Of a stretch of 64,000 bases of DNA, positions 1 to 64,000 are shown one piece after another. How positions within the stretch are numbered: the stretch's first letter is position 1; every line of letters starts with the position of its first letter. The position numbers and the translations under genes were made by a program. The stretch spans positions 1,783,849 to 1,847,848 of the forward strand of contig CBDBLX010000002.1 in assembly GCA_965207445.1 (NCBI GenBank), written 5' to 3'. The stretch is from Nitrosopumilus sp. (GTDB lineage: Archaea; Thermoproteota; Nitrososphaeria; Nitrososphaerales; Nitrosopumilaceae). The notes under the pieces were generated by a model. That model was not told where the DNA came from, did no database searches, and saw nothing but the letters and a program-made list of their open reading frames with translations.

Positions 1-99
1 CTCCTTATAACCATGTTGTCTGTATATTTAATATCGTGCTCGAGGGTTGAAACAAACGTGCCTATTTATGATCATCAATAATTAGACCTGAACGCTTAC
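1..99 (-). mobile_element. Left end of an IS66-family element (rest lies before the window)
   Basis: 57-99 is the exact reverse complement of 38363-38405 (GTAAGCGTTCAGGTCTAATTATTGATGATCATAAATAGGCACG); 1-40 also resembles the reverse complement of 38429-38466. Confidence 0.85.
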
Positions 100-231
100 A
101 TATATACAATTAAAATATAATATATACAATTAAATATTATAATATGAATTTAAAAAATAAATATTAGTTAATCTTTGATGTTGGCAGTACAACTAGTTGT
201 AAAAACAAAAAAAAAGTTTGAGTACAACAGA

Positions 232-651
232 TCAAAGTTTGTCGCACAATTTTGAGCATAAAACAGTAGCATCAGAATCAGACATCTTTGTTGCAGGGTT
301 TGAGAAGAGTGCATGTATGGCTCCAGCAGAATCAGTACTAGTGCGTGGAACAATGTGGACATGTAAATGAGGCACCTCTTGTCCTGCATCTTTTCCATTA
401 TGTATTGCAATCAAACTAGAACCAGTCATAGTAAAGTCAATTCGTGAGGTCATCTTTTGTACCATCGCAAACAAGTCTGCATTCTCATCAGATGTCATAT
501 CTTGTATTTTTTGACAGTGACGTTTTGGCATCACGAGTGTATGGCCTGCGGCAAGAGGAAATGCATCAAGTATTGCAATAGAATATGTTGATTCTGATAG
601 TCTTTTTGAAGGAATTTCACCGGATATAATCTTGCAAAAGATACAATCCAT
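232..651 (-). CDS. HIT family (histidine triad) nucleotide hydrolase
   Basis: MDCIFCKII start (ATG at 651), GHTLVMPKRH, AGQEVPHLHVHIVPR histidine triad. Confidence 0.92.
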   Translation of the reverse strand: MDCIFCKIISGEIPSKRLSESTYSIAILDAFPLAAGHTLVMPKRHCQKIQDMTSDENADLFAMVQKMTSRIDFTMTGSSLIAIHNGKDAGQEVPHLHVHIVPRTSTDSAGAIHALFSNPATKMSDSDATVLCSKLCDKL

Positions 652-738
652 AATAATAGCAAAATACACACAGTATAAAGTCATTGATGTAAAGTCTACT
701 ATAATTTTCAAAACAAACAACGTGTACTCTACATTTAT

Positions 739-784
739 TCAATGTGTACTCAATGTGTACTCAATGTGTACTCAATGTGTACTC
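739..784. repeat. 11-bp tandem repeat (TCAATGTGTAC) x4
   Basis: Directly visible in sequence. Confidence 0.9.
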
Positions 785-813
785 TACATCATCTTGAGAT
801 AATTGTGTATTTT

Positions 814-890
814 GTAACTGTTCACCCGCCCAAATTTAGATACAGATTCATAACTCAATGTTTGGTGCAGCATAGAGGTTGAGCGGCTAC
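814..890 (+). mobile_element. ~80-bp MITE, degenerate copy (GTAAC...GCTAC family)
   Basis: GTAACTGTTCA...CCAAATTTAGATACAGATTCAT...TGAGCGGCTAC aligns with copies at 24919 and 25079. Confidence 0.7.
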
Positions 891-954
891 GTACATTTTG
901 AGCAAAATGTTGATTAGAAATTAGCTTAAATCAGATGTCAACTCACATAATACA

Positions 955-1311
955 ATGCAATGGATTCATTTCCTTAAAGCGTCATGCAAAGACTTGGATT
1001 CTGATGCACCAAAGCTAAGAGACATATTAGATGACATGAAACGATTTACTCACTATACAAAAAAAGGATACAAGTTTGATGCACAGGCTCAATTTGCAAT
1101 GGGGTGGTGGTTTTTTACAATACATGTTCAAAAAGAGTTCATCGTAAATGTAGTAGAGTATATGCATGCAAAAAATCCAAAGATAAAAAATGAACATACA
1201 TTATTAGATTATATACAAGATAGATTAAAGGAGAGAAAAAGTACCATGAAACTCAAATTTCATAGCAACAGATCGATCTTTGCGCAATACTGGACTTGGT
1301 TGATGCGATAA
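955..1311 (+). CDS. Hypothetical protein, 118 aa
   Basis: Clean ATG-started ORF with host-like composition; no motif recognised. Confidence 0.7.
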   Translation: MQWIHFLKASCKDLDSDAPKLRDILDDMKRFTHYTKKGYKFDAQAQFAMGWWFFTIHVQKEFIVNVVEYMHAKNPKIKNEHTLLDYIQDRLKERKSTMKLKFHSNRSIFAQYWTWLMR

Positions 1312-1443
1312 AGTATCAAACACATGATTGCTAAAAATGCCAAAAGCCAAATATGTTTTGATAGTGAGACGTACACCACTATTGCACTTTTAATTAATTA
1401 TATACCAAAGTTTGCATATCAATCCCAATTAAAAAAGAGATGC

Positions 1444-1611
1444 TCACCACATGCCACCATCACCTGCACCAGGATCAAGTTTTTTGGCAGGTACGTTTCC
1501 ATGTGCTTTTTTCATGTGTCGTTTGAGGCGCTCTGGTGCATGTAGTTCAGTTCCGCACACACTACATTTTGTCTGCTCTTCATTGTGTTTGCCTCGTTTA
1601 AACAAACCCAT
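1444..1611 (-). CDS. Small C2H2 zinc-finger protein
   Basis: CSVC-x12-HMKKAH motif; likely start MGLFKR at 1611. Confidence 0.75.
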   Translation of the reverse strand: MGLFKRGKHNEEQTKCSVCGTELHAPERLKRHMKKAHGNVPAKKLDPGAGDGGMW

Positions 1612-1665
1612 AGATAATACATATGTCAAATATTTTATAAAGGATACGTAGCAGATACCATCAAG

Positions 1666-2808
1666 TTGCAAAATATTACGATACTAGGCTCAGGTGTAAT
1701 GGGACATGGTATTGCACAAGTTGCCGCATCAGCAGGGTACGATATAGTATTACGAGATATTGAACAAAAGTTTCTTGATAAAGCAATGCAAAAGATCCAA
1801 TGGAGTCTACAAAAGATGGCAACAAAGGGAAAAATTACAAAGCAACAAGCAGATGATACGCTAGCAAGAATAAAACCAATAGTAGACTTGGCAGAGGCGG
1901 TAAAAGAAGCTCAAATGGTAATAGAAGTAGTGCCAGAGATAATGGAGTTAAAGAAAAAAGTCTATGCTGAACTAGATGCAGCCGTTACAAATGATAATAT
2001 CATATTTGCATCAAACACAAGTACATTGCCAATAACAGAGATTGCAAGCACAACTAGCAGACCAGACAAGTTCATTGGAATTCATTTCTTTAATCCTCCA
2101 CAGTTGATGCGGCTAGTAGAGATAATCCCTGGTAAAGAGACATCACAAGAGTCAATACAGATCACACAAGAATTTGTAAATTCAGTTAAAAAAGAGGCAG
2201 TCATGTGTAGAAAAGACGTACCAGGATTCATAATAAACAGATTGTTCATACCTATGGTACATGAAGCATGTTATGTTATGGACAGAACAAATGCTACCAA
2301 AGAAGAGGTAGATTCTACAGTAAAATTCAAGATGGGCTTTCCAATGGGAATATTTGAACTTGCAGACTTTACAGGCATGGATGTCATACACAAAGCAACA
2401 ACTGAAATGCACATGCGCGACAAAAAAGTGATTAGACCACACCCACATATACAAGAATTATTTGATGCAGGTAAATTGGGCCAAAAGTCAGGTGAGGGTT
2501 TTTACAGATATTCAGATGACAAATACGAGAGAGTTAGTCTCTCAGAGGAGATTGCAAACAGATGCAATCCCATTGGGTTGGTGGCAAATATACTAAACAA
2601 TGCAGCATGGCTTGTCACAAATGGAGCTAGTGATGAATCAGAGATTGAAAAGGCAGCAGTACTCGGACTAGGACTCAAAAAACCAATCTTTGAGACGGCC
2701 AAAGATATTGGAGTTCAAAGTATAGTAAACGAACTAGAAGGATTAGAATCAAGATACGGGGAATTTTACAAACCAGATCCATTATTGTATAAAATGAGAA
2801 CAGATTAA
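1666..2808 (+). CDS. 3-hydroxyacyl-CoA (3-hydroxybutyryl-CoA) dehydrogenase
   Basis: GSGVMG Rossmann motif, ASNTSTL, GIHFFNPP, PGFIINR, GQKSGEGFY; duplicated C-terminal domain. Confidence 0.93.
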   Translation: MQNITILGSGVMGHGIAQVAASAGYDIVLRDIEQKFLDKAMQKIQWSLQKMATKGKITKQQADDTLARIKPIVDLAEAVKEAQMVIEVVPEIMELKKKVYAELDAAVTNDNIIFASNTSTLPITEIASTTSRPDKFIGIHFFNPPQLMRLVEIIPGKETSQESIQITQEFVNSVKKEAVMCRKDVPGFIINRLFIPMVHEACYVMDRTNATKEEVDSTVKFKMGFPMGIFELADFTGMDVIHKATTEMHMRDKKVIRPHPHIQELFDAGKLGQKSGEGFYRYSDDKYERVSLSEEIANRCNPIGLVANILNNAAWLVTNGASDESEIEKAAVLGLGLKKPIFETAKDIGVQSIVNELEGLESRYGEFYKPDPLLYKMRTD

Positions 2809-2909
2809 TCGTGCTATTATGATGTCTGTATGTCAAAACATAAAAAATAACAAATCAGATATTGAATATTTCCAATTTTTGACTAGCTCAGTATTAAAAT
2901 AAGAAATAA

Positions 2910-3422
2910 CTATTTTGCAACCAACTCTAAAATTGTGTCTACTGCTTCCTGAGCAGTATCCACTCCAACAATTTTGATGTTTTTTCTATGATCTAAATAG
3001 TTGTCAATGTATAATGCAACAGAGCCACCAAGATTCCTTATTGCGACCATGGGTTTTTTGTGCATGTATGCAGCACAAACTTCAGACAGTGTACCAGATC
3101 CACCACCAACAATAATAATTCCATCTGCGCTCAGTGCATTTAAAAAATCTCGAGTGAGTCCCATTCCAGTCGGAATTACTATATCACAATACTGATTTGC
3201 ATGAATTGGACTATCTTGGGGTATTATTCCAACACATAACCCGCCCGCATCATGTGCACCTTTTGAGGCAGACTCCATTATACCACCCATTCCACCAGTT
3301 ATCAAGACAGATTTAGAGGCCGCTATTGCAGTACCTACATCATACGCTACACGCTTGTGCAATGTGGTACACCCGTTATCATTGTGGCCGATTACTAAAA
3401 TTTGTAGTTTCTTTGATGACAC
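2910..3422 (-). CDS. TIGR00725/LOG-like Rossmann-fold protein
   Basis: ITGGMGGIME, TGMGLTR, GGGSGTLSE motifs. Confidence 0.85.
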   Translation of the reverse strand: MSSKKLQILVIGHNDNGCTTLHKRVAYDVGTAIAASKSVLITGGMGGIMESASKGAHDAGGLCVGIIPQDSPIHANQYCDIVIPTGMGLTRDFLNALSADGIIIVGGGSGTLSEVCAAYMHKKPMVAIRNLGGSVALYIDNYLDHRKNIKIVGVDTAQEAVDTILELVAK

Positions 3423-3482
3423 AGATACAAGTGTGTATTGCTAAAATATTATTATTCCCATCATGACGATTAAAGTTGAATA

Positions 3483-4549
3483 TTATCGGCATGTTTTGTT
3501 TGTGTGTGTTTGTGCGTTGTTGTTATCATTGTTGTTATTGTTATCATTGTTGTTATTGTTATCATTTGTATCTGTATTTGTACCCTGAACAGGAATTTGG
3601 TTGTTGTCATCTTGTTCTGATATCTTTAGTATACCCTCAAAACATGCAATCTCAGTTCCATTTGTAAATAATACAGAGCATTTTGTACCATCTGTTTGTA
3701 TATTGATGTTCCCATTTACACCTGTTTGTAGTTGTGATATACCACTTACTGCATATCTGTTAATTACATTATCATGTGGGTGGCCATGTCTATTTTTACC
3801 ATCATCACGGTTCGTGCTTACATCTGCTGAATGTATCACAAGTTCAGGTGACGTTGCAACTATGAATTCTGGTGTGCTAGATGTATCTCCACCATGATGA
3901 GGAGCATTCATTATATCTATATCCAATTTATCACTTGCCGTATTGGCAATTAACCACTGCTCAGTCGGTACAGTTGCATCAGCAGTGAATAAGAATTCAA
4001 GTTCATCATATTCTAATAATGTTATAATTGAGTTTGCATTATCAGTATCAAATTGCTGTGGTTGGTTTGGACTTAGTATCTCGAGTGTTATTTCTCCAAA
4101 TGTTTTTGTGTGTCCGGTCTTTGGGTATAATATTAGCCCATCAGCATTAATGTAAAAGTTCCTTACTGTTGCAGTATTGTTAGCTATCGGTTCGCTAAAC
4201 CATATTTCATTTATAGTATAATCCACATCTTGAGTAGATGATTGAATCCTCCAAGGTGATCTGAGTCTTTGTGGGTAGCTATTGCCAGATGTATCGTAGT
4301 TATGTTATTTTGCTCTAAAACACTTTTGAGTTCTTGATATCTAGAGTTGAATCTATCTCCTGCATCTATTAGGATATTTGTGCCATCAGGTAATTGTATC
4401 AGCGTTGAATCGCCAGATCCTCCAAATTGCACATATGTTATACTTAGTAAGTTATCAGTAGACATTTGTGCATTTACAGTACCAAAAGTCATCAAAGCTG
4501 TAAAAGCTGCGAGTCCTGTTATGATTGCTAGGTGTTGTTTGAAATTCAC
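3483..4549 (-). pseudogene. Secreted ComEC/Rec2-like metallo-beta-lactamase-fold hydrolase, split by a frameshift
   Basis: Signal peptide, GDSTLI, LIDAG and THKDSDHLGG in 4211-4549; FTADA, PHHGG and HGHPH in 3483-4226; ORFs overlap in different frames near 4230. Confidence 0.8.
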
Positions 4550-4790
4550 ATTGATACGTGTGATGAGGATTATTTAAAAATTGATGGATAAAAAATACGA
4601 GTGTTGTCAAGTAGGTTGTGCTTTGGCAAATCTGATAGTGTATAAATCAGGATATTCCATCAAACCATATCATCACACACAAATGGTAAAATTGCGTGAA
4701 CCAAGATCATTGGACACAATAATGAAATACATATTTGTATTTGATTATATTCCTGTCCGTATATCGAGTATCGTTCATGTGATACATTTG

Positions 4791-4828
4791 GCTAGGAGTT
4801 ATTTTTAAATGATTATATCAATCATGGA
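4791..4828 (+). repeat. 38-bp dispersed repeat, copy 1 (copy 2 at 34043-34080)
   Basis: GCTAGGAGTTATTTTTAAATGAT(T/C)ATATCAATCATGGA, one mismatch. Confidence 0.85.
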
Positions 4829-4866
4829 GATTGGTTCACACGTAAAATTCACAGGTGAATACAAGT

Positions 4867-5197
4867 CAGTAGTTCACAATGTGCCAATTTTTAATGATCT
4901 TATTTTTAATTATACAGTGTGGCAGATTTATGATGGCAAGTAACTACCATGTTTTAATTCCCATCAAAGCAATCTTCTGATCAATCCGACAATTGAATCC
5001 ATAAATCATCCATTGTGAATAATTTTCCACCTACAAGTCCGTCGTAATTTTCGTACCTTGCCATTGTTTACAAGCCATACAACAACATTTCAAAAAAATA
5101 TCAACAGTAATTAGACTTGCAAGGCGTTGTTAGTTGTTTTTGGAGTCATGTTTTTTATCACTAATCCAGTCTCTATTATCCAGCGCTTGCGATAAGT
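4867..5197 (-). mobile_element. Truncated ISH3-family IS (right end plus transposase 3' fragment)
   Basis: Begins CAGTAGTTCACAATGTG; colinear with 61532-61866 and with the reverse complement of ~9222-9555. Confidence 0.88.
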
Positions 5198-5262
5198 TGG
5201 GAATTACACACACTAGTTCACTTTGACCAGATGTGGGCAGTTAATTCGCCTCCGAGCTGCTG

Positions 5263-8088
5263 CTATTCGCGCGCCGCTAGCGCGTCTGCAATCTGTGGCC
5301 ATAGTGGGCTGCTGTACTTTTCGGCGTTAGTGCGGGCCTCTGCTGCGGTCATCGGGTTGTCGTGGGTAATCTCACCAAAGGCAGCTAGGACGCGGTTCCA
5401 GCGGTCCACGTGCGCATCGCCGTGCTGTGTCTGAGCCGCCTGCGCCCTTACCTTGGAGACGAGCTCCGGGTCTATGGCGGGCGGCGCGTCTGGCTCAGTC
5501 GGTACATCTGGTGGCGTCTGCGGCCCGTCTTGTTCTGCTGCCGCCTCTAGTAATGTCAGCACGTCTGCAATCAGGGGCCACAGTGGGCTGCTGTACTTTT
5601 TGGCGTTGTCGCGGGCCTCTGCTGCAGTCGTCGGGTTGTCGTGCGTGATGTACCCAAACGCGGCCAGTACGCGGCTCCACCTCTCCACGTGCGCATCACC
5701 GTGCTGCGTCTGGTTGGCCATCACAGTCACGTTGGCGACCAGCGCTGGGTCTATGGCGACTGCCGTCAGATTCTGAGCCTGGGCGAGCTTGTTGTACACG
5801 GGCGGTGGCTGCATCAGGCTTGACGTCGTCCCGGTGTCCTGGACGTCCACAGTCCAGCTTGCAAATTGTCCCAGCGTGTAGCCGGCGCCTGGGTTTATCG
5901 TGAGTGTAACATTGTTGACGTCTATGACGCCGTCATCTATGGTCGGGACCTCCAGCGTATACGAGCCGATCGGCGGAATCTCCACGATGCGCCAGCCCGC
6001 ATCAGAGGCGTTCAGAATCCCGCCGGCGCCCGAAAGGGTGACGTTGACTGGCAAAGGCGACAGGGGTGCGGGGGACGCGTTGATGCCAAAGGAGACGTGG
6101 TCACCCTCTGAACCACCGCCTGATATACCAATTGATACCTCGGGTGGTGGTGGTGGGGAGTTATTGACATGGGGGCTGTCTGCCACTGAGATCGTCACGG
6201 TGTTTGCAGAGCCGACCTGGTAGCCGGCCCTTGAATGTAACGTAATTTTGATGGTGCCGGCAGGGTTGTTGTCGTTGCCGTTGCTCTTTGTGACGATGCC
6301 GCCGCCGGGATTTTGATTTTTGCCCTGTGCAATCAGTACGTCATTGTTAAAGGAACTAGAAAATGAATTATCACTCGAAACGGCTCCGGTGATAGACAGG
6401 CTTACTCTAGGATAGATGTCAGAACAAGCCAAGTACTCTGATTTGACCAGTCCAGCAAGGTTGACCGTGTCGCCCTCTGTCACCGTGTCCGGAATGACAC
6501 TTTTATCAAGCCAGAAGACGGGGCCGTCAGGGTGCGGTTTGTGTTCAATCAGCGTCATCCTCTGCCAGTTCTCATCGCCGTCTCGTATCTGGTAGTCTTT
6601 ACTGGGTTTTAGTCTAAACTCTATCCAATTCTGACCAGAGGGGTTGCAATCCCTTACCGTCTCAGACTGAAAGTAGTCGACTCTGCCGTGCACACCAAAT
6701 ATGTGCATCATATTGTTGGACGCTTCAAGTATATGGCCACTGTCTCTAGTCTCGAACATTACTGGCAGCGCAGTGCCTGAGATGTGCGGCGGGTCCACGT
6801 GTATGGGTATCGACACCTTGCGGCCCTCAAAATAAGAGCCAGATGTGTCCAGTGTGACGCACGGTTTGTCTGTGGTGCAGGGAGGAGGAGGCGGTGGAGG
6901 TGGAGGCGGGTTGGGGTCCGGGTCGTTGTCTCGAATGGTAAATGTGACAGTCGACGGCTCACCTACGATGTAACCATCCCCGGGAAGCAGAGTGTACGTT
7001 ATAGTGCCGTCTGGTTCATGGACATTGTCATCATCTGTGACAAGTATCATTCTATTAGCTTGTACATCACCGGCGTTAATTGGATTTTCAAAAATAACGT
7101 TAGGTCCTACAGGCCTATACACAGGTATTAGAACGTCACCTAATTCAACAACAAAAGCTCTAACCGTTATATCAACGAGTGAGGGATTAGATAGATGTAT
7201 GTAAGTTCTAGTATTGCCACCCTCAGTCTGCTCCAGAGCCCGGGATGGAGATAGTGTAACAGTCGGTATGACATAAGCAGGCACATCCTCCGTGGTGACT
7301 CTGAATATTGGAGATATGCCATACGAGTATCTAGCGGCCTGCGTATACTTGCCGTGCTCGTTGCGGCTTTCACTTGACTCGCCAGGTGTGTCTCCTGCGT
7401 AAAAGTCATTATAGTTGTCAGCTATCTTGCTATTGCTACCAAGCCAGTATATCGGTACGTCTACTCCTTCTTGAGTGTAAGTGTTACTCCTGACGCTGTC
7501 GCGATCAGAGTGACCGAAATGCAGTACACGAAAGTACTCGGAGAACTCGCGCATCGCAGAGGGCTCTGAGTTTGCAACACTTACTGTCCGTTTATACACA
7601 TAATAACAATAATCACTGCTGTCTCCATTTATGTCAGTTCCCTCACCATTATTGTTCCTTTTAACAATATCCCAATAGACATCTGAGCCGACTGTCTGGC
7701 CATAATAACCATAACACTCAACATCAGGATCATCGGTTATATGATAGTACGTCGCCTTGCCGTACGTAAAGATGTTGGATGATTCAATCAGGTCCTGTAT
7801 CTTTGTATCCGTAAATGAATGGCCCTCGGATGGTGAGAACAGCAGTCTGAACGTGTCCCCGTCTGCCAGGCCATTGGGTGTATAATCCCAGTCAGCAGGC
7901 ACTGCAACTATTGTCTGGGCGTAGGCTTGCTGATCAGATGGTAAAAGTGAGATTGCTGTTACTGTTAGTATGGCTAGTATGATAGGTAATAAAACGCGAC
8001 GCTTGGTGTGTGATCTATTACTGCCTGCCTGCCTGCCCCCCCCCCCGAATGAGTGTGTACAGTTGAGTGGGTGGCGCGTAGTAATCAT
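5263..8088 (-). CDS. Large secreted/surface protein with Calx-beta-like repeats, poly-Pro linkers and a duplicated C-terminal domain
   Basis: Signal/TM segment ending AYA; DDDNVHEPDGTITYTLLPGDGYIVG-type repeats; two ~67-aa AIDP...HVxRWxRVLAAFG...SSPLWP copies; visibly GC-richer than flanks. Confidence 0.8.
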   Translation of the reverse strand: MITTRHPLNCTHSFGGGGRQAGSNRSHTKRRVLLPIILAILTVTAISLLPSDQQAYAQTIVAVPADWDYTPNGLADGDTFRLLFSPSEGHSFTDTKIQDLIESSNIFTYGKATYYHITDDPDVECYGYYGQTVGSDVYWDIVKRNNNGEGTDINGDSSDYCYYVYKRTVSVANSEPSAMREFSEYFRVLHFGHSDRDSVRSNTYTQEGVDVPIYWLGSNSKIADNYNDFYAGDTPGESSESRNEHGKYTQAARYSYGISPIFRVTTEDVPAYVIPTVTLSPSRALEQTEGGNTRTYIHLSNPSLVDITVRAFVVELGDVLIPVYRPVGPNVIFENPINAGDVQANRMILVTDDDNVHEPDGTITYTLLPGDGYIVGEPSTVTFTIRDNDPDPNPPPPPPPPPPCTTDKPCVTLDTSGSYFEGRKVSIPIHVDPPHISGTALPVMFETRDSGHILEASNNMMHIFGVHGRVDYFQSETVRDCNPSGQNWIEFRLKPSKDYQIRDGDENWQRMTLIEHKPHPDGPVFWLDKSVIPDTVTEGDTVNLAGLVKSEYLACSDIYPRVSLSITGAVSSDNSFSSSFNNDVLIAQGKNQNPGGGIVTKSNGNDNNPAGTIKITLHSRAGYQVGSANTVTISVADSPHVNNSPPPPPEVSIGISGGGSEGDHVSFGINASPAPLSPLPVNVTLSGAGGILNASDAGWRIVEIPPIGSYTLEVPTIDDGVIDVNNVTLTINPGAGYTLGQFASWTVDVQDTGTTSSLMQPPPVYNKLAQAQNLTAVAIDPALVANVTVMANQTQHGDAHVERWSRVLAAFGYITHDNPTTAAEARDNAKKYSSPLWPLIADVLTLLEAAAEQDGPQTPPDVPTEPDAPPAIDPELVSKVRAQAAQTQHGDAHVDRWNRVLAAFGEITHDNPMTAAEARTNAEKYSSPLWPQIADALAARE

Positions 8089-8164
8089 TATGTTATAGTT
8101 ACAAAGTACATATTATTAAAAGTATCGAATATATTAACGTGTTGTATAATTTAGTTAATCAAGT

Positions 8165-9555
8165 CAGTAGTTCGCAATGTGTTTTATATGATTTTATTTG
8201 AATAATCTACAATGTCGTTAAATGTTAATGATCATACTTGATCAGATCAAATAGAAAGTGTAATATATGGGAATATTCTAGTACCTCTGACTAAGTATGA
8301 AAAATGAGATACTAGAACATCAATATGAATTAGGACAAGTAAATTATAAAGTTTTACGAAAACGATTCAACGATCTCGGACTAGACATATCAACTAGATA
8401 TAACAGCAAATATGGTGCGGATGATTATCTTGGCACACTTGCCACCATGTCACTTGACAACATGTGCGTAAATGCAGCAACACACAAAAGAAAATGCAAT
8501 GAGGCTAACTATTTTAGAAAAGGCGAGCGCATAAACATACCATCTGAAAATACTGTGCTCAAGCCTAAAGAGTGCAGATCTAGAGAAAGTAAACCAATGG
8601 GGTGACAAGAACGTCAAAATAATGCTCAATAATGCCAGAAAACACAACATGCTCAAAAAAGGCATGGCACTATTGCAATTGATATGACCGGATGGGAATA
8701 TTATGGCAAGGCACTCAAACCTGAGATGCTAAAAACAAAGCCCAAAAATGGTACTGCGAGATTTCATTCATTTATGACAGCACAAATGGTAAATCAAGCC
8801 AGGTAACATACCTTTGTTTGCACATCGTGTGACCAGTAAGGATAAAATGGTCACAGTCATGCGTAAAATCATTGAAAAATTAATTCGAGAGGATACACGT
8901 CCGGAACTTGGACTCTTTGATCGAGGTTTTTACAATGTTGCATGCATAGATGAACTTTTGCGCTTGCGCCTGTCTTTTATAATGCCGGCAATTAAAAATA
9001 AGCGCATACAAAAATATATTTTAGAAGTTCACAACAAAAAGAGAAAAACTGCACCCGTCATTGAGATGCGTGATAAAAACAAAAAAAGTAGCAAGTTCAC
9101 ATTACTTGTCGTCAGAAAAAATAATGCCAAAAAAACTGATGAAACAGTCGATCAGTATGTAGCATTTACCACAAATATGAAAATCACTAACAAAAGCAAA
9201 CTCATCAAAACCATCCCAGAGACTTATCGCAAGCGCTGGATAATAGAGACAGGATTATAGTGATAAAAAACACGACTCCAAAGATAACTAGCAACGCCTT
9301 GCAGCTTTGATTACTGTTGATATTTTTTGGAATGTTATTATATGGTTTATGGGTAATGGAAGGGTACGAAAATTACGGCGGACTTGTAGATGAGAAATTA
9401 TTCACAATGAATGCGTTTGTAGATTCAATTGCCTGTTCAATCAGAAGACTGCTTCGGTGGGAATTGGAGCACGGTGGTTCCTTACCATTGTAAATCTGCC
9501 GCACTGCATAATTAGAAATAAGATCATTAAAAATTGAGCACATTGCGAACTACTG
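8165..9555 (+). mobile_element. ISH3-family insertion sequence with a frameshifted transposase
   Basis: TIR CAGTAGTTCGCAATGTG / CACATTGCGAACTACTG, AAGT on both flanks; IAIDMT, LFDRGFY, YRKRWIIET motifs spread over several frames. Confidence 0.88.
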
Positions 9556-9642
9556 AAGTAACCATCATTAGCATCAACATTGTACCATCATTAACATCAC
9601 AATTAGCATCATAGCCACCAAAATCAAACTACAAGATGTAAT

Positions 9643-12600
9643 TTATTCAACCAAGATGGCAGGTTTGAATGGCCTAGCATGTCTGGCCTTTGATTTTGGA
9701 TCATACATATCTGGATCAGATTCAGAATACACATCTACCTGAGCATTAAATGTGGCAGATACAATATTTGGCAGCTCAGATCTGAGAAACGCCGATTCAG
9801 TAAAATTATCCATAGATTCAAGACGTGCATTTCTAATTGCAACTGGATCAGAGAGGATATCCTTGATTGTCTTTTGCACAAAGTCAGGCATTTTTTTAGC
9901 ATCAGTTGTCTCTGGATTTGCAACAAGACGCTTCATTACAAGCCCCATTGAAGTATCACCTTTTGAAATTGCATGTAAAATATGTTTATATATTATACGC
10001 TTTGAGGCAGTATTAGAATTAGTATTCAAGTCATCAGATACATACAATGTTATCTTTGATGGGGTCATTTTTGTCACTTTGAGAATACTTGCAATGTCAT
10101 TTATCGTTGATTGTAGCAAGTCCTCTGCTTGTAGTGCAGATTGGTTGATGTGAGTAGAGTTTAGATCTGGCCACCTATGCGTATCCCACATTTTATGAGA
10201 ATAACCAAGTGATGTCCACATTAAAGATGCCACGTGAGGTGCAAATGGTTGTAATAGCGTGACTCGAATAGTCATTATTGCGTGCAATATGTGCGACATG
10301 TCACGTGTTGAGCGTTGCTTGGCAGATGCGCGGCGAGTGTGCCAAGATAATACAGAATCTATCTCAAACAAGATCAGATGCAAAGCCTCACGAAGTCGCA
10401 TCTTCTCCATTGCATCACTTGTTGCAATAACCATCTGGGAAATCTTTGAGAGCAGCCACACATCCTCTGCAGTCAGCAAGTCAGATTTGCCAAGGAGTAT
10501 TTCATGTATGTTGACAAGTACATCTTTTTGATCATGGTTATCAGCACCATCAACACAGTTATTATTATGATCATTGTAATTGTTGCCTCCATCAATATCA
10601 CAAATGATAGAATTAGTGTTTTCTTTGTAAAAAGAGTACAGTTTTGTACACTCAAAATATAACGCCTCAAGTTTGGCGCGCATTCCATATACAGAATCCA
10701 TATTAAAGTCAGCATCTTGTAATAGTTCAGCAGATATTATTATTGCTAGTCTGATCGGATCTGCTCCAAACTCCAATATTGCCTTTCTAAGTGGGATGAT
10801 ATTTCCCATACTCTTTGACATTTTAGATCCGTTCATCAAGACAGAACCATTTACTACAATACCACATGGCCACTTTTTCTCATCAAATATTGCAACGTGA
10901 TTCAACACAAAAAATGTCAGATGGTTTGGTACAAGATCTCGTCCTGAGTGTCGATAATCTACAGGGTAGAAATAATCAAATTCCTGTTGTATTTGTTTCA
11001 GAGTAGATTCAGGTATGGTGGTTTTTGCACGCCATTGGGCCATTGAATCGTTGTTGTGGTTGTTGTGGTTGTTGTTGTGGTTGTTGATATTGTTGATAAG
11101 ATCATCTGAGTTATCTACGGTATCTTTACTTGCAGTATTATTCCACTTGCCAAGCAGGACATAATCAAAGAATTCAGGTGTCATCTGTTCTGGTGCAATC
11201 ATACCATCATGAACAAACCGCGATATCACATAGTATGCCATATAGATCACAGAGTCCGAAAGACTCTCAACTATCCAATTTCTGTCCCAGGGTAGTTTAG
11301 TACCCAATCCATGTTGTCGTGCACATGCACGCTCATGAAGCCAGTCAACTACATGTCCAAACTCTTGTCGAATATCATCAGGTAAAATACTCATATTAGT
11401 AAGGCATTTGTGAGTTTTTTTCTTCCACTCCATATCACCATAATTCAAAAACCATTGATTATCAAGCATCTTAACTGTAGATTTAGAGCCACATCTACAA
11501 AATACGGGTCCATCAGTAATCTCAAGGAATTGCTCTGCATGACCATGTTCTGCAAGCCACTTTCCTACTTGATCTTTTGCATCTTTGACTTTTTTATCTG
11601 TAAACTGGGCAAGTGGAATATTTGATTTCATAACACCTTCATAGAACTCTTTTGAGTAGAGTGTTTTTGTAGCATCCTCAAGGCGCGGGTCTGATTGGCC
11701 TGTGCAACCATCTATTTCAGATATTACACTAGCAGCAGGAATACCATCATATTGGGCAGTATCAATTATAACAATTGGTTTTATCTCAGATGCAACAGCA
11801 ACACATGACGATTCATCTAGCTTGTCATGGACTAAATCTTGCAGTGCTTGCCAATCATATGGCGCATGTGCAGGAACCGACATTACAATACCAGTGCCCG
11901 TATCAGATTCTACAAACAGTGCAGGAAGTATGGGTATGCTACGAGTGCCACTAGCATCATTATCACTATACGAAATACGTGCATTATTTCCAACAAGTTC
12001 AGATCCTGCAATATCACCATCAATAGTGATATCTTTGCCAAGAAACTTTAACTTGTAAGCGCACTCGGAACTGACAATCCACTTTTGCTCATCTGGCATG
12101 ACGGTGATCTTTTTGTATGATATGTCAGAGTTAACCCATAGATTCGTCACACCAAATATGGTCTCAGGACGCAACGTTGCAACAGGAATAACATAATCAT
12201 CAAACGTTTTGAATTTAATCATTACATATTCTGTAAATGCAGGTTCCACATCACCCAACGTATCATGTTGAGACACAGGATTTTGACATTCGGGGCACCA
12301 TCCAACAGGGTGAGATCCACGTATAATCAACCCTTTTTGTTTTAAAAGAGATATCTGCCATTCTATGAACTTTGAGTATCCGGGATCAATTGTAGTAAAC
12401 TCACGACGCCAATCAATTGAGTAGCCCATCTCTTTCATTCCAAGTTTGATCTCTTTGTGAAAATAGTTTGCAATTGCAAGTGGGTCAACGAATGTAGAGA
12501 TATCTTGTTCAGAGACACCATATATGTCACGTAAATTATTTACGATCTCATCTTCTTTGTTTTGTACACGTTGTGCCATTCCTAAAATTGGAGTGCCCGT

Positions 12601-12936
12601 ATAGTGAAATCCCATAGGAAATAAGACATTGTAACCTTTAAGACGCCAAAATCTAGCATGCACATCTGCAAGTGTATACGTTCTGCCATGTCCGATATGT
12701 TGAGGTGAATTAGGGTATGGATATGCCACTGTGATAAATTTTTTTGGTCTTGTATCATCAGGATACGGCTCAAAAAGTTTGGCATCAGACCATCGTTTTT
12801 GACAATCACGCTCAATTGATTGCCAATCGAGTTTGGGAGGTTCTGAAGAATCGGTGTTGTTGTTAGTGTTGTTGTTAGTGTTGTTGTTAGTGTTGTTGTT
12901 AGTGTTGTTGTTAGTGTTGTTGTTAGTGTTGTTCAT
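9643..12936 (-). CDS. leuS: Leucyl-tRNA synthetase (archaeal type) with Asn-rich insertions
   Basis: AYPYPNSPQHIGH (HIGH), ATLRPET, KMSKS, ARPFKPAILVE C-terminus. Confidence 0.97.
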   Translation of the reverse strand: MNNTNNNTNNNTNNNTNNNTNNNTNNNTDSSEPPKLDWQSIERDCQKRWSDAKLFEPYPDDTRPKKFITVAYPYPNSPQHIGHGRTYTLADVHARFWRLKGYNVLFPMGFHYTGTPILGMAQRVQNKEDEIVNNLRDIYGVSEQDISTFVDPLAIANYFHKEIKLGMKEMGYSIDWRREFTTIDPGYSKFIEWQISLLKQKGLIIRGSHPVGWCPECQNPVSQHDTLGDVEPAFTEYVMIKFKTFDDYVIPVATLRPETIFGVTNLWVNSDISYKKITVMPDEQKWIVSSECAYKLKFLGKDITIDGDIAGSELVGNNARISYSDNDASGTRSIPILPALFVESDTGTGIVMSVPAHAPYDWQALQDLVHDKLDESSCVAVASEIKPIVIIDTAQYDGIPAASVISEIDGCTGQSDPRLEDATKTLYSKEFYEGVMKSNIPLAQFTDKKVKDAKDQVGKWLAEHGHAEQFLEITDGPVFCRCGSKSTVKMLDNQWFLNYGDMEWKKKTHKCLTNMSILPDDIRQEFGHVVDWLHERACARQHGLGTKLPWDRNWIVESLSDSVIYMAYYVISRFVHDGMIAPEQMTPEFFDYVLLGKWNNTASKDTVDNSDDLINNINNHNNNHNNHNNDSMAQWRAKTTIPESTLKQIQQEFDYFYPVDYRHSGRDLVPNHLTFFVLNHVAIFDEKKWPCGIVVNGSVLMNGSKMSKSMGNIIPLRKAILEFGADPIRLAIIISAELLQDADFNMDSVYGMRAKLEALYFECTKLYSFYKENTNSIICDIDGGNNYNDHNNNCVDGADNHDQKDVLVNIHEILLGKSDLLTAEDVWLLSKISQMVIATSDAMEKMRLREALHLILFEIDSVLSWHTRRASAKQRSTRDMSHILHAIMTIRVTLLQPFAPHVASLMWTSLGYSHKMWDTHRWPDLNSTHINQSALQAEDLLQSTINDIASILKVTKMTPSKITLYVSDDLNTNSNTASKRIIYKHILHAISKGDTSMGLVMKRLVANPETTDAKKMPDFVQKTIKDILSDPVAIRNARLESMDNFTESAFLRSELPNIVSATFNAQVDVYSESDPDMYDPKSKARHARPFKPAILVE
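12854..12933. repeat. 12-bp tandem repeat encoding the (NNNT)n N-terminus of LeuRS
   Basis: GTGTTGTTGTTA x6 plus a partial copy. Confidence 0.92.
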
Positions 12937-13204
12937 AAAAATTCACATTTTTTTGTTATATTAAATTCTCTTGTCACAAGTGTTGGCAAAAATAACACCA
13001 GGTATCATCATTGTTGTTAACATCATTATCATAATCATCACCATCATTATCAGGGTAATAACAATTATGTACGTGATCAGTCCATGCTTGATATAATCAC
13101 TTGCATTTTATAATAAATTGGGCCATGTGGGAGGTATCACAATGCTAAAGGTGAAAATCAAGCTTCATTAGTCAAAAGGTGATCATATGCATAATTATCA
13201 ACCA

Positions 13205-16093
13205 TTACAGTGACAGAATTTGCATTATCTCAGACTTTACAGATTCAACTGCCAAGTCCCGTTTATCAGAGTTTGGACCACCTCCTTTAGAGAGTGACAT
13301 ATTATTTCCACTAGAACCACCACCAAGTATATCCGCGGCCAGTGCAGTAAATTTAGACGCATCAATACCACATGTTATTGCCTTAGGCCCTACATAAGAC
13401 ACGACACGCGTGGTAGGCCCTGATGTAAAAAAACCCACGTATGCTGAGTTTGGTACATGTTTTGTCAATAGTTTACCAAGACTCATGTGAAAGCGTTCAT
13501 CACGATCATAGTCTGTTAACATACAGATCTTGATGAAGTGCGTATTTGTAGTGTTTGTAGATTGATTGCCAGTTGTTATATCAGCAGTAGCAACATTATT
13601 GTCATTGTCATCATTGGGGTGATGGGGGTAGTTGGTGTGATTGGTGTTGTTGTTATTGTTATTGTGATTTGTATCACTATTACTAAAAGCATCAACATAA
13701 GATACAAACACAGCAACACCACCTACATCATGTATACCACTTGCAACATTTGATATACGATTTACTAGATCAGGTACAAGTTCGCGAGTAGTCTCTCTTT
13801 CTAGTTCACGTCGTTTGAGAGTCTCCTCACGTTTTGTTTCTGCTACTCTTTGTTCCTTTGCTACATATTTTTGTTTTTCATCATATAATGTGGCAACATC
13901 ACCAGAAACAAATTCAATTCTCACTACACCATCTTGAATGCGCTTTGTACGAGTGATTCGAATCTTTTGTATCTTGCCAGTACTCGATACATGTGTACCA
14001 CCACACGCTTCGATATCCTTATCAGATATTGATACGATACGAACTGCCTTTACAGGGACTATACCTCCCTGATATATGCGAAATCCATATTTCTGCTCTG
14101 CATCACCTCGCTCCATATACTGTATGGAAACTGCAAGATCATCGCGTATCATCTGATTTGCAGTATCCTCAATCTCCTTTACTTGTAATGTAGATAAAGG
14201 TGAGTGGTGTGTGATATCAAGTCTAGCGTGATCAGCATCTTTGAATGCAGAGTGCTGCCATACCCACGACCCTAATACGTGACGTGACGATGCATTGATG
14301 ATATGAGTTGATGTATGATGTTTTGTAATTGCATCCCGGCGACTCTTATCAATTATACAGTGTACGCGCTCACCTACAGATACTGTACCGCTTTTGAGAA
14401 TATGTACAATTATGTTTGCGTGTTTTTCCACATCAATTACATCAAAATTGGCAATCGTCCCATGGTCTGGTTCCTGCCCACCACCGCGTGCATAAAATGA
14501 CGTACGGTCAAGTACAACTTTATTGTTCTCATACCACAGTACAGTAGCATCAAATTCAAAGGGGTCACTATTATAAAAGAGAAGTTCTGTATCAGGTATA
14601 TCATCAAGTGCAATCTCAGCAAGTGGTGCAATTTTACGTGATTGATGCAGTTCTGATATACGAGTATAAAACGCAGATGGCACCTCAGACAATACACCTT
14701 CATCTACCAAATATTCAGGTGTAATACCATCTGATTCATACAAGGTGACTAGTGTATTCATGTCCGGTGTTTGATTACGCTCGCGTACACGTGAGATCTT
14801 TTTTTGCATCTGTAAACGAGATTCCAAATACCTGTCACTTTCTATATGCAATATTTTTTTGACATCATCACGCTTGTCAATCAGCTCAGGATATGTATTA
14901 GCAAGATATGTAATATGTGCATCTACTATATCATCTACATCAATTAAATGTGATGCGGCACGTAGTTTATGAATACGCTCATTTACTCGTCTAATCATCA
15001 TGCGCAAATTATACCCACCACCCACATTGCTTGGTAGAGCACCATCTGCAATTGCAAATATCAAAGTACGTAAATGATCAGCTATCATATATACATCCTC
15101 AAGGGGCGTTATGATATTTGATGCCATCTGCTCTGAGATCCCAGTAGTGCTCAATGATTTTTTCCTAACAGTCCACAAGTCATCAGAGCGCTCCAGCATC
15201 TTTGCCACACCAGTATAGTACTCTTTTAGCATATGTGCATCAGCATCAAAACCTATGGCATCCTTGAGGAGAGTATCGACTTGGTTGCCAAAACAACAGT
15301 CGTATGCAGTTGGCGTTCCCATCGTAATCCATGCAAAACGTTCCAACCCAGCACCCATGTCAATTATACGATTATCAAGTGTTGTATGATTCTCTAGCGT
15401 TCCTTGAAACTCGGTAAACACTGCATTTCCCAACTCTAAACCACGCACAAAATACTCTAGTGATGGTCCAAACGAGCCACCGCCTGCCCACACATCCTCT
15501 ACAAATACGATCTCAGCAGGGTTTATGCCAAACCTACGTGTCAATAGTTCATAGTCAAGTCGTATACATTCGTCTTTCCAGTATCCACCTTTTATGTCAG
15601 GAATACAGTGTTGTCCTACCATACAAAAGCTCGAAAAGTGACGTCCCGTAACACCCACATTCTCCAAATCTTTGAATCGCAGACAGGTCTGTGGTACCAC
15701 AAGTGGGTTTGCAGGAAACTCAAAGACTACCTTTGATCCCATTACTCTCTGAAAGTCTACAATCGATGCAATGGTAAAATATAGATCATCACGCCATCTA
15801 CACACAACAGGATATCTTCCAATTATGTCATGTTTGTTTTCTGAGAAAAAAGAGCTTATCTGCTTCCATGATTCAGTATAGTCAAATCGTTTTTTAGTCG
15901 GTGGATCACCGATAAATGAATATGTGTCAGGTGCATCATCAGGACAATCAACTCTATCAGGGTCAAGTGTCCAAAAGAAACGACCACATGTACGGCAAGA
16001 CTTGCGCGTGAATCCAGAGTCCTCAAAGAGATCAACAGTATAGTAACGTTGTGGTTCTGATGAGAATTTTTTGAGGATTTCGTTTTTTTCCAA
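13205..16093 (-). CDS. alaS: Alanyl-tRNA synthetase (archaeal type)
   Basis: RYPVVCRWRDD, VGVTGRH, GLELGN, IDMGAGLER, HTSTH...EACGGTH editing motifs. Confidence 0.97.
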   Translation of the reverse strand: MEKNEILKKFSSEPQRYYTVDLFEDSGFTRKSCRTCGRFFWTLDPDRVDCPDDAPDTYSFIGDPPTKKRFDYTESWKQISSFFSENKHDIIGRYPVVCRWRDDLYFTIASIVDFQRVMGSKVVFEFPANPLVVPQTCLRFKDLENVGVTGRHFSSFCMVGQHCIPDIKGGYWKDECIRLDYELLTRRFGINPAEIVFVEDVWAGGGSFGPSLEYFVRGLELGNAVFTEFQGTLENHTTLDNRIIDMGAGLERFAWITMGTPTAYDCCFGNQVDTLLKDAIGFDADAHMLKEYYTGVAKMLERSDDLWTVRKKSLSTTGISEQMASNIITPLEDVYMIADHLRTLIFAIADGALPSNVGGGYNLRMMIRRVNERIHKLRAASHLIDVDDIVDAHITYLANTYPELIDKRDDVKKILHIESDRYLESRLQMQKKISRVRERNQTPDMNTLVTLYESDGITPEYLVDEGVLSEVPSAFYTRISELHQSRKIAPLAEIALDDIPDTELLFYNSDPFEFDATVLWYENNKVVLDRTSFYARGGGQEPDHGTIANFDVIDVEKHANIIVHILKSGTVSVGERVHCIIDKSRRDAITKHHTSTHIINASSRHVLGSWVWQHSAFKDADHARLDITHHSPLSTLQVKEIEDTANQMIRDDLAVSIQYMERGDAEQKYGFRIYQGGIVPVKAVRIVSISDKDIEACGGTHVSSTGKIQKIRITRTKRIQDGVVRIEFVSGDVATLYDEKQKYVAKEQRVAETKREETLKRRELERETTRELVPDLVNRISNVASGIHDVGGVAVFVSYVDAFSNSDTNHNNNNNNTNHTNYPHHPNDDNDNNVATADITTGNQSTNTTNTHFIKICMLTDYDRDERFHMSLGKLLTKHVPNSAYVGFFTSGPTTRVVSYVGPKAITCGIDASKFTALAADILGGGSSGNNMSLSKGGGPNSDKRDLAVESVKSEIMQILSL

Positions 16094-16237
16094 GTGTTGG
16101 ACAGTTTGTCAATGTCATTATCGTCAATTTATACGATTCTTGTTTAAAGTAGTGTGTTGTATGGTATCAATTCAGGTCAAATCGGCAGTCAGAAACGGTA
16201 CCGGGATTTTGCTATGGGCGGCAAAACGAAAGATGTA

Positions 16238-16423
16238 TTAAACTAAATGCGCGCTTAATTTAATCCTGAAACGAAAAGAGCCTGGCAGGGTCTCACTTCT
16301 TTCTGCTACTGTCAGTCCAAAAAACAAGGCCAGATTGTCTACAAGATTCTTCGTGTGAATCGGTTTGTCATCCGACAGGGACTTTAACGGTAGGAGCATT
16401 ATGTCAAACAGTGAGGGAATCAA
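16238..16423 (-). pseudogene. Mrr restriction endonuclease N-terminal winged-helix fragment, truncated by the left TIR
   Basis: MIPSLFDIMLLPLKSLSD...LVDNLALFFGLTVAERSETLPGS resembles the Mrr_N consensus; ORF then runs into the TIR. Confidence 0.7.
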
Positions 16424-16684
16424 GTAACGCGCATTCCGGATTGGGTGGTTTTAAATTATTCTAGAGGTTTGTGACTATGGACAGATATTGAATACTTGTA
16501 TTCCGTGATTCGTGTTTGGCAGATGGTCTCAAGAGTTTACAAGCGTCCAACCTCTTGCGACACTAAGCATATCGATATGATTAAAGATCCGATATTTTGA
16601 TTGATGTTCATCTCGAAGTTGAGCACATATTATGAATACAAAATATTAGAAAACTATCGGATCTTTAATGAAACTATTAAACAT

Positions 16685-18139
16685 CTAGATCTTTGCGATG
16701 ATCTCGTCGAGGCTTATCGGGACATATCCTATATACTCGGAGCAAACGTTGATCGTTTTGTTTCTTCTGTTGATGTGAGGGTATGTAACAGGATGGGTGT
16801 TGTGCTTGGCCCCGTGTATGATCCACCCGTCCCAGTATGGCGGCCTGTAAGGATCGTGCATCAAAAGAAATTCGAAGCCTCTGTACCTTATGGGAAATCT
16901 GTCCTTTATCACCTCTGCTTTCGTAATAGCGTCGGTGTCGCGGTTTCCTCGTATGAAGCGCACTTCGCCGTTTAGCTTTGAAAGCCAAAAGTCTATGGAT
17001 CTTCTTTTTCTCCCATGTGTAATATCGCCTAGGTAATACACTCTGTCGCCCTCCCCCACTCTACTGTTCCAGTTGTCGACCAGTATGCGGTTCATCTGCG
17101 GAGTGGACGAGAATGGCCTCCTGCAGCGCCTTATAATGCTTGTATGATCGAAATGCAGGTCACTAAGCACGAAAACAGTCCCATGGCGTCTGCTTTCGTC
17201 TGTGAAACGCAGACGTTTTCCTGCATTTGTGGCAGATCTTTTCACCATCTTCTCAAAAGCCAACATCGTCTCCTTGAATAATGTCATGTCGAGCGCCTCG
17301 CGCCTGCTGAGCATTCTCCGGAGTATCAAGTCATACTCGCATACTATCGTCCGGTTTTTACCGATCACGCTTACCCGCAACGCGTGCTGTTTATGATCTG
17401 GTAGCTTCCAACTTTCCAAAAATTCCAGTATTCTACCAAATTCTCTCTTGATTCCGTCCTCTGTTTTCTCCGACAGATCCGTGTCGAGGCATATAGTAGC
17501 ATGGGGTTTAAAAGATCCTTTCAGATCGTATGCTTTGAGCTCGCAGAATCTACGAAGACTCTCGACGAGTTTTTGCTGCATTTCCTTCAATTCAGCTGAT
17601 GGAAGTACACGCGCGTGTACGGCACGTCCCGGAAACTCACCAAAATCGCCAAGGCGGAAGCTCACCAGATCATAATCTTTTACTACGTTCTGCACGGTGT
17701 CTATGAGATCTTTCTGGTTCGATGTACTTAATTCTCCCATTATGGTGATATGTGGGACGTACCTGAATTTGCTTTTGATGTCAAAGTTTATCTTTATGGC
17801 CTTTACAAGATCCCTGAGTTTCTCGTTTAGTCGCCCTCCGACCCGGATCTCTACCAAATATTTTTCGGATGTGAGATGGCCGCCGTCGAGACTATTTCGG
17901 GTACCGTTCTTGATCGCGGTTCTAGATTTTCTAGTCCTTACACGCGGACTGGTGCCTGTTGTTTTGGATGCTGAAAATCGATCGACTTGTTTTCTGTTGG
18001 CGCGAGTTTTCCGTGTGTGAACATATGAAATATGGCGCTTGTGTGTAGTCCGCACCGTGCGTTTGTGTCCATATGTTGCACTTTGAGAATGATTTGGATC
18101 CGTGTGATGTACATCCATATCTGTGCTGATGAATGACAC
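16685..18139 (-). CDS. 2H phosphoesterase (2'-5' RNA ligase-like) fused to a calcineurin-like metallophosphoesterase
   Basis: PHITI and PHATI HxT motifs; SDLHF, LGD, GNRD, MHDP, HGAKH; basic N-terminal extension, start uncertain. Confidence 0.85.
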   Translation of the reverse strand: MSFISTDMDVHHTDPNHSQSATYGHKRTVRTTHKRHISYVHTRKTRANRKQVDRFSASKTTGTSPRVRTRKSRTAIKNGTRNSLDGGHLTSEKYLVEIRVGGRLNEKLRDLVKAIKINFDIKSKFRYVPHITIMGELSTSNQKDLIDTVQNVVKDYDLVSFRLGDFGEFPGRAVHARVLPSAELKEMQQKLVESLRRFCELKAYDLKGSFKPHATICLDTDLSEKTEDGIKREFGRILEFLESWKLPDHKQHALRVSVIGKNRTIVCEYDLILRRMLSRREALDMTLFKETMLAFEKMVKRSATNAGKRLRFTDESRRHGTVFVLSDLHFDHTSIIRRCRRPFSSTPQMNRILVDNWNSRVGEGDRVYYLGDITHGRKRRSIDFWLSKLNGEVRFIRGNRDTDAITKAEVIKDRFPIRYRGFEFLLMHDPYRPPYWDGWIIHGAKHNTHPVTYPHINRRNKTINVCSEYIGYVPISLDEIIAKI

Positions 18140-18514
18140 ACTTCTTAAAAATACCTAATTCTGTAGTGCAGTCTCGAAACGATTGAGGATACGGGTATCG
18201 AATTTACTCCCATAATGAGGGCCGTTATTATGAGAAGGGTGAATAGGAATTGGCGCGGAAGCCTCTCTGACGGGGACTAGGTCTGCTATTAAAAAAAGAC
18301 ATTTGCATCTAATTGATTTTTCATTAGATGGAGGAAAGTGTCGACGATATGCATACGTTGTGGGACAAACCACTGTATGCTGCGGCATGTGTGAATGCGC
18401 CCCGGTTTGTTCTCCACATTTGACGCGTCGGAAATACATTCCTGTATGTTTGCGCCAATTCTGTGCCTCATCCAGTAGCGCACGTTGCTATACGTTGCCT
18501 AGTTCATCCACGGG

Positions 18515-20878
18515 CTACGCGGCTTTTCTCTTCGATATCCGCGCTATCTCTTTCCGTATGATGTCTTGGTCAATCGCGTCCAGATCCCGGTTGACTGCGA
18601 GCCGTGCGGAAGCTTCAATCGCGTCCTTGATGATGTCGGCGCATGAAAACCCGTCGGTTAGTTCCGCCAGCTGCTCAAAGTCGACGCTCTTGTCGTACGG
18701 GCGGTTCATCAACCCTATCTCAAACAGTGACTTGCGGGCCTCAAAGTCCGGAGGGGGGACATATATTTTCTTGTCAAATCTGCCGGGCCTCAAGGCAGCA
18801 GGGTCCATCCTGTCGACGTAGTTTGTCGCGCCGACCACCAGTATCCTCCTCTCGGCTGCGTTGTTGAGCTGCATGAGAAACTCGTTGACCTCCTCCTCCT
18901 TGTAGGTACTCATGTGGAAAGTCTTCGACCTGCTGGGAATCAGCCCGCTGATCTCATCAAAGAAGATTATTGCAGGCGCGCTCTCTTGAGCCGTCGAAAA
19001 CGCGCGTCCTATGTTGCCGACTGCACCGTGTATGTAGGGCGTTGCAAGATCCGAATGCGCCACCTCAAAGAAATTATAGTTTAGTTCCTCGGCCAGCTTT
19101 CTGACCATAAACGTCTTGCCGCAGCCAGGTGGGCCGTATAGGAGTATGCCATTGGGTATGGTAACCTTGAATTTTTCAAATTTCTCCGGGTGCTTGAGCG
19201 GATTTATCACGTCGGATATCAGGAGATTTTTTAGTTCCTTCATGCCGGCGACGCCTTCCAAGCCCCTTGAACAGGCATCATTACTACCGTTTTCCGCGCG
19301 CGGCCGGGATCGTAGCGCGGGTTGTACGTGGTGGCGATTCGCACTTATTTTTTTGGATATCCGCGCTATCTCTTTCCGTATGATGTCTTGGTCAATCGCG
19401 TCCAGATCCCGGTTGACTGCGAGCCGTGCGGAAGCTTCAATCGCGTCCTTGATGATGTCGGCGCATGAAAACCCGTCGGTTAGTTCCGCCAGCTGCTCAA
19501 AGTCGACGCTCTTGTCGTACGGGCGGTTCATCAACCCTATCTCAAACAGTGACTTGCGGGCCTCAAAGTCCGGAGGGGGGACATATATTTTCTTGTCAAA
19601 TCTGCCGGGCCTCAAGGCAGCAGGGTCCATCCTGTCGACGTAGTTTGTCGCGCCGACCACCAGTATCCTCCTCTCGGCGGCGTTGTTGAGCTGCATGAGA
19701 AACTCGTTGACCTCCTCCTCCTTGTAGGTACTCATGTGGAAAGTCTTCGACCTGCTGGGAATCAGCCCGCTGATCTCATCAAAGAAGATTATTGCAGGCG
19801 CGCTCTCTTGAGCCGTCGAAAACGCGCGTCCTATGTTGCCGACTGCACCGTGTATGTAGGGCGTTGCAAGATCCGAATGTGTCACCTCAAAGAAATTATA
19901 GTTTAGCTCCTCGGCCAGCTTTCTGACCATAAACGTCTTGCCGCATCCAGGTGGGCCGTATAGGAGTATGCCATTGGGTATGGTAACCTTGAATTTTTCA
20001 AATTTCTCAGGGTGTTTGAGCGGATTTATCACGTCGGATATCAGGAGATTTTTTAGATCCTTCATGCCGGCGACGCCTTCCAAGCCCCTTGGACCGGCAT
20101 CACCACCGCGTATTTCAGTACGCGTCAGAGACTGTCGGGATCGCCGCTCTTGCGGGCCCGTGGCGTCTCTGCGACCTTTCCTGTGATTCCGGTCCAGTTT
20201 TGTGTGCGGGCGCGGGTTGCGCCGGCGTGTCTCTGGGCCGGCATACAAATCTCTGGGCCTTGTGGGTGTGACGCCATGCCCTGTCAAATACGTGAAGACT
20301 GGTTTTTTGTCACGATATAGAACCAGTTCGGGTGTGGTATCTTCGTGTTTCATCTCCAAGGATTCAATATCTCCGCTTATATCCTTGAATCGCTTACCGG
20401 TGTTGCCGACAGCCAACGTAACGTAAAACTCAAAATCATCCCCGCTACTGTGATCGTACTTTGTTGCTTGGGCGTTAGGAAGCAACGCCTGTGCAATGTC
20501 GTATCTCATCTGCTTCAATGATTCGTTGGGTTTTATTTTGATGGTTATGGCACCGCGGTCTCGTGCAAGTCGCTTGCTATGGACGCGTGATGATAACCCG
20601 TCTGTTGAGAATCTTGCATCGGGGTGTGTCTCAATCACTGCAATTATCACATCTATTATCTGTCGTTCCATCATACGCGTTGAGAACGGCCCGAATAGGG
20701 AAATGTATGGGAACCTCCTTTCCTTGTCTGAAAGAATTTCTTGAACGTATTGCATGTGTCTCTGCGCATCACGCCGCAAGTCACCGCGCAGTCTGATTCC
20801 AACTAACCAGGGTACTTCTCTTGTGGTTTGCACGGTCAATCTATTCGTATGACAATAATTAATGTTTATGAGTAGCAC
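18515..20878 (-). CDS. Degenerate 2H domain fused to two tandem AAA+ ATPase domains (Cdc48/FtsH-like clade)
   Basis: 2x GPPGCGKT, IIFFDE, ATNYVDRMDPAALRPGRFD; N-terminus homologous to 21339-22589 but with YISL/YVTL replacing HITL/HATL. Confidence 0.88.
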   Translation of the reverse strand: MLLININYCHTNRLTVQTTREVPWLVGIRLRGDLRRDAQRHMQYVQEILSDKERRFPYISLFGPFSTRMMERQIIDVIIAVIETHPDARFSTDGLSSRVHSKRLARDRGAITIKIKPNESLKQMRYDIAQALLPNAQATKYDHSSGDDFEFYVTLAVGNTGKRFKDISGDIESLEMKHEDTTPELVLYRDKKPVFTYLTGHGVTPTRPRDLYAGPETRRRNPRPHTKLDRNHRKGRRDATGPQERRSRQSLTRTEIRGGDAGPRGLEGVAGMKDLKNLLISDVINPLKHPEKFEKFKVTIPNGILLYGPPGCGKTFMVRKLAEELNYNFFEVTHSDLATPYIHGAVGNIGRAFSTAQESAPAIIFFDEISGLIPSRSKTFHMSTYKEEEVNEFLMQLNNAAERRILVVGATNYVDRMDPAALRPGRFDKKIYVPPPDFEARKSLFEIGLMNRPYDKSVDFEQLAELTDGFSCADIIKDAIEASARLAVNRDLDAIDQDIIRKEIARISKKISANRHHVQPALRSRPRAENGSNDACSRGLEGVAGMKELKNLLISDVINPLKHPEKFEKFKVTIPNGILLYGPPGCGKTFMVRKLAEELNYNFFEVAHSDLATPYIHGAVGNIGRAFSTAQESAPAIIFFDEISGLIPSRSKTFHMSTYKEEEVNEFLMQLNNAAERRILVVGATNYVDRMDPAALRPGRFDKKIYVPPPDFEARKSLFEIGLMNRPYDKSVDFEQLAELTDGFSCADIIKDAIEASARLAVNRDLDAIDQDIIRKEIARISKRKAA
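18534..20091. repeat. Near-identical 736-bp direct repeat (18534-19269 and 19356-20091)
   Basis: 822-bp offset; only a handful of substitutions visible. Confidence 0.93.
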
Positions 20879-21338
20879 GAATGCATGATCAAGCCGGAGT
20901 CATTCAACGCGGGATAATTTGACTAATCCACCCGTTGGAATGACCTACAATCTCTAAATTTTGTCCTCTGACCATATCTGTATACAATACACGGGCGTGG
21001 CTTCTGTCATTAGGGTGGGTTGAGCAGCCCGGCCAAATATTGGACACCTGCCAAGAATAATCAGGACGCTTTCTAGAGCACGAACAGACGTTGTAACCAT
21101 CAAGATTTAGAGCCGGATCTCGTAGTGACATCTGGGAGGGAAAGACATGGCAAAGGACACAGATAAGAAATTGCGGATAAGATTGCCGTGCCTGTGAGAG
21201 TGGTCTCAGTTTTGAAGTACACTCTCACGTAGTATTCTGCGTATATCAATAGACTTTATGGCATGGTCTACATTGGAGTGTCGCGTCATGTGACATGGTT
21301 TTCTGTGTAAAAAACTGGCCCATGCAATTCACGCACCT

Positions 21339-22589
21339 TTATTCGGAGATCTTTGCAATGATCTCGTCAAGGTTCATTGGAGCGTATTTGGTATATTCTA
21401 CACAAACGTTCACCGTCTTGTTTCTTTTGTTAATGTGGGGGTATGTAACAGGATAGTTGTTGTGCTTGTCTCCGTGTATGACCCACCCGTCCCAGTCCAG
21501 TGTTCTGTCAGGGTCGTGCATCAAAAGAAACTCGTAGCCGTCATACTTTATGAGAAATCTGTCCTCTATGACCTCTGCCTTTGTAATGACGTCAGTGTCG
21601 TGGTTGCCGCGTATGAACCGTATCTCGCCGTTCAATCTAGAGAGCCAAAAGTCAATTGGTCTGTTTTTTCTTCCGAATGTCATGTCGCCTAAATAATATA
21701 CCCTGTCGTCTTTCCTTACCCTGTCATTCCAATTACTGATCAGTGTGTGGTTCATATCATAGACGGATCTGAACGGCCTGTCACTGTATTTTATGATGTT
21801 TTTGTGGTCAAAATGCATGTCACTGACCACAAAAATACTTCCTCTACGCCCACTCTCGTCTGTGAATTGGCGAGCATCGTAACTCGGCTGGTTTATCTTC
21901 AACAGACGCAGGAGCCGCCCCAGATTCGTGGAGCGGAATTGGCGAGCATCGTAACTCGGCTGGTTTATCTTGGGATCGTCATATAAATTCCGAGGCCTTA
22001 CTGGCGTAACATCATGTCCTACAAGATATGTAAAAACCGGGGACTGCTCACTATACAAAATCAGCTCCGGCTCGATGTTTTCGTGCTTGAATTCATGCGA
22101 TTTGAGTTCTTTGTTTATATCCTTGAAGAGTTTTCCTGTCCTGCCGATCGCTAACGTGGCGTGAAACTTGAAGGCGTTCTTTCCATCCCGATCATACTCC
22201 GACGCTTGAGAGTGCGGCAACAGTTCTTGCGCAATGTCATACCGCATTTGTTTTAGATCTTCATTGGGTATTATTTTGACCATTATAATGCCACGGCCCT
22301 CAGAAAACAATTCACTATTATCAAATGATGAAAATCCGTCTGTTGAGAATCTTGCTTCTGAATATTTCTTGGCCATGCTGATTAACGTGTTTATTATATG
22401 TCGTTCTGCCATGTGCGTAGAAAATGGCCCGAACAGTGTAATGTGTGGAAAACGCCTCTTCTTGTCACGAAAATCATGCTGAACTTCTTTCATGTAGTAT
22501 CGTACATCGGATCGAAGGTTGCCGCGCAGTCGTATGCCAATCAGCCACGACTCTTTTCCTCTACTGGCGCGCATACCAACATCATACAT
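21339..22589 (-). CDS. 2H phosphoesterase fused to a calcineurin-like metallophosphoesterase (motifs intact)
   Basis: PHITL, FHATL; SDMHF, LGD, GNHD, MHDP, HGDKH. Confidence 0.88.
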   Translation of the reverse strand: MYDVGMRASRGKESWLIGIRLRGNLRSDVRYYMKEVQHDFRDKKRRFPHITLFGPFSTHMAERHIINTLISMAKKYSEARFSTDGFSSFDNSELFSEGRGIIMVKIIPNEDLKQMRYDIAQELLPHSQASEYDRDGKNAFKFHATLAIGRTGKLFKDINKELKSHEFKHENIEPELILYSEQSPVFTYLVGHDVTPVRPRNLYDDPKINQPSYDARQFRSTNLGRLLRLLKINQPSYDARQFTDESGRRGSIFVVSDMHFDHKNIIKYSDRPFRSVYDMNHTLISNWNDRVRKDDRVYYLGDMTFGRKNRPIDFWLSRLNGEIRFIRGNHDTDVITKAEVIEDRFLIKYDGYEFLLMHDPDRTLDWDGWVIHGDKHNNYPVTYPHINKRNKTVNVCVEYTKYAPMNLDEIIAKISE

Positions 22590-22618
22590 GCATCAATAAT
22601 TAACATTTAGGTACAACC

Positions 22619-22771
22619 GAGGTTGGTGCGTAATTGACATTAGTCCTGCCTGTGACCCTTCTATGAGATTATTGAATAATTTAATTTATACATATAAAAC
22701 TCTGGTGATATTTGCAGATGACTTTGCAAGTACGATGCAGGTGGCGATTTGATGAATTACGCACCAACCTC
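22619..22771. mobile_element. 153-bp MITE with 17-bp TIRs and a 9-bp target duplication
   Basis: GAGGTTGGTGCGTAATT / AATTACGCACCAACCTC; GGTACAACC at 22610-22618 and 22772-22780. Confidence 0.88.
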
Positions 22772-23150
22772 GGTACAACCATAGTAACTGTTCATCTCAT
22801 GTGACCGCATCCAGAGATGGACGTATAAGATGTACTTGGATTCGGGAAGGTGAACAACTGCCAATCCCGTACACAAAAGACAACCACTGGATCCGCCAGA
22901 ATCGCGCTGGTGTCAAAGGCCGTCACAGGTGACCCAAACTGTTTATGCAACCCCGCAGACCGCCTCTGGCATTGCTTCACCAGACCTCTAACCTGCCCGA
23001 GATTTTGCCGACGTGGTTGCCATCATACATAAAGCAGATCTTAGGTCCGGCTACGGCCGACTGCAAGGCGTGATTGTCGCGGACAAGATTTCAAGTTGGG
23101 GTTCTGATGAGTGTCTAACACGTTGGTCACTGCTGTGTTGTGTTGCCATA

Positions 23151-23900
23151 TCATTCACCGGGTCGTCCGCTCCAGTACGCTTCCCCCTCTGCGGCGGTGG
23201 CGCACTTGGCCCCGAACAGGTCGTTATTCACGCCGAGAAATATGCATACACCACCGTCGCACGCGGTTGCCCCTCCGGTGTGTGACGGGTACAGTAGATT
23301 GAACCTGTGGCCCTTGCTGTCCATCCAGATGTCTGTCGCCTCGTTGGGTCCCATGTGGTCTACACCTTCTACCCACGCCAAGTTCTCCGCCACCTGCTCG
23401 TGCGTGGCAAAGCCGTATTCGCCTTTCATGGTGTATGGACAGGTCCCGGTGTACGGGTTCACGTGGTCGTGGTAGTCGTACTCCAGAGTGTCGTGGACAC
23501 GGGCAAGTGCAAGATTGTATGCCCTTGCATCGAACGCGATCTGATGTCTGTCATGTTCCGCGCGTATGCCGTTGATATATTCTAAGTTGGCCCTTGATTC
23601 CTCCTCTGCAGTGTAGAATACGGGATCAAGTATTCCGGGCCATTCCAGTATGCCACCTACTCCTCCTGTCTCGGAAGCGTTGTCAGCCGTGCCGAACATG
23701 TGAGGCTTGTATCGGTCAGAGAACCATTCAATTCCATACATGATACCCCAAATTACAGCAGTGGCAATTATACTAAATATGATGAATTTGCCGATCCCAG
23801 ACATGATGCCGCGTGTGCGGCCGCCCCTACGATATCGCCGCCTCCGTGGCTTCCCGCGTCTGTTGCGCCGTGGTTCTCCCCCGAAAGTGTTGCGACGCAT
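23151..23900 (-). CDS. Membrane-anchored CAP (SCP/PR-1) domain protein
   Basis: Arg-rich N-terminus, TM helix, YINGIR, VAENLAW, WMDSKGHRFNLL. Confidence 0.85.
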   Translation of the reverse strand: MRRNTFGGEPRRNRRGKPRRRRYRRGGRTRGIMSGIGKFIIFSIIATAVIWGIMYGIEWFSDRYKPHMFGTADNASETGGVGGILEWPGILDPVFYTAEEESRANLEYINGIRAEHDRHQIAFDARAYNLALARVHDTLEYDYHDHVNPYTGTCPYTMKGEYGFATHEQVAENLAWVEGVDHMGPNEATDIWMDSKGHRFNLLYPSHTGGATACDGGVCIFLGVNNDLFGAKCATAAEGEAYWSGRPGE

Positions 23901-24388
23901 GGCCCCTCATTTCAGGCAGAATCCTGAGTTATTGTCATAATACTGATGACAGAATCTTGTCATGTCACACCTCTCGGAGTCTTCGATAAATGCCTTTGGG
24001 GGCTTTGCACCTGATAGTCTGCGCCACGGTCGTGCGCGCACACTATTCATGATTACTTTGGACCGTTTTCGTTTCAGGATTAAATTAAGCGCGTACTTAG
24101 TTTAACACATCTTTCGTTTTGCAGCCCATAGCAAGGTCACGGTATCGTTTGTGACTGCCGATTTGACCTGAGTTGATACTGGTGTATAATTCGTAAATTT
24201 AGACTATGAGGTCGTGTCCATGTGCTGAGCCGTATAACTTAGACACTCTGCTATTTGAGCCACTTACACACCAAATATTTTTCATTTATTTTGGAATTAT
24301 AAATAATGTGTTTTAGTTTGTTAATGTTGAGAGTCAAATAACTATCATACATACTCAACATATTAAACATAGAACAATTTACTATAGA

Positions 24389-24901
24389 TTGATGTTTAGT
24401 AAGAAAACAAAGTTAGATGAGGGAACCAACATATTCTCTGTAAAGAAGAATGATGGGTTCAACGACTTTATCTTTGGAACCGTAACAGGAATCAAAGGCA
24501 GAAAGGTAGGAGTCAACGGCATAATTGTAAATCCTGTGGGACTCAAAAACAAGCTTGCTCAAGGAAAGACTGGCCAAAGATCAAAAGAGATACTAGAGAA
24601 TCCAACACCAGACAACATAGTATTGGCACTCATATACAGAGTTGAGTATGAGAACTTTACAGACATACTAGACCTAGATGAAGATAAATGTGACATAATT
24701 CCACCGAGAATATATCTAATGTTAGATGGTTGGGTACGTGAGTCCTTGCCAGAATTAATCAACAAAGTTCTCTCATTGCCACCAGGTCCAGAAAGGGATG
24801 ATGCAAAACGAGTATTGCGACTCAGAATGGACACATTAACAGACAAGCATCTAAAAAGAACACTATATTCAGTATGCAGAAGTCTCAAGATACTCAACTA
24901 G
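24389..24901 (+). CDS. Hypothetical protein, 170 aa
   Basis: Long clean ORF with host-like codon usage, resuming the core region after the right TIR. Confidence 0.75.
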   Translation: MMFSKKTKLDEGTNIFSVKKNDGFNDFIFGTVTGIKGRKVGVNGIIVNPVGLKNKLAQGKTGQRSKEILENPTPDNIVLALIYRVEYENFTDILDLDEDKCDIIPPRIYLMLDGWVRESLPELINKVLSLPPGPERDDAKRVLRLRMDTLTDKHLKRTLYSVCRSLKILN

Positions 24902-24918
24902 AAATCATAATTTTGGCA

Positions 24919-25158
24919 GTAACCGTTCAACTTATTCCCAAATTTAGGCACAGATTCATTGCCTAACATCTGGAGCAGGTACGGGGATTTAACGGCTACA
25001 TTTTGGCTCCGGGGCAGGACTACATATGACCCTCCTGCGTAGGAGTGGGTACGGGGATTTAACGGCTACATTTTGGCAGTAACCGTTCAACTCATTCTCA
25101 AGTTTAGACACAAATTTATCACCTAACGTCTGGCACAAGTACGGGGTTTAACTGTTAT
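24919..25158 (+). mobile_element. Tandem cluster of ~80-bp MITEs (24919-24999, partial 25049-25069, 25079-25158)
   Basis: GTAACCGTTCAAC starts; TTTTGGCA at 24911-24918, 25071-25078 and 25159-25166. Confidence 0.85.
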
Positions 25159-25207
25159 TTTTGGCACTCGCATAGTTTTATATTATCTACATAAAGTGCG
25201 TTGATAC

Positions 25208-25516
25208 ATGGAATACGTCTATGCTGCACTATTACTTCACAAACTCAAAAAAGAGGTTAATGAGGAAAGTGTTAGTTCCGTCGTAAGGGCATCAGGTGCA
25301 GAGGTCAACGAAGCACAAGTAAAGTCCCTAGTTGCAGCACTAGCAGATGTTGATATTGATGAAGCCGTAAAAGCAGCACCAGTGGCTGTGGCGGCTACAG
25401 CAGCACCAGTGGCTGACGAATCTGCTACAAGCGATGCACCAAAAGAAGAGGAAAAGAAAGAAGAAGGTAAGACAGAAGAGGCCGCAATGGAAGGACTCTC
25501 ATCACTCTTTGGATAA
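25208..25516 (+). CDS. rpl12: 50S ribosomal stalk protein P1/L12
   Basis: MEYVYAALLLH...Ala-rich hinge...EGLSSLFG. Confidence 0.97.
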   Translation: MEYVYAALLLHKLKKEVNEESVSSVVRASGAEVNEAQVKSLVAALADVDIDEAVKAAPVAVAATAAPVADESATSDAPKEEEKKEEGKTEEAAMEGLSSLFG

Positions 25517-25788
25517 GCCCTCACATATTACCACCGTTTAACACGGCATTATTTCACAAATTACATAATGCTTGAGTATGGTTACAGAGATATCTGTAGT
25601 TACAGACATATATAAATAAAAAATCATACAGAGAAAACTAGACGACGTGATTAAACACGAGGCATATAGACATTAGTGAACATATTAGTATAATTTATAT
25701 CAAAACAAAAAACCAAAACAAAATATCAAAACAAAAAAACAATACAGAAAACCAAAACATCAAAAATAACATCAATTGTTACAACATT

Positions 25789-26214
25789 GTGAAAACAGAG
25801 AAAAAGAGATGGATCTTGTCAATTACACCACAAATCTGGAACATTACAGAAAAACGAAAAATGTATGCGGCCACAACAAAAACAGAAGTTTTGCGTGTCA
25901 AAAACAGAGACTTTGTGATATTTTACATACTTGGCACAGGCAAATTCAACGGCACATATGAGATCAAATCAAAATGGCGTGAACCATCTAAGAAATGGCC
26001 CATTCGTGTCACAGATGAAGTAGACTTGTCAGTCATCAAGATTGGAACTGTAAATGCACGTAATTTAGCGCCATCATTAGAATTTGTAAAAAAGAGCAAG
26101 TGGATTGGACTACACCTGCACAGTGGATTGGCAAACTATGGAAATCCCATAACTGCTAAAGATTACAAAACAATATCAAAGAATATGAAACACAATCCAA
26201 AATTATTTACATAA
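25789..26214 (+). CDS. EVE/PUA-like domain protein
   Basis: N-terminal Trp residues, RVKNRDFVIFY, LEFVKKSKWIGLHL, PITAKDYKTI pattern. Confidence 0.65.
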   Translation: MKTEKKRWILSITPQIWNITEKRKMYAATTKTEVLRVKNRDFVIFYILGTGKFNGTYEIKSKWREPSKKWPIRVTDEVDLSVIKIGTVNARNLAPSLEFVKKSKWIGLHLHSGLANYGNPITAKDYKTISKNMKHNPKLFT

Positions 26215-26330
26215 TTATATAAAACACATGTACATATCTTATTTTAAAATATTATATATACATATTTTATTTTCATGCACAAATTTCCATACTCAATAAC
26301 ATTACAAGTCACATTATAGTAGGAATTGGC

Positions 26331-27200
26331 TCAAGAAGGTTTGTAGTCTTTTGTACTATCAACAATTGATCTTGCATGTGCATCGGCTCTTTGTAATATT
26401 GCCTCTATTGTATCATCAGTGATAAATCCAGACTCAACTGAGAGTGAGCGGGCATGTTGAGAAGCCTTTGTTAGTATGGCAGATACATTTTCAGGTGTCA
26501 CAAATGCAGCTTCTATTGAGAGTGATACTGCCTCTTGGTGTGCAAGTGAGATGGCATCTCTGAATGAATCCACATCAATAGTCAAGTCATCAGCAGTGTA
26601 AAATATTCCATCCTCTAGCGCCACATATAGTGATATGCCAGCCTCAACAGGTTTTATGTCAATCTTGCCAAGTATAGATGCCAATTTCTCGTTGATGACC
26701 TCACCCTTTTGTACAGGCGTTGTGTCACGAGATATCCATATTGTGCCTTGATCAATTTTAGTTGGTATTCCTGCCTCTTTGAACTCTGTTAGCATTGGAC
26801 CAGGTGCAATACCAGTGTTCATCTCTGGCACAACTACATCAATACTAGAAACATCACCACCACGAGCAGCCATCATTATCTTGTTTTTTGCAAGCAGTAT
26901 GTTGAGTTTGAACGGTGACATATCAGTGAACATAAACATACACTGGCCAGCAAGTTCCTTTGAGATATCCGGTAACCCCCGTATATCACTTAACCCTTCA
27001 AATGCTTTTTTTGCCACCTTGTCTTTGATATTTACAAACAGTACCGTATCTTTGAGTGTCTTGCGCAACGGCAGTATCTGTACACCACGAACTTTGTCAA
27101 GTTTTACCAAGGCCATTACTTTGTGTTTTTTTGGTAGTGCCTGTAGCTGCTGATACATCTGAGTCTTTTTTGGCGAATATCGCGTTCTATTCTCATGCAA
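26331..27200 (-). CDS. rpl10: 50S ribosomal protein L10 (P0)
   Basis: NTGIAPGPMLTEFKEAGIPTKIDQGTI motif; adjacent to rpl1. Confidence 0.96.
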   Translation of the reverse strand: MHENRTRYSPKKTQMYQQLQALPKKHKVMALVKLDKVRGVQILPLRKTLKDTVLFVNIKDKVAKKAFEGLSDIRGLPDISKELAGQCMFMFTDMSPFKLNILLAKNKIMMAARGGDVSSIDVVVPEMNTGIAPGPMLTEFKEAGIPTKIDQGTIWISRDTTPVQKGEVINEKLASILGKIDIKPVEAGISLYVALEDGIFYTADDLTIDVDSFRDAISLAHQEAVSLSIEAAFVTPENVSAILTKASQHARSLSVESGFITDDTIEAILQRADAHARSIVDSTKDYKPS

Positions 27201-27861
27201 ATTTCTTCTTAACCTCTTGTACTTGTTTTACAGGTTTGCCCATAGTAGTCTTTACCATGACACGCTTTACATTTTTCTCCCCATTAGGTAGCTTTCGCTC
27301 AACAGAACTCAATACAGTATGTGCATTTATTGCCAAGTCAGAATCACTCATAGTTTCATCTCCAATCTTACAAGACAGTGAAAGAGACGCCCTAGTCCTT
27401 ACTCGAATAGATGTTTTGAATCGTTCAAGAAAAGACTCTATTGGTGCATTAAATGGAACAGGTGTTGGCATCTTGCCACGAGGACCTAATAGTTGCCCAA
27501 GTGTCTTTCCCACAACAGGCATCATTTTAGTATCTGCCAAAAAGAAATCATATTTATTAATAAATTTGCGTGACTCTCGTTTGTTTGTTACAAACTTACC
27601 TAACTCATCATCACCCACTACAGCATCTGCATTTGCCTGTTTTGCCTTTTCACCCATATCACCACCTGCAATAACACACACAGTGGCAGGTGAACTTGTC
27701 TTTGGTAGTTGTACAGTCTCATTTAATGCAAATCCTTTTTTGACATCAATATCCTTAAATGATACTACCAATTCTACTGATTGTTTGAAATTTCGCTTCT
27801 TTTTTTCAGTAGACGCTTTGGCATCTTTTATCATCTCAGAGAGTTGTGATTCTGTAATCAA
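27193..27861 (-). CDS. rpl1: 50S ribosomal protein L1
   Basis: KRNFKQSVEL, LGPRGKMPTP, VKTTMG. Confidence 0.97.
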   Translation of the reverse strand: MITESQLSEMIKDAKASTEKKKRNFKQSVELVVSFKDIDVKKGFALNETVQLPKTSSPATVCVIAGGDMGEKAKQANADAVVGDDELGKFVTNKRESRKFINKYDFFLADTKMMPVVGKTLGQLLGPRGKMPTPVPFNAPIESFLERFKTSIRVRTRASLSLSCKIGDETMSDSDLAINAHTVLSSVERKLPNGEKNVKRVMVKTTMGKPVKQVQEVKKKFA

Positions 27862-27935
27862 TACGAGCAGTTGACATTGTACCTATTAAAAACCCTTGAT
27901 TAGTAATAAATAGATCACATAACAGATTTATAGTA

Positions 27936-29306
27936 GTGTGTAGTCGAGATTTTGTGGAAAAGGGTGCAAAATATGGTGCCATTATAGGTATAATTGCAGT
28001 GATAATAGGTATCGGAATAACAGCATCAATACTAACTCCTGGAGACGATAGTATGGATACGACACCAGTAGGAATAGTGGATGATAATATGGATACGACA
28101 CCAGTAATGAGTGGTGGTGATGATAATAATGATAATAATGAGGCGGTTATGCCGGACAATGAAACAACACAGATAACAGAAGTCAATGTAGGTGTGTTGG
28201 TTCCTATAACAGGTGATCTTTCAAGTTATGGATTTGACAACAAGATAGGATATGAGATGGCTCTAGAAGATCTTAATTCCCATTTGTCACAAAAGGATGC
28301 AGATTGGCGTATGAAACTAGTAATTGAGGATACACAAACAGATCCAATAATTGCACTTGAAAAGACTCAATCGTTGGATTCTAAAGGGATAAAATACATA
28401 CTAGGTCCAGCATCAAGCGCCGAGATCCGTAACATGATGGCATATGCAAACTCAAATGACATACTCATACTCTCACCATCATCAACATCACCAAAGCTAG
28501 CAATACCTAATGATAACATATACAGATTTGTCTCAGACGACAGTAGACAAGGTGGAGTAATTGCATCATTGCTAGAACAATCAGGTATCAAAGTAATGGT
28601 AACCGTATACAGAGGTGACATATGGGGTGATGGAATGTATGAGAATACAAAAAGAGAATTCGAACAAAAAGGTGGAATTGTAACAGAACCAATACGCTAT
28701 TCACCAGAAGTGACTATATTCTCTACAGAGACTGATGTGCTCTCAGGTATAGTTGATGATCTACTCAAAGAATATGACGCAAGTGAGATTGCAATATTCT
28801 TGGTCAGTTTTGATGAAGGTGCATTACTCTTTAATTCTGCTTCCCAGTATGAGAGTTTACGTGCAGTGCAATGGATAGGATCAGAGGGACTCACGGCATC
28901 TTTTGCAGTTATTGACAACAAACAGGCATCGAATTTTGCAACAGATGTCAATCTCTTGTCAATACAATTCTCTGCTGCAGATAATCCCATATACCACAAA
29001 GCAAGTGAGAGATACAAGGAAATGGTAGGTGATGTACCAGGCAACAACTACATGTATGCTTCATACGATAGTTTGTGGGTACTAGGGCTTGCAATGGATG
29101 AGGTTGGATTTGAGTCACAAGACATCAATATGCAACTCCCACAAGCAACTATGCAGTATGTAGGCGCACTTGGCAACATAACCCTAAATGCAGCAGGAGA
29201 TCTTGACATTGCAAATTATGAATTTTTAACAATTAAAAATGACAAATGGATACCATCGATCAAATACGATGCAGAAACAGATACCATATCTGTTATTGGG
29301 CAATAA
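27936..29306 (+). CDS. ABC transporter substrate-binding protein (branched-chain amino acid/LivJ type)
   Basis: TM anchor, VGVLVPITGDLSSYG, EDTQTDP, SPSSTSP, ASYDSLW; start may be GTG at 27954. Confidence 0.88.
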   Translation: MCSRDFVEKGAKYGAIIGIIAVIIGIGITASILTPGDDSMDTTPVGIVDDNMDTTPVMSGGDDNNDNNEAVMPDNETTQITEVNVGVLVPITGDLSSYGFDNKIGYEMALEDLNSHLSQKDADWRMKLVIEDTQTDPIIALEKTQSLDSKGIKYILGPASSAEIRNMMAYANSNDILILSPSSTSPKLAIPNDNIYRFVSDDSRQGGVIASLLEQSGIKVMVTVYRGDIWGDGMYENTKREFEQKGGIVTEPIRYSPEVTIFSTETDVLSGIVDDLLKEYDASEIAIFLVSFDEGALLFNSASQYESLRAVQWIGSEGLTASFAVIDNKQASNFATDVNLLSIQFSAADNPIYHKASERYKEMVGDVPGNNYMYASYDSLWVLGLAMDEVGFESQDINMQLPQATMQYVGALGNITLNAAGDLDIANYEFLTIKNDKWIPSIKYDAETDTISVIGQ

Positions 29307-29435
29307 TAGTACAACAACGTTTTGCAGTAGTACTGTTAATAATAATAACAACAACATATGAAAGATGAAACATATGTACATTGTAAATCAATCCAAATGA
29401 CAATAGATTTATTCACATAAAAGACACCACACATA

Positions 29436-30029
29436 ATGAAAAAAGACGAAATTGCACTAAAATATGTAAAAGTAGAACTAGATCACATAATGAAAGTTTT
29501 TGAGGATAATCATGCAGACCGAGAGGCCCTGATCAAAGATATCAGACAGACACTAAACTTGTGCAGTCGATCTATCATATCAGTACATAGAGGTCAAATA
29601 GAACAGGGAATCAAACAATTCCAAAAAGCACAAAAGTTATTAAAAGAACACAAAAAAAAGTCTACAGCAGACCAGAGTACACAAATTTCAATAGTAGAGC
29701 AAGAGATAACAGAAGCCGCATGTATACTGGCAATTATTCAAAAAAAGAGCATTCCTACATCAAAGTCATTGCAAGTCTCCAAAACAACATATGTGTTAGG
29801 GTTGCTTGATGCAATAGGAGAATTAAAACGACTGACACTCAATATGATACGAACAAAAAAGTATACAGAGGCAATACGAATATTTGACATTGCAGTTGAG
29901 TTGTACGATGAGCTAGCAGGCTTTTCAGTTTATTCTAATAGTGTCAAGGACATTAGAAAAAAAGTAGATGTTGCAAGGATTGTAATAGATGGGATGAGTC
30001 CAACAATTGTATCGATAGATACAGAGTAG
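29436..30029 (+). CDS. Translin-family RNA-binding protein
   Basis: REALIK, EQEITEA, YVLGLLDAIGELKR, RKKVDVAR. Confidence 0.8.
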   Translation: MKKDEIALKYVKVELDHIMKVFEDNHADREALIKDIRQTLNLCSRSIISVHRGQIEQGIKQFQKAQKLLKEHKKKSTADQSTQISIVEQEITEAACILAIIQKKSIPTSKSLQVSKTTYVLGLLDAIGELKRLTLNMIRTKKYTEAIRIFDIAVELYDELAGFSVYSNSVKDIRKKVDVARIVIDGMSPTIVSIDTE

Positions 30030-30138
30030 ACAACAAAGAGAATTACAAAAATCATAATAATGTAAGATAGAATATTGAAAATTAATTAATTTTGTTGTAA
30101 AAACTTAGATATATTAATACATCATACCATATCAAGAT

Positions 30139-30654
30139 ATGAAGCACTTTGATGATTTGGATATGAAGTTATTGTACGAACTTACAATTGATAGTTCGAT
30201 ATCTGTTCCAATCTTGGCAAAAAAGATCGACATTAACACTTCAGTGCTGTATAGTAGAATAAAGCGTCTTGTTCGAAAAGGATTGATCAAAAAGTTCACC
30301 ATCGTAGTAGATGACAAGTTACTAGGCATAGGTGTAAAGGCATCAGTTGGTGCAAAACGAGATCCAAAGTTCAAAGATGACATACACAAAGAGTTGATGA
30401 AGACTCAAGAAGTCACATCAATATCAGAGGTCACTGGGAGGTTTGATATTATGATCAATGTACATGCAAAGAATCTTGAAGAGTTACACTCTATAGTAAT
30501 AAGAAAGATAGGAAAGATACCAGGCATACATAACACAGAGACGTTAGTTGAGTTGCAAAATACAGAAAAGGCTCCTAGTTATTTATTAGATCATACAAGT
30601 GATTCAGTAAAACAGAGAGATAAAGAAGAAGAAGAAGAAGAAGAAGAAGAATAG
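30139..30654 (+). CDS. Lrp/AsnC transcriptional regulator with a (GAA)n poly-Glu tail
   Basis: DDLDMKLL...VLYSRIKRL HTH; VTGRFDI effector domain. Confidence 0.92.
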   Translation: MKHFDDLDMKLLYELTIDSSISVPILAKKIDINTSVLYSRIKRLVRKGLIKKFTIVVDDKLLGIGVKASVGAKRDPKFKDDIHKELMKTQEVTSISEVTGRFDIMINVHAKNLEELHSIVIRKIGKIPGIHNTETLVELQNTEKAPSYLLDHTSDSVKQRDKEEEEEEEEE

Positions 30655-30685
30655 TGGTAGTGACAGTAAAAAGAAGAATACATTA

Positions 30686-31174
30686 TCAGTCACTAGACGC
30701 AAACTTTGCATCCCATGTGCCATCATTAATCTCAGATGTAATCTCCTTTGGTGTTTTGCCCTCTATCTTTATACCTAATGCAAGACATGTGCCAACAATA
30801 GTTAGGGTGACTGATTTCAGTGAACTTGCATATGATGTGTCAAGTTTGGTTTTTGCGACTTTGATTACAGAATCTATTGTAATCTCACCTGCCCACTCAG
30901 TACCAGATGCACCTGATCCCTTTTGAATACCTGCTTCTTTGAGTATCAATGCAGATGCAGAAGGTATGCCAATCTCGATCTCGTACTTTTTAGTATCACT
31001 ATCAACAATTACCGTCACGGGCACCTTCATGCCTTCAAAGTCTTTGGTCTTTTCATTTATTGCGCCTATCACTTCCATGATATTGACACCAAGCGGCCCC
31101 AATGCAGGTCCAAGTGGTGGTCCTGCAGATGCCGCTCCTCCTGTAACCAATGAAGAAACTTTTTGCTCACCCAT
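30686..31174 (-). CDS. rpl11: 50S ribosomal protein L11
   Basis: GPPLGPALGPLG motif. Confidence 0.97.
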   Translation of the reverse strand: MGEQKVSSLVTGGAASAGPPLGPALGPLGVNIMEVIGAINEKTKDFEGMKVPVTVIVDSDTKKYEIEIGIPSASALILKEAGIQKGSGASGTEWAGEITIDSVIKVAKTKLDTSYASSLKSVTLTIVGTCLALGIKIEGKTPKEITSEINDGTWDAKFASSD

Positions 31175-31207
31175 TATTGCATCACCATATAGGAAAAATT
31201 TAACTCT

Positions 31208-31672
31208 TTATGAACCCACAGCCTGTGAGAGTTTTAGATAGTTTGCATCAACTGTGACGGGTAGTTGATATGCAGCATCAAGTAGTACTACAGTGGCTTC
31301 CTCTTTTTCAACATCTAGTCTTGTGATAGTAGCCTTCATACCCTTGAATGGACCGCCGGTTATCTCGATAACATCATCTATCTTGAGTTGAGATATGGTG
31401 GACTTTTTGACCAAATATCCTTCAATGTCTTTAAATTCAAGTTCACCTCTCAACTGGCCTCGTATATGTCGGATACCGTCAACTGCCATAAATGCATCTG
31501 ATGGCTCAACTGCCTCAATTACAACATATCCCTTGAGATTATCAACCAATAAAACTGACTGTACATTGACCTTGTTTGCATTAACTTTGGCCTCCAATAG
31601 ACGCATTACCATCTTTTCTTGACCACCGGTTGTTCGGATTGCAAATAAGTGAGGTTTGTTTTCATCAGACAT
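31208..31672 (-). CDS. spt5: Transcription elongation factor Spt5 (NusG)
   Basis: RTTGGQE, LKGYVVIEA, KOW motif ITGGPFKG. Confidence 0.96.
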   Translation of the reverse strand: MSDENKPHLFAIRTTGGQEKMVMRLLEAKVNANKVNVQSVLLVDNLKGYVVIEAVEPSDAFMAVDGIRHIRGQLRGELEFKDIEGYLVKKSTISQLKIDDVIEITGGPFKGMKATITRLDVEKEEATVVLLDAAYQLPVTVDANYLKLSQAVGS

Positions 31673-31675
31673 TTT

Positions 31676-31855
31676 TTATCTACCAAACGTAATTACTGAA
31701 AATACAAACTGTATTATGAATCCTATAGTACCAACACCTGCAATACCAAGTAAGACAAGTCTTAGATGTTGTTGATACTCGTCTTTGTCAGGCTTTTTGG
31801 CCATCTTCATGGTATTTGCCATATTTTTCAAAGTCACACGTGGATTAAATCTCAA
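31676..31855 (-). CDS. secE: Protein translocase SecE/Sec61-gamma (59 aa, not in the ORF track)
   Basis: Manual translation MRFNPRVTLKNMANTMKMAKKPDKDEYQQHLRLVLLGIAGVGTIGFIIQFVFSVITFGR; directly upstream of spt5. Confidence 0.92.
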   Translation of the reverse strand: MRFNPRVTLKNMANTMKMAKKPDKDEYQQHLRLVLLGIAGVGTIGFIIQFVFSVITFGR

Positions 31856-31887
31856 TGCAGTAAATTAATAGGGTTTACTTATATCTC

Positions 31888-32787
31888 TTGTTTATGGAGT
31901 TGTTGATTGCATTTGATGGTGATGATGCGGCAAGTCGCATGGCAGCACGTATGGCATTGCATATGGAACGTGACCATATTAGTGGTAGCAGTGGTAACAA
32001 TAAAAATACTAGTAGCAACATAATAACAACAAAAACAACACATACAAAAGATAACGTAGATAGTAAAATTTCAGGATTCTGGCGCTCAAAACATTACGAC
32101 ATGATAACCATATCTACTCCTGCAATATCAGCAGACTGGCTTGAGGAGACAGAGATAGTAAAAGCGGGGGGATATGACGGATTTGTATTCTTATCAAAAC
32201 ACTCAGCAGAGTCAGGAATGCTAGCACTAACGTGCCACAGTACAGGGAATTTTACTAGAGCAGATTTTGGAGGAAATGATAAAGAGATAGCAATACCACA
32301 TCCACACTTTCAAAAAGCATATCTAAAAAATATTTATAAAAAGAGAGATCAATTCTCAGAGTTTGATATTACAATAGAGGCGACACACCACGGTCCAAGC
32401 GCACTTGGCAAACCTACAATATTCGTAGAGATTGGAACCACGCCAAAACAATGGTGTGACGACGCACTATGCTCTAGCATATCTGATATTGTACAAGATA
32501 CGCTAATATCAGATATACCACAAAACAGTCCAGTTGCAATATGTTTTGGTAGCACACATTACCCATCAAAGTTTACAAAAGAGTTGTTGCATGGCAAACA
32601 TGCTCTTGGAACTGTAATTCCAAAGAGAGCCATACCCCAAATTGACGATGAACTCTTTGCGCATATCATACAACAAAATAGTATGGCAACAGTTGCGCTA
32701 CTAGATTGGGGAGGAATAAAGAGCGCAGACAAAAAGAATCTTTGCGATATGCTTTCAACGACAAACTTGAGTATAATTCATATATAA
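31888..32787 (+). CDS. dtdA: D-aminoacyl-tRNA deacylase (archaeal DtdA/GEK1 type)
   Basis: FLSKHS, LTCHSTGN, EATHHGPS, FVEIGT, GSTHY. Confidence 0.9.
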   Translation: MFMELLIAFDGDDAASRMAARMALHMERDHISGSSGNNKNTSSNIITTKTTHTKDNVDSKISGFWRSKHYDMITISTPAISADWLEETEIVKAGGYDGFVFLSKHSAESGMLALTCHSTGNFTRADFGGNDKEIAIPHPHFQKAYLKNIYKKRDQFSEFDITIEATHHGPSALGKPTIFVEIGTTPKQWCDDALCSSISDIVQDTLISDIPQNSPVAICFGSTHYPSKFTKELLHGKHALGTVIPKRAIPQIDDELFAHIIQQNSMATVALLDWGGIKSADKKNLCDMLSTTNLSIIHI

Positions 32788-32803
32788 TTATATTCAATGA
32801 CAA

Positions 32804-33226
32804 GTGGCACGAATCATAATGAGTGACAATGATGACAATAATAGTAATGGCTGCAACGGTGGCAATAGTAATAATAACAGCAACAGCAACAGCAACACAA
32901 AAAAGGATAATCTTTTGAGTATTACAGAACAAGACCGTCGAGTATACACATTGCTTGCAAAAGTTCCAAAGGGCAAAGTCACGACATACGGAGAGTTGGC
33001 CAAAGCAGCAGGAATCAAAAATGGTCAGCGAGTAATAGGAAAAATTATGAACAAAAATCCATATCCATCAATAATCCCATGTCACAGAGTAGTAAGATCA
33101 ACAGGTCAGATAGGTGGATATGCATATGGTACAGACGTAAAAAACAACATGCTCACAAAAGAAGGAGTCACTATAACAGATGAAAAGATTATCAATATGG
33201 ATAACATTACATACAGATTCAATTAA
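32804..33226 (+). CDS. ogt: Methylated-DNA-protein-cysteine methyltransferase (MGMT) with an Asn-rich N-terminus
   Basis: VPKGKVTTYGELA, IPCHRVV active-site motif. Confidence 0.9.
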   Translation: MARIIMSDNDDNNSNGCNGGNSNNNSNSNSNTKKDNLLSITEQDRRVYTLLAKVPKGKVTTYGELAKAAGIKNGQRVIGKIMNKNPYPSIIPCHRVVRSTGQIGGYAYGTDVKNNMLTKEGVTITDEKIINMDNITYRFN

Positions 33227-33573
33227 CTCAAAACACGTTACAGAAAATACCACAGTTATAATCATAACAAGTTTTTTCAAAAAATGCCAATCTTTGAGTA
33301 TTGTGAGTTGACCATACAGTCCTGCAAGTGATATATCCACATGAAAAGTAGGTAAATAGTAGACAGGATGTATAGTAAACAGCAAGCATATCTAGACCCG
33401 CAGTATTATAACACTAGTCCACAAGACATCGTTTGTCATCTACGAGTTCATTTGGTACGGACACCATAGAGTGTCATGTACAGTCATGGGTTTTGTGATT
33501 AGTAGTGTTCATGTGACATACATTCATGCCGTCGTTTGTCCAGGTGGTATCTTTTACATCAGGTATCGTGTCA

Positions 33574-33607
<34 letters not shown>

Positions 33608-34042
33608 TGTCATCACCACCCATCACTAACGCCACCGGAAAAGGTTCGTTGATAATTGACTCATATGCGATACGGCATAACCGGCCCCCGAACTCATCAG
33701 AATCACAATGACAATTATACTATTTTTTAGTGGCGCATCTATGCATAAATTATGTTCATATACATCAAATTCTCCAAATTGGATGGAAAATACATCAACA
33801 ATCTAAACACATTTGGCATACAAATTACCTGAATATGTGATTTGTATACATTCATCAAGCAGTATAAAGATTCAAGATGACAGCAGTCCTACATAAAGTA
33901 CTTAAAAATTAATTTACGTATTCATATTTTTCTTTTTTAAATTATAGTGTGCCAAGCTTATTATATACAATAATAAAATTACATACTTGTATTTGGCTAC
34001 ATCTTTACGGGCATATTAAATATTGTGCATATAGTATATTTA

Positions 34043-34080
34043 GCTAGGAGTTATTTTTAAATGATCATATCAATCATGGA
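34043..34080 (+). repeat. 38-bp dispersed repeat, copy 2
   Basis: Matches 4791-4828 with one mismatch. Confidence 0.85.
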
Positions 34081-34106
34081 TTAATTTGCACGAATTATAT
34101 TGTGGT

Positions 34107-34122
34107 GGGGGGGGGGGGGGGG
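34107..34122 (+). promoter_or_regulatory. G16 homopolymer between a TATA-like box and the likely start codon
   Basis: TTATAT at 34095-34100, 16 G at 34107-34122, in-frame GTG at 34127. Confidence 0.55.
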
Positions 34123-34126
34123 ATAT

Positions 34127-35185
34127 GTGAGAGTCACACTCATAACCAGCAGTACTGATGCATTTTTCACTGGGCATCATTATGACAACACCTTGTACGA
34201 GTTTCTAGTGCGCGCGATGCAAGACAACCCCGACATTGACCGTTACGATGTCATGTCAGTAGAATCCGGATACGACGCGTCTCGACTAAAAGACAAAACG
34301 GATGCAATTATTACGAGTGGACTGTTCAACCCCGGAGCCTCCAAAGTACACGGATTAAAGGAACTAGACGTACCTGTCGTCGTGGTTGCCCCGGACCCCC
34401 ACACATCTAAGAGATTTGAGCTAGACCCCCACACATCTAGGAGATTTGAGCTAGAAAAAAAATACGACAAATATGGAGTAGACTGTGTGTTAGGCTTTGC
34501 GCATAAAGGAGAGTTTTACAGATATAACCCGAGCCGCATCAAATACAAGAGTATCCGGTGGGGAGTAGAGCCAAGACACTATAATGACCATCGGCCCTTT
34601 GAGAAAAGGATACGTGAGAGGATTCTAGTATCCGGTGCCTTGGAATGGAGGGCGAATCCGGTTAGACGTGCATGTTCTTCGTGCCTGCGTTACGCACTTG
34701 ATATAGTCAGAAACAAACAGAAGATCCCCCTGCGGAGAAGAGTGTTCAACCCCTCCCGTGACATGGAGTACCACTACAAGCTGCGAAGCGCCTGTAAGAG
34801 ATTACCATATGTTGACCATGAGGTCACCATACGTGGCAACGAATCCGGGGCATATCAGAGGCTTTTATCTAGATACAGAGCCGTGATTGCCGCCACGACA
34901 TGGTATGCAACCATCAAGTACGCAGAAATTCCAGCAGCCGGTTGCATGACATTCATGGAGATCACAGACAGGAATCAGGCGGCAGGCTGGGGGTATGTAG
35001 ATGGCAAAAACTGCATTGCAATAAATGAGGACAACTACAAACAGCGCTTTGAGGAGTACTTGCATGATCCCGACTCTGATAGATACAAACAGATCGCAGA
35101 CGCCGGACGACAGCATGCCATACAGAATTTCAACAACGACAAAGCCGCAGCCGATCTAGTGGCCCTGCTTAGGGACTTGTACTAG
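34127..35185 (+). CDS. Glycosyltransferase (GT-B/family 1-like)
   Basis: C-terminal KYAEIPAAGC...GYVDGKNCI...YKQIADAGRQHA pattern; ORF is open from TTG 34100; 30-bp tandem repeat DPHTSxRFEL. Confidence 0.7.
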   Translation: MRVTLITSSTDAFFTGHHYDNTLYEFLVRAMQDNPDIDRYDVMSVESGYDASRLKDKTDAIITSGLFNPGASKVHGLKELDVPVVVVAPDPHTSKRFELDPHTSRRFELEKKYDKYGVDCVLGFAHKGEFYRYNPSRIKYKSIRWGVEPRHYNDHRPFEKRIRERILVSGALEWRANPVRRACSSCLRYALDIVRNKQKIPLRRRVFNPSRDMEYHYKLRSACKRLPYVDHEVTIRGNESGAYQRLLSRYRAVIAATTWYATIKYAEIPAAGCMTFMEITDRNQAAGWGYVDGKNCIAINEDNYKQRFEEYLHDPDSDRYKQIADAGRQHAIQNFNNDKAAADLVALLRDLY

Positions 35186-35443
35186 ACAACAACAATCTAC
35201 CGTGGTGAAAAATGGTTATATTGACAAGTTAAACACGCGGGTGCGCATTTTATACACCATAATAATACAATCTTGTGTTGTGTGCATATACTTTATACAT
35301 AATATATTTACATGATGCGTATATAATACATATATACATATATATACATACAATATATTATATAATAAAATTATAATATATTATTATATTAAATAACATC
35401 TACAACTATACAAAAAATATACCGCAAAAATAGAAAATCGTAT

Positions 35444-35911
35444 TTATACATCACGCGTAGAGTCTCTGCGCTCTATAGTCTCTTCAATCAAAGAGCGCAA
35501 GTGTGCCTTGTTTCGCACAGTATTTCCACCTACTTTTTTGTAAAGCATCCAAAATTCTTTATTTGTAATATCCTCACGTGCCTTGGCAATCTTTAAGAGT
35601 TTACGAAGGGCGCGCACCTTTGCCACATATACCTCTTTTTTGCCAACACGTGCGCCCTTTCGCCCTTGTTTTGAGCCTTGCGTTGTACCACGTTTGTTTC
35701 TCTGAGATTTTTTGGTGTGTGCTCTACCCTTTGATGTTCCAGTAAAATGTTTTACAGTTATCGTATTTGCAGTAATTAAACTACGTATCTCATCACGCGT
35801 AATTGCATTTGCAATATCCTCCAAGTGATCCTCAGAAAAACGTATTCTGTGAACACCAACACCAATAACACGAGAGGCAAGTCGTTTTTTTGCCTTTAAA
35901 TTAACTACCAT
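35444..35911 (-). CDS. rpl19e: 50S ribosomal protein L19e
   Basis: KKRLASRVIGVG, AITRDEIRSLI, GSKQGRKGAR. Confidence 0.96.
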   Translation of the reverse strand: MVVNLKAKKRLASRVIGVGVHRIRFSEDHLEDIANAITRDEIRSLITANTITVKHFTGTSKGRAHTKKSQRNKRGTTQGSKQGRKGARVGKKEVYVAKVRALRKLLKIAKAREDITNKEFWMLYKKVGGNTVRNKAHLRSLIEETIERRDSTRDV

Positions 35912-36299
35912 CTGCCTTTATCCTCGCATTGAATATCTTAAACTTTAGAGATATTGCCTTTACAACAATATCTCGACGTTTACGTGTGCCAACGCCATGG
36001 CCTATTCGAACACCATCTTTCTTCGGATCAAGTGAATCCAAATCACGTACATTATACACCAAATTGTCAGTATATCCAGACGGATGCAACCCCGATGCAT
36101 CTCGAGGACCACCATAGCCTATCTTGACTAGTCCAGGTCGTCCTCGGCTCTTTTGCTTTCGTTGATGATTATCAATCCCCTTTGGTTTACGCCATCCAGT
36201 CTCGAGTCGAACATAACGCCAGCTCTCAGGTCGTATAAAATCAGGGTTTTTGTTCTTTTGTATAGATCGCCTCTGCAAGAGACTCTTGTTTATTGGCAT
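35901..36299 (-). CDS. rpl32e: 50S ribosomal protein L32e
   Basis: WRKPKGIDN, GLHPSGY. Confidence 0.96.
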   Translation of the reverse strand: MPINKSLLQRRSIQKNKNPDFIRPESWRYVRLETGWRKPKGIDNHQRKQKSRGRPGLVKIGYGGPRDASGLHPSGYTDNLVYNVRDLDSLDPKKDGVRIGHGVGTRKRRDIVVKAISLKFKIFNARIKADGS

Positions 36300-36559
36300 G
36301 TGTGACCTCTAGAATTTTTAAATAAATACGTTGTTAGGGCTAAACTCAAACACGCAAATACATTGCCAAGTAAATTGTACAACACCTAACGCAAACAAAT
36401 ACAGTAACAAAAGTTGTGTTGTGGAGTGGTAAAATTATTTCGAAAATCTCATTATCATTTGACATGTTATATGTAATTATTTTTTTTAATATTATTATAA
36501 TATATTCATTTTTATATTTTATAGAGATCCTTTATAAAACCAATAGATGAGTATTTTAT

Positions 36560-37285
36560 ATGTTAAAGTTAGAAAATATTACATATACGCGCAATAGTAA
36601 TAATATATTAAATAGTATTAATTTAAATATATTAGAAAATGATTTTGTTACAATTGTAGGTCCATCTGGTTGTGGTAAAACTACACTGTTACGAATCATC
36701 GCAGGTTTTGATAAACCAACACAAGGCAAAATAATACATGCACAAAAAGAGGTTACAGGAATAATTGACCAAAGTAGATTAATGGTGTTCCAAGAACATG
36801 CATTATTTTATTGGCTTACTGTTAAAGGTAATATAGAATTTGGACTTAAAACGAAAAAAAATATAACAAAAGATGAACGCGAGTCACTAGTATACGAATA
36901 CCTAAGCATGATAGAGATGGATGGTTTTATTGATTATAATATTTCTGCATTGTCAACAGGGCAAAGAGCTAGAGTGGCTATTGCAAGGGCGCTTATAATG
37001 AACCCAGATATACTACTAATGGATGAGCCGTTTGCAGCATTAGATGCAGAAATGAAAGAAACGTTACAAAATTCATTGCGTTTGTTGTGGCTAAAGACAC
37101 GCAAGACAATTGTATTCATCACACATGACATAGATGAGGCATGTTTGTTAGGTACAAAAGTTATTGTACTGAGTAATAGACCAACTAAAATTCAACAGAT
37201 CTTTCATAATGACAAAGAACTTTTGCGCACACCAGAAGATATTACAGAGATGACAAAAAAGATACGACAGTTATTACACAAGTGA
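36560..37285 (+). CDS. ABC transporter ATPase (nitrate/sulfonate/taurine type)
   Basis: GPSGCGKT, VFQEHALFYW, LSTGQ, LLMDEPFAALD, FITHDIDEA. Confidence 0.92.
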   Translation: MLKLENITYTRNSNNILNSINLNILENDFVTIVGPSGCGKTTLLRIIAGFDKPTQGKIIHAQKEVTGIIDQSRLMVFQEHALFYWLTVKGNIEFGLKTKKNITKDERESLVYEYLSMIEMDGFIDYNISALSTGQRARVAIARALIMNPDILLMDEPFAALDAEMKETLQNSLRLLWLKTRKTIVFITHDIDEACLLGTKVIVLSNRPTKIQQIFHNDKELLRTPEDITEMTKKIRQLLHK

Positions 37286-38127
37286 GTCAAATGACCAATA
37301 TTTTTAATAGTATGAATAAATTTAATATTGCAAGTAACAATAATACCATCAATAATAATAATAAAAAAAAACATTATTATAAACATCAAATAGTATTTTA
37401 CGTATCCATAATTGTCATATGGGAAATTATTGCCTCACTTGATGTAATACCTAGCAATGTATTGCCATCCCCACTGGAGATTTTAGATGACATGGTATTT
37501 TTCATTGAAAATGGTACTCTTGTACACGGATTCTTTACAAGTTTGTGGCGCTTGTCTGTAGGGTTGATACTATCAATTATAGGTGGCGTGTTGTTAGGCA
37601 TTTTGTTTGCAAAATCACATATTGCAAACAAAACAGCAGGAGGCCTCATATTAGGATTACAATCGGTCCCATCAATTGCATGGGTTCCCCTAGGCATACT
37701 GTGGTTTGGTTTAACAGACATGGGAATAATATTCATCATTGTGATAGGGGCCATGTTTGCCATCTCAATTAATACCCAAACAGGAATACAAAATCTAAAT
37801 CCTGAAATCGTATATGCGGCGCAAAATTTAGGTAAAAAAAACCCACAGTTTATTTTTGATGTACTGCTACCAGCTAGTTTACCTTATTTGGTTGTAGGAT
37901 TAAGACAGGGCTGGGCATTTGCATGGCGCGGACTTATTGGAGCTGAATTATTGTTTTCATATTTAGGATTAGGTTACATGTTGTATGTAGGTAGATCGCT
38001 TAATGATATATCACAAGTCTTTGCAGTAATGATTATCATAATGGCAATTGGATTTTCAGTTGACATGTTCATCTTTAATCGAATAGAAGGATGGATTAGG
38101 GAAAAATGGGGATTTGATAGCACATAA
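37282..38127 (+). CDS. ABC transporter permease (SsuC/TauC type)
   Basis: LPSPLEI, LQSVPSIAWVP, LPASLPYLVVGLR, WRGLIGAEL. Confidence 0.9.
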   Translation: MSQMTNIFNSMNKFNIASNNNTINNNNKKKHYYKHQIVFYVSIIVIWEIIASLDVIPSNVLPSPLEILDDMVFFIENGTLVHGFFTSLWRLSVGLILSIIGGVLLGILFAKSHIANKTAGGLILGLQSVPSIAWVPLGILWFGLTDMGIIFIIVIGAMFAISINTQTGIQNLNPEIVYAAQNLGKKNPQFIFDVLLPASLPYLVVGLRQGWAFAWRGLIGAELLFSYLGLGYMLYVGRSLNDISQVFAVMIIIMAIGFSVDMFIFNRIEGWIREKWGFDST

Positions 38128-38362
38128 CAAAAAAAGTAAAGTGTACAAAAAGTAATCATACATTATAAATTCTCAATATACAAAAATGTGACGGGTGCAT
38201 CTCTGATTTATCGTGCATGTTGCAAATGCTTTTGTGTTAATTGTGAGTAGTTAAATGAAAATGTGACTTGAGATTTTTACAAAGGGATGTAAATTAAAAA
38301 GCGATGCTCAATTTCACTTGGTCTATTTTTGTTACAAGAATTTAATGTCTATGGATTGAAAC

Positions 38363-40887
38363 GTAAGCGTTCAGGTCTAATTATTGATGATCATAAATAG
38401 GCACGCGTGTTCCGACCACATAGCACATAGCACGATATTAAATACACAGATAACATTTATAAGGAGATATCGCTATTTGTCATTGTCGAACAAAAATGAC
38501 AAATAGAAACATCAACAATGCAATATTGCACAATGGGAATTTAACCATGATACATGCGATCAGATGGGAGGTGCAAGTGTGATGCCTTTAGAGATTGATC
38601 GCATACGTGCCGAAAGAGATGCGGCGTACCGCACGATTGGTGAATTAAACGACAAGGTTGTAGGATTGTCTGATACGATTGGCTATATGAAAGAGAGAGA
38701 TGTTGCATTAAATCAAGACATGGTTCGTTTGCGCAATGATAATGCAAAGTTAAATCAAGAAAAGACAGCAGTTGAGAATTTGTTCAAGAGTGCAATGGAG
38801 GTGGTGGTGGAGACCATATTAGGTCTTGTAGCAAAAATTCAAAACAAAGACGAGTTGGCAGAGAGATTAAAGGTAGAATTATCAGGACTGCAACAAAAAT
38901 TTGCAATAGAATATGGATATAATGGCAGTCCATCCAAATCCAAGCCATATGGTGACAAACGTGCAAAGTTTCAAAAAGAACTTGCAACTCACCTGACCAA
39001 AAAGCGTAACGAGTCTGTGAGCAGCAGTGACACGAACAGTGGGGATGTGACAAGTGAGGATAGCGATCTGTTACAAAAACTGCCAAAAAACCCCGGAGGC
39101 CAACCAGGTCATGTTGGCAAGTCACGTGAGGGCAAGTGCGAGAAGACCATACTTTTTAAAGTTGGATTGAGTGCATGTTGTGGCAGAGCAGACATGATTC
39201 AGGGTTCGTGTGTGCGCAAAAGAGTGTTTGGCCAAGATGTCGATGGAGTATGGCGTACTCTGATGTACGTGTGGTATCATGAAATATGCCCACAATGCGG
39301 TCAAGAATACGTACCTGATACAGATGCCATCAGCGGATCTGCATTTTTGGTAAATGAGCGTGCATTGATAAACATGTACAACAACGGCGGCACTAGTGTA
39401 CGTACTGCACAAGGTTACATCAAAGATAGAGAACACCTGCACATATCGATCGGTGCCATGTCAAACTGCGTCAGTGCAACTGCAAATTTAGTTGATAGTC
39501 GAATTATACACTCGCCAATTGAAAAACCACTTGTAATCGATGAAGATGACTTGCGTATATGTCGGATGCCTATTGAGCCTGCAGGCGGTTGGAAAGTGGG
39601 CAAGGGTGCAGACATTTTAGATGATTATGATGCAGATGACCGTACTAGAGAGAACACGTATGCACAAAGCGAGGCACTACAAACTCGTTACAGTACAGTC
39701 TGGACATCATCTGTCACACAACCCCAAAACGTGCATATCATGGAAGTGGCATCCATGCAGCCATACAGTAAAAGCGACGAGTCACCGCACAAAGTCAAAA
39801 AAGACAACATACAGATGCTAACTGCCAATACAAACAAAACAGAGCATTACAAGGCAGTAGAACACAAGTATACAGCTGAGATGCAGATGTTTCTAGAGTG
39901 GGGCACAAACAGACCAAATGTTCGTGACGGATACCAAGGATACTCTTGGCACAACTTTGATTTTCAACGATGTACAGTACACATATCGCGCAAAGTAGAA
40001 GATGCTGCAATGGACAATGAGTTTGATTCTCCAGAATGCACCAGACACATACTTCTCAGTGAGATATTTGCAGATGCCAAAACAAGTGCAAAATCATTCA
40101 CCGCATATGCCGGGGGCCCAATGCAGAGCGCATGTGACCTAAACATCATAAAAGAAAAAGGATTGGATCAATCCGTACAACAAACAATAGCCCAACTCTT
40201 GGCAAAATATGACAAAGCATCAAACATGATAGAGGACACGGCTGCCACTACACTGAAAAATGCAAGAGAAAATGTATTTACAGGCATCAAATACCCCGGA
40301 GTCCCACTACACAACAATGACACAGAGCATAATGTACGTGATGTCCTTGTGTCCAAAAGCAAAAGAAAAGGACCATTTCCAAACTGGACTGCAGCACGCA
40401 ACTTTGGCAGACTGCAGACATTCTTTAGAACTTGTAGAAAAAACGGAACATCTGCATATGACGCGATCATCAAAATGTCTGCAGATAAGTCTTGGGACAT
40501 CTTCACCTCTGGAATACCTCCGCCGATAATGATAAACACCAAGCAATCTACTGAAGACAGTATACGTCCGTAACTATCAAAGTATGATTGCAAGGAATTC
40601 CACGGTTTCATGCGGACTCTACGTTGCCGCACGACATGTCATAATATGACTAAATAACAAAAATTTATTCATCTCCATGGTCAACTTACCTGCATCATTT
40701 AATCACAACACCTAAAGTTTGACATCATATCAACTGCTAAAACTTACATGGCTCACAATTCGGTTTATCGCACCCATCACCTTACATCTAGACACACTCG
40801 ATTCTGGATTATCCTCTGTGATATCATTAATTGACCCGTGCTGGCGTGCCTGCTTATGATCATCAATAATTAGACCTGAACGCTTAC
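38363..40887 (+). mobile_element. IS66-family insertion sequence (single-ORF, ISBst12-like)
   Basis: TIR GTAAGCGTTCAGGTCTAATTATTGATGATCATAA at both ends; no target duplication seen. Confidence 0.9.
38564..40573 (+). CDS. IS66 transposase (669 aa)
   Basis: Coiled coil, PGGQPGH, Cys cluster, SDES, RDGYQGY, QRCTVH, HNNDTEHNVR. Confidence 0.88.
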   Translation: MGGASVMPLEIDRIRAERDAAYRTIGELNDKVVGLSDTIGYMKERDVALNQDMVRLRNDNAKLNQEKTAVENLFKSAMEVVVETILGLVAKIQNKDELAERLKVELSGLQQKFAIEYGYNGSPSKSKPYGDKRAKFQKELATHLTKKRNESVSSSDTNSGDVTSEDSDLLQKLPKNPGGQPGHVGKSREGKCEKTILFKVGLSACCGRADMIQGSCVRKRVFGQDVDGVWRTLMYVWYHEICPQCGQEYVPDTDAISGSAFLVNERALINMYNNGGTSVRTAQGYIKDREHLHISIGAMSNCVSATANLVDSRIIHSPIEKPLVIDEDDLRICRMPIEPAGGWKVGKGADILDDYDADDRTRENTYAQSEALQTRYSTVWTSSVTQPQNVHIMEVASMQPYSKSDESPHKVKKDNIQMLTANTNKTEHYKAVEHKYTAEMQMFLEWGTNRPNVRDGYQGYSWHNFDFQRCTVHISRKVEDAAMDNEFDSPECTRHILLSEIFADAKTSAKSFTAYAGGPMQSACDLNIIKEKGLDQSVQQTIAQLLAKYDKASNMIEDTAATTLKNARENVFTGIKYPGVPLHNNDTEHNVRDVLVSKSKRKGPFPNWTAARNFGRLQTFFRTCRKNGTSAYDAIIKMSADKSWDIFTSGIPPPIMINTKQSTEDSIRP

Positions 40888-41694
40888 TGTTTATCATATC
40901 ATACTGTATTTATCATATCATACTGTATGAGCAATTATCTCTGAATCAAAAGTGTAAAAATGAGAATAGGGAAGATGTGCCATTTTCATCATGTTAATAA
41001 TCTGCAAAAAATATTATAAATTTTTTAAACTTTGTCATAATATGAACTATAAGAGCATATAATCTTGTCAAATTTTAAAATTACAAGTGTTACTAGAGTG
41101 ATGTTTGAAAGTACAAACACATCTTACAAGATCATATTTCAAGTGGTGCTATATAAAATGATATTTTAGATGATGTTTGTAATATCTTATGAATTACAAT
41201 GCAGATCAGAGATCACGTTTGTTTTTAATGCTAAACATTGATTATCAAAAATGATTATATTTATAATGCTCCAAGTTGCACATATCAAGGCAAATATGAT
41301 TTTGATAAAGAAAAAGATCATAAATTCAAAGTATGATAAGAAACACCAACGCTCATAAAAAAGAAAAGATTGTAAATATGACTCGAATCTTTTTTGTTAA
41401 AAGGATAATCACATGATAGGATCCGTTAATTTGTTTGATAGTTTGGCAAACATGAAAAGACACACGCAGAAATCTTGGGATATGTGTGCCTGAGATATAC
41501 GCAACATAATACACAAAATACTCAATTTGTGTGAGTCTTGCTAGCTAAAATTTTACAATTAACAAAAGATAATAAGGAAATGCAAAGGGAATCGAATCAT
41601 CTTGAATGCAAGTGGTATAGTAATGAGTTTGGTGTACAGAACATACACATTATACGAATACAACATTGCAATTAACAGGCGGAGTTGAGTACAT

Positions 41695-43302
41695 TTGACA
41701 CAAGAGATAAGAGACACAAATGGTACATTCAGAGATCAGATCAGTGCATTTGGCATACATACATCAAACATACACAGAAACCTTTCTGCAAATGATCTAA
41801 TGTATCAGACAGTAAAGCGTAACGAAGGTACCATATGCTCTACAGGTTCCATTGCAGTTAATACAGGCAGGTATACAGGAAGATCTCCAGATGATAGGTT
41901 CATAGTAGACGATGATTTGACGCATAACACAGTAGATTGGGGCAAAATAAACCATAAATTTCCATCAGACAAATTCGATGAGATACTTTCAAGGATGAAG
42001 ACTCATTTAAATAATAAAGAGTTGTTCGTATTTGATGGTTTTGCAGGAGCAGATCCACAACATCGTCTTGCCATTAGAGTAATAAATGATCGAGCATGGC
42101 AAAATCTGTTTAGTAGTTGCATGTTTATACGTCCTACACGAGACGAATTAAAGACACATAATCCAGAGCTGACTATAATGTGCATCAATGACTTTGAGTC
42201 AGACCCACAGAGAGACAGTACACGCTCAAATGTGTTTATTATAATTAATCTATCAAAAAAGATTGTAATAATTGGGGGTACCAAATACGCCGGTGAGATA
42301 AAAAAGTCAGTGTTTGGAGTAATGAACTTTTTGCTACCTGATCGCGGGGTATTTCCAATGCATTGTTCAGCTAACATTGGAAAAAGAGACGGCGATGATA
42401 CTGCGCTATTCTTTGGACTATCAGGAACTGGCAAGACAACACTGTCAGCAGACCCAACTAGGATGCTTATAGGTGATGATGAGCATGGATGGTCAGACAA
42501 TGGCACGTTTAATTTTGAGGGAGGTTGTTATGCAAAATGCATCAATCTCAACAAGAACGCCGAACCAGAGATATGGGATGCAATTAGGCCCGGTGCCGTA
42601 CTTGAGAATGTTGTGCTGACAGATGGAAATGTACCAGACTACAACGACAGTACATTGACTGAGAATACAAGAGCGGCATATCCACTTGATCATATTCCAG
42701 GGGCCAAGATACCAAGTGTCGGCGGCAATCCACGAGTCATATTATTTTTGACTGCAGATGCACTAGGTGTACTACCACCTATCTCAAAACTGACAGCAGA
42801 CGGTGCAATGTACCACTTTATGTCAGGATATACAAGCAAGCTTGCAGGAACAGAACGAGGCATAAAAGAGCCAAAATCAGTATTCTCAGAGTGTTTTGGT
42901 GCACCATTTATGCCAAGGCCAGCACCCATATATGCAAAGATGCTTGGTGAGCGAATTGCAAAACACAAATCAACAGTATATCTGATAAATACGGGGTGGT
43001 CAGGCGGTCCATACGGTATAGGTAGTAGGATTAGTATCAAGTATAGCCGTGCCACGGTGACTGCCGCACTTACAGGAACCATTAACGATACACCATATGT
43101 ACACAATGATCTGTTCAACATAGATGTTCCAACTGCAGTCCAACAAGTACCACACGAGATACTAGATCCACGTAACACATGGGAGTCAAAAGAGTCGTAT
43201 GATGTGACTGCCAAAAAATTGGCTCAGATGTTTGTAGATAACTTTGAAAAGTTTACAGACGTTCCTGAAAATATAATTGCAGCAGGGCCTAAACTCAGTT
43301 AA
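41695..43302 (+). CDS. pckA: Phosphoenolpyruvate carboxykinase (ATP)
   Basis: TGRSPDD, YAGEIKKS, MHCSAN, GLSGTGKTT, LIGDDEHGW, ENTR. Confidence 0.97.
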   Translation: MTQEIRDTNGTFRDQISAFGIHTSNIHRNLSANDLMYQTVKRNEGTICSTGSIAVNTGRYTGRSPDDRFIVDDDLTHNTVDWGKINHKFPSDKFDEILSRMKTHLNNKELFVFDGFAGADPQHRLAIRVINDRAWQNLFSSCMFIRPTRDELKTHNPELTIMCINDFESDPQRDSTRSNVFIIINLSKKIVIIGGTKYAGEIKKSVFGVMNFLLPDRGVFPMHCSANIGKRDGDDTALFFGLSGTGKTTLSADPTRMLIGDDEHGWSDNGTFNFEGGCYAKCINLNKNAEPEIWDAIRPGAVLENVVLTDGNVPDYNDSTLTENTRAAYPLDHIPGAKIPSVGGNPRVILFLTADALGVLPPISKLTADGAMYHFMSGYTSKLAGTERGIKEPKSVFSECFGAPFMPRPAPIYAKMLGERIAKHKSTVYLINTGWSGGPYGIGSRISIKYSRATVTAALTGTINDTPYVHNDLFNIDVPTAVQQVPHEILDPRNTWESKESYDVTAKKLAQMFVDNFEKFTDVPENIIAAGPKLS

Positions 43303-43429
43303 TGCAAATATGTTTGACGTTTTAGTTAGTAGTAGTAGTAGTATCAATACAGTAAGACAGGGTCGTTGTTATGAACTTGATTTGAATGATGTTTGTATAA
43401 TATAAATACACCAATATGTAATTTATATC

Positions 43430-45070
43430 ATGTGCTCAATTGCAGCATGTTTAGGTGCAAATAACGTACAACGTACTGCGCAACTTCTCGAATCCATGAC
43501 GTATCGTGGCTATGACTCTGCAGGTATTGCATGTTTGACACGTGACAAGATAACAATTCAAAAATCATTGGGAACAGACATTGATGCTTTACAAAAGTAT
43601 TTGCCACCTACTAGTGAAGCATCCATTGGTCAGACTCGATGGGCGACTAGAGGAAAAAATGACCTTGTGAATACAAACCCACAAACTGTAAGATGCGATA
43701 CAAAAGGAGAAGTAGCCGTAGTAATGAACGGCATAATTACAGATTATGAAAAATTAAGAGTGAAATTTGAAAATGAATATGGGTGCAAATTTACGTCAGA
43801 TAATGATACTGAATTGGTGGCACATGCAGCCTGCCTAGCAGATAATCTATTTGACTTGGATGGTATGTTAGGTGAAAACAATAGGTATACTGCAATTGTC
43901 TTGCGCAAAGGCATGATAGGCTGTATAAGACATGGCCCATCACTCATTTTGGGCAAGTCAAAAGATGGTACTAGTCTTGCAAGTGATATACATGCACTAG
44001 CCAGTTGTGGCATTAGTGAGATTGCACAGGTACCACACGATTCAATAGTTGACTTGAATACTTTAAATGCATACAACATAAATGATACTTTACCAATACA
44101 ATTGAAATTTGATACAGTGGCATTGCCATCTGAGGTAGACAGTTTTAAAGATTCTGATGAGAATGGTAAAGGAACGCGTACAGAACAAGAATTTATAGAG
44201 GCAATCAAAATTGTAAATGGTCCTATTAATGAGCATTCACAAACCTTGAGTAAAATTTCAAATTCCATATGGTGGACTGGTAGTGGCTCTAGTTATCACA
44301 TGGCTCAATTGGGTGCATATCTGACAGATTCAAAGGCAGTACCTGCTTGTGAGATTCCCTTTGTTGAAAATGTGCCAGATAATTTGACAATGGTTGCAAT
44401 ATCTCAGTCAGGTGAGACAGGTGATGTCTTAAAAGCAATAGAGCACATGAATGGAACAGCACAGGTGTATAGCATATTAAATAATACACACAGTTCTTTG
44501 GCTGCACTCTCCGATGTAATATTGGATATGAAGTGCGGGCCAGAACAAGGAGTAGCAGCTACGAAGAGTCTGGCTGCGACTGCCAGGATTATTTTAGATG
44601 CATTTTATATACATAACAAGTCATTGTCGACTGCATTTAACCCATCAGAGGAAATTATTAAAGCAGTACTAGGCGCAACTGACATCTACTTGCTAGGTAG
44701 TGGCATCGTAAAGATAGCAGCGTCGGAGGGCGCACTCAAATTAAAAGAACTGATCTACAAGCATGCAGAGGCAATGCATGCCGGTGAGTTCAAGCATGGA
44801 CCGCTTGCAGTTCTTGATGAAAAGCATTTGGTAATTATACTTGATACAGATGGTAGACACGCAGATACTGCATCTGAAATAATTGCAAGGGGCGGCCGCG
44901 TGCTTTTGTTATCAAGTAAGCAATTTTACAAGACAGATTATTTTGCCCACGTCGATGGTGATTTTCTAGCCAATGTCTTGTGGTTGCAGTCGTTGGCAAT
45001 ACAGGCCGCAAAATCAGCAGACTTGAATGTGGATAGACCAAGACACCTTGCAAAGTGTGTGACAGTATAG
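43430..45070 (+). CDS. glmS: Divergent glutamine-fructose-6-phosphate amidotransferase
   Basis: N-terminal Cys, YRGYDSAG, QTRWAT, SQSGET, VAATKS, EGALKLKE, GEFKHGP, PRHLAKCVTV. Confidence 0.85.
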   Translation: MCSIAACLGANNVQRTAQLLESMTYRGYDSAGIACLTRDKITIQKSLGTDIDALQKYLPPTSEASIGQTRWATRGKNDLVNTNPQTVRCDTKGEVAVVMNGIITDYEKLRVKFENEYGCKFTSDNDTELVAHAACLADNLFDLDGMLGENNRYTAIVLRKGMIGCIRHGPSLILGKSKDGTSLASDIHALASCGISEIAQVPHDSIVDLNTLNAYNINDTLPIQLKFDTVALPSEVDSFKDSDENGKGTRTEQEFIEAIKIVNGPINEHSQTLSKISNSIWWTGSGSSYHMAQLGAYLTDSKAVPACEIPFVENVPDNLTMVAISQSGETGDVLKAIEHMNGTAQVYSILNNTHSSLAALSDVILDMKCGPEQGVAATKSLAATARIILDAFYIHNKSLSTAFNPSEEIIKAVLGATDIYLLGSGIVKIAASEGALKLKELIYKHAEAMHAGEFKHGPLAVLDEKHLVIILDTDGRHADTASEIIARGGRVLLLSSKQFYKTDYFAHVDGDFLANVLWLQSLAIQAAKSADLNVDRPRHLAKCVTV

Positions 45071-45784
45071 GGTCTTCTGCGTTAATCGTTGGTAACTGAA
45101 ATCTGGCAAGTTCCGTAGGTATTCATGACGTGGTTGAATAAACTTTTTAAAAATTCACAATTTAAAATCTCACATAACGTATAATTCTAGTGAACATTTT
45201 CTCAAAACATGGGTGGGTTGACATCGTTTTCATACATGAACATTAAATATACACGTCATGAGATCCCATTGATGAATAAAAAATGAGATCAAAGAGTGTA
45301 CAACAAAAGATTACTGATTATGAATTTAACCCTGATGGTGTTCAAGATTCAAATGATTTGGGACAAAAACGCCCAAAGTTAGATCGTCTTAAACGATTTA
45401 GAGGGTGGTTTACACTAAAACGTGACCGGACAGTAAGGCTAGCAACATGGATGCAAAAACGTGTCTCATGGAGCAAGGGCGCAGCAAAACGAGGCCAAAA
45501 AGCCATGTGCATATACTGGAAAAACCAGAGACTGCATTAGGATGTACACCCGCAGAAGCAGCAGGAATAACAATACACGGTAATAACAAATGGATTACAC
45601 TCATCGGCAATGCTGGCGTGGCAGCCATGGGGGGAGCAGTGGCCTGAGTCTGCATAACCTTGCCATGTGAATCCAAGTGTCTTGAGCCTGTCATGCAACG
45701 ACGGTGATATTACGGGACGCATCAATGTCGCACAAGCGACAATGGTAGTAAGTGCAAGTTACCAACGATTAACGCAGAATACCC
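45070..45784 (+). mobile_element. Internally deleted IS (IS6-like) with a transposase C-terminal remnant
   Basis: TIR GGGTCTTCTGCGTTAATCGTTGGTAACT / AGTTACCAACGATTAACGCAGAATACCC; ALGCTPAEAAGITIHGNNKWITLIGNA resembles archaeal DDE transposase tails. Confidence 0.75.
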
Positions 45785-45868
45785 CAACGACGGTCTTTAG
45801 ACGGATTGCAGACTTGGCCTATGCCAAGTACATCAGTGAAAGTTTCAGACATATAGACCCTATTAAAA

Positions 45869-48295
45869 TCAAAAATATTTCGCCTGCGGATGGTGTACCA
45901 CGATTGCAGCAGTCGAGTGCTCTGGTATAATTTGCCCTGCATCACTCAATGTCATAATCTCTTTAGGCACATCCAATAAACCCCACACATATTTGTGCTG
46001 ATTTACATCAGGGCATGCCGGGTAGCCCCAACTATATCTCAATGCCTTTTCTACATCCATCGCCTTTACTAAACGCTGATTGGCAATCGCTGCTAGAGAT
46101 TCTGCTGACTGTGTACACAAACCATGTAGATAATACAAGTCTGTATATTTATCAGACTTTTCCATCTTTTCTAATATAACAGAGGCCTTGCAGCCAACTG
46201 ATACGGCTTGCAACCCGACAATATCTTTTGAATCAAAATAGTCTGCAAGACACAAGCCGTTTACACGAGGAAAATCTAATGTATGTCTTTTATCATTTGT
46301 AAATATTTCAAGCCCATTCTCACCTTTACGGCTGCACTCAAACAAGCCGTATATTATGTATGGCTCAAACATATCTTGTTCTTTAACATAGAGTTTCCAT
46401 TTAGCTAAAATGTCTTCATGTAAGATTTTCTGCTCTTTAGTGGAGGCTCTACCCTGTATACCCCATGACAATGTAAACAAGTCCTTAAGGTCAAGATGCT
46501 GCCAGATTTCATCTAATTTAATAGAGGTTTCTGATGTAGTAAAGGACTTTATGTTACGATTTAACGGCCTAGATTTTATCTTTGGCTGTCTTAGGACAGG
46601 TCTTTCTCGTACTTTACGATTTGAGGCTGCTGCCATCTCTTTTTTACGTTTTTCCAAGAGATTTATCTTGGCCTCTTCATCATCCCCACATACAACATTT
46701 ACCACATTGAGTCCGGCGAACATGTCCTTACAGAAAAACATACCAGCATCATATTTTACAGAGTTGTTAATACGGTCAATATATCCACTATTAATTGCAG
46801 CACCCCCATATAATATGGGAATCTGTAAATTGTTTTCTGCGGCATACTCGGCGAACACTTGCATCTGCTTTGATGTACTTACAAGCAATGCAGACAAGCC
46901 TACTGCATCTGCCTTGTGCTCTTTAATTACTTCTACGAACTTTTGCACAGGTACCTGTCTGCCCAAGTCTATTACCTTATATCCGTTGTTTGCTAAAATC
47001 GTCTTTACTAGATTTTTACCAATGTCATGCACATCACCATATACGGTACCTAGCACGATTGTACCTCGTGTACGCGCATCATCGGCCTTTATTAGATATG
47101 TTTCAAGATGTGAAACGGCAGATTTCATACATTCAGCAGATGATAGTACATACGGCAGTATCAATTCACCCTTACCAAACTTGTCACCAACTTCTTTCAT
47201 GGCAGGCAATAAACTTTCACTCAAAACCTTGAGTGCAGCTTCATGTAAGTCTTGTTTGCTATCACCTACTTTTTGTAGTTTTATAGCATCGTCTACTTTG
47301 TGTGTTATACCATTTGGTAAACGATTGGTTATACATTCATATAAAGCCTGAAGTGGGTCTAGGGGTTTTGTTGGAGATATGTTCGTTTTAGATGTTTGAG
47401 TTTTACCTTCAAAATACTCAATACAATCGGCCATAGCATTTTTATGTTGATTAAATAAAAGTGCTTCAGTCAAAGCACGCTCTTTTTTTGGAATATTTGT
47501 ATAAGCAGTCATTTGAGAAATATTTAAGATTGCAGCATCCAACCCCGCTTGTATCATATGATATAAAAATACCGAATTAAGAGTCTTACGTATATTGCCT
47601 AGTCTTGCACTAATGTTACTAATACCACATACTGTATGACATTCAGGAAATTTTTGCTTGATTAATTTTAATCCATTAATAGTCTCTATTGCATTAAGTG
47701 CATCATCTGGTGAACCTGTCATAGGAAACACCAAAGGATCAATTAAAAATTGGTCAGTCCTGCATCCATTAGACACGCCGTATTCATACATTTCTGTAGC
47801 CGCTTTTAGTTTGTCTTGGGCTGTACGGGCCTGACCACCTCCGGCAGAATCTGTCATACACATTGCAATAAATGGCACGCCATAATTTGTTATAACAGGT
47901 AGTAGTTTTTCAAAACGGTTATCAGAACTGTTTAAATTTACAGAATTTATAATTGGGAGTCCGGGGCATGCGCGCACTGCTTCACTAATAACATCTGAAT
48001 CAGTTGAGTCTATAACAAGTGGAGCATTTACCTCTTGACTAAGTTTTTTCACCAAATCTAACATAATGCGACTTTCATCACCGGGCCCATGTTCTATTGA
48101 TTCTACACATACGTCAATGCAATGTGCGCCCTGCTCTGCCTGTCTTCTACCAAGTGCTACAAGCCCATTAATATCCCCCTTTGCAAGTAGTATTTTTGCC
48201 TGTCCTCCAGCAGTTGTATTTAGAGTCTCACCTATTATGAGCGGCGCGGGTGCCTGTCTTATTGATATTGCATCTTGTACACTTGTGATATACAT
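45869..48295 (-). CDS. metH: B12-dependent methionine synthase: pterin-binding, cobalamin-binding and reactivation modules
   Basis: PLIIGE, IDST, IINSVN, GDVHDIGKNLV, GLSALL, RYSWGYPACPD, PEHSTAAIV. Confidence 0.93.
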   Translation of the reverse strand: MYITSVQDAISIRQAPAPLIIGETLNTTAGGQAKILLAKGDINGLVALGRRQAEQGAHCIDVCVESIEHGPGDESRIMLDLVKKLSQEVNAPLVIDSTDSDVISEAVRACPGLPIINSVNLNSSDNRFEKLLPVITNYGVPFIAMCMTDSAGGGQARTAQDKLKAATEMYEYGVSNGCRTDQFLIDPLVFPMTGSPDDALNAIETINGLKLIKQKFPECHTVCGISNISARLGNIRKTLNSVFLYHMIQAGLDAAILNISQMTAYTNIPKKERALTEALLFNQHKNAMADCIEYFEGKTQTSKTNISPTKPLDPLQALYECITNRLPNGITHKVDDAIKLQKVGDSKQDLHEAALKVLSESLLPAMKEVGDKFGKGELILPYVLSSAECMKSAVSHLETYLIKADDARTRGTIVLGTVYGDVHDIGKNLVKTILANNGYKVIDLGRQVPVQKFVEVIKEHKADAVGLSALLVSTSKQMQVFAEYAAENNLQIPILYGGAAINSGYIDRINNSVKYDAGMFFCKDMFAGLNVVNVVCGDDEEAKINLLEKRKKEMAAASNRKVRERPVLRQPKIKSRPLNRNIKSFTTSETSIKLDEIWQHLDLKDLFTLSWGIQGRASTKEQKILHEDILAKWKLYVKEQDMFEPYIIYGLFECSRKGENGLEIFTNDKRHTLDFPRVNGLCLADYFDSKDIVGLQAVSVGCKASVILEKMEKSDKYTDLYYLHGLCTQSAESLAAIANQRLVKAMDVEKALRYSWGYPACPDVNQHKYVWGLLDVPKEIMTLSDAGQIIPEHSTAAIVVHHPQAKYF

Positions 48296-48408
48296 AGATA
48301 TACATGAGTGAATTTATATATAAATTTTACATTTTTTGACTGTTTAATATAAATATATAAATTCTAAAAAAATAAACTTTTATATATAAAACTTGGTTAT
48401 GGGTTCTT

Positions 48409-49347
48409 ATGGATTTACGAGAGAGGTTGACAAAGACACGGCCATTACTCATGGATGGTGCTATGGGGACAGAGCTGGAAAAGTATAACCCCCAGTCATC
48501 AGATTACCCTAATGAACATATGGGTTTTAATGACGGATTATGCATAACACACCCTGAATGGATAAAAGCAGTCCATGAGACGTACATAAATGCAGGTGCA
48601 GAATGTATTACAACAAACACCTTTGGTTCAAGTCGCATCAAATTGGCAGAATATGACTTGGCTGATAAGACACAGACATTAAATGAAAATGCCGTTTTAT
48701 TGACGCGGGATGTAATTGATAATTTTACAGATTCATCTGACAAGCGATATATCTTAGGTAGCATGGGCCCAAGTGGATATGCACCAAGTTTGCCAGATAG
48801 TGCACAAGCCAATGTGTTTACTTTAACAGAGTTGGAAAAATCTTTTATTGAACAAGCATTAGGCCTGTTAAAGGGTGGTGTGGATGGTATTTTATTGGAG
48901 ACAGGGCAAGACACACTTGAATTAAAGTCAATGATAAATGCAATAAGACAATGTAGCAAGGACATACCAATTATTGCATGTATTACATTTGCACAATCCA
49001 ATAGGATGCTTGGAGGCTCACCTGTGCAGTCTGCATATTATACTTTAGCAGGCATGAACATTGATGTATTTGGCATAAATTGTAGCACGGGCCCAGTTGA
49101 AATGACGGATTCAATTACATGGTTAAATGAAAATTCTACTCTGCCACTATGTATTTATCCAAATGCAGGACTGCCTGATATGTCACTTGATAGCCGTGGG
49201 CAGTATTCATTAAATGCTTGTACGTTGGCAGATATGATGCAAACAATTCTGACAAAATACACAAAGATCAAACTTGTAGGTGGATGTTGTGGAACAACGC
49301 CTGAATATATAAAAAATATGCGAGATAAAATTGATACTATAAAATAA
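48409..49347 (+). CDS. Homocysteine S-methyltransferase module of methionine synthase (stand-alone)
   Basis: MDGAMGT, TNTFG, GINCSTGP, YPNAGLP, VGGCCGTTP. Confidence 0.93.
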   Translation: MDLRERLTKTRPLLMDGAMGTELEKYNPQSSDYPNEHMGFNDGLCITHPEWIKAVHETYINAGAECITTNTFGSSRIKLAEYDLADKTQTLNENAVLLTRDVIDNFTDSSDKRYILGSMGPSGYAPSLPDSAQANVFTLTELEKSFIEQALGLLKGGVDGILLETGQDTLELKSMINAIRQCSKDIPIIACITFAQSNRMLGGSPVQSAYYTLAGMNIDVFGINCSTGPVEMTDSITWLNENSTLPLCIYPNAGLPDMSLDSRGQYSLNACTLADMMQTILTKYTKIKLVGGCCGTTPEYIKNMRDKIDTIK

Positions 49348-49528
49348 AAAACTAATATCCAGAGTCGCCTTTGATATGACCACAAACGGTGCATTCGTAC
49401 AGATCAACACCATCCGGGCTTTCACCCTTGTGTTCATATGCTGGCTCACCACATACCACATAGATGTCACCATTTTCCATACTAATTATTTATTTTTTAA
49501 TTATAAAATTCTTTTTGGAAGGTATTTT

Positions 49529-49669
49529 TTAATCTGGTTCAGTCAATTGCCAATGCGTCTTACATCTTGTACACTGCCACATTTCATAACCATCTAGATT
49601 TAACCCACGAAACTCATATCCTTCCATCTTATCCCCACAGTAAACACATAACGTGTCAGGTTTTAACAT
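49529..49669 (-). CDS. Small zinc-ribbon protein
   Basis: MLKPDTLCVYCG...WQCTRCKTHW (two CxxC). Confidence 0.55.
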   Translation of the reverse strand: MLKPDTLCVYCGDKMEGYEFRGLNLDGYEMWQCTRCKTHWQLTEPD

Positions 49670-49755
49670 ACCTATATTAAAAAGAGATATTATATATACA
49701 TTCATTTGCAGTAAAATCTCAATCTTTATATATAATTTCAATTAAAAAATTACAT

Positions 49756-50388
49756 ATGAAAAATCTGACACGCAGGCGTTATGCTAACTTGCACAAATTA
49801 TACAAGGGTAATCTTAAATTAATGTCAAAAGAAATAGGATTTACTTTGGATGCACTTGGTATTCTAGGTGAGTTATGGGACATACGTAAAACAACCAAAT
49901 ACCAAAATAAGATCATTAAATTAAATGAGCAGCGGGTGTCTGCAACAAAAATTGATATGGTGTTTAATGTACCAAAAGGGACGTCATCTAAGATTTTAAA
50001 GCGTGCAGGACATACACTATGTTACGGGCATGTAAAAAAATCCATGCGTACTTACAAGTGGCTCTTTGAGCAATATAATATAAAAAAGCGCCCCGTAAAG
50101 GAGATTGCTTTAGAGATGGGGTGTTCTACAATAACTGCATATAACCACATGCGGGCAGTCGGCATAAAACTTTATACATCAGATAAGGGCAAGATGCCAG
50201 GTCGTCGCAGGGGGCCGGCTCACTTAATGCGTGTGTCAGATAAAATGCGCACCAAAAAATGGCTAGAGGAAAATTATATTAAAAGCGACAAGTCCATAAA
50301 AGAAATTACAACTTTAATGGGCTGCACTCCTATGACACTTTATAAAATTCTAAGGCGTGCTGGATTAAAGCCTGCAAGGCATTATTAA
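49756..50388 (+). CDS. Basic protein with repeated HTH modules
   Basis: Two KWLxExY...KEIxxxMGCxxxTxY...RxxGxK repeats. Confidence 0.7.
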   Translation: MKNLTRRRYANLHKLYKGNLKLMSKEIGFTLDALGILGELWDIRKTTKYQNKIIKLNEQRVSATKIDMVFNVPKGTSSKILKRAGHTLCYGHVKKSMRTYKWLFEQYNIKKRPVKEIALEMGCSTITAYNHMRAVGIKLYTSDKGKMPGRRRGPAHLMRVSDKMRTKKWLEENYIKSDKSIKEITTLMGCTPMTLYKILRRAGLKPARHY

Positions 50389-50531
50389 ACTAGCCCCAGT
50401 ATGAAAGGCTCTCGTGGACTTTTAAGAGGTCATCCATACCATCCTCACGTGTAAACTTTTCCAAATCCTCTTGGAAATTCTTTAGGCCGTCTGCATCAAC
50501 ATTTACTATTGGCATGAATGGTATATGGCTA
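50389..50531 (-). pseudogene. 3' fragment of an unknown gene truncated by the adjacent MITE
   Basis: Open frame SHIPFMPIVNVDADGLKNFQEDLEKFTREDGMDDLLKVHESLSYWG* starting at the element edge. Confidence 0.45.
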
Positions 50532-50752
50532 GGGTCTTCTACGTTAATCGTTGGTAACTGAAATCTGGCAAGTTCCGTTTCACAGATGAGCCATTACTTG
50601 CACTATGGATTACACTCTGCATAACCTTGCCATGTGAATCCAAGGGTCTTGAGCCAGTCATGCAACGACGGTGATATTACGGGACGCATCAATGTCGCAC
50701 AAGCGACAAGGGTAGCAACGTGCAAGTTACCAACGATTAACGCAGAAGATCC
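50532..50752 (+). mobile_element. 221-bp MITE with the same ends as 45070-45784, same orientation
   Basis: First ~47 bp and last ~135 bp nearly identical to those of the 45070 element. Confidence 0.88.
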
Positions 50753-53274
50753 ACATCTTTGTTGCGCATCTTTATTACCACACCTGTCACACTGATTGCA
50801 ACTGCTACCACAATCAAAATTATAATATGACGCATGGGTAATAATTCGGATATTGTAAATGCATTTTGTTGCTCTGAGTTGTGTTTTAGCCACAGTGTAT
50901 CAAAGGTATCAGACATACTCCCATTTAGTGAATCTAATCCCACATGAACCACATCATATGCATGATATGATTCACCATTTGAGGTTATTGTAGCATCAAT
51001 CCAATACGTGCTATCTTTTTGTACTTTGATAGTAGGCTCATCGTGTGTATCTTTTGTTGCAGATACAGTCACTGTCTCTTCTGTAACGCTATCTATCACA
51101 TCTATTTTTGCAAACTCCCATCCATCAGGATGTGACACATTAAATGACAAATATCGTGTTGTGGTATTGTTGTGACTGGTATTGTTGCCAATATTATTGC
51201 CAATATTATCACCAATGTTATCACTAGTGTCATACGTGACAGTAGTGCTTATTGATCCACGCGTATAATGTAGCAAAAACGGTACAGTGTAAGTGGAACC
51301 ATTCAGATCAAAGATGATGCGTCCCTCATATGTATCAGGTAGTATTTGATCGTATTGAAAATTATTAGACGTGACATTATCACGTGTGACATTATCACGT
51401 GTGACATTATCACGTGTGACATTATCACCACTAACAACATAATTTTCAGTGGCATTACTATCAACAAGGGTATTTGTTTTATTTATCACGTCTTGTGAAA
51501 TACTCATTTTAGTAAGGACAAAATTCTCATCAAGTAAATATGAGAACTCTACAAAATCAGGACCTTTAAACATAACAGACAATTTATCATGTATGTTATC
51601 ATTATCGCTACCACTGTTGCCACGATCATTATCATTATTATCATTATTATTATTATCATCATCAAAATAAGACGCAATTTCATCTGTATCACTTGAGATA
51701 AAACGCATCTCAAAGCGTTGTTCGGCAACCTTTGATTGCTCAGACATCATTACAACAAAGCTAGGCGGTAAAATAGCAACATCTGCCTCATATGCACGCA
51801 TAATGTTTAATCTGCCAGACCCAGTATCATGCACAGATAATAAATCACCATACGAATCAGACACAGGATCAGTAGTTGTCATTATGATTGATTTGATTTC
51901 ATGCCTATCAAGGTCAGGGTTCTTTTGCAACAGTAATGCAGCAGCACCACTCACATGAGGAGCAGCATAACTAGTTCCACTTGTAATATTGTACAAAGAA
52001 CCAGTATGAGTGGTATTGATGTATGTTCCAGGTGCCATCAAATCAGGCTTGATATAAAATGGTGACACCGGTCCCCTAGAACTAAAATGGGCAACATAAT
52101 CAGGATTGTGAAATAGATTCAACGATGCAGTAGTTACAGTTGCATTATTTACGAGTTCAAGTAACTCTAACCCCTCATCACGGTCCATCGAGACGACTGG
52201 AATGCGTGGCGAGTATCCAGATTCGATAAACTCATGTATTAGTTCACCAAGAAACATCCCATCTACATTATTAAACACGATTAATGCTGCTGCACCTGCA
52301 TCAGCTGCATGTTTCTCTTTTAGTGAAAAATACAATAATTCATCAGGTACATCACTGCCCCGCTCTGCAATCACAATCAAGTCTTTAACATCAATGTCTA
52401 TAAAATCAGACTCTTTTGCATATCCTGCAAATATCATCTGTGACTGTATCGGACTAGATAATGAGTTTGTGCCCACCATGGGAATTACCGTATATGAATA
52501 TACATCATCAACATCAAGTGTTGCGATCATACTAGATGTAAGATTGTTATATGTAGCACCTACGGTAAGTGAGCCACTACTGCGTCCAGGACTGCCAATT
52601 GTACTTTGTTGTGGGCCCGCGTTTCCTGCTGCCACCACAACCAACACACCTTGTGCCAGTGCATCATTTATGGCATTCTCAATTACAGTGTTTGTATGGG
52701 TGATACCCATACTAATATTTATGATATCAGCACCATCATCAACTGCTCTTGTCACTGCTTGCGCAATAAGATCAGATGATACATTCTCACCATCCTCTGA
52801 AACCTTGTATGCTAAAATTTTGGACTTTGGAGCCACGCCTTTGAGTTGACCATCAGCAGATATCACACCGGCTACCTGAGTACCATGCCCATCAGTATCA
52901 ATCGGAGTATCAGCATCCCACAAAAGGTTGTACCCGCCTGCTACCTTTCCATCGCTCATCCATCCAAGCATATCAGGATGCTCATAGTTTACACCAGTAT
53001 CAATTACAGCAATGAATATTCCCTCGCCATCAATGCCATCAAGTCTAGGAGTATCAATTCCAACAAATGGCACACTTTTGTCAAGATACGTATGAATTTT
53101 TTGATCATTTATAGTTCCAAAGAATATTACAACTGAGATCATAACAACTACAATCATAATAGTTGCAAGTATGCTAGTTGGAAACATGCTAGTTGGAAAC
53201 ATGTTATTTTTACGCATGCTATTTTTTTGAGATTGAGAGTCGAGATTGTGCTTTTTTAATCTAAAACTTGACAT
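50737..53274 (-). CDS. Membrane-anchored subtilisin-like S8 peptidase with a PA domain
   Basis: IDTG, GHGTQVAG, AAGN, FSSRGP, GTSYAAPHVSG triad motifs; N- and C-terminal TM helices; start uncertain. Confidence 0.92.
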   Translation of the reverse strand: MSSFRLKKHNLDSQSQKNSMRKNNMFPTSMFPTSILATIMIVVVMISVVIFFGTINDQKIHTYLDKSVPFVGIDTPRLDGIDGEGIFIAVIDTGVNYEHPDMLGWMSDGKVAGGYNLLWDADTPIDTDGHGTQVAGVISADGQLKGVAPKSKILAYKVSEDGENVSSDLIAQAVTRAVDDGADIINISMGITHTNTVIENAINDALAQGVLVVVAAGNAGPQQSTIGSPGRSSGSLTVGATYNNLTSSMIATLDVDDVYSYTVIPMVGTNSLSSPIQSQMIFAGYAKESDFIDIDVKDLIVIAERGSDVPDELLYFSLKEKHAADAGAAALIVFNNVDGMFLGELIHEFIESGYSPRIPVVSMDRDEGLELLELVNNATVTTASLNLFHNPDYVAHFSSRGPVSPFYIKPDLMAPGTYINTTHTGSLYNITSGTSYAAPHVSGAAALLLQKNPDLDRHEIKSIIMTTTDPVSDSYGDLLSVHDTGSGRLNIMRAYEADVAILPPSFVVMMSEQSKVAEQRFEMRFISSDTDEIASYFDDDNNNNDNNDNDRGNSGSDNDNIHDKLSVMFKGPDFVEFSYLLDENFVLTKMSISQDVINKTNTLVDSNATENYVVSGDNVTRDNVTRDNVTRDNVTSNNFQYDQILPDTYEGRIIFDLNGSTYTVPFLLHYTRGSISTTVTYDTSDNIGDNIGNNIGNNTSHNNTTTRYLSFNVSHPDGWEFAKIDVIDSVTEETVTVSATKDTHDEPTIKVQKDSTYWIDATITSNGESYHAYDVVHVGLDSLNGSMSDTFDTLWLKHNSEQQNAFTISELLPMRHIIILIVVAVAISVTGVVIKMRNKDVDLLR

Positions 53275-53425
53275 TATAGCAGATTTTTCAAAGGCATGTA
53301 AAAATTGTTAGCAGATTTCAAAATCAAACATTTTGATATAATTTAACATATAAATTAAAATTTATAGATGGGTCTAGTATGTTGTAAAATTCAATGCACA
53401 TCTCAGCAGAACAACATATCTGCGT

Positions 53426-53502
53426 GCAGTTTAACCCATTTCCAAATTGATATAGATTCATCGCCTAACGTCTAGCGCAGGCACGAGAGGCCGAACATTT
53501 AC
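53426..53502 (+). mobile_element. Degenerate copy of the ~80-bp MITE
   Basis: CCAAATTGATATAGATTCATCGCCTAACGTCTAGCGCAGGCACG core; ends eroded, boundaries approximate. Confidence 0.6.
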
Positions 53503-53551
53503 CCTCAGCAAGTTCATAACATTTTTATGAAAAAAAATGATTTGAATACAC

Positions 53552-54637
53552 ATGACAGAAGATCAAAAAAAGCGCGTTGCAATTATAGGTGTGACAGGCT
53601 CAGTTGGGCAGGAGTTTGTCGTATCATTGAACAAACACAAATGGTTTGAGGTCACACAGATTGCAGCATCAGAGCGCTCTGCAGGTAAAAAATATCTTGA
53701 TGCAATAAGGGATGCATCAGGCATAATAGCATGGGATGTAGGAGGTGATATTCCAGAATACATAAAATCAATGACAGTACGTACGATAGATGAGATCGAT
53801 ATATCGGGTCTCGACTTGGTCTTTTCAGCAGTAGAATCCAAAGCAGCACGCGATATCGAGACTAAAATGGCAGCATCACTTCCCGTCATATCTACTAGTT
53901 CTGCATACCGTTATGAGGAAGATGTACCAATACTCATACCAGGAATAAATGATGAGCAATCAGACATGCTGGATATACAGAGTAAAAAACGGAATTGGAA
54001 GGGATGGGTTGCGCCACTACCAAACTGCACCACTACGGGTCTTGCAATTACACTAAAACCACTCTTTGACAAGTATGGAGTAAAACGTGTAATGATGACA
54101 TCCATGCAAGCAATATCAGGAGGCGGTAAGACTGGAGTCTCTGCGATGGGTATAACAGATAACATACTACCATGGATTCCAAAAGAAGAAGACAAAGTCA
54201 AAAAAGAGACTAGAAAGATACTAGGTACATTTAATGGTCAAAAGATCGACGAGGCAGATATTCTAATCAGTTGTACATGCACCAGAGTTCCCGTAATAGA
54301 TGGGCACACAGAGTCAGTCTTTTTAGAGACTAGAGATAGCATTGATCCACAAAAAGCAAAAGACACCTTTGATGATTATAATAAGACAGTCTCGACTAAC
54401 GGACTACCATCAGCACCAGAAGAGTATTATGCATTTCATGAGGATCCTACAAGGCCACAACCGCGCATGGAGAGAACAGTGGGAGGTGGTATGACTACAA
54501 CAGTAGGACGAGTTGAAAAAGAAGAATTGTTTGAGAATGGTCTCAAATACATGCTGTTCTCACACAACAAAAAGATGGGATCAGCAAAGGGTGCAGTACT
54601 AGTAGCAGAGATGCTGTACAAAAAGGGCAAAATATGA
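53552..54637 (+). CDS. asd: Aspartate-semialdehyde dehydrogenase
   Basis: GVTGSVGQ, PNCTT, QAISGGG, RVPVIDGH, GSAKGAV. Confidence 0.96.
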   Translation: MTEDQKKRVAIIGVTGSVGQEFVVSLNKHKWFEVTQIAASERSAGKKYLDAIRDASGIIAWDVGGDIPEYIKSMTVRTIDEIDISGLDLVFSAVESKAARDIETKMAASLPVISTSSAYRYEEDVPILIPGINDEQSDMLDIQSKKRNWKGWVAPLPNCTTTGLAITLKPLFDKYGVKRVMMTSMQAISGGGKTGVSAMGITDNILPWIPKEEDKVKKETRKILGTFNGQKIDEADILISCTCTRVPVIDGHTESVFLETRDSIDPQKAKDTFDDYNKTVSTNGLPSAPEEYYAFHEDPTRPQPRMERTVGGGMTTTVGRVEKEELFENGLKYMLFSHNKKMGSAKGAVLVAEMLYKKGKI

Positions 54638-54933
54638 TTAAAATTCATAATTTGTAAAGACATTACTATGATAAACCATCCAAACTAATTTTAACAAGAT
54701 CACAAAAAACCAAAATACTAGACATTCAACCAAAAATAATGAGAAAATGGCTGATCATACTACTAGCCATAGTAGCAGCAATAATCATAGGATTTGCAAT
54801 CAGCACATACATCGTGTTCTCACCATTTCTAAACATGATAGAAGAGATCGATGAGATAAACTCCACAGACATGGATGCAGTTACATCAGATATAATGAGA
54901 CATCCTGCAGCAGTAGCATTTATGGAAAAATAC

Positions 54934-56840
54934 GTAACTATTTTGCTTTTTGAAGTGCACATATAAGGTAAATGATCATGCGCATTTCTCTGATCGTGAT
55001 GATCTTGGCATTGGATATTCATATATAATCAATTGGCAAGGATAGCGCGTAGTTGATTATAATACGCAGATGGGCACACAGATGATTCTGTAGTTTTAGC
55101 CAGGTTTGTATCCCTTGCACAGCATATCAAAAAAGCTCTCGCCGCTGATCTTACCTGTTGCAAGTAGTGTGAATAATATTGAGTTGGCCTCCATACCACG
55201 AGACGTTCTGTTTCCACCACCATCATTTTTTATGGATACAAATACTCGATTAGTTCGTTCAACGTCATTATTGTCTGGTGGTATGCCCTTTATGTGTAAA
55301 AAGGTGCTCATATGGTATCCTTCGCGTCTCCATCTCTTTTTGAATCTGTTTATTATGCCCTCTTTGTCACCGTCCCAGTCTTTTTCCTTTGTCCAATCAT
55401 TGTTCATTAGTTGACGCAGTTGGCTGTCCAAACAATATGAGGCCACTTGTCGTGTGTGAGGATCGTCTATTTCATCTGCTTTAAAGAATTGTTTGAATAT
55501 TTGAACTAATGTGTTGAGAAATCGTAGTACTGCACCTTTTGGATTCACATATTGGATGTCTTTTTTTGGCAGTCGAAGCTGATGTGACAAACACATCTGA
55601 TGTTGTACTCCAATGTGACCCCATGATGGATTAGAGTCATGTCGTACTAGTCCATTGTATTTTGGCAGGAATTTTTTGAGGGTGGATATTGTTTTGTTGT
55701 CAGTTATCTCTATTAGACAGCAGTCGTCTCCGAGCGCAATTAAACCGCACGCATGTTTTTTGTTTGCCCCAGGCCAGTCAAACTCATCACAGCCTAACTC
55801 GCTTTTGTTTAAAATTTTTTGTTTGATCTCATCGTGTTTTGGTTTTTGTGCTTTAGCATGTGATATCTTGTCACGATATGCTGCTGATGGGGAGATCTCA
55901 ACTTGCATGACATCTTTGCTGAATTCTGCAGTCTTTGCGTGTGATAGACCTTTCATGTTTAGTGTGACTGTGGTTGCAGAATGATTAGTTGAACGGCGTG
56001 CATGAGGCCTTACATTTGAAATGGGTTGCTGCACTTGCTTTTTGCATTTACTGCACCAGCGACGTTTGATATCAAACTTGACATACTCTGTGATTGTTGT
56101 GATAATTTGGACCACTCTGTCATACTCGTCTGTTATGGTCGATGAGAGTGGGTTTTTGCATTGTGGGCATGTAGTGCCATCTATCACCTCTGTTCTGGTT
56201 ATGTTTACAGGACGCTTGTTTTTGGTAGCTTTTTGCCCCTTGGGTCTGCCCCGTGGTTTATTTTCTCCTGGCGTTTTGTCAGGTTTATCACTAGCAGTGA
56301 CTGCCTTGATGCCGTTTTTCTTGGCCCTTAGTTCTTTGTTGATCTTTTGATATTTTTTATTGTCCTTGGTCAATTCTTCATTTTGTGTCTTTAACGTGTT
56401 GACATCTTGTAGCATCTCAGACACCCCATTGGACGTTATTTTTTTCTTTGAATCCGATGACTCTTGCAATATCTTGTCAATTCCGGTATTCTCCAACCAC
56501 CATTTACAACACTCGCAATCACTTTTGAGACATGGTTTTTTTGCATGTTGTGTGTTTTTGTCACGAGGTTCTGAGCAGCACAACTATGTTCCCCCCTCCT
56601 GCAAATAATTGACACTATTGCATTTCCAGTCACACTGATCGCTTAAATCACATTTTTGCGATGATCTAATATCGTTCCCGTCTATCATTTTATTTGCACT
56701 TAATGATAGATGGAAGCGTTTTGATTTAACATCTTATTGTTAAATTATTTAGACTCTTTGATCAAATTTTTTAAACCAAAATTATCACAGTATATAATCA
56801 TAAGAATTTAAGTGTCCACTTCAAAAAGCAAAATAGTTAC
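54934..56840 (-). mobile_element. IS66-family insertion sequence with an 8-bp target duplication
   Basis: TIR GTAACTATTTTGCTTTTTGAAGTG; AAAAATAC at 54926-54933 and 56841-56848. Confidence 0.95.
55096..56583 (-). CDS. IS66 transposase (495 aa)
   Basis: RGRPKGQK, CPQC...CSKC, GCDEF, RHD, HQMCLSHQLR, PPDNNDVER. Confidence 0.9.
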   Translation of the reverse strand: MCCSEPRDKNTQHAKKPCLKSDCECCKWWLENTGIDKILQESSDSKKKITSNGVSEMLQDVNTLKTQNEELTKDNKKYQKINKELRAKKNGIKAVTASDKPDKTPGENKPRGRPKGQKATKNKRPVNITRTEVIDGTTCPQCKNPLSSTITDEYDRVVQIITTITEYVKFDIKRRWCSKCKKQVQQPISNVRPHARRSTNHSATTVTLNMKGLSHAKTAEFSKDVMQVEISPSAAYRDKISHAKAQKPKHDEIKQKILNKSELGCDEFDWPGANKKHACGLIALGDDCCLIEITDNKTISTLKKFLPKYNGLVRHDSNPSWGHIGVQHQMCLSHQLRLPKKDIQYVNPKGAVLRFLNTLVQIFKQFFKADEIDDPHTRQVASYCLDSQLRQLMNNDWTKEKDWDGDKEGIINRFKKRWRREGYHMSTFLHIKGIPPDNNDVERTNRVFVSIKNDGGGNRTSRGMEANSILFTLLATGKISGESFFDMLCKGYKPG

Positions 56841-57355
56841 AAAAATACCCAAGCGCTTACACCATGACTGAAAATCTTGGAGTCGGAGGCATCAATGTCA
56901 TCATAATATCAGATAATGGTTCACAGTTAACAATAGAACAAGATACAGACGGTGTTGTGACAAATGTAACTTACATCTGCTTTTACCCAGACGGATTAAG
57001 TTCAGATTCAATAGATGGTCCCGATGTGGCAAAACAGATACCAATCATGTGTTAGTCGTACATGCAAGGTACAACCCATCATTATTTTTTTTAATTTTTA
57101 TACACAACGCATATTTTTGATCACCCATACAAACACATTACACCCATACAAACACACCACAATTGTATTTTTACCACATTAATTTGCAGAATATAAAAAG
57201 ATCATATACATGATACATACTGGACACACCACAAATAACTCAAATAATACAAAACAAAAGATCAGATAAATGATATATAGTTTATATATTGTATAAAGTA
57301 CATTTAAAGTATGTATAATGTATAGCATTTATTATAAGAAAATTGATCTATCATT

Positions 57356-57436
57356 GTAACCGTTCAACCCCCATACCTGCACTAAAAGTTAGGCGATGAA
57401 TTTGTGTCTAAACTCGAGCAAGAGTTGAACGGTTAC
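57356..57436 (-). mobile_element. 81-bp MITE with perfect 13-bp TIRs
   Basis: GTAACCGTTCAAC / GTTGAACGGTTAC; interior is the reverse complement of the 25079 copy type. Confidence 0.88.
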
Positions 57437-57595
57437 GTTGCATCTAAATCACCTCACCTTACCTCATCTCACCCCATTTCACATCGGACATAGCGTGGCT
57501 GTGGCATTTTCACAAAATACTCACAGGTGAACCCTATACGTGCACCATTATAGTTTATGAAATCTTTATATTCATTATAGAAAAAACATTTATTA

Positions 57596-59116
57596 TTGAA
57601 TCGTATAATTACGTGTTCTATCATATTTATGATTGTAGCATGTCTTACAGGAGTAACAGTTGACTCTGCAGATGCGACATATAACGTGGAATTTACAACA
57701 GCAGAACGTGATTGGCTTGAGGATCATCCAGTAATTATAGTGGGATATGATCCTGGCTGGCCCCCATATGAATACCGCGATGCAAATGGCAAGCTCTCAG
57801 GTGTCTCTGCAGCTCTTGCAGAAAAGTTTTCAGAGATATCTGGATCTCAGTTCTACCAAGCCGACTCGATAATGACATGGCAAGACTCTATTGATGCACT
57901 CCGTGCAGGGAATGTGGACGTGCTCTTTTCAGTAGAACGCACACCTGAAAGAGAAGAGTACATGGACTTTACATCGACGTGGCAGACTATATCAATTGAC
58001 ATTATTACACAGGACTCACAAAGACATGTGATAAATGCAAGTAATCTTGTAGATTACAGAGTCGTAGTGGTACAAGGATACGCAGTTGTATCATGGCTTG
58101 ATGAAAATCTACCAAATGTTAATTACACTACAGTATCTAGCACCCTAGAGGCCTTACATATGGTATCAGATGGACGCGCCGATGCATACCTCGAACCATG
58201 GGCAGTTGCACACTATCTTGCACTGCAAAACGACATTTCAGGACTAGCAAATGCGGGGCCGTTAGGTGACACATATGCCCTCTCAATTGGATACGAAAAG
58301 GCAAGTCCACTTGGTAGCATATTACAAAAGATGTTAGATGCGCTTGGTGATGAGCAAGAGTCACTAGTACAAGATGCAATTGACCGTAGTAATTCTGCCC
58401 TTGCAATGTTACCATTTGATACACAAGAAGAACAGTGGCTTGAGTCCCACCCCGTCATTACGTTTGGATATGACCCCGAGTGGCTTGGTGTCTCAGAATC
58501 TGTAGCAAAGAGGCTCTCTGAGATATCTGGCTCACAGTTTGTGGCATTTGAACCCATACACTCATGGCAGGATGCACTTGATGGCGTGAGAAACGGCCAT
58601 ATTGATACCATACTGGCAATAGAACGCAACGCAGAGAGAGAAGAGTATATGGACTTTACATCAGCATGGCACGTGATACCAGTCAATATCATAACAAGGG
58701 ACTCACAGGTAGGTGAGATACACCGTAGCAACCTTGACAATTATAGGGTCATTGTAGTACAGGGTTATGCAGTAGAGTCATGGCTTGCAACATATATGCC
58801 AAACTTGTCATATGTGGCAGTTGCAAATACAATTGAAGCACTACAAATGATATCAGACGGACGCGCCGATGCGTACTTGGAGCCATGGGACATGGCAGGA
58901 TACATTGCAGAGCAAATCGGTATTGAGGGAGTTGCAAACGCAGGCTTGCTTGGAGATGAGTATGCACTTGCCATGGGGCATACTCAAGGTGACACCATAC
59001 TGGGATCTATTCTACAAAAGATGGTAAATGAGATACACGATGAGAAAGATCAGCTTATTGCAGACGGACTATTCCCAGATGCAACATCAAGCACAGTAAA
59101 TCATATCTGTAGATAA
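57596..59116 (+). CDS. Secreted tandem family-3 solute-binding protein (BvgS/EvgS-like Venus-flytrap pair)
   Basis: Signal peptide; two repeats of ExxWLExHPVI.GYDP...ERxxEREEYMDFT...SDGRADAY. Confidence 0.85.
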   Translation: MNRIITCSIIFMIVACLTGVTVDSADATYNVEFTTAERDWLEDHPVIIVGYDPGWPPYEYRDANGKLSGVSAALAEKFSEISGSQFYQADSIMTWQDSIDALRAGNVDVLFSVERTPEREEYMDFTSTWQTISIDIITQDSQRHVINASNLVDYRVVVVQGYAVVSWLDENLPNVNYTTVSSTLEALHMVSDGRADAYLEPWAVAHYLALQNDISGLANAGPLGDTYALSIGYEKASPLGSILQKMLDALGDEQESLVQDAIDRSNSALAMLPFDTQEEQWLESHPVITFGYDPEWLGVSESVAKRLSEISGSQFVAFEPIHSWQDALDGVRNGHIDTILAIERNAEREEYMDFTSAWHVIPVNIITRDSQVGEIHRSNLDNYRVIVVQGYAVESWLATYMPNLSYVAVANTIEALQMISDGRADAYLEPWDMAGYIAEQIGIEGVANAGLLGDEYALAMGHTQGDTILGSILQKMVNEIHDEKDQLIADGLFPDATSSTVNHICR

Positions 59117-59639
59117 CCATCACAATACGGAATTAAAAAATAGAGTACTTTATTATTGTAAATGATATTCGGATCACTGCTTTACATACAATACAGGCAA
59201 CGTCTATAGATTCAATGTATTTTGAGCTGTTGACACATACAACAATTTACTTTTGAAAAAATCTCTAAAAAATGAGTCATCACTTATTCAAAAAAAAGAG
59301 TGGATGAGGGAGGAGGTGGCGCGGGTACAAAACCCAATGCAGAATTGATTACGATTTTGTAAAGTACAGAAGATGAAAATCTATTTTATTAAAAATCAAA
59401 TAAGTATATACATATAAACTATTTTTGTAAGTGAATTATGTATAATTAGTAATTTAGGATGTGTTTGTATTAATATACTTGTATTAATATACGTGTTACA
59501 ACTTTAACTTATTTTTAATCATATATGTCAATTAAATAATAATAATGATAACAATAACAACAACAATAAGAAAATAAAATAGAGATAGAAAAATAAAAAA
59601 AGAGCATTACTGATTACATCTTTACAGTATTGCACAAGA

Positions 59640-60260
59640 TTATGTTACGTTTGCAAGCCTACTATTCACTTCGTCCCAATTGATTGTATTCCACCAAGAT
59701 TCTATATATACAGGTCTCTTGTTTTGATACTTGAGATAGTATGCATGCTCCCATACGTCACATCCTAGCAGAGGTACAAGTCCTTCGGTTTTAGGACTTG
59801 TCTGATTGGGCATTGATTTGTATTCTGCTTTTTTGGATGTTGGATTGTATACTAGCCAACCCCATCCACTGCCTTGGATAACTGCAGTTGTAGTGGAGAA
59901 CTTTTCTTTAAAGTTTGCAAAACTACCAAAAGAGTCGTTTATGGCATCTGCCACTGCTCCTCCTGGCTCGCCACCACCATTGGGCTTCATGTTGTTCCAA
60001 AAGAGTTTGTGGTTGTCAAAACCACCACCATTGAAGTTGATTGCACCTCTCTTGTCTTCTGGTACTACACTAATGTCGGCCAATATCTCTGATATGTCCA
60101 TATTTTGAACTTCCGTAGGACATGAATCTAGTGCCGCATTCAGCTTGTCAGTATACGTTTGGTGATGTTTTGTGTGATGAATCTCCATTGTTCTGGCATC
60201 GATATGTGGCTCTAGTGCGTCATACGCATAAGGCATATCAGGAAGTGTATATTTTCCCAT
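59640..60260 (-). CDS. sod: Fe/Mn superoxide dismutase
   Basis: YDALEPHI, HHTKHH, GSGWGWL, DVWEHAYY. Confidence 0.97.
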   Translation of the reverse strand: MGKYTLPDMPYAYDALEPHIDARTMEIHHTKHHQTYTDKLNAALDSCPTEVQNMDISEILADISVVPEDKRGAINFNGGGFDNHKLFWNNMKPNGGGEPGGAVADAINDSFGSFANFKEKFSTTTAVIQGSGWGWLVYNPTSKKAEYKSMPNQTSPKTEGLVPLLGCDVWEHAYYLKYQNKRPVYIESWWNTINWDEVNSRLANVT

Positions 60261-60943
60261 GATTGAAGAGTCGTGGAATCTAATTTATTGTTTTTGAAGC
60301 ATTACATGTTGTTATTTGGAAGTTAGACAATCAGTACATCAGTATTTGCATAATTGTTACAATTAAACTACTAGATTTATCTGAATTGATGATCGTAAAG
60401 CATGCACGATTGTACAAATATTAGAAAAACAATCCACATTACAAGAAAATAATCTTATTGTTTGCATATATGAATCCTATCAAACTTTTGTCAAGTAAAA
60501 TTGCCATTAATTTACAATTGAATAATAATTATAACGAGGACTACGCATATACATAAAATGCTCACATGAAAAATTACGATATACAGTACGGTAACTTGAT
60601 GTCATACAAGTATCACTAGACCATAAGCACATGAGATGTATGGTAGTTTTTCAAAGTGCAAAAGCCAACACCAGCAGAATATGCCAAGAGATATTGCAAA
60701 TTATGTTTGAGAAGGGTATGCATGCACAACGTGTGATATTGCAAAAATTAAACTTCATACTAGAGACGTATCATTGATCAGGCCAAAAGAGAAAGTGTAT
60801 AGACGACTGTTTCTAGGTCGATATGATACAAAAAAGCGATCAGGTGGCATGCTTGATCTTGGCCTAGTTGTAAGAGAAAAGGCAGGGCAAGCAACTACCA
60901 TCTGTGCTAAGATTTATGAATGTCTCTATGAGTGTGACTACTT

Positions 60944-61528
60944 TTGGCACCAGTCAAGTGGTTGAGCAGCCAACCCGTGTCTTCCGCTAGGTTTAATTTT
61001 AATGCCCGTGTAAGACGCACAATGAACGACATGCTGGAAGGATTCATGGTATATTTGGAGAAGAATAGGCTCGTAGAGTTTGACATGAGAAATAAAGACG
61101 ATTCTAACTTTATCAACAGTACAACTAGGCTACAAAGGTATGTGTTACTGGCAAAGCGCTTTGGATTTGACATGCACTACGAGTACGACATGTGCCTGTA
61201 TGGGCCCCGGTCTAGGGCATTGATGAGCGATTACCTCAAATACGCAGAGAATTACGCGGAAAGCCCGAATGGCAGGATGACGACCGCCCAGATCGTGATA
61301 CGGCTTCCGGAATCGTTTCAAAGTGAAGAGTTTTTGGACTTTGTCAGGAACAGGGATGACGATTGGTTGTATGTGGCCACCACTCTGATGGACCGCAGTG
61401 AAACCCTTCCGAACCGAAACGACTTGATCGAAAACGTCGAATGGACCACCCCAAGATTTTCCATAGAATACATTGCAGGCGTGCTAGATGAGCTGCAGTC
61501 CGCACACATAATAGATATAAAACAATAA
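60944..61528 (+). CDS. YwgA/DUF4065(SocA)-like protein
   Basis: RLQRYVLLAKRFG...YGPRSRAL..DY...WLYVATT pattern; likely start ATG 61022; GC-richer than flanks. Confidence 0.55.
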   Translation: MAPVKWLSSQPVSSARFNFNARVRRTMNDMLEGFMVYLEKNRLVEFDMRNKDDSNFINSTTRLQRYVLLAKRFGFDMHYEYDMCLYGPRSRALMSDYLKYAENYAESPNGRMTTAQIVIRLPESFQSEEFLDFVRNRDDDWLYVATTLMDRSETLPNRNDLIENVEWTTPRFSIEYIAGVLDELQSAHIIDIKQ

Positions 61529-61531
61529 CAT

Positions 61532-62923
61532 CAGTAGTTCGCAATGTGCTCAATTTTTAATGATCTTATTTCTAATTATGCAGTACGACAGATTTACAAT
61601 GGTAAGGAACCACCGTGCGCCAATTCCCACCAAAGCAGTCTTCTGATTGATCCGGCAATTGAATCTACAAACGCATCCATTGTGAATAATTTTTCATCTA
61701 CAAGTCCGCCGTAATTTTCGTACCTTGCCATTGCTCACAAGCCATACAACAGCATTCCAAAAAATATCAACAGTAATCGAAGCTGCAAGGCGTTGCTAGT
61801 TGTCTTTGGAGTCGTGTTTTTTATCACTCTGTATCCCGTCTCTATTATCCAGCGCTTGCGATAAGTCTCTGGGATGGTTTTGATGAGTTTGCTTTTGCTA
61901 GTGATTTTCATATTTGTGGCAAATGCTACATACTGATCAACTGTTTTATCAGTTTCTTTGGCAGTGTTTTTTTCTTGACAACAAGTAATGTAAACTTGCT
62001 GCCTTTTTGTTTTTATCACGCATCTCAATGACTGATGCAGTTTTTCTCTTTTTGTTGTGAACTTCTAAAATATATTTTTGTATGCGCTTATTTTTAATTG
62101 CCGGCATTATGAAAGACAGGCGCAAGCGCAAAAGTTCATCTATGCATGCAACATTGTAAAAACCCCGATCAAAGAGGCCAAGTTCCGGACGTGCATCCTC
62201 TCGAATTAATTTTTCAATGATTTTACGCATGACTGTGACCATTTTATCCTTACTGGTCACACGATGTGCAAACAAAGGTATGTTACCTGCTTGATTTACC
62301 ATTTGTGCCGTCATAAATGAATGAAATCTCGCAGTACCATTTTTGGGCTTTGTTTTTAGCATCTCAGGTTTGAGTGCCTTGCCATAATATTCCCACCCGG
62401 TCATATCAATTGCAATAGTGCCACCTTTTTTGACCATGTTGTGTTTTTTGGCATTCTTGAGCATTGCTTTGACATTCTCGTCACCCCATTGTTTTACTTT
62501 CTCTAGATCTGCACTTTTTAGGCATTTGAGCACAGTATTTTCAGATGGTATGTTTATGCGCTCGTTTTTTCTAAAATAGTTAGCCTCATTGCGTTTTCTT
62601 TTGTGTGTTGCTGCATTTACGCACATGTTGTTGAGTGACATGGTAGCAAGTGTCCCAAGATAATCATCCGCACCATATTTGCTGTTATATCTAGTTGATA
62701 TGTCTAGTCCGAGATCGATGAATCGTTTTCGTAAAACTTTATAATTTACTTGTCCTAATTCATATTGATGTTCTAATACCTCATTTTTCATATATTGTCA
62801 GAGGTACTAAAATGTCCCCACATATTATACTTTCTATTTGATCTGATTAAATATGATCATCAACGTTCAACGATATTGTAGATTATTTAAATAAAATCAT
62901 ATAAAACACATTGCGAACTACTG
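61532..62923 (-). mobile_element. ISH3-family insertion sequence, transposase with one frameshift
   Basis: Same TIRs as 8165-9555; ORFs 61949-62791 and 61735-62028; one base missing near 62005 relative to the other copy. Confidence 0.9.
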
Positions 62924-62924
62924 A

Positions 62925-63005
62925 GTTGTCTGTTCAACCATTTTCCAAATTTAGACACATATTCACCGCATAACGTCTGGCGCAAACACAAGATTGAACG
63001 ATTAC
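62925..63005 (+). mobile_element. ~80-bp MITE copy abutting the ISH3 end
   Basis: GTTCAAC...CCAAATTTAGACACA...TAACGTCTGGCGCA...TTGAACGATTAC. Confidence 0.75.
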
Positions 63006-63156
63006 GTTTTCATTACAATTTTCACATATTGATCATCAATTATGATCAGTTTTTTAATTTTTGTCAAATTTTGAACTAGCAACATCAAAAATTATATTCA
63101 TTTTTAAAAAATAAAATAAATACAAGCAAACCATAATATGAATATATATCTAATAC

Positions 63157-63732
63157 ATGCTACATACTAAAGGTAACTATAATCATCATAACTCGCACAA
63201 AAATGCGTTTATAACCATCAAACAAATGTACAATGATGTGAGCGACAACAAAAGTCAAAACAACATGAACATGGAGCAGAAAGTTGAGCAGATGGCAAAT
63301 ACACTAAAAATCATAGAACAACAACTAGAGCAAACTATCAAAAGTCAAGAGCATGCAATTAGAGTACGTGCAGATATGCAGAATGCAATTGAATCGGCAA
63401 AACAGATCAAAGACAATGAAAAAAACACAACAACAGAATCATTGCAACCACATGATATCCATCTTAGTATAGGTGGAGGCATGTTTGTTTCAGCAAAAGT
63501 TTCTGCATCAAATAAAATACTACTTGACATTGGTTCAGGAGTAATGATAGAAAAAGATCTTGAATACGCTTTAAATTACTTTGAGAACAATATACGAGAA
63601 ATCGAAATCGTGATCAAAAATACAGATGCAGAAAGACAGAAACTTGTCCATTACGTAGAACAATACAGAATGCAATTGAACCAAGCAGTTCAATCAATGT
63701 ACGGTGTCCCAGGCACGAGTGGGAATGTTTGA
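63157..63732 (+). CDS. pfdA: Prefoldin alpha subunit
   Basis: Coiled coils flanking IGGGMFV...KILLDIGSGVMIEK; true start probably downstream of 63157. Confidence 0.88.
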   Translation: MLHTKGNYNHHNSHKNAFITIKQMYNDVSDNKSQNNMNMEQKVEQMANTLKIIEQQLEQTIKSQEHAIRVRADMQNAIESAKQIKDNEKNTTTESLQPHDIHLSIGGGMFVSAKVSASNKILLDIGSGVMIEKDLEYALNYFENNIREIEIVIKNTDAERQKLVHYVEQYRMQLNQAVQSMYGVPGTSGNV

Positions 63733-64000
63733 TAAACTATACAGTGCATTTGCCAAAGCGGCAAAGAGCTTGGGGGAAAAAGAACTAAATGAAAAAGATA
63801 TCGATAATGTACTCTTTGATCTTGAGATGTCACTCTTAGAGGCAGATGTTGCAAGTGAGGTAATAGATGAGATAAAATTAGATATTAAAAGAGATCTCAT
63901 AGGAACAAAGGTTGAAAAATCCATAGTGCAAGACACAATACAAAATACACTAAAAACCAGCATATTATCACTATTTGATGCTACAGGTAAAATAGACATC
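63725..64000 (+). CDS. ftsY: SRP receptor FtsY, N-terminal part (runs off the window)
   Basis: Manual translation MFDKLYSAFAKAAKSLGEKELNEKDIDNVLFDLEMSLLEADVASEVI; follows pfdA as usual in archaea. Confidence 0.88.
   Translation, partial: MFDKLYSAFAKAAKSLGEKELNEKDIDNVLFDLEMSLLEADVASEVIDEIKLDIKRDLIGTKVEKSIVQDTIQNTLKTSILSLFDATGKIDI

Follow-up and report, generated by a model that had tools for sequence, protein, structure and literature searches.

An 8-kb transposase-less cargo element bounded by inverted IS66-family left ends in a Nitrosopumilus genome

In a 64,000-nt stretch of Nitrosopumilus sp. DNA (the window), we identified an 8016-bp element which is very probably a non-autonomous cargo transposon, with two inverted left ends of a single insertion sequence as its termini, inserted whole by an IS66-type transposase acting in trans. 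Its assignment as an archaeal mobile insertion cassette or a decayed composite transposon is well supported. The parent of the termini, a second, degraded IS66-family insertion sequence of this genome, is labelled ISx here. The features of the element, its target site and the resident IS66-like element are listed in Table 1.

Table 1. Features of the cargo element, its target site and the resident IS66-like element (window coordinates)
Feature	Position	Strand	Details
First 13 nt of interrupted R copy	16150-16162		left target copy TGTTGTAT at 16155-16162
Single extra G	16163		between left target copy and element terminus; missing from empty allele
Cargo element	16164-24179		8016 bp; between alaS and gene at 24389
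Left arm	16164-16277	+	nt 1-114 of ISx left end; non-coding terminus and promoter-like region
ORF, 61 aa	16238-16423	-	weak Mrr_N match (Pfam E 0.0028, below cut-off)
Stretch of unassigned origin	16278-16563		286 nt, from left arm to MITE
MITE, secondary insertion	16564-16679		113-116 nt; own inverted repeat; ~80 genome copies (blastn of region against genome)
2H phosphoesterase (2'-5' RNA ligase superfamily), 484 aa	16685-18139	-	PF13563 E 1.8e-12
ORF, 94 aa	18155-18439	-	no family match (Pfam, NCBIfam, PADLOC)
2H phosphoesterase (N-terminal) with two classical AAA+ modules, 787 aa	18515-20878	-	PF00004 E 5.3e-66 in 2 stretches; PF13563 E 1e-6
ORF, 75 aa	20904-21131	-	no family match (Pfam, NCBIfam, PADLOC)
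2H phosphoesterase fused to calcineurin-like phosphoesterase-like domain, 416 aa	21339-22589	-	PF13563 E 4.6e-12
MITE within cargo	22618-22771		154 nt; perfect 20-nt terminal repeats; copies elsewhere in genome
CAP/SCP-domain protein, 249 aa	23151-23900	-	PF00188 E 2e-7
Right arm	23991-24179	-	ISx left end, nt 1 to about 185-190, inverted; 24066-24179 pairs with left arm
Right target copy TGGTGTAT	24180-24187		one change relative to left copy and to R consensus
Rest of interrupted R copy	24180-24264	+	24 further loci align from query 24180 or 24187 onward (74-83%)
Resident IS66-like element	38363-40887	+	2525 bp; 44-nt terminal repeats; one 669-aa transposase ORF

Termini of the element and the parent ISx

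Pairwise alignment showed that both arms start sharply at GTATCA; their paired parts lie 7788 nt apart. The sequence-only reading had proposed long imperfect terminal repeats, the lack of a transposase and, as one of two options, a composite of two identical element ends, and these points were borne out. The repeats measure 114 nt and are 91% complementary, and a single end of one IS66-family element accounts for both, in opposite orientations. No transposase family was detected among the ORFs of the element by Pfam (8 ORFs) or by NCBIfam and PADLOC (7 ORFs), and a tblastn query with the IS66-like transposase of the resident element had no match within genome positions 1800012-1808027. Because both termini derive from the left end of ISx, the inverted repeat reaches 114 nt, although the terminal repeats of the parent are only ~18-19 nt long. 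Both arms are truncated on their inner side, with the outer end facing outward; the right arm retains only about 13 initial codons of the ISx transposase, in which ACG has replaced the ATG start codon. Identity between the arms (89.7%) is no higher than their identity to other ISx copies (93.1% for the left arm and copy c750951, or 93-93.9% over 115-116 nt), so the arms probably differed already at insertion, or the unit is old.

The repeats had also been thought to bracket a GC-rich block exactly. The outer ends do match the boundaries of the empty site described below, but GC content (0.45-0.57 inside versus 0.37-0.44 outside) rises only from about position 17000, and some 500 nt next to the left arm on its inner side are not GC-rich. 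The stretch at 16278-16563 matched only itself in the genome, and nothing in loci L048-L050, even at word size 7. The two MITEs were inserted into the unit later; locus L049 lacks the one at 22618-22771, its flanking cargo segments lying 9 nt apart.

The whole-genome search for the terminal repeat, put forward in the sequence-only reading, recovered other copies of the ISx end, six in total, all starting with GTATCA and with unrelated upstream flanks. ISx survives as fragments and as one frameshifted 2.3-kb copy (c750951-753249, 2299 bp), whose right end is a short inverted repeat (18-19 nt, 89%). Against intact IS66-family transposases from metagenomes, the transposase of this copy can be aligned over aa 1-626, broken into six or more frame pieces with 47-61% identity. 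The e750 pseudogene aligns to proteins P0123 and P0127 over almost the whole length of these proteins, both with a precomputed PF03050 assignment (E 5e-133 and 1.6e-128), and none of its four stop-free pieces, submitted singly, matched Pfam. In canonical IS66 elements, tnpA and tnpB lie upstream of tnpC. The transposase start in ISx was placed at nt 145 by tblastn with P0121, P0123 and P0127, and since the relatives align from this point on, there is no room for tnpA or tnpB, both of which are absent from ISx. This gene layout fits the single-ORF, ISBst12-like subgroup of IS66. An intact ISx transposase is absent from the assembly; the three loci where P0121 matches with ISx-level identity are all broken or fragmentary. 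Judged from its sequence, ISx is an IS66-family element, by now defunct in this genome.

Besides the 8-kb element, solo ISx left ends were found at c853604 and c1303979 (the latter beside a restriction enzyme gene), as well as another transposase-less unit with ISx ends, at 1228854-1230289, which has a perfect duplication of 8 bp (ATCAAATA) on its flanks. None of 120 genomes of the family, none of 400 genomes of the class and no JGI metagenome contig gave a match to the ISx end, and no second instance of the 8-kb unit moving between sites or genomes was observed.

Proposed insertion and source of the transposase

From the target duplication and the empty sites described below, we infer en bloc transposition by an IS66-type enzyme; the source of this enzyme and the route of cargo capture are likewise inferred. 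A DDE transposase of IS66 type, provided in trans, would bind the two same-type termini (GTATCAAYTCAGGTCAAATC...), and an 8-bp staggered cut in the copy of repeat R between alaS and the next gene would allow the entire unit to be inserted. The architecture may be the remnant of a composite transposon made of two inverted ISx copies, left ends outward, both of which lost their interiors; the unit could equivalently be described as a mobile insertion cassette.

Kinship to the resident element had been suggested from a 14/20 match to its end at 38363 (GTAAGCGTTCAGGTCTAATT). Counted by eye, the match is 14/20 for the left arm and 13/20 for the right arm, with nothing alike beyond nt 20. The arms are indeed IS66-family ends, but their source is ISx; the relatives of its transposase share only about 32-34% identity with the resident enzyme. 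The termini differ between lineages: GTATCA... in ISx, GTAAGCG... in the resident element, and GTAACAG... and [G/C]AAGCGTTCA... in two other IS66-like lineages of the genome. The resident transposase matches PF03050 (E 1.8e-10, 41.2 bits, above the Pfam cut-off of 23.1 bits) and NF033517 (E 6.1e-22, 78.2 bits, below the NCBIfam cut-off of 180 bits). Its element is present in four full-length copies, at 94-100% amino-acid identity; three of these match without interruption and the 855991 copy, with a split reading frame, in two overlapping pieces. A perfect 8-bp target duplication flanks three of the four copies, but not the one at 38363.

The mover may have been this resident enzyme, through cross-recognition of related ends, rather than the ISx enzyme; we hold this variant, which fits inside the main explanation, to be possible but somewhat unlikely. 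The resident transposase is the only intact IS66-type enzyme here with closely similar termini, every ISx transposase copy being broken, and the core TCAGGTC.AAT is found in ISx and resident ends at an equal distance from the terminus. The sample is still polymorphic for the insertion, and the second ISx-ended unit without a transposase has a perfect duplication. Against these points stand the short terminal match and the low identity between the two types of transposase given above; moreover, the imperfect duplication and the 10% divergence of the arms allow for an old event, at a time when ISx was active.

Target site and empty alleles

The insertion had been placed between alaS and the gene at 24389, within a degenerate 8-bp duplication, and an empty site was anticipated; each expectation was confirmed. 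The two genes (the latter encoding 170 aa) are neighbours in 5/5 same-genus genomes examined, with gaps of 76, 81, 81 and 233 nt in four of them and 4.3 kb of unrelated genes in the fifth. The empty site was found in relatives and also, within the sample itself, as an allele. A single target duplication is shared by the outer ends, in place of one for each arm, and the outcome that the sequence-only reading had named as refuting it therefore did not occur. The target copies TGTTGTAT and TGGTGTAT are identical at 7/8 positions, with a 1-nt offset caused by the extra G. When 200,000 pairs of positions were drawn at random from the window and an offset of 0 or 1 was allowed on each side, matches of at least 7/8 occurred at a frequency of 0.0023. 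In the other copies of R displayed (23/23), the target reads TGTTG[C/T]AT, present once and uninterrupted, between a TAG[C/T]G-like motif and AA[T/C]TCGTAAATTTA. The imperfection of the duplication (7/8 plus the extra G) counts against en bloc insertion.

Four runs of one sample, which is probably the source of the assembly itself, were considered at the level of contigs rather than reads. In two of them, X2 (depth 10.8) and X3 (depth 34.8), contigs fuse position 16157 to 24183 and skip 8025 nt, that is, the 8016 nt of the element, the 8 nt of one target copy and 1 nt. The two sides of this joint have only 5 nt in common, which is not enough to produce an artefact in a k=31 assembly. The outer ends of the element coincide exactly with this allelic empty site. 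The left flank of the empty-site contigs (558 nt) shows no difference from the filled allele, whereas the right flank (107 nt) shows three substitutions and two indels; these point to a co-occurring strain as the source of the empty contig rather than to demonstrated excision. No circular or excised form was present among the contigs of the sample, which are unable to reveal a rare one.

We consider it improbable that the empty-site contigs reflect ongoing precise excision in the sampled population and not an ancestral strain without the insertion. Filled and empty forms do occur in one sample with an identical left flank, but the right flank indicates a distinct haplotype, and excision would need to delete the extra G as well as bring back the consensus T, with no intact cognate transposase present. 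Cargo contigs were somewhat shallower than flanks in three of the four runs (12.7-14.3 versus 18.9 in X1, 19.8-27.6 versus 35.2 in X3, and 22-27.8 versus 35.7 in X4; in X2 the flank, at 11, fell inside the cargo range of 9.1-13.8), although contig depth is an unreliable measure and GC bias might account for the difference. A disfavoured and very improbable reading is that of two independent ISx insertions flanking an island acquired in some other way, with an incidental inverted repeat and an empty allele that lacks all three: solo ISx left ends do exist elsewhere and the arms are not mutual closest relatives, but each insertion would have its own duplication, whereas a single R 8-mer is duplicated over the outer ends of the unit and occurs once in the empty allele and in all 23 R paralogues, both arms are truncated inside and face outward, and no integrase or other recombinase was found among the island ORFs (Pfam, NCBIfam/PADLOC).

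Cargo, related systems and significance

Between the arms of the proposed cargo transposon lie ~7-7.3 kb of foreign DNA with six ORFs. Cargo DNA is 82-87% identical to islands in three Nitrosopumilaceae MAG records, which have 49-59% GC and lack ISx ends; the 484-aa gene is 83% identical in nucleotides to L048. Homology to the GC-rich MAG loci ends at 23996-24001, where ISx homology starts, and this right IS/cargo junction is a microhomology-type fusion located 35 nt upstream of a cargo gene. Three paralogous 2H phosphoesterases are encoded, two with a phosphatase-like domain and one fused to AAA+ modules. The C-terminal part of the 484-aa protein and the phosphatase-like part of the 416-aa protein are homologous, with 46% identity between the two proteins. 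The 416-aa protein matches PF12850 below the cut-off of 27 (E 2.3e-5, 24.9 bits), and its relatives have PF12850 or PF00149; this fusion gene was found in only one of four same-genus genomes. The AAA+ modules of the 787-aa gene are 98.5% identical in DNA (18531-19280 versus 19353-20102), and the protein gave PAN/CDC48/FtsH-like and IetA-like matches, all under the curated cut-offs. Upstream of the CAP gene, a zinc-ribbon-like frame (about 23963-23907) is closed by a TGA, in place of the TGC of L048 and L049.

Mobile insertion cassettes, such as MIC231 of Bacillus cereus with IS231 ends, and 'transporter IS' units provide the closest description. As in these, repeats of an identifiable IS surround passenger genes at both ends, no transposase lies inside, and the duplication has the length of the parent type, 8 bp, as seen at 1228854-1230289 and in three resident copies. 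Such cassettes are mobilised by a transposase in trans; for the 8-kb element, mobilisation in trans is predicted, as it follows from its anatomy. The differences are an archaeal host, an IS66-family parent and a 7-kb cargo with six ORFs. MITEs are well under 1 kb and non-coding, which excludes this class for an 8016-bp unit with six cargo ORFs. Casposons rely on a Cas1-type integrase and make target duplications of about 14-15 bp; neither Cas1 nor PolB was found among the ORFs, and the duplication is 8 bp, so this class is also excluded. With the single-ORF IS66 subgroup the element shares, through ISx, a PF03050-related DDE transposase, termini starting with GTA and 8-bp duplications. Terminal repeats of the family usually begin with 5'-GTAA, as opposed to the GTAT of ISx, and the 8-kb unit itself has no transposase.

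The composite (compound) transposons Tn5 and Tn10 have inverted IS copies. Like them, the element has same-type outer IS ends in inverted orientation, cargo between and one target duplication for the whole unit; here, the flanking ISs are left ends of 114 and about 185-190 nt, without transposase or inner ends. A composite transposon in the strict sense, with two complete IS copies, was therefore rejected. Tn5 is described as a composite transposon in a figure legend (PMC10969869). For a soil ammonia-oxidiser fosmid, an amoAB composite transposon was proposed (Bartossek et al. 2012, PMC3379541): there too, thaumarchaeal genes lie between two copies of one IS-like element, and co-mobilisation was proposed. 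In the accessible part of that study, the IS copies are complete and near-identical and evidence of transposition is not reported (PMC3379541), whereas here decayed ends come with a duplication and an empty site.

Taken together, IS-derived ends, a duplication, paralogous and allelic empty sites and foreign cargo with relatives would make this element a concrete case, from an ammonia-oxidising archaeon, of genes moved by IS ends. The mobile DNA catalogued in surveys of archaea comprises insertion sequences, MITEs, casposons, proviruses and integrative elements. According to the available portion of a 2019 thaumarchaeal survey, composite DNA transposons with passenger genes were not detected in archaea (PMC6563490). 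A later report of an archaeal passenger-gene composite transposon was not found in the literature searched, the 2012 study, in its accessible part, having only proposed one (PMC3379541). A fuller scenario, which we regard as doubtful, is that of an archaeal passenger-carrying IS-type transposon that still segregates as presence/absence in a natural population, was moved by a heterologous resident enzyme instead of its own extinct one despite ends matching at only 13-14/20 positions, and brought a 2H-phosphoesterase/AAA+ module resembling conflict systems from GC-rich Nitrosopumilaceae to a lineage poor in GC. In that case, dead IS ends would be reusable gene-capture handles in archaea, in a class that went undetected according to the portion of the 2019 survey cited (PMC6563490). 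The element may offer a simple test case for cross-mobilisation among IS66-type elements that have diverged, and it draws attention to an uncharacterised set of 2H-phosphoesterase, AAA+ and CAP genes as putative mobile accessory cargo.

Insertion site of the 8-kb unit

A repeat search delimited two arms of 114 nt at the ends of the 8-kb unit, 91% complementary to each other and 7788 nt apart, which agrees with the long terminal inverted repeats described in the sequence-only reading. Both aligned arms began sharply at GTATCA. All sizeable reading frames between them lay on the minus strand, and GC content was 0.45-0.57 across ~17000-24000, versus 0.37-0.44 outside. The host genome (2.6 Mb, two contigs) is rich in repeats; genomes of the same genus mostly measure 1.2-2.2 Mb. 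Within the window, archaeal genes encode ribosomal proteins L10P, L12, L11, L19e and L32e, as well as Spt5.

The flanks read ...TAGTG TGTTGTAT G, followed by the element and by TGGTGTAT AATTCG.... They match at 7 of 8 positions, as had been claimed for a degenerate 8-bp duplication, plus one extra G, and the frequency of such a duplication by chance was 0.0023 (200,000 random pairs). The right flank, from 24180, was found to be the start of a repeat family, R, with 24 other loci matching from 24180 or 24187, and the left flank (16150-16162) corresponds to the first 13 nt of R. In all 23 of the R copies displayed, the succession TAG[C/T]G-like, TGTTG[C/T]AT and AA[T/C]TCGTAAATTTA was uninterrupted. 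Since the left flank is the start of R and the right flank its continuation, the unit landed within an R copy, duplicating 8 nt.

R itself comprises ~28 copies of 350-800 nt (for example, G000:C2:981137-981930, G000 being the host genome), which begin with TAGCGTGTTGCATAA[C/T]TCGTAAATTTATAC, a sequence resembling a TATA box, and lead into a small reading frame rich in Cys; some copies are arrayed on contig C1 with a spacing of ~760 nt.

An empty site, which had been proposed as a check in relatives or reads, was found in relatives, where alaS and the 170-aa gene are adjacent, and in same-sample contigs that skip the element. The two genes were divergent neighbors in five of the five same-genus genomes, with gaps of 76, 81, 81 and 233 nt in four of them. 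In the remaining genome (G096; locus L029, G096:C1:82000-90000), the gap was 4.3 kb and held genes for a histidine kinase, a glucose/sorbosone dehydrogenase, a DUF6659 protein and an alcohol dehydrogenase; the site is therefore variable in other ways too.

The allelic data came from contigs of four sequencing runs (X1-X4) of one sample, probably the source of the assembly itself, with shares of the stretch of 0.94-0.96; they were compared over 15600-24800. One contig from X2 (3363 nt, depth 10.8) and one from X3 (2729 nt, depth 34.8) ran from 15600 to 16157 and then from 24183 to 24289, skipping 8025 nt with five letters that fit either side, whereas the corresponding contigs of X1 and X4 entered the element instead (15600-16265). 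With just 5 nt common at the joint, a 31-mer graph cannot make the 16157/24183 join without real reads. These contigs imply an empty allele reading ...AAAGTAGTG TGTTGTAT AATTCGTAAATTT. The left part of the empty contig showed no differences over 558 nt and the right part showed 3 substitutions and 2 indels over 107 nt, the latter pointing to a co-occurring strain. Circle junctions were absent from the same-sample contigs, which cannot reveal rare forms.

Insertion of the unit as one piece is thus supported by its flanks, by paralogous and allelic empty sites, and by related species, but the imperfection of the duplication, including the extra G, counts against it. No second insertion of the same unit is known.

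The insertion sequence behind the arms

The whole-genome search with the 114-nt repeat, also suggested by the sequence-only reading, returned six occurrences: the two arms and four solo copies. All six started with GTATCA next to unrelated upstream DNA, and their first ~36 nt were almost invariant. Similarity continued past 114 nt in every copy except the left arm, to ~190 nt in all five, ~330 nt in three and ~420-480 nt in two. The copy starting at 750951 (c750951) was followed by a frameshifted gene matching, in pieces, the transposase of the resident IS66-like element (E 6.7e-46). At 753249 the terminus recurred in inverted form (18 nt, 89%), closing a 2299-bp element, e750, which also contains a 106-nt MITE (a small non-coding repeat insertion).

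When a 100-aa piece of the e750 gene was used as query, seven longer proteins (266-645 aa) were found with 54-68% identity, two of them with a precomputed assignment to PF03050, the IS66 transposase family. Three of the seven, P0121, P0123 and P0127, aligned with e750 in six or more frame pieces that together span nt 145 to ~2180 (E 4e-102 to 5e-133), and one frame of the e750 transposase carried an in-frame stop. None of the four stop-free pseudogene pieces matched Pfam. Because of the right terminus of e750 and the alignment of these relatives, the parent of the arms, ISx, is identified as a single-ORF IS66-family IS of ~2.2 kb, with a predicted transposase start at nt 145 and left and right ends sharing just ~19 nt. 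All its copies in the host genome were broken or partial (see table). A small CxxCxGxG reading frame (DnaJ_CXXCXGXG, E 0.003) turned out to encode the N-terminal part of this transposase, and the alternative of a conserved promoter with a small zinc-finger gene family was dropped on this basis. A search for the ISx end in 120 family genomes, 400 class genomes and JGI metagenome contigs (the latter by exact pattern only) returned nothing; intact ISx-like transposases occur in other metagenome sources.

Features of the 8-kb unit (window positions) and ISx copies of the host genome (genome positions, contig C2 where marked)
Feature	Coordinates	Description
Diverged R copy	16150-16162 and 24180-24264	Interrupted by the unit 13 nt from its start
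Left arm	16164-16277	ISx nt 1-114, wholly non-coding
Spacer	16278-16563	286 nt, no relative anywhere searched
First MITE	16564-16679	106-116 nt, 19-nt terminal repeats, ~80 genome copies with 92-99% identity, middle also conserved
484-aa protein		2H phosphoesterase, phosphatase-like C-terminus
94-aa protein		No family match
787-aa protein		2H phosphoesterase, two AAA+ modules 98.5% identical in DNA
AAA+ modules of 787-aa protein	18531-19280 and 19353-20102	750 nt
75-aa protein		No family match
416-aa protein		2H phosphoesterase, calcineurin-like phosphoesterase-like domain (below cut-off)
249-aa protein		CAP domain
Second MITE	22618-22771	154 nt, perfect 20-nt terminal repeats
Right arm	23991-24179	24066-24179 pairs with the left arm; ISx nt 1 to ~185-190, including the first transposase codons (ATG to ACG)
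e750	750951-753249	Frameshifted ISx copy
ISx copy	1053143-1053873	Broken or partial
ISx copy	1700954-1701581	Broken or partial
ISx copy	853604	316 nt
ISx copy	C2:1303979	203 nt
ISx-ended unit	C2:1228854-1230289	1436 bp (L036:1001-2436)

Both arms are ISx left ends pointing outward. At the right junction, ISx (...AAAGCC) ran into cargo CCCAAAGGCATTTAT... through a short stretch of similar sequence, and a conserved reading frame of the cargo lies 35 nt downstream. On the left, ISx ended after nt 114-116 and was followed by the 286-nt spacer, a 113-116-nt MITE and then the first cargo gene, entered from its stop codon. Composite transposons whose IS copies are inverted have the same geometry of ends, except that here the IS copies survive only as stubs. 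The arms were 89.7% identical to each other and the left arm was 93.1% identical to c750951; as the left arm is closer to c750951 than to the right arm, the ends were probably never identical, and their divergence is consistent with derivation from two distinct ISx copies.

The ISx-ended unit at 1228854-1230289 is a smaller second cassette of the same kind. It showed a perfect 8-bp duplication (ATCAAATA) and, like the 8-kb unit, no transposase, and carried a frameshifted fragment of an SDH-type ClpP-like protease (PF01972, E 5.8e-10) with a long C/G homopolymer run, together with two ~80-nt inverted-repeat units with GTAACCGTTCAAC-type ends. Neither solo copy c853604 nor c1303979 had a partner end within 15 kb. 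The 203-nt left end of the latter precedes, by ~110 nt and in the same orientation, a gene for a MvaI/BcnI-family restriction endonuclease (G000:C2:1303979-1305026, L037:1001-2048; PF15515, E 3.7e-43).

Other classes of feature were considered for the unit and rejected. No integrase or Cas1 was found, the ends are inverted rather than direct and the duplication is 8 bp, which speaks against a casposon and against the att site of some integrative element. Against a small RNA or riboswitch, an Rfam scan of 15500-25500 (E up to 1) yielded just three weak matches, far under gathering scores and none within the arms.

Cargo genes

Of 2788 candidates, 188 were related to the 416-aa protein at E up to 1e-5. 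Unnamed metagenome proteins came closest, with 67-81% identity, and the named ones were "2'-5' RNA ligase family" proteins of Nitrosopumilus and Nitrosotenuis, with 36-40%. It was found in one of four same-genus genomes, and its three matches in the host genome all lay inside the element. Six loci were returned from species-representative genomes, three of them close (74-77% at the amino-acid level). These three (L048-L050) are Nitrosopumilaceae MAG records with a locus GC of 0.54, 0.49 and 0.59, in which the cargo DNA was 82-87% identical across window 16689 to 23996-24001. Neighboring genes there encode a VWA protein, an Hsp70-like protein, more CAP proteins and transposases of the IS630 and IS110 types; the three loci showed no ISx ends.

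The homologues of the 787-aa protein in L048 and L050 also contain two AAA+ modules. The short-read contigs break at these modules, each run being without cover over one of the two copies, and the near-identity of the pair points to recent duplication or gene conversion. The second MITE splits the cargo, whose two flanking segments are separated by 9 nt in L049. The two halves of this MITE also occur ~1.6 kb apart at many loci, a spacing that suggests the two ends of a full-length IS. Upstream of the CAP gene, a reading frame at ~23963-23907 (minus strand) with a zinc-ribbon-like Cys pattern has TGA where L048 and L049 read TGC and run on into the CAP protein; the CAP gene of the window may be N-terminally truncated, restarting at 23900.

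PADLOC recognized no known defense system in the cargo, only generic AAA+ matches (IetA, 2.7e-58; TRIP13). Judging from domain content, the cargo would be an accessory and possibly conflict-related module of nucleotide or RNA phosphodiesterases.

Mobilization and comparison with known elements

Most probably, an IS66-type DDE transposase would bind the two outward-facing ISx left termini and insert the unit through an 8-bp staggered target cut. We know of no settled answer as to whether IS66-type elements move by cut-and-paste or copy-out-paste-in. The transposase would have to come from elsewhere than the unit, and one candidate is the enzyme of ISx, acting before its decay or from another replicon. 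The second candidate is the resident IS66-like enzyme, to which P0121 is 32% identical. The previously claimed likeness of the ends was borne out (13-14 of 20 positions), both carrying GTA and TCAGGTC.AAT at matching places. Three of the four full copies of the resident element had perfect 8-bp duplications (CAAATATC, AGTGTTAT and ATATATAC). The copy at 38363-40887 had none (ATTGAAAC versus TGTTTATC), which may mark a rearrangement between copies.

The genome also holds at least three further IS66-like transposase lineages (549, 659 and 714 aa; e.g., C2:333490-335136, C2:1281033-1283177 and C2:652763-654742), with different ends, GTAACAGTTCAACCCC and [G/C]AAGCGTTCACCCCC. A third IS66-like lineage was rejected as a helper, its ends (GTAACAGTTCAACCCC) being less ISx-like than those of the resident element.

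In the available text of Krupovic et al. 2019 (PMC6563490), thaumarchaeal IS-like transposons with one or two genes are described, and composite DNA transposons with passenger genes are stated to be undetected in archaea, thaumarchaea included; IS66 does not occur in the main text as available. Bartossek et al. 2012 (PMC3379541), in the portion available, put forward that two near-identical IS copies on a soil fosmid could form a composite transposon with the amoA and amoB genes between them. In the accessible part of a 2026 archaeal IS survey (PMC13343696), "composite" and "passenger" do not occur and "cargo" appears in the reference list alone. Nothing closer was found on archaeal composite or passenger-carrying IS transposons in the open-access papers searched.

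Both the observation and the interpretation of the sequence-only reading stand, on sharper evidence. IS ends placed around passenger genes and moved in trans are a kind of element well known in bacteria. The 8-kb unit adds a well-documented case from an archaeon and from the IS66 family, with an empty site at the population level.

Follow-up and report, generated by a model that had tools for sequence, protein, structure and literature searches.

Lineage-specific expansion of a widespread archaeal 2H-metallophosphoesterase on a mobile island of an ammonia-oxidising archaeon

What do three neighbouring genes, built from the same few modules and carried by an ammonia-oxidising archaeon, do, and do they act together? 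The genes lie in a window of 64 000 nucleotides (the whole stretch of DNA that was analysed, to which all coordinates refer). The initial annotation had recorded three co-oriented ORFs made of 2H, metallophosphoesterase (MPE) and AAA modules, in a mobile cassette next to an Mrr remnant, and had interpreted them as a two-step phosphodiesterase/phosphatase coupled to a ligand-sensing unfoldase. That observation was confirmed in part, as the ORFs, domains and cassette stood and the Mrr remnant did not; the interpretation was also partly supported. The three ORFs were recovered on the minus strand with exactly the boundaries first assigned, inside an inserted island of ~8.3 kb delimited by the following features.

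13205-16093: AlaRS, left flank
16094-24388: inserted island, filling the space from AlaRS to the 170-aa ORF, which are neighbours in relatives
16164-16277: left arm of the inverted repeat, which belongs to a 190-nt repeat family and is truncated and inverted
23991-24180: right-end copy of the 190-nt repeat, whose outer 114 nt are the right-hand arm of the inverted repeat
24389-24901: 170-aa ORF, right flank

AlaRS and the homologue of the 170-aa ORF were found ~70-250 bp apart, with the island absent, in eight of 16 same-genus genomes; three or four of the 16 carried different inserts of 1.6-13.5 kb at this site, and four could not be judged. The GC content of the island is 0.44-0.51, compared with 0.396 for the genome, and its DNA is 82-87% identical to three relatives (loci L010, L011 and L012) from genomes with a GC content of 0.49-0.59. 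It is bounded by 114-nt inverted arms, 16164-16277 being 91% complementary to 24066-24179; the parent repeat family has a sharp terminus (GTATCA..) common to all copies and six matches in all in the genome. The notion of a mobile cassette was consequently sharpened, and these data show that the 8.3-kb island has moved between Nitrosopumilaceae genomes and is horizontally acquired in its present carrier. SIR2_2, methylase and transposase genes were observed in the same integration hot spot in relatives. The Mrr remnant was found neither by Pfam searches of five intergenic ORF fragments nor by tblastn with the genome's own Mrr_cat_2 protein.

Four genes make up the coding content considered here; the gaps between the first three, 376 and 460 bp, are not operon-tight.

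16685-18139, minus strand: P0001 (484 aa), 2H with intact HxT motifs and MPE with unique changes; first ~70 codons in a window-specific insertion
18515-20878, minus strand: P0002 (787 aa), predicted catalytically dead 2H N-domain, basic linker and two Cdc48/VAT-D2-like AAA units
21339-22589, minus strand: P0003 (416 aa), intact 2H cyclic phosphodiesterase and COG4186/Aq_1665-type MPE
23151-23900, minus strand: CAP-domain membrane protein: N-terminus rich in Arg, a single TM segment, CAP domain facing outwards

The assignment of 2H and MPE domains was borne out. The 2H domain (PF13563) matched at 48, 29.3 and 46.7 bits across the three ORFs, all above the cut-off of 27 bits, and its fold was matched by Foldseek to YjcG, Usb1, CPDase, AKAP18, LigT and viral 2-5A and cGAMP phosphodiesterases. 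Pfam scored the MPE domain of P0003 and P0001 weakly, at 24.9 bits where 27 are required, and the domain was identified from phrog_547 (E 6e-40 and 5e-36 respectively) and PDB 1XM7, both by sequence (E 7.6e-7) and by fold (Foldseek E 1.9e-9, TMt 0.71); the LpxH core, a P. putida MPE and phage COG4186 phosphoesterases were also matched by fold. The AF2 model of P0003 (mean pLDDT 83.8) has two well-folded domains and a disordered linker at residues 197-235, in which a 36-nt direct repeat recurs at a spacing of 72 nt (21864-21899 and 21936-21971). The 2H motifs of P0003 read PHIT and FHAT, every catalytic residue is kept in an alignment of 60 proteins, and omega is 0.16-0.19 (0.16 for the active 2H); P0003 is the intact copy of the enzyme.

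The 2H-MPE fusion belongs to a large, uncharacterised family present at no fewer than 573 loci (at least 573 were found), and 74 of the best 148 representatives span both domains. All 60 aligned 2H-MPE proteins keep the His and Thr/Ser of both HxT/S motifs and the MPE motifs DxH, GD, H and GH; 59 of them keep the GNH histidine. The fusion had been presented as a feature of the cassette, a view that its spread does not uphold: in Methanoregula it lies in housekeeping synteny among unrelated genes, so that a role in defence cannot be read from the fusion alone. There, no AAA gene was found at any of the 78 loci holding a fusion ORF, which indicates that the enzyme works without the unfoldase in most lineages. 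Within the Nitrosopumilaceae the gene is accessory (24 of 201 genomes), and the island carries a lineage-specific expansion of this widespread archaeal two-domain enzyme.

Further fusions and neighbours of the family are varied. A J domain (P0130; cluster member on 17 contigs) and TPR (P0057) are fused to 2H-MPE; P0224 combines an AN1 Zn finger, MPE and a transglutaminase-like domain; a NUDIX fusion (P0189) has 11 cluster members, those named being from Nitrososphaerota; and P0237 and P0167 join 2H to TM segments and an outer domain. Among the neighbours at thaumarchaeal 2H-MPE loci are TIR, AbiEii, Mrr, HEPN and RM genes. HEPN-like neighbours occur in two of 25 loci, namely HEPN_Swt1 in L023 (E 1.5e-10) and a 276-aa ORF in L010 with an Rx4H motif and a weak HEPN match (E 0.09); HEPN proteins as a class make 2',3'-cyclic phosphate ends. 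An AN1 protein family is present in three of the 25 and neighbours CAP in L025 and L027; an HSP70 gene lies between CAP and 2H-MPE in L010. In L023 alone of the 25, a DAC cyclase with DACNG/DACNH sensor domains is two genes from 2H-MPE. L036 and L043 encode TM-anchored SNase-like nucleases, next to the fusion in the former and ~1.4 kb from it in the latter.

The commonest partner had been omitted from the initial annotation. A Zn-ribbon/TM/CAP membrane protein recurs in thaumarchaea, adjacent to 2H-MPE in 13 of 25 loci, and CAP also adjoins 2H-MPE in Methanosphaerula. In the island the CAP gene (PF00188, E 2e-7; TM segment 31-49; omega 0.11-0.12) is encoded directly upstream of the P0003/P0002/P0001 set, and is one of only three PF00188 matches in the 2.6-Mb genome.

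P0002 is, as judged from its motifs and paralogy, a double-ring Cdc48/VAT-D2-like AAA+ protein with an N-terminal, catalytically dead paralogue of the P0003 2H, to which it is 55% identical. Both catalytic His residues are replaced by Tyr (PYIS and FYVT where P0003 has PHIT and FHAT), and Tyr at both sites is invariant in six of six aligned AAA-fused proteins, as against His in 60 of 60 2H-MPE proteins, so the description of this domain as dead held; P0128 and L012 likewise have Tyr. The dead 2H has an omega of 0.15, close to the 0.16 of the active 2H, and is a conserved feature of the AAA+ protein under purifying selection; each AAA unit has an omega of 0.14. Two PF00004 units were detected (E 5e-66), one of which has VAT and p97 D2 as its best PDB matches (E 3e-84). 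Walker A (GPPGCGKT), Walker B (FFDE), Arg fingers (RPGR) and an aromatic pore loop (YIHG) are present in both, and the AAA portion looks competent.

18526-20169: two 822-bp tandem copies, encoding AAA units 2 and 1

The copies are 99% identical over a 300-nt reference copy and 98.5% over 750 bp, and units 1 and 2 share 88-99% protein identity within each of six proteins. An assembly artefact was considered as the source of the tandem and ruled out, since a 146-nt contig bridging the junction (19240-19385) has single-copy depth and a 736-nt AAA unit has approximately double depth, each in four of four runs from one sample.

The dead-2H AAA protein is rare, with six clusters among 5.8 billion and two other species genomes; the trio is known only from three genomes and a few metagenome contigs. 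In the window, in L010 and in L012, the dead-2H AAA gene adjoins 2H-MPE. For six more AAA proteins the longest contig is equally long as that of a 2H-MPE protein (39863, 14247, 27167, 6614, 15703 and 2098239), and the two presumably share these contigs; wherever this could be checked, a 2H-MPE gene accompanied the AAA gene.

The MPE of P0001 reads GNR for GNH, a change found in no other of the 60 aligned proteins, and HGAKH for HGDKH; omega against L010 is 0.22 (2H) and 0.14 (MPE). P0001 is a second, older paralogue with a phosphatase domain damaged in this genome. The remaining features of the island are listed below.

16564-16679: MITE-like repeat of 113-116 nt, directly after the P0001 stop codon
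17931-18441: segment of ~520 bp absent from L010, between the AAA gene tail and the P0001 body
20879-21338: 460-bp spacer between P0003 and P0002, conserved with L012; L010 has a 2.5-kb AT-rich insert instead
22618-22771: MITE of 154 nt (terminal inverted repeats of 20 nt), separating the CAP gene from P0003
23907-23966, minus strand: remnant of the CAP N-terminal Zn knuckle, with an in-frame TGA where relatives have Cys

The ~520-bp segment displaces the P0001 start (candidates at codons 1, 8, 29 and 95) and holds the ORF P0004 (18155-18439), which had no match in Pfam, PADLOC, NCBIfam or PHROGs, as well as the codons of the 'basic arm' first ascribed to P0001. This arm is encoded; because it is window-specific and not alignable to relatives, it may not be translated. 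The 113-116-nt repeat has 89 BLAST matches in the genome (66 at 80% or more of its length) and the 154-nt MITE 73 (six near full length); L011 lacks the latter at the corresponding position and has the two flanks directly joined. Window 18488-21863 and L012 form one continuous 82% alignment spanning the 460-bp spacer, and a 106-aa ORF in that spacer had no Pfam match. The Zn knuckle reads FCHQYYDNNSGFCLK*GAMRRN in the window and FCHHYYGNNSGFCLKCGAMRRN in L011.

The best reading of these features, to which we give a probability of roughly 0.4, would be a two-step removal of 2',3'-cyclic phosphate together with an unfoldase guided by a pseudo-enzyme domain. The 2H superfamily is expected to act on 2',3'-cyclic phosphates. 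The P0003 2H would open the cyclic phosphate to a monoester and the metallophosphatase would then remove this to leave a hydroxyl end; candidate substrates are RNA 3' ends, nucleotides and a cyclic-phosphate form of ADP-ribose. Passages of two publications (PMC7824862, PMC9503650) describe such an order, in which opening of the cyclic end by a 2H enzyme is followed by phosphate removal by a HAD, calcineurin-like or HD phosphatase. This part of the earlier interpretation fits the (nearly) invariant catalytic motifs in 60 members and the recovery of both folds. The dead 2H may retain binding to such a phosphoester while leaving it uncut, and so recruit the unfoldase to the protein with which that phosphoester is associated, for example in an RNase-cut ribonucleoprotein or protein-nucleotide conjugate. 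One target would then be processed by both, one half by the enzyme and the other by the motor; P0002 could in that sense be called a ligand-sensing unfoldase, and the CAP protein may act on the enzyme at the membrane, as tether or regulator. A ligand common to the dead and the active 2H is assumed here; the dead domain could instead bind protein. The module might repair what RNases have cut, take part in quality control or act in conflicts with viruses.

In favour of this reading we count the invariant active sites, the two folds, the kept dead 2H, the competent-looking AAA and the co-occurrence, as well as the family's links to protein-handling modules (J, TPR, AN1, HSP70) and membrane proteins (CAP, TM fusions) and the HEPN-like neighbours in two of 25 loci. 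Against it stand the 376/460-bp gaps, the Methanoregula fusion in housekeeping surroundings without AAA, the decay of the island copy (CAP TGA, MITE, P0001 GNR, displaced start) and the extracellular CAP domain, for which the proposed chemistry offers no obvious role. Pfam, PADLOC and NCBIfam found no cyclase, HORMA, effector, ligase, kinase or RNase in the island, which leaves a repair or signalling pathway incomplete. Archaeal RtcB needs a 3'-phosphate or 2',3'-cyclic phosphate, and phosphate removal would block, not help, that ligase.

The same enzyme could serve simple salvage, turning 2',3'-cNMP or 3'/2'-NMP into nucleosides as a cytosolic counterpart of the bacterial enzyme CpdB, in some cases alongside surface proteins by which such compounds are released or bound; there would be no system, and the AAA+ protein would be a separately acting product of local duplication. 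Local paralogy would explain why the three genes are neighbours, the wide gaps argue against one operon, and the widespread family with its syntenic housekeeping context in Methanomicrobiales, the NUDIX fusion, which points to small-molecule nucleotide chemistry, and the membrane-anchored nucleases of L036 and L043 all agree with it. We nevertheless regard salvage as unlikely, as purifying selection keeps the dead 2H on AAA, the AAA gene was never seen apart from a 2H-MPE gene where checkable, the accessory distribution (24/201) speaks against it, and repeated J, TPR and AN1 fusions are hard to explain by salvage alone.

Somewhat less probable still is cyclic-oligonucleotide signalling, in which 2H would cut cyclic or 2'-5' messengers, MPE would finish the products and the dead 2H would sense the messenger, making the island a counter-defence module or off-switch on a mobile element. 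Acb1, poxvirus cGAMP phosphodiesterases and viral 2-5A phosphodiesterases cleave such messengers, and penguinpox cGAMP and rotavirus/coronavirus 2-5A phosphodiesterases are among the fold matches, although these are no better than YjcG, Usb1 or CPDase. The MPE type is common in phages (phrog_547), the island occupies a hot spot that holds SIR2_2, methylase and transposases in relatives, and the TIR, AbiEii, Mrr, HEPN and RM neighbours and the L023 DAC cyclase fit, but the last is a single locus in 25, the island has no cyclase, CARF/SAVED, HORMA or effector, PADLOC is empty for the 2H-MPE proteins and the family keeps housekeeping synteny in Methanoregula. Defence, counter-defence and CBASS-like regulation, as first proposed, are accordingly without direct support. 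We consider it improbable, and the least probable of these accounts, that the island is a decaying relic in a repeat-ridden genome, at least partly non-working. The TGA in the CAP knuckle, the MITEs flanking P0003 and P0001, the displaced P0001 start with its unique GNR and HGAKH, a P0002 C-terminal tail 10 residues shorter than in L010 and the direct repeat in the P0003 linker all suggest decay; yet the three main ORFs are open and full length, CAP can still start at a conserved internal Met, P0003 has every catalytic residue, and pairwise omega is 0.11-0.35 for every alignable gene and domain, indicating purifying selection as an average over the whole divergence with which recent relaxation is compatible.

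No named system matches the island genes: PADLOC returned nothing for P0003 or P0001 and generic AAA-core matches for P0002, in agreement with the initial annotation. The AAA core of P0002 matches PADLOC IetA (E 2.7e-58) and TRIP13 (E 3e-24), the resemblance to IetAS and CBASS TRIP13/HORMA being limited to that core (NCBIfam IteA 197.5, cut-off 510) and the island having no IetS protease, HORMA or CD-NTase gene. With the type II AAA+ proteins Cdc48, p97 and VAT, P0002 shares two stacked classic-clade units, but its N-domain is the dead 2H, CDC48_N and CDC48_2 are not among the matches listed, both rings are D2-like and near-identical to each other, and the score against NCBIfam CDC48 (342.8) is below the cut-off of 802.65. 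A C-terminal HbYX-like motif is not seen in the P0002 sequence, and P0002 is no more than 33-36% identical to the Cdc48-like genes of its host.

Pnkp of C. thermocellum uses an MPE-type phosphatase. The healing of 2',3'-cyclic phosphate ends by phosphoesterase action is an idea shared with Pnkp (T4; Clostridium Pnkp-Hen1), from which the island differs in having no kinase, ligase or Hen1 domain and in separating the 2H step from the MPE step. LigT/ThpR, YjcG, Usb1 and plant/fungal CPDase share the fold and two HxT/S motifs, but the window proteins are not LigT equivalogs (TIGR02258 28.5 bits for P0001, cut-off 65.7; no match for P0003), and their 2H is fused to a phosphatase or, in P0002, has lost both His to Tyr. 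Aquifex Aq_1665 (1XM7), COG4186 and phrog_547 proteins, which the C-terminal domain matches best in both sequence and fold, have the same metal-binding motifs; they are stand-alone and functionally uncharacterised, whereas the window MPE follows a 2H. Also close are fusions annotated as '2'-5' RNA ligase family protein' or 'calcineurin-like phosphoesterase family protein' (e.g. Methanomicrobiales MDI6719340.1), which have the same 2H and MPE architecture and motifs and of which no studied member was found in the literature. P0003 and P0001 are members of these archaeal and bacterial fusions, with 26-49% identity to the 74 both-domain representatives; the Methanoregula loci are without a second paralogue, CAP partner or AAA paralogue, whereas the window has all three.

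All three open reading frames of the initial annotation were recovered at the same coordinates on the minus strand, and a fourth gene upstream, encoding a CAP-domain protein, had been missed. The features of the locus are as follows.

16094-24388: island of 8.3 kb, inserted between AlaRS and a 170-aa ORF
16685-18139, minus strand: P0001, 484 aa, 2H phosphoesterase and metallophosphoesterase (2H-MPE)
18155-18439: P0004, small ORF
18515-20878, minus strand: P0002, 787 aa, dead 2H and two AAA units
21339-22589, minus strand: P0003, 416 aa, 2H-MPE
23151-23900: CAP-domain protein
24389-24901: the 170-aa ORF

P0003 consists of a 2H domain, a disordered linker and a metallophosphoesterase, and its AlphaFold model has a mean pLDDT of 83.8. 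Both P0003 and P0001 carry the two HxT/S motifs on a 2H fold that mark the 2H superfamily (PHIT/FHAT in P0003 and PHIT/PHAT in P0001), with PF13563 scores of 46.7 and 48 bits, respectively, against a cut-off of 27; the H and T/S residues were invariant in all 60 aligned family proteins. Foldseek matched the 2H domain of P0003 to YjcG, Usb1, CPDases, AKAP18, viral 2-5A and cGAMP phosphodiesterases and LigT. Neither protein belongs to the LigT/ThpR equivalog (TIGR02258), against which P0001 scored 28.5 bits (cut-off 65.7) and P0003 gave no match. Calcineurin-like metallophosphoesterases are defined by the motifs DxH, GD, GNH(D/E), H and GHxH on the MPE fold, and P0003 has SDMH, LGD, GNHD, LMHD and HGDKH, these motifs being conserved in 59-60 of the 60 aligned proteins. 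The Pfam score of this domain was below threshold (24.9 against a cut-off of 27); matches to phrog_547 (E 6e-40) and to PDB 1XM7 (Aquifex Aq_1665) were clear. Foldseek matches to its fold were 1xm7 (TMt 0.71), the LpxH core and a P. putida MPE, and the viral structure matches were phage phosphoesterases of the COG4186 type. Because both active sites are conserved, a two-step chemistry is a well-grounded prediction for P0003. A 2H step followed by a phosphatase step appears in passages on phage RNA-repair enzymes acting in trans (PMC7824862, PMC9503650).

P0001 is a more distant paralogue, sharing 46% identity with P0003. Its HxT motifs are intact and it departs at two MPE motifs, which read GNRD and HGAKH (HGDKH elsewhere); arginine at the GNH histidine was found in P0001 alone, one of 60 aligned family members. 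The basic arm previously described in this protein is encoded by the first ∼70 codons, but it lies in a segment of ∼520 bp that is absent from L010, a related locus, and cannot be aligned with relatives.

In P0002 an N-terminal 2H-like domain is joined by a basic linker to two AAA units. This N-domain shares 55% identity with the 2H of P0003 and falls within the 2H fold family (PF13563, 29.3 bits against a cut-off of 27), but its motifs read YIS and YVT, so that tyrosine replaces both catalytic histidines, as the term dead 2H had anticipated. The tyrosines were invariant in all six AAA-fused proteins that were aligned. Judged by these motifs, the N-domain is a pseudo-enzyme member of the 2H fold and no active 2H.

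Both AAA units contain the motif set of classic-clade AAA+ proteins, namely GPPGCGKT, IIFFDE, RPGRFD and PYIHG (Walker A/B, Arg fingers and pore loop), and PF00004 matched in two stretches (E 5e-66). P0002 therefore has the sequence features of a classic-clade AAA+ motor, which is predicted to be competent. Among solved structures, the D2 rings of VAT and of p97 came closest (E 3e-84). Membership of the Cdc48/VAT family demands an N-domain (double-psi barrel and beta-clam) followed by D1 and D2, with a score above the TIGR01243 cut-off; P0002 has the D2-like core but scored 342.8 against 802.65, and neither CDC48_N nor CDC48_2 was among the best 25 of the 46 Pfam families matched. The protein was under the curated cut-offs for Cdc48, PAN, FtsH and IteA, and its identity to the Cdc48-like and PAN genes of the host itself was only 33-36%. 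Structure-based complex prediction for P0003 with the dead-2H domain (residues 18-215 of P0002), performed twice and without controls, returned no answer (score 0.00), which speaks neither for nor against a direct contact.

The two AAA units form an 822-bp tandem repeat of 98.5-99% identity. A 146-nt contig spans the junction between them (19240-19385) at single-copy depth and a 736-nt unit was present at approximately double depth in four sequencing runs, all from one sample of one study and with no RNA run among those listed; the duplication is therefore present in the DNA. Units 1 and 2 were 88-96% identical within each of five other two-unit proteins, and some orthologous units were closer between proteins, unit 1 of L010 being 97% identical to that of P0125. 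This pattern would fit an older duplication that has been repeatedly homogenized by gene conversion. Single-AAA forms of 482-527 aa occur in short-read assemblies; they may be either the ancestral state or collapsed repeats, all of them coming from assemblies in which a near-identical in-frame repeat of 822 bp could collapse. In L012, another related locus, the N-domain of the AAA gene (11600-12100) is split across two reading frames; P0126, a near-identical metagenome protein, is intact, so the split stems from a frameshift or from an error in long-read assembly.

A word-indexed search identified 188 relatives of the 2H-MPE proteins, and an exhaustive profile search yielded 494 representatives at E up to 1e-30, both domains being spanned by 74 of the best 148 of these. 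Species-representative genomes contained at least 573 confirmed stretches; the 80 best were kept, most of them from Methanoregula and other Methanomicrobiales, with further members from Methanosarcinales, Micrarchaeota, Nanoarchaeota, Aenigmatarchaeota, Thaumarchaeota, Chloroflexia and Dehalococcoidia. In Methanomicrobiales the neighbours are conserved housekeeping genes, encoding MBL-rhodanese (24 loci, median distance 71 bp), HAD, arginine decarboxylase and DUF255 proteins. The fusion is accessory in Nitrosopumilaceae, where it was found in 24 of 201 sampled genomes and 13 of 27 genera, and within the same genus one of 16 other genomes carried it. The family is listed in databases under generic names and appears to be unstudied; no paper describing the 2H-MPE fusion, the 2H-AAA fusion or the CAP link was found in the CC-licensed PMC and bioRxiv literature.

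The dead-2H AAA protein is rare, with six clusters among 5.8 billion, the window's own included, and two other genomes among the species representatives. It was not found in JGI metagenome contigs, where the dead-2H domain as query gave one unrelated weak match (32% identity), nor in the 78 mostly euryarchaeal loci with a fusion ORF among the best 80. The dead-2H AAA gene adjoins 2H-MPE genes in all three genomes, and the trio is known from these three only. For six further AAA proteins the longest contig was equal in length to that of a 2H-MPE protein, which suggests that the two lie on the same contigs.

Of 25 thaumarchaeal loci, which derive from related genomes and include two fragments, 13 have a CAP-family ORF adjacent to the 2H-MPE gene. 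Pfam confirmed 11 of the 13 assignments and those in L029 and L030 were made by phmmer alone. Only three CAP matches were found in the entire 2.6-Mb genome, and the pair of CAP and 2H-MPE genes also occurs in one Methanosphaerula genome. The CAP partners combine a basic N-terminus with one transmembrane (TM) segment and a CAP domain on the outside; several possess a small N-terminal Zn knuckle, which in the window's CAP gene is cut off by a TGA codon where relatives have Cys. A TM-anchored SNase-like protein takes the place of CAP near the fusion in two loci (adjacent in L036 and ∼1.4 kb away in L043). Single-linkage BLAST clustering had placed the L036 and L043 ORFs in the CAP family; this was rejected, the ORFs being SNase-like.

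Links to chaperone-type and membrane modules recur in other family members, listed below, and are the most interesting lead.

Domain fusions in proteins of the 2H-MPE family
P0130: 2H-MPE and J domain; one of the cluster's members seen on 17 contigs
P0189: 2H-MPE and NUDIX; cluster of 11 members, those named from Nitrososphaerota
P0057: TPR and 2H-MPE
P0224: AN1, MPE and transglutaminase-like domain
P0237 and P0167: 2H, TM segments and outer domain; MPE ahead of 2H in one

In the L010 cassette an HSP70-family gene of 731 aa lies between the CAP and 2H-MPE genes. Three of the 25 loci encode a member of a family of small proteins with an AN1-type Zn finger, at most ∼300 bp from the CAP/2H-MPE pair. 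In L025 (5398-6417) and L027 (5248-5748) its gene neighbours the CAP gene, and in L037 (7467-7820) it closely follows the 2H-MPE gene; the L025 protein additionally contains TPR repeats and a CDC48_2 domain. HEPN-type neighbours were seen in two of the 25 loci, one of them weak, and thaumarchaeal neighbourhoods also hold Mrr, TIR, AbiEii, restriction-modification subunits and transposases. In L010 the HSP70-family gene occupies 7667-9862, and an AT-rich insert of 2.5 kb carries a 276-aa ORF (11715-12545) with an Rx4H motif and a weak HEPN_RiboL-PSP match (E 0.09). In L023 (4513-7814), a locus of a single Nitrosopumilaceae genome, genes for a HEPN_Swt1 protein and for a cyclase of the DisA type carrying DACNG/DACNH sensor domains come after the 2H-MPE gene, possibly forming a c-di-AMP-linked conflict module.

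The genome (Nitrosopumilaceae, 2.6 Mb, two contigs, 96% complete) has a GC content of 0.396, against 0.44-0.51 in the island. The island edges are 114-nt inverted arms. They belong to a 190-nt repeat whose copies all end at one sharp terminus and which has six matches in the genome. AlaRS and the homologue of the 170-aa ORF are ∼70-250 bp apart in eight of 16 same-genus genomes; three or four others carry different inserts of 1.6-13.5 kb at the same site, and four could not be judged. Inserts at this junction (16094/24389) in relatives (L134, L135 and L136) encode a histidine kinase (2.2 kb), a SIR2_2 protein with an integrase fragment (4.4 kb) and a methylase with IS4/5 transposases (13.5 kb). 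With the gap empty in half of these genomes and otherwise filled elsewhere, it is therefore an insertion hot spot in the genus. The GC content, the inverted arms and the empty site together uphold the earlier description of a mobile cassette. At the DNA level the island shares 82-87% identity with loci from three Nitrosopumilaceae genomes, where the local GC content is 0.49-0.59. The cassette is GC-poorer than its flanks in L010 and L012 and GC-richer than its host here, and is therefore foreign to hosts of either kind. No tRNA gene lies within the window as an integration target, no target-site duplication was seen by eye at the inverted-repeat ends and Rfam (E up to 1, 15500-25500) gave only three sub-threshold chance matches.

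The Mrr remnant reported next to these genes was not found. Pfam searches of five intergenic fragments and other small ORFs (E up to 1) returned nothing relevant, and the best that tblastn produced with the Mrr_cat_2 protein of this genome (from L019) was a match of E 0.21 in the cassette, with nothing elsewhere in the window. L019 (G000:C2:1301979-1317979) holds another copy of the 190-nt repeat beside an Mrr_cat_2-ResIII protein and two restriction-modification pairs, MvaI/BcnI and TdeIII endonucleases with methylases.

The genome is crowded with short MITE-like repeats, two of which lie inside the island. The elements in this region measure 116 nt (16564-16679; 89 matches in the genome, 66 near full length), 154 nt (22618-22771; 73 matches) and 82 nt (24919-25000; 148 matches, 122 near full length). 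This repeat load is unusual for a family with genomes mostly of 1.4-1.9 Mb and fits the large genome of 2.6 Mb.

Pairwise omega values against relatives, which are averaged over the whole divergence and are compatible with recent decay in this genome, were 0.18-0.35 for the whole P0003 gene (three relatives), 0.16 for its active 2H (against L010), 0.15 for the dead 2H of P0002, 0.14 for each AAA unit, 0.22 for the 2H and 0.14 for the MPE of P0001, and 0.11-0.12 for the CAP protein. This copy does show signs of decay: the CAP gene contains a TGA, MITEs are present, P0001 carries the GNR change and has a displaced start, and the tail of P0002 is shortened.

Paralogy, conservation and co-occurrence lead us to infer that the dead 2H of P0002 would direct the unfoldase to phosphoesters of the kind on which the 2H-MPE enzymes act. 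In a more far-reaching reading, which is improbable as it stands (∼0.12), the dead 2H would read 2',3'-cyclic-phosphate (or 2'/3'-phosphate) RNA ends and steer a newly born Cdc48-like double-ring unfoldase to ribonucleoproteins with cut RNA, and the 2H-MPE paralogues would heal or erase the end. A stalled or attacked ribosome with cleaved tRNA or rRNA would be one such target, and the J-domain, TPR, AN1 and Hsp70 associations would be other solutions to the same coupling. If true, this would be a mobile archaeal module coupling the sensing of RNA damage to protein extraction. P0002 places a pseudo-enzyme at the N-terminus of a Cdc48-like motor, where Cdc48 and VAT hold their substrate-recognition domain, and if this N-domain reads a phosphoester mark it would represent a new way of aiming an unfoldase. 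The AAA rings of the P0002 type, 88-99% identical per protein and apparently homogenized repeatedly, offer a natural snapshot of the origin and maintenance of type II AAA+ proteins. The very large 2H-MPE family is still uncharacterized, and the present locus, along with the J-domain, TPR, AN1, NUDIX and transmembrane fusions, provides concrete substrate hypotheses.

A role in defence or counter-defence, which had also been suggested, gained nothing in support. PADLOC (PADLOC-DB v2) assigned no family to P0001, P0003, P0004 or the CAP protein, and only AAA-core models to P0002; the enzymes thus drew no call, and the island contains no effector or cyclase, and no kinase, ligase or methyltransferase domain in any ORF. 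IetAS requires IetA above its cut-off together with the IetS protease, whereas P0002 scored only 197.5 against 510 for NF042959 and no protease domain was found in the island ORFs. A Pnkp-type RNA repair cassette requires a 5'-kinase and a ligase (or Hen1) with the phosphatase, and the island is without these. The trio is better seen as a promising subject for biochemistry than as a proven new system. In eukaryotes, ribosome quality control by Vms1/Cdc48 is followed by removal of >p from tRNA, and the proposed RNA-end-reading module would be analogous to this in logic. The dead-2H Cdc48-like double AAA protein and the CAP pairing are new variations on known types and do not constitute a new category.
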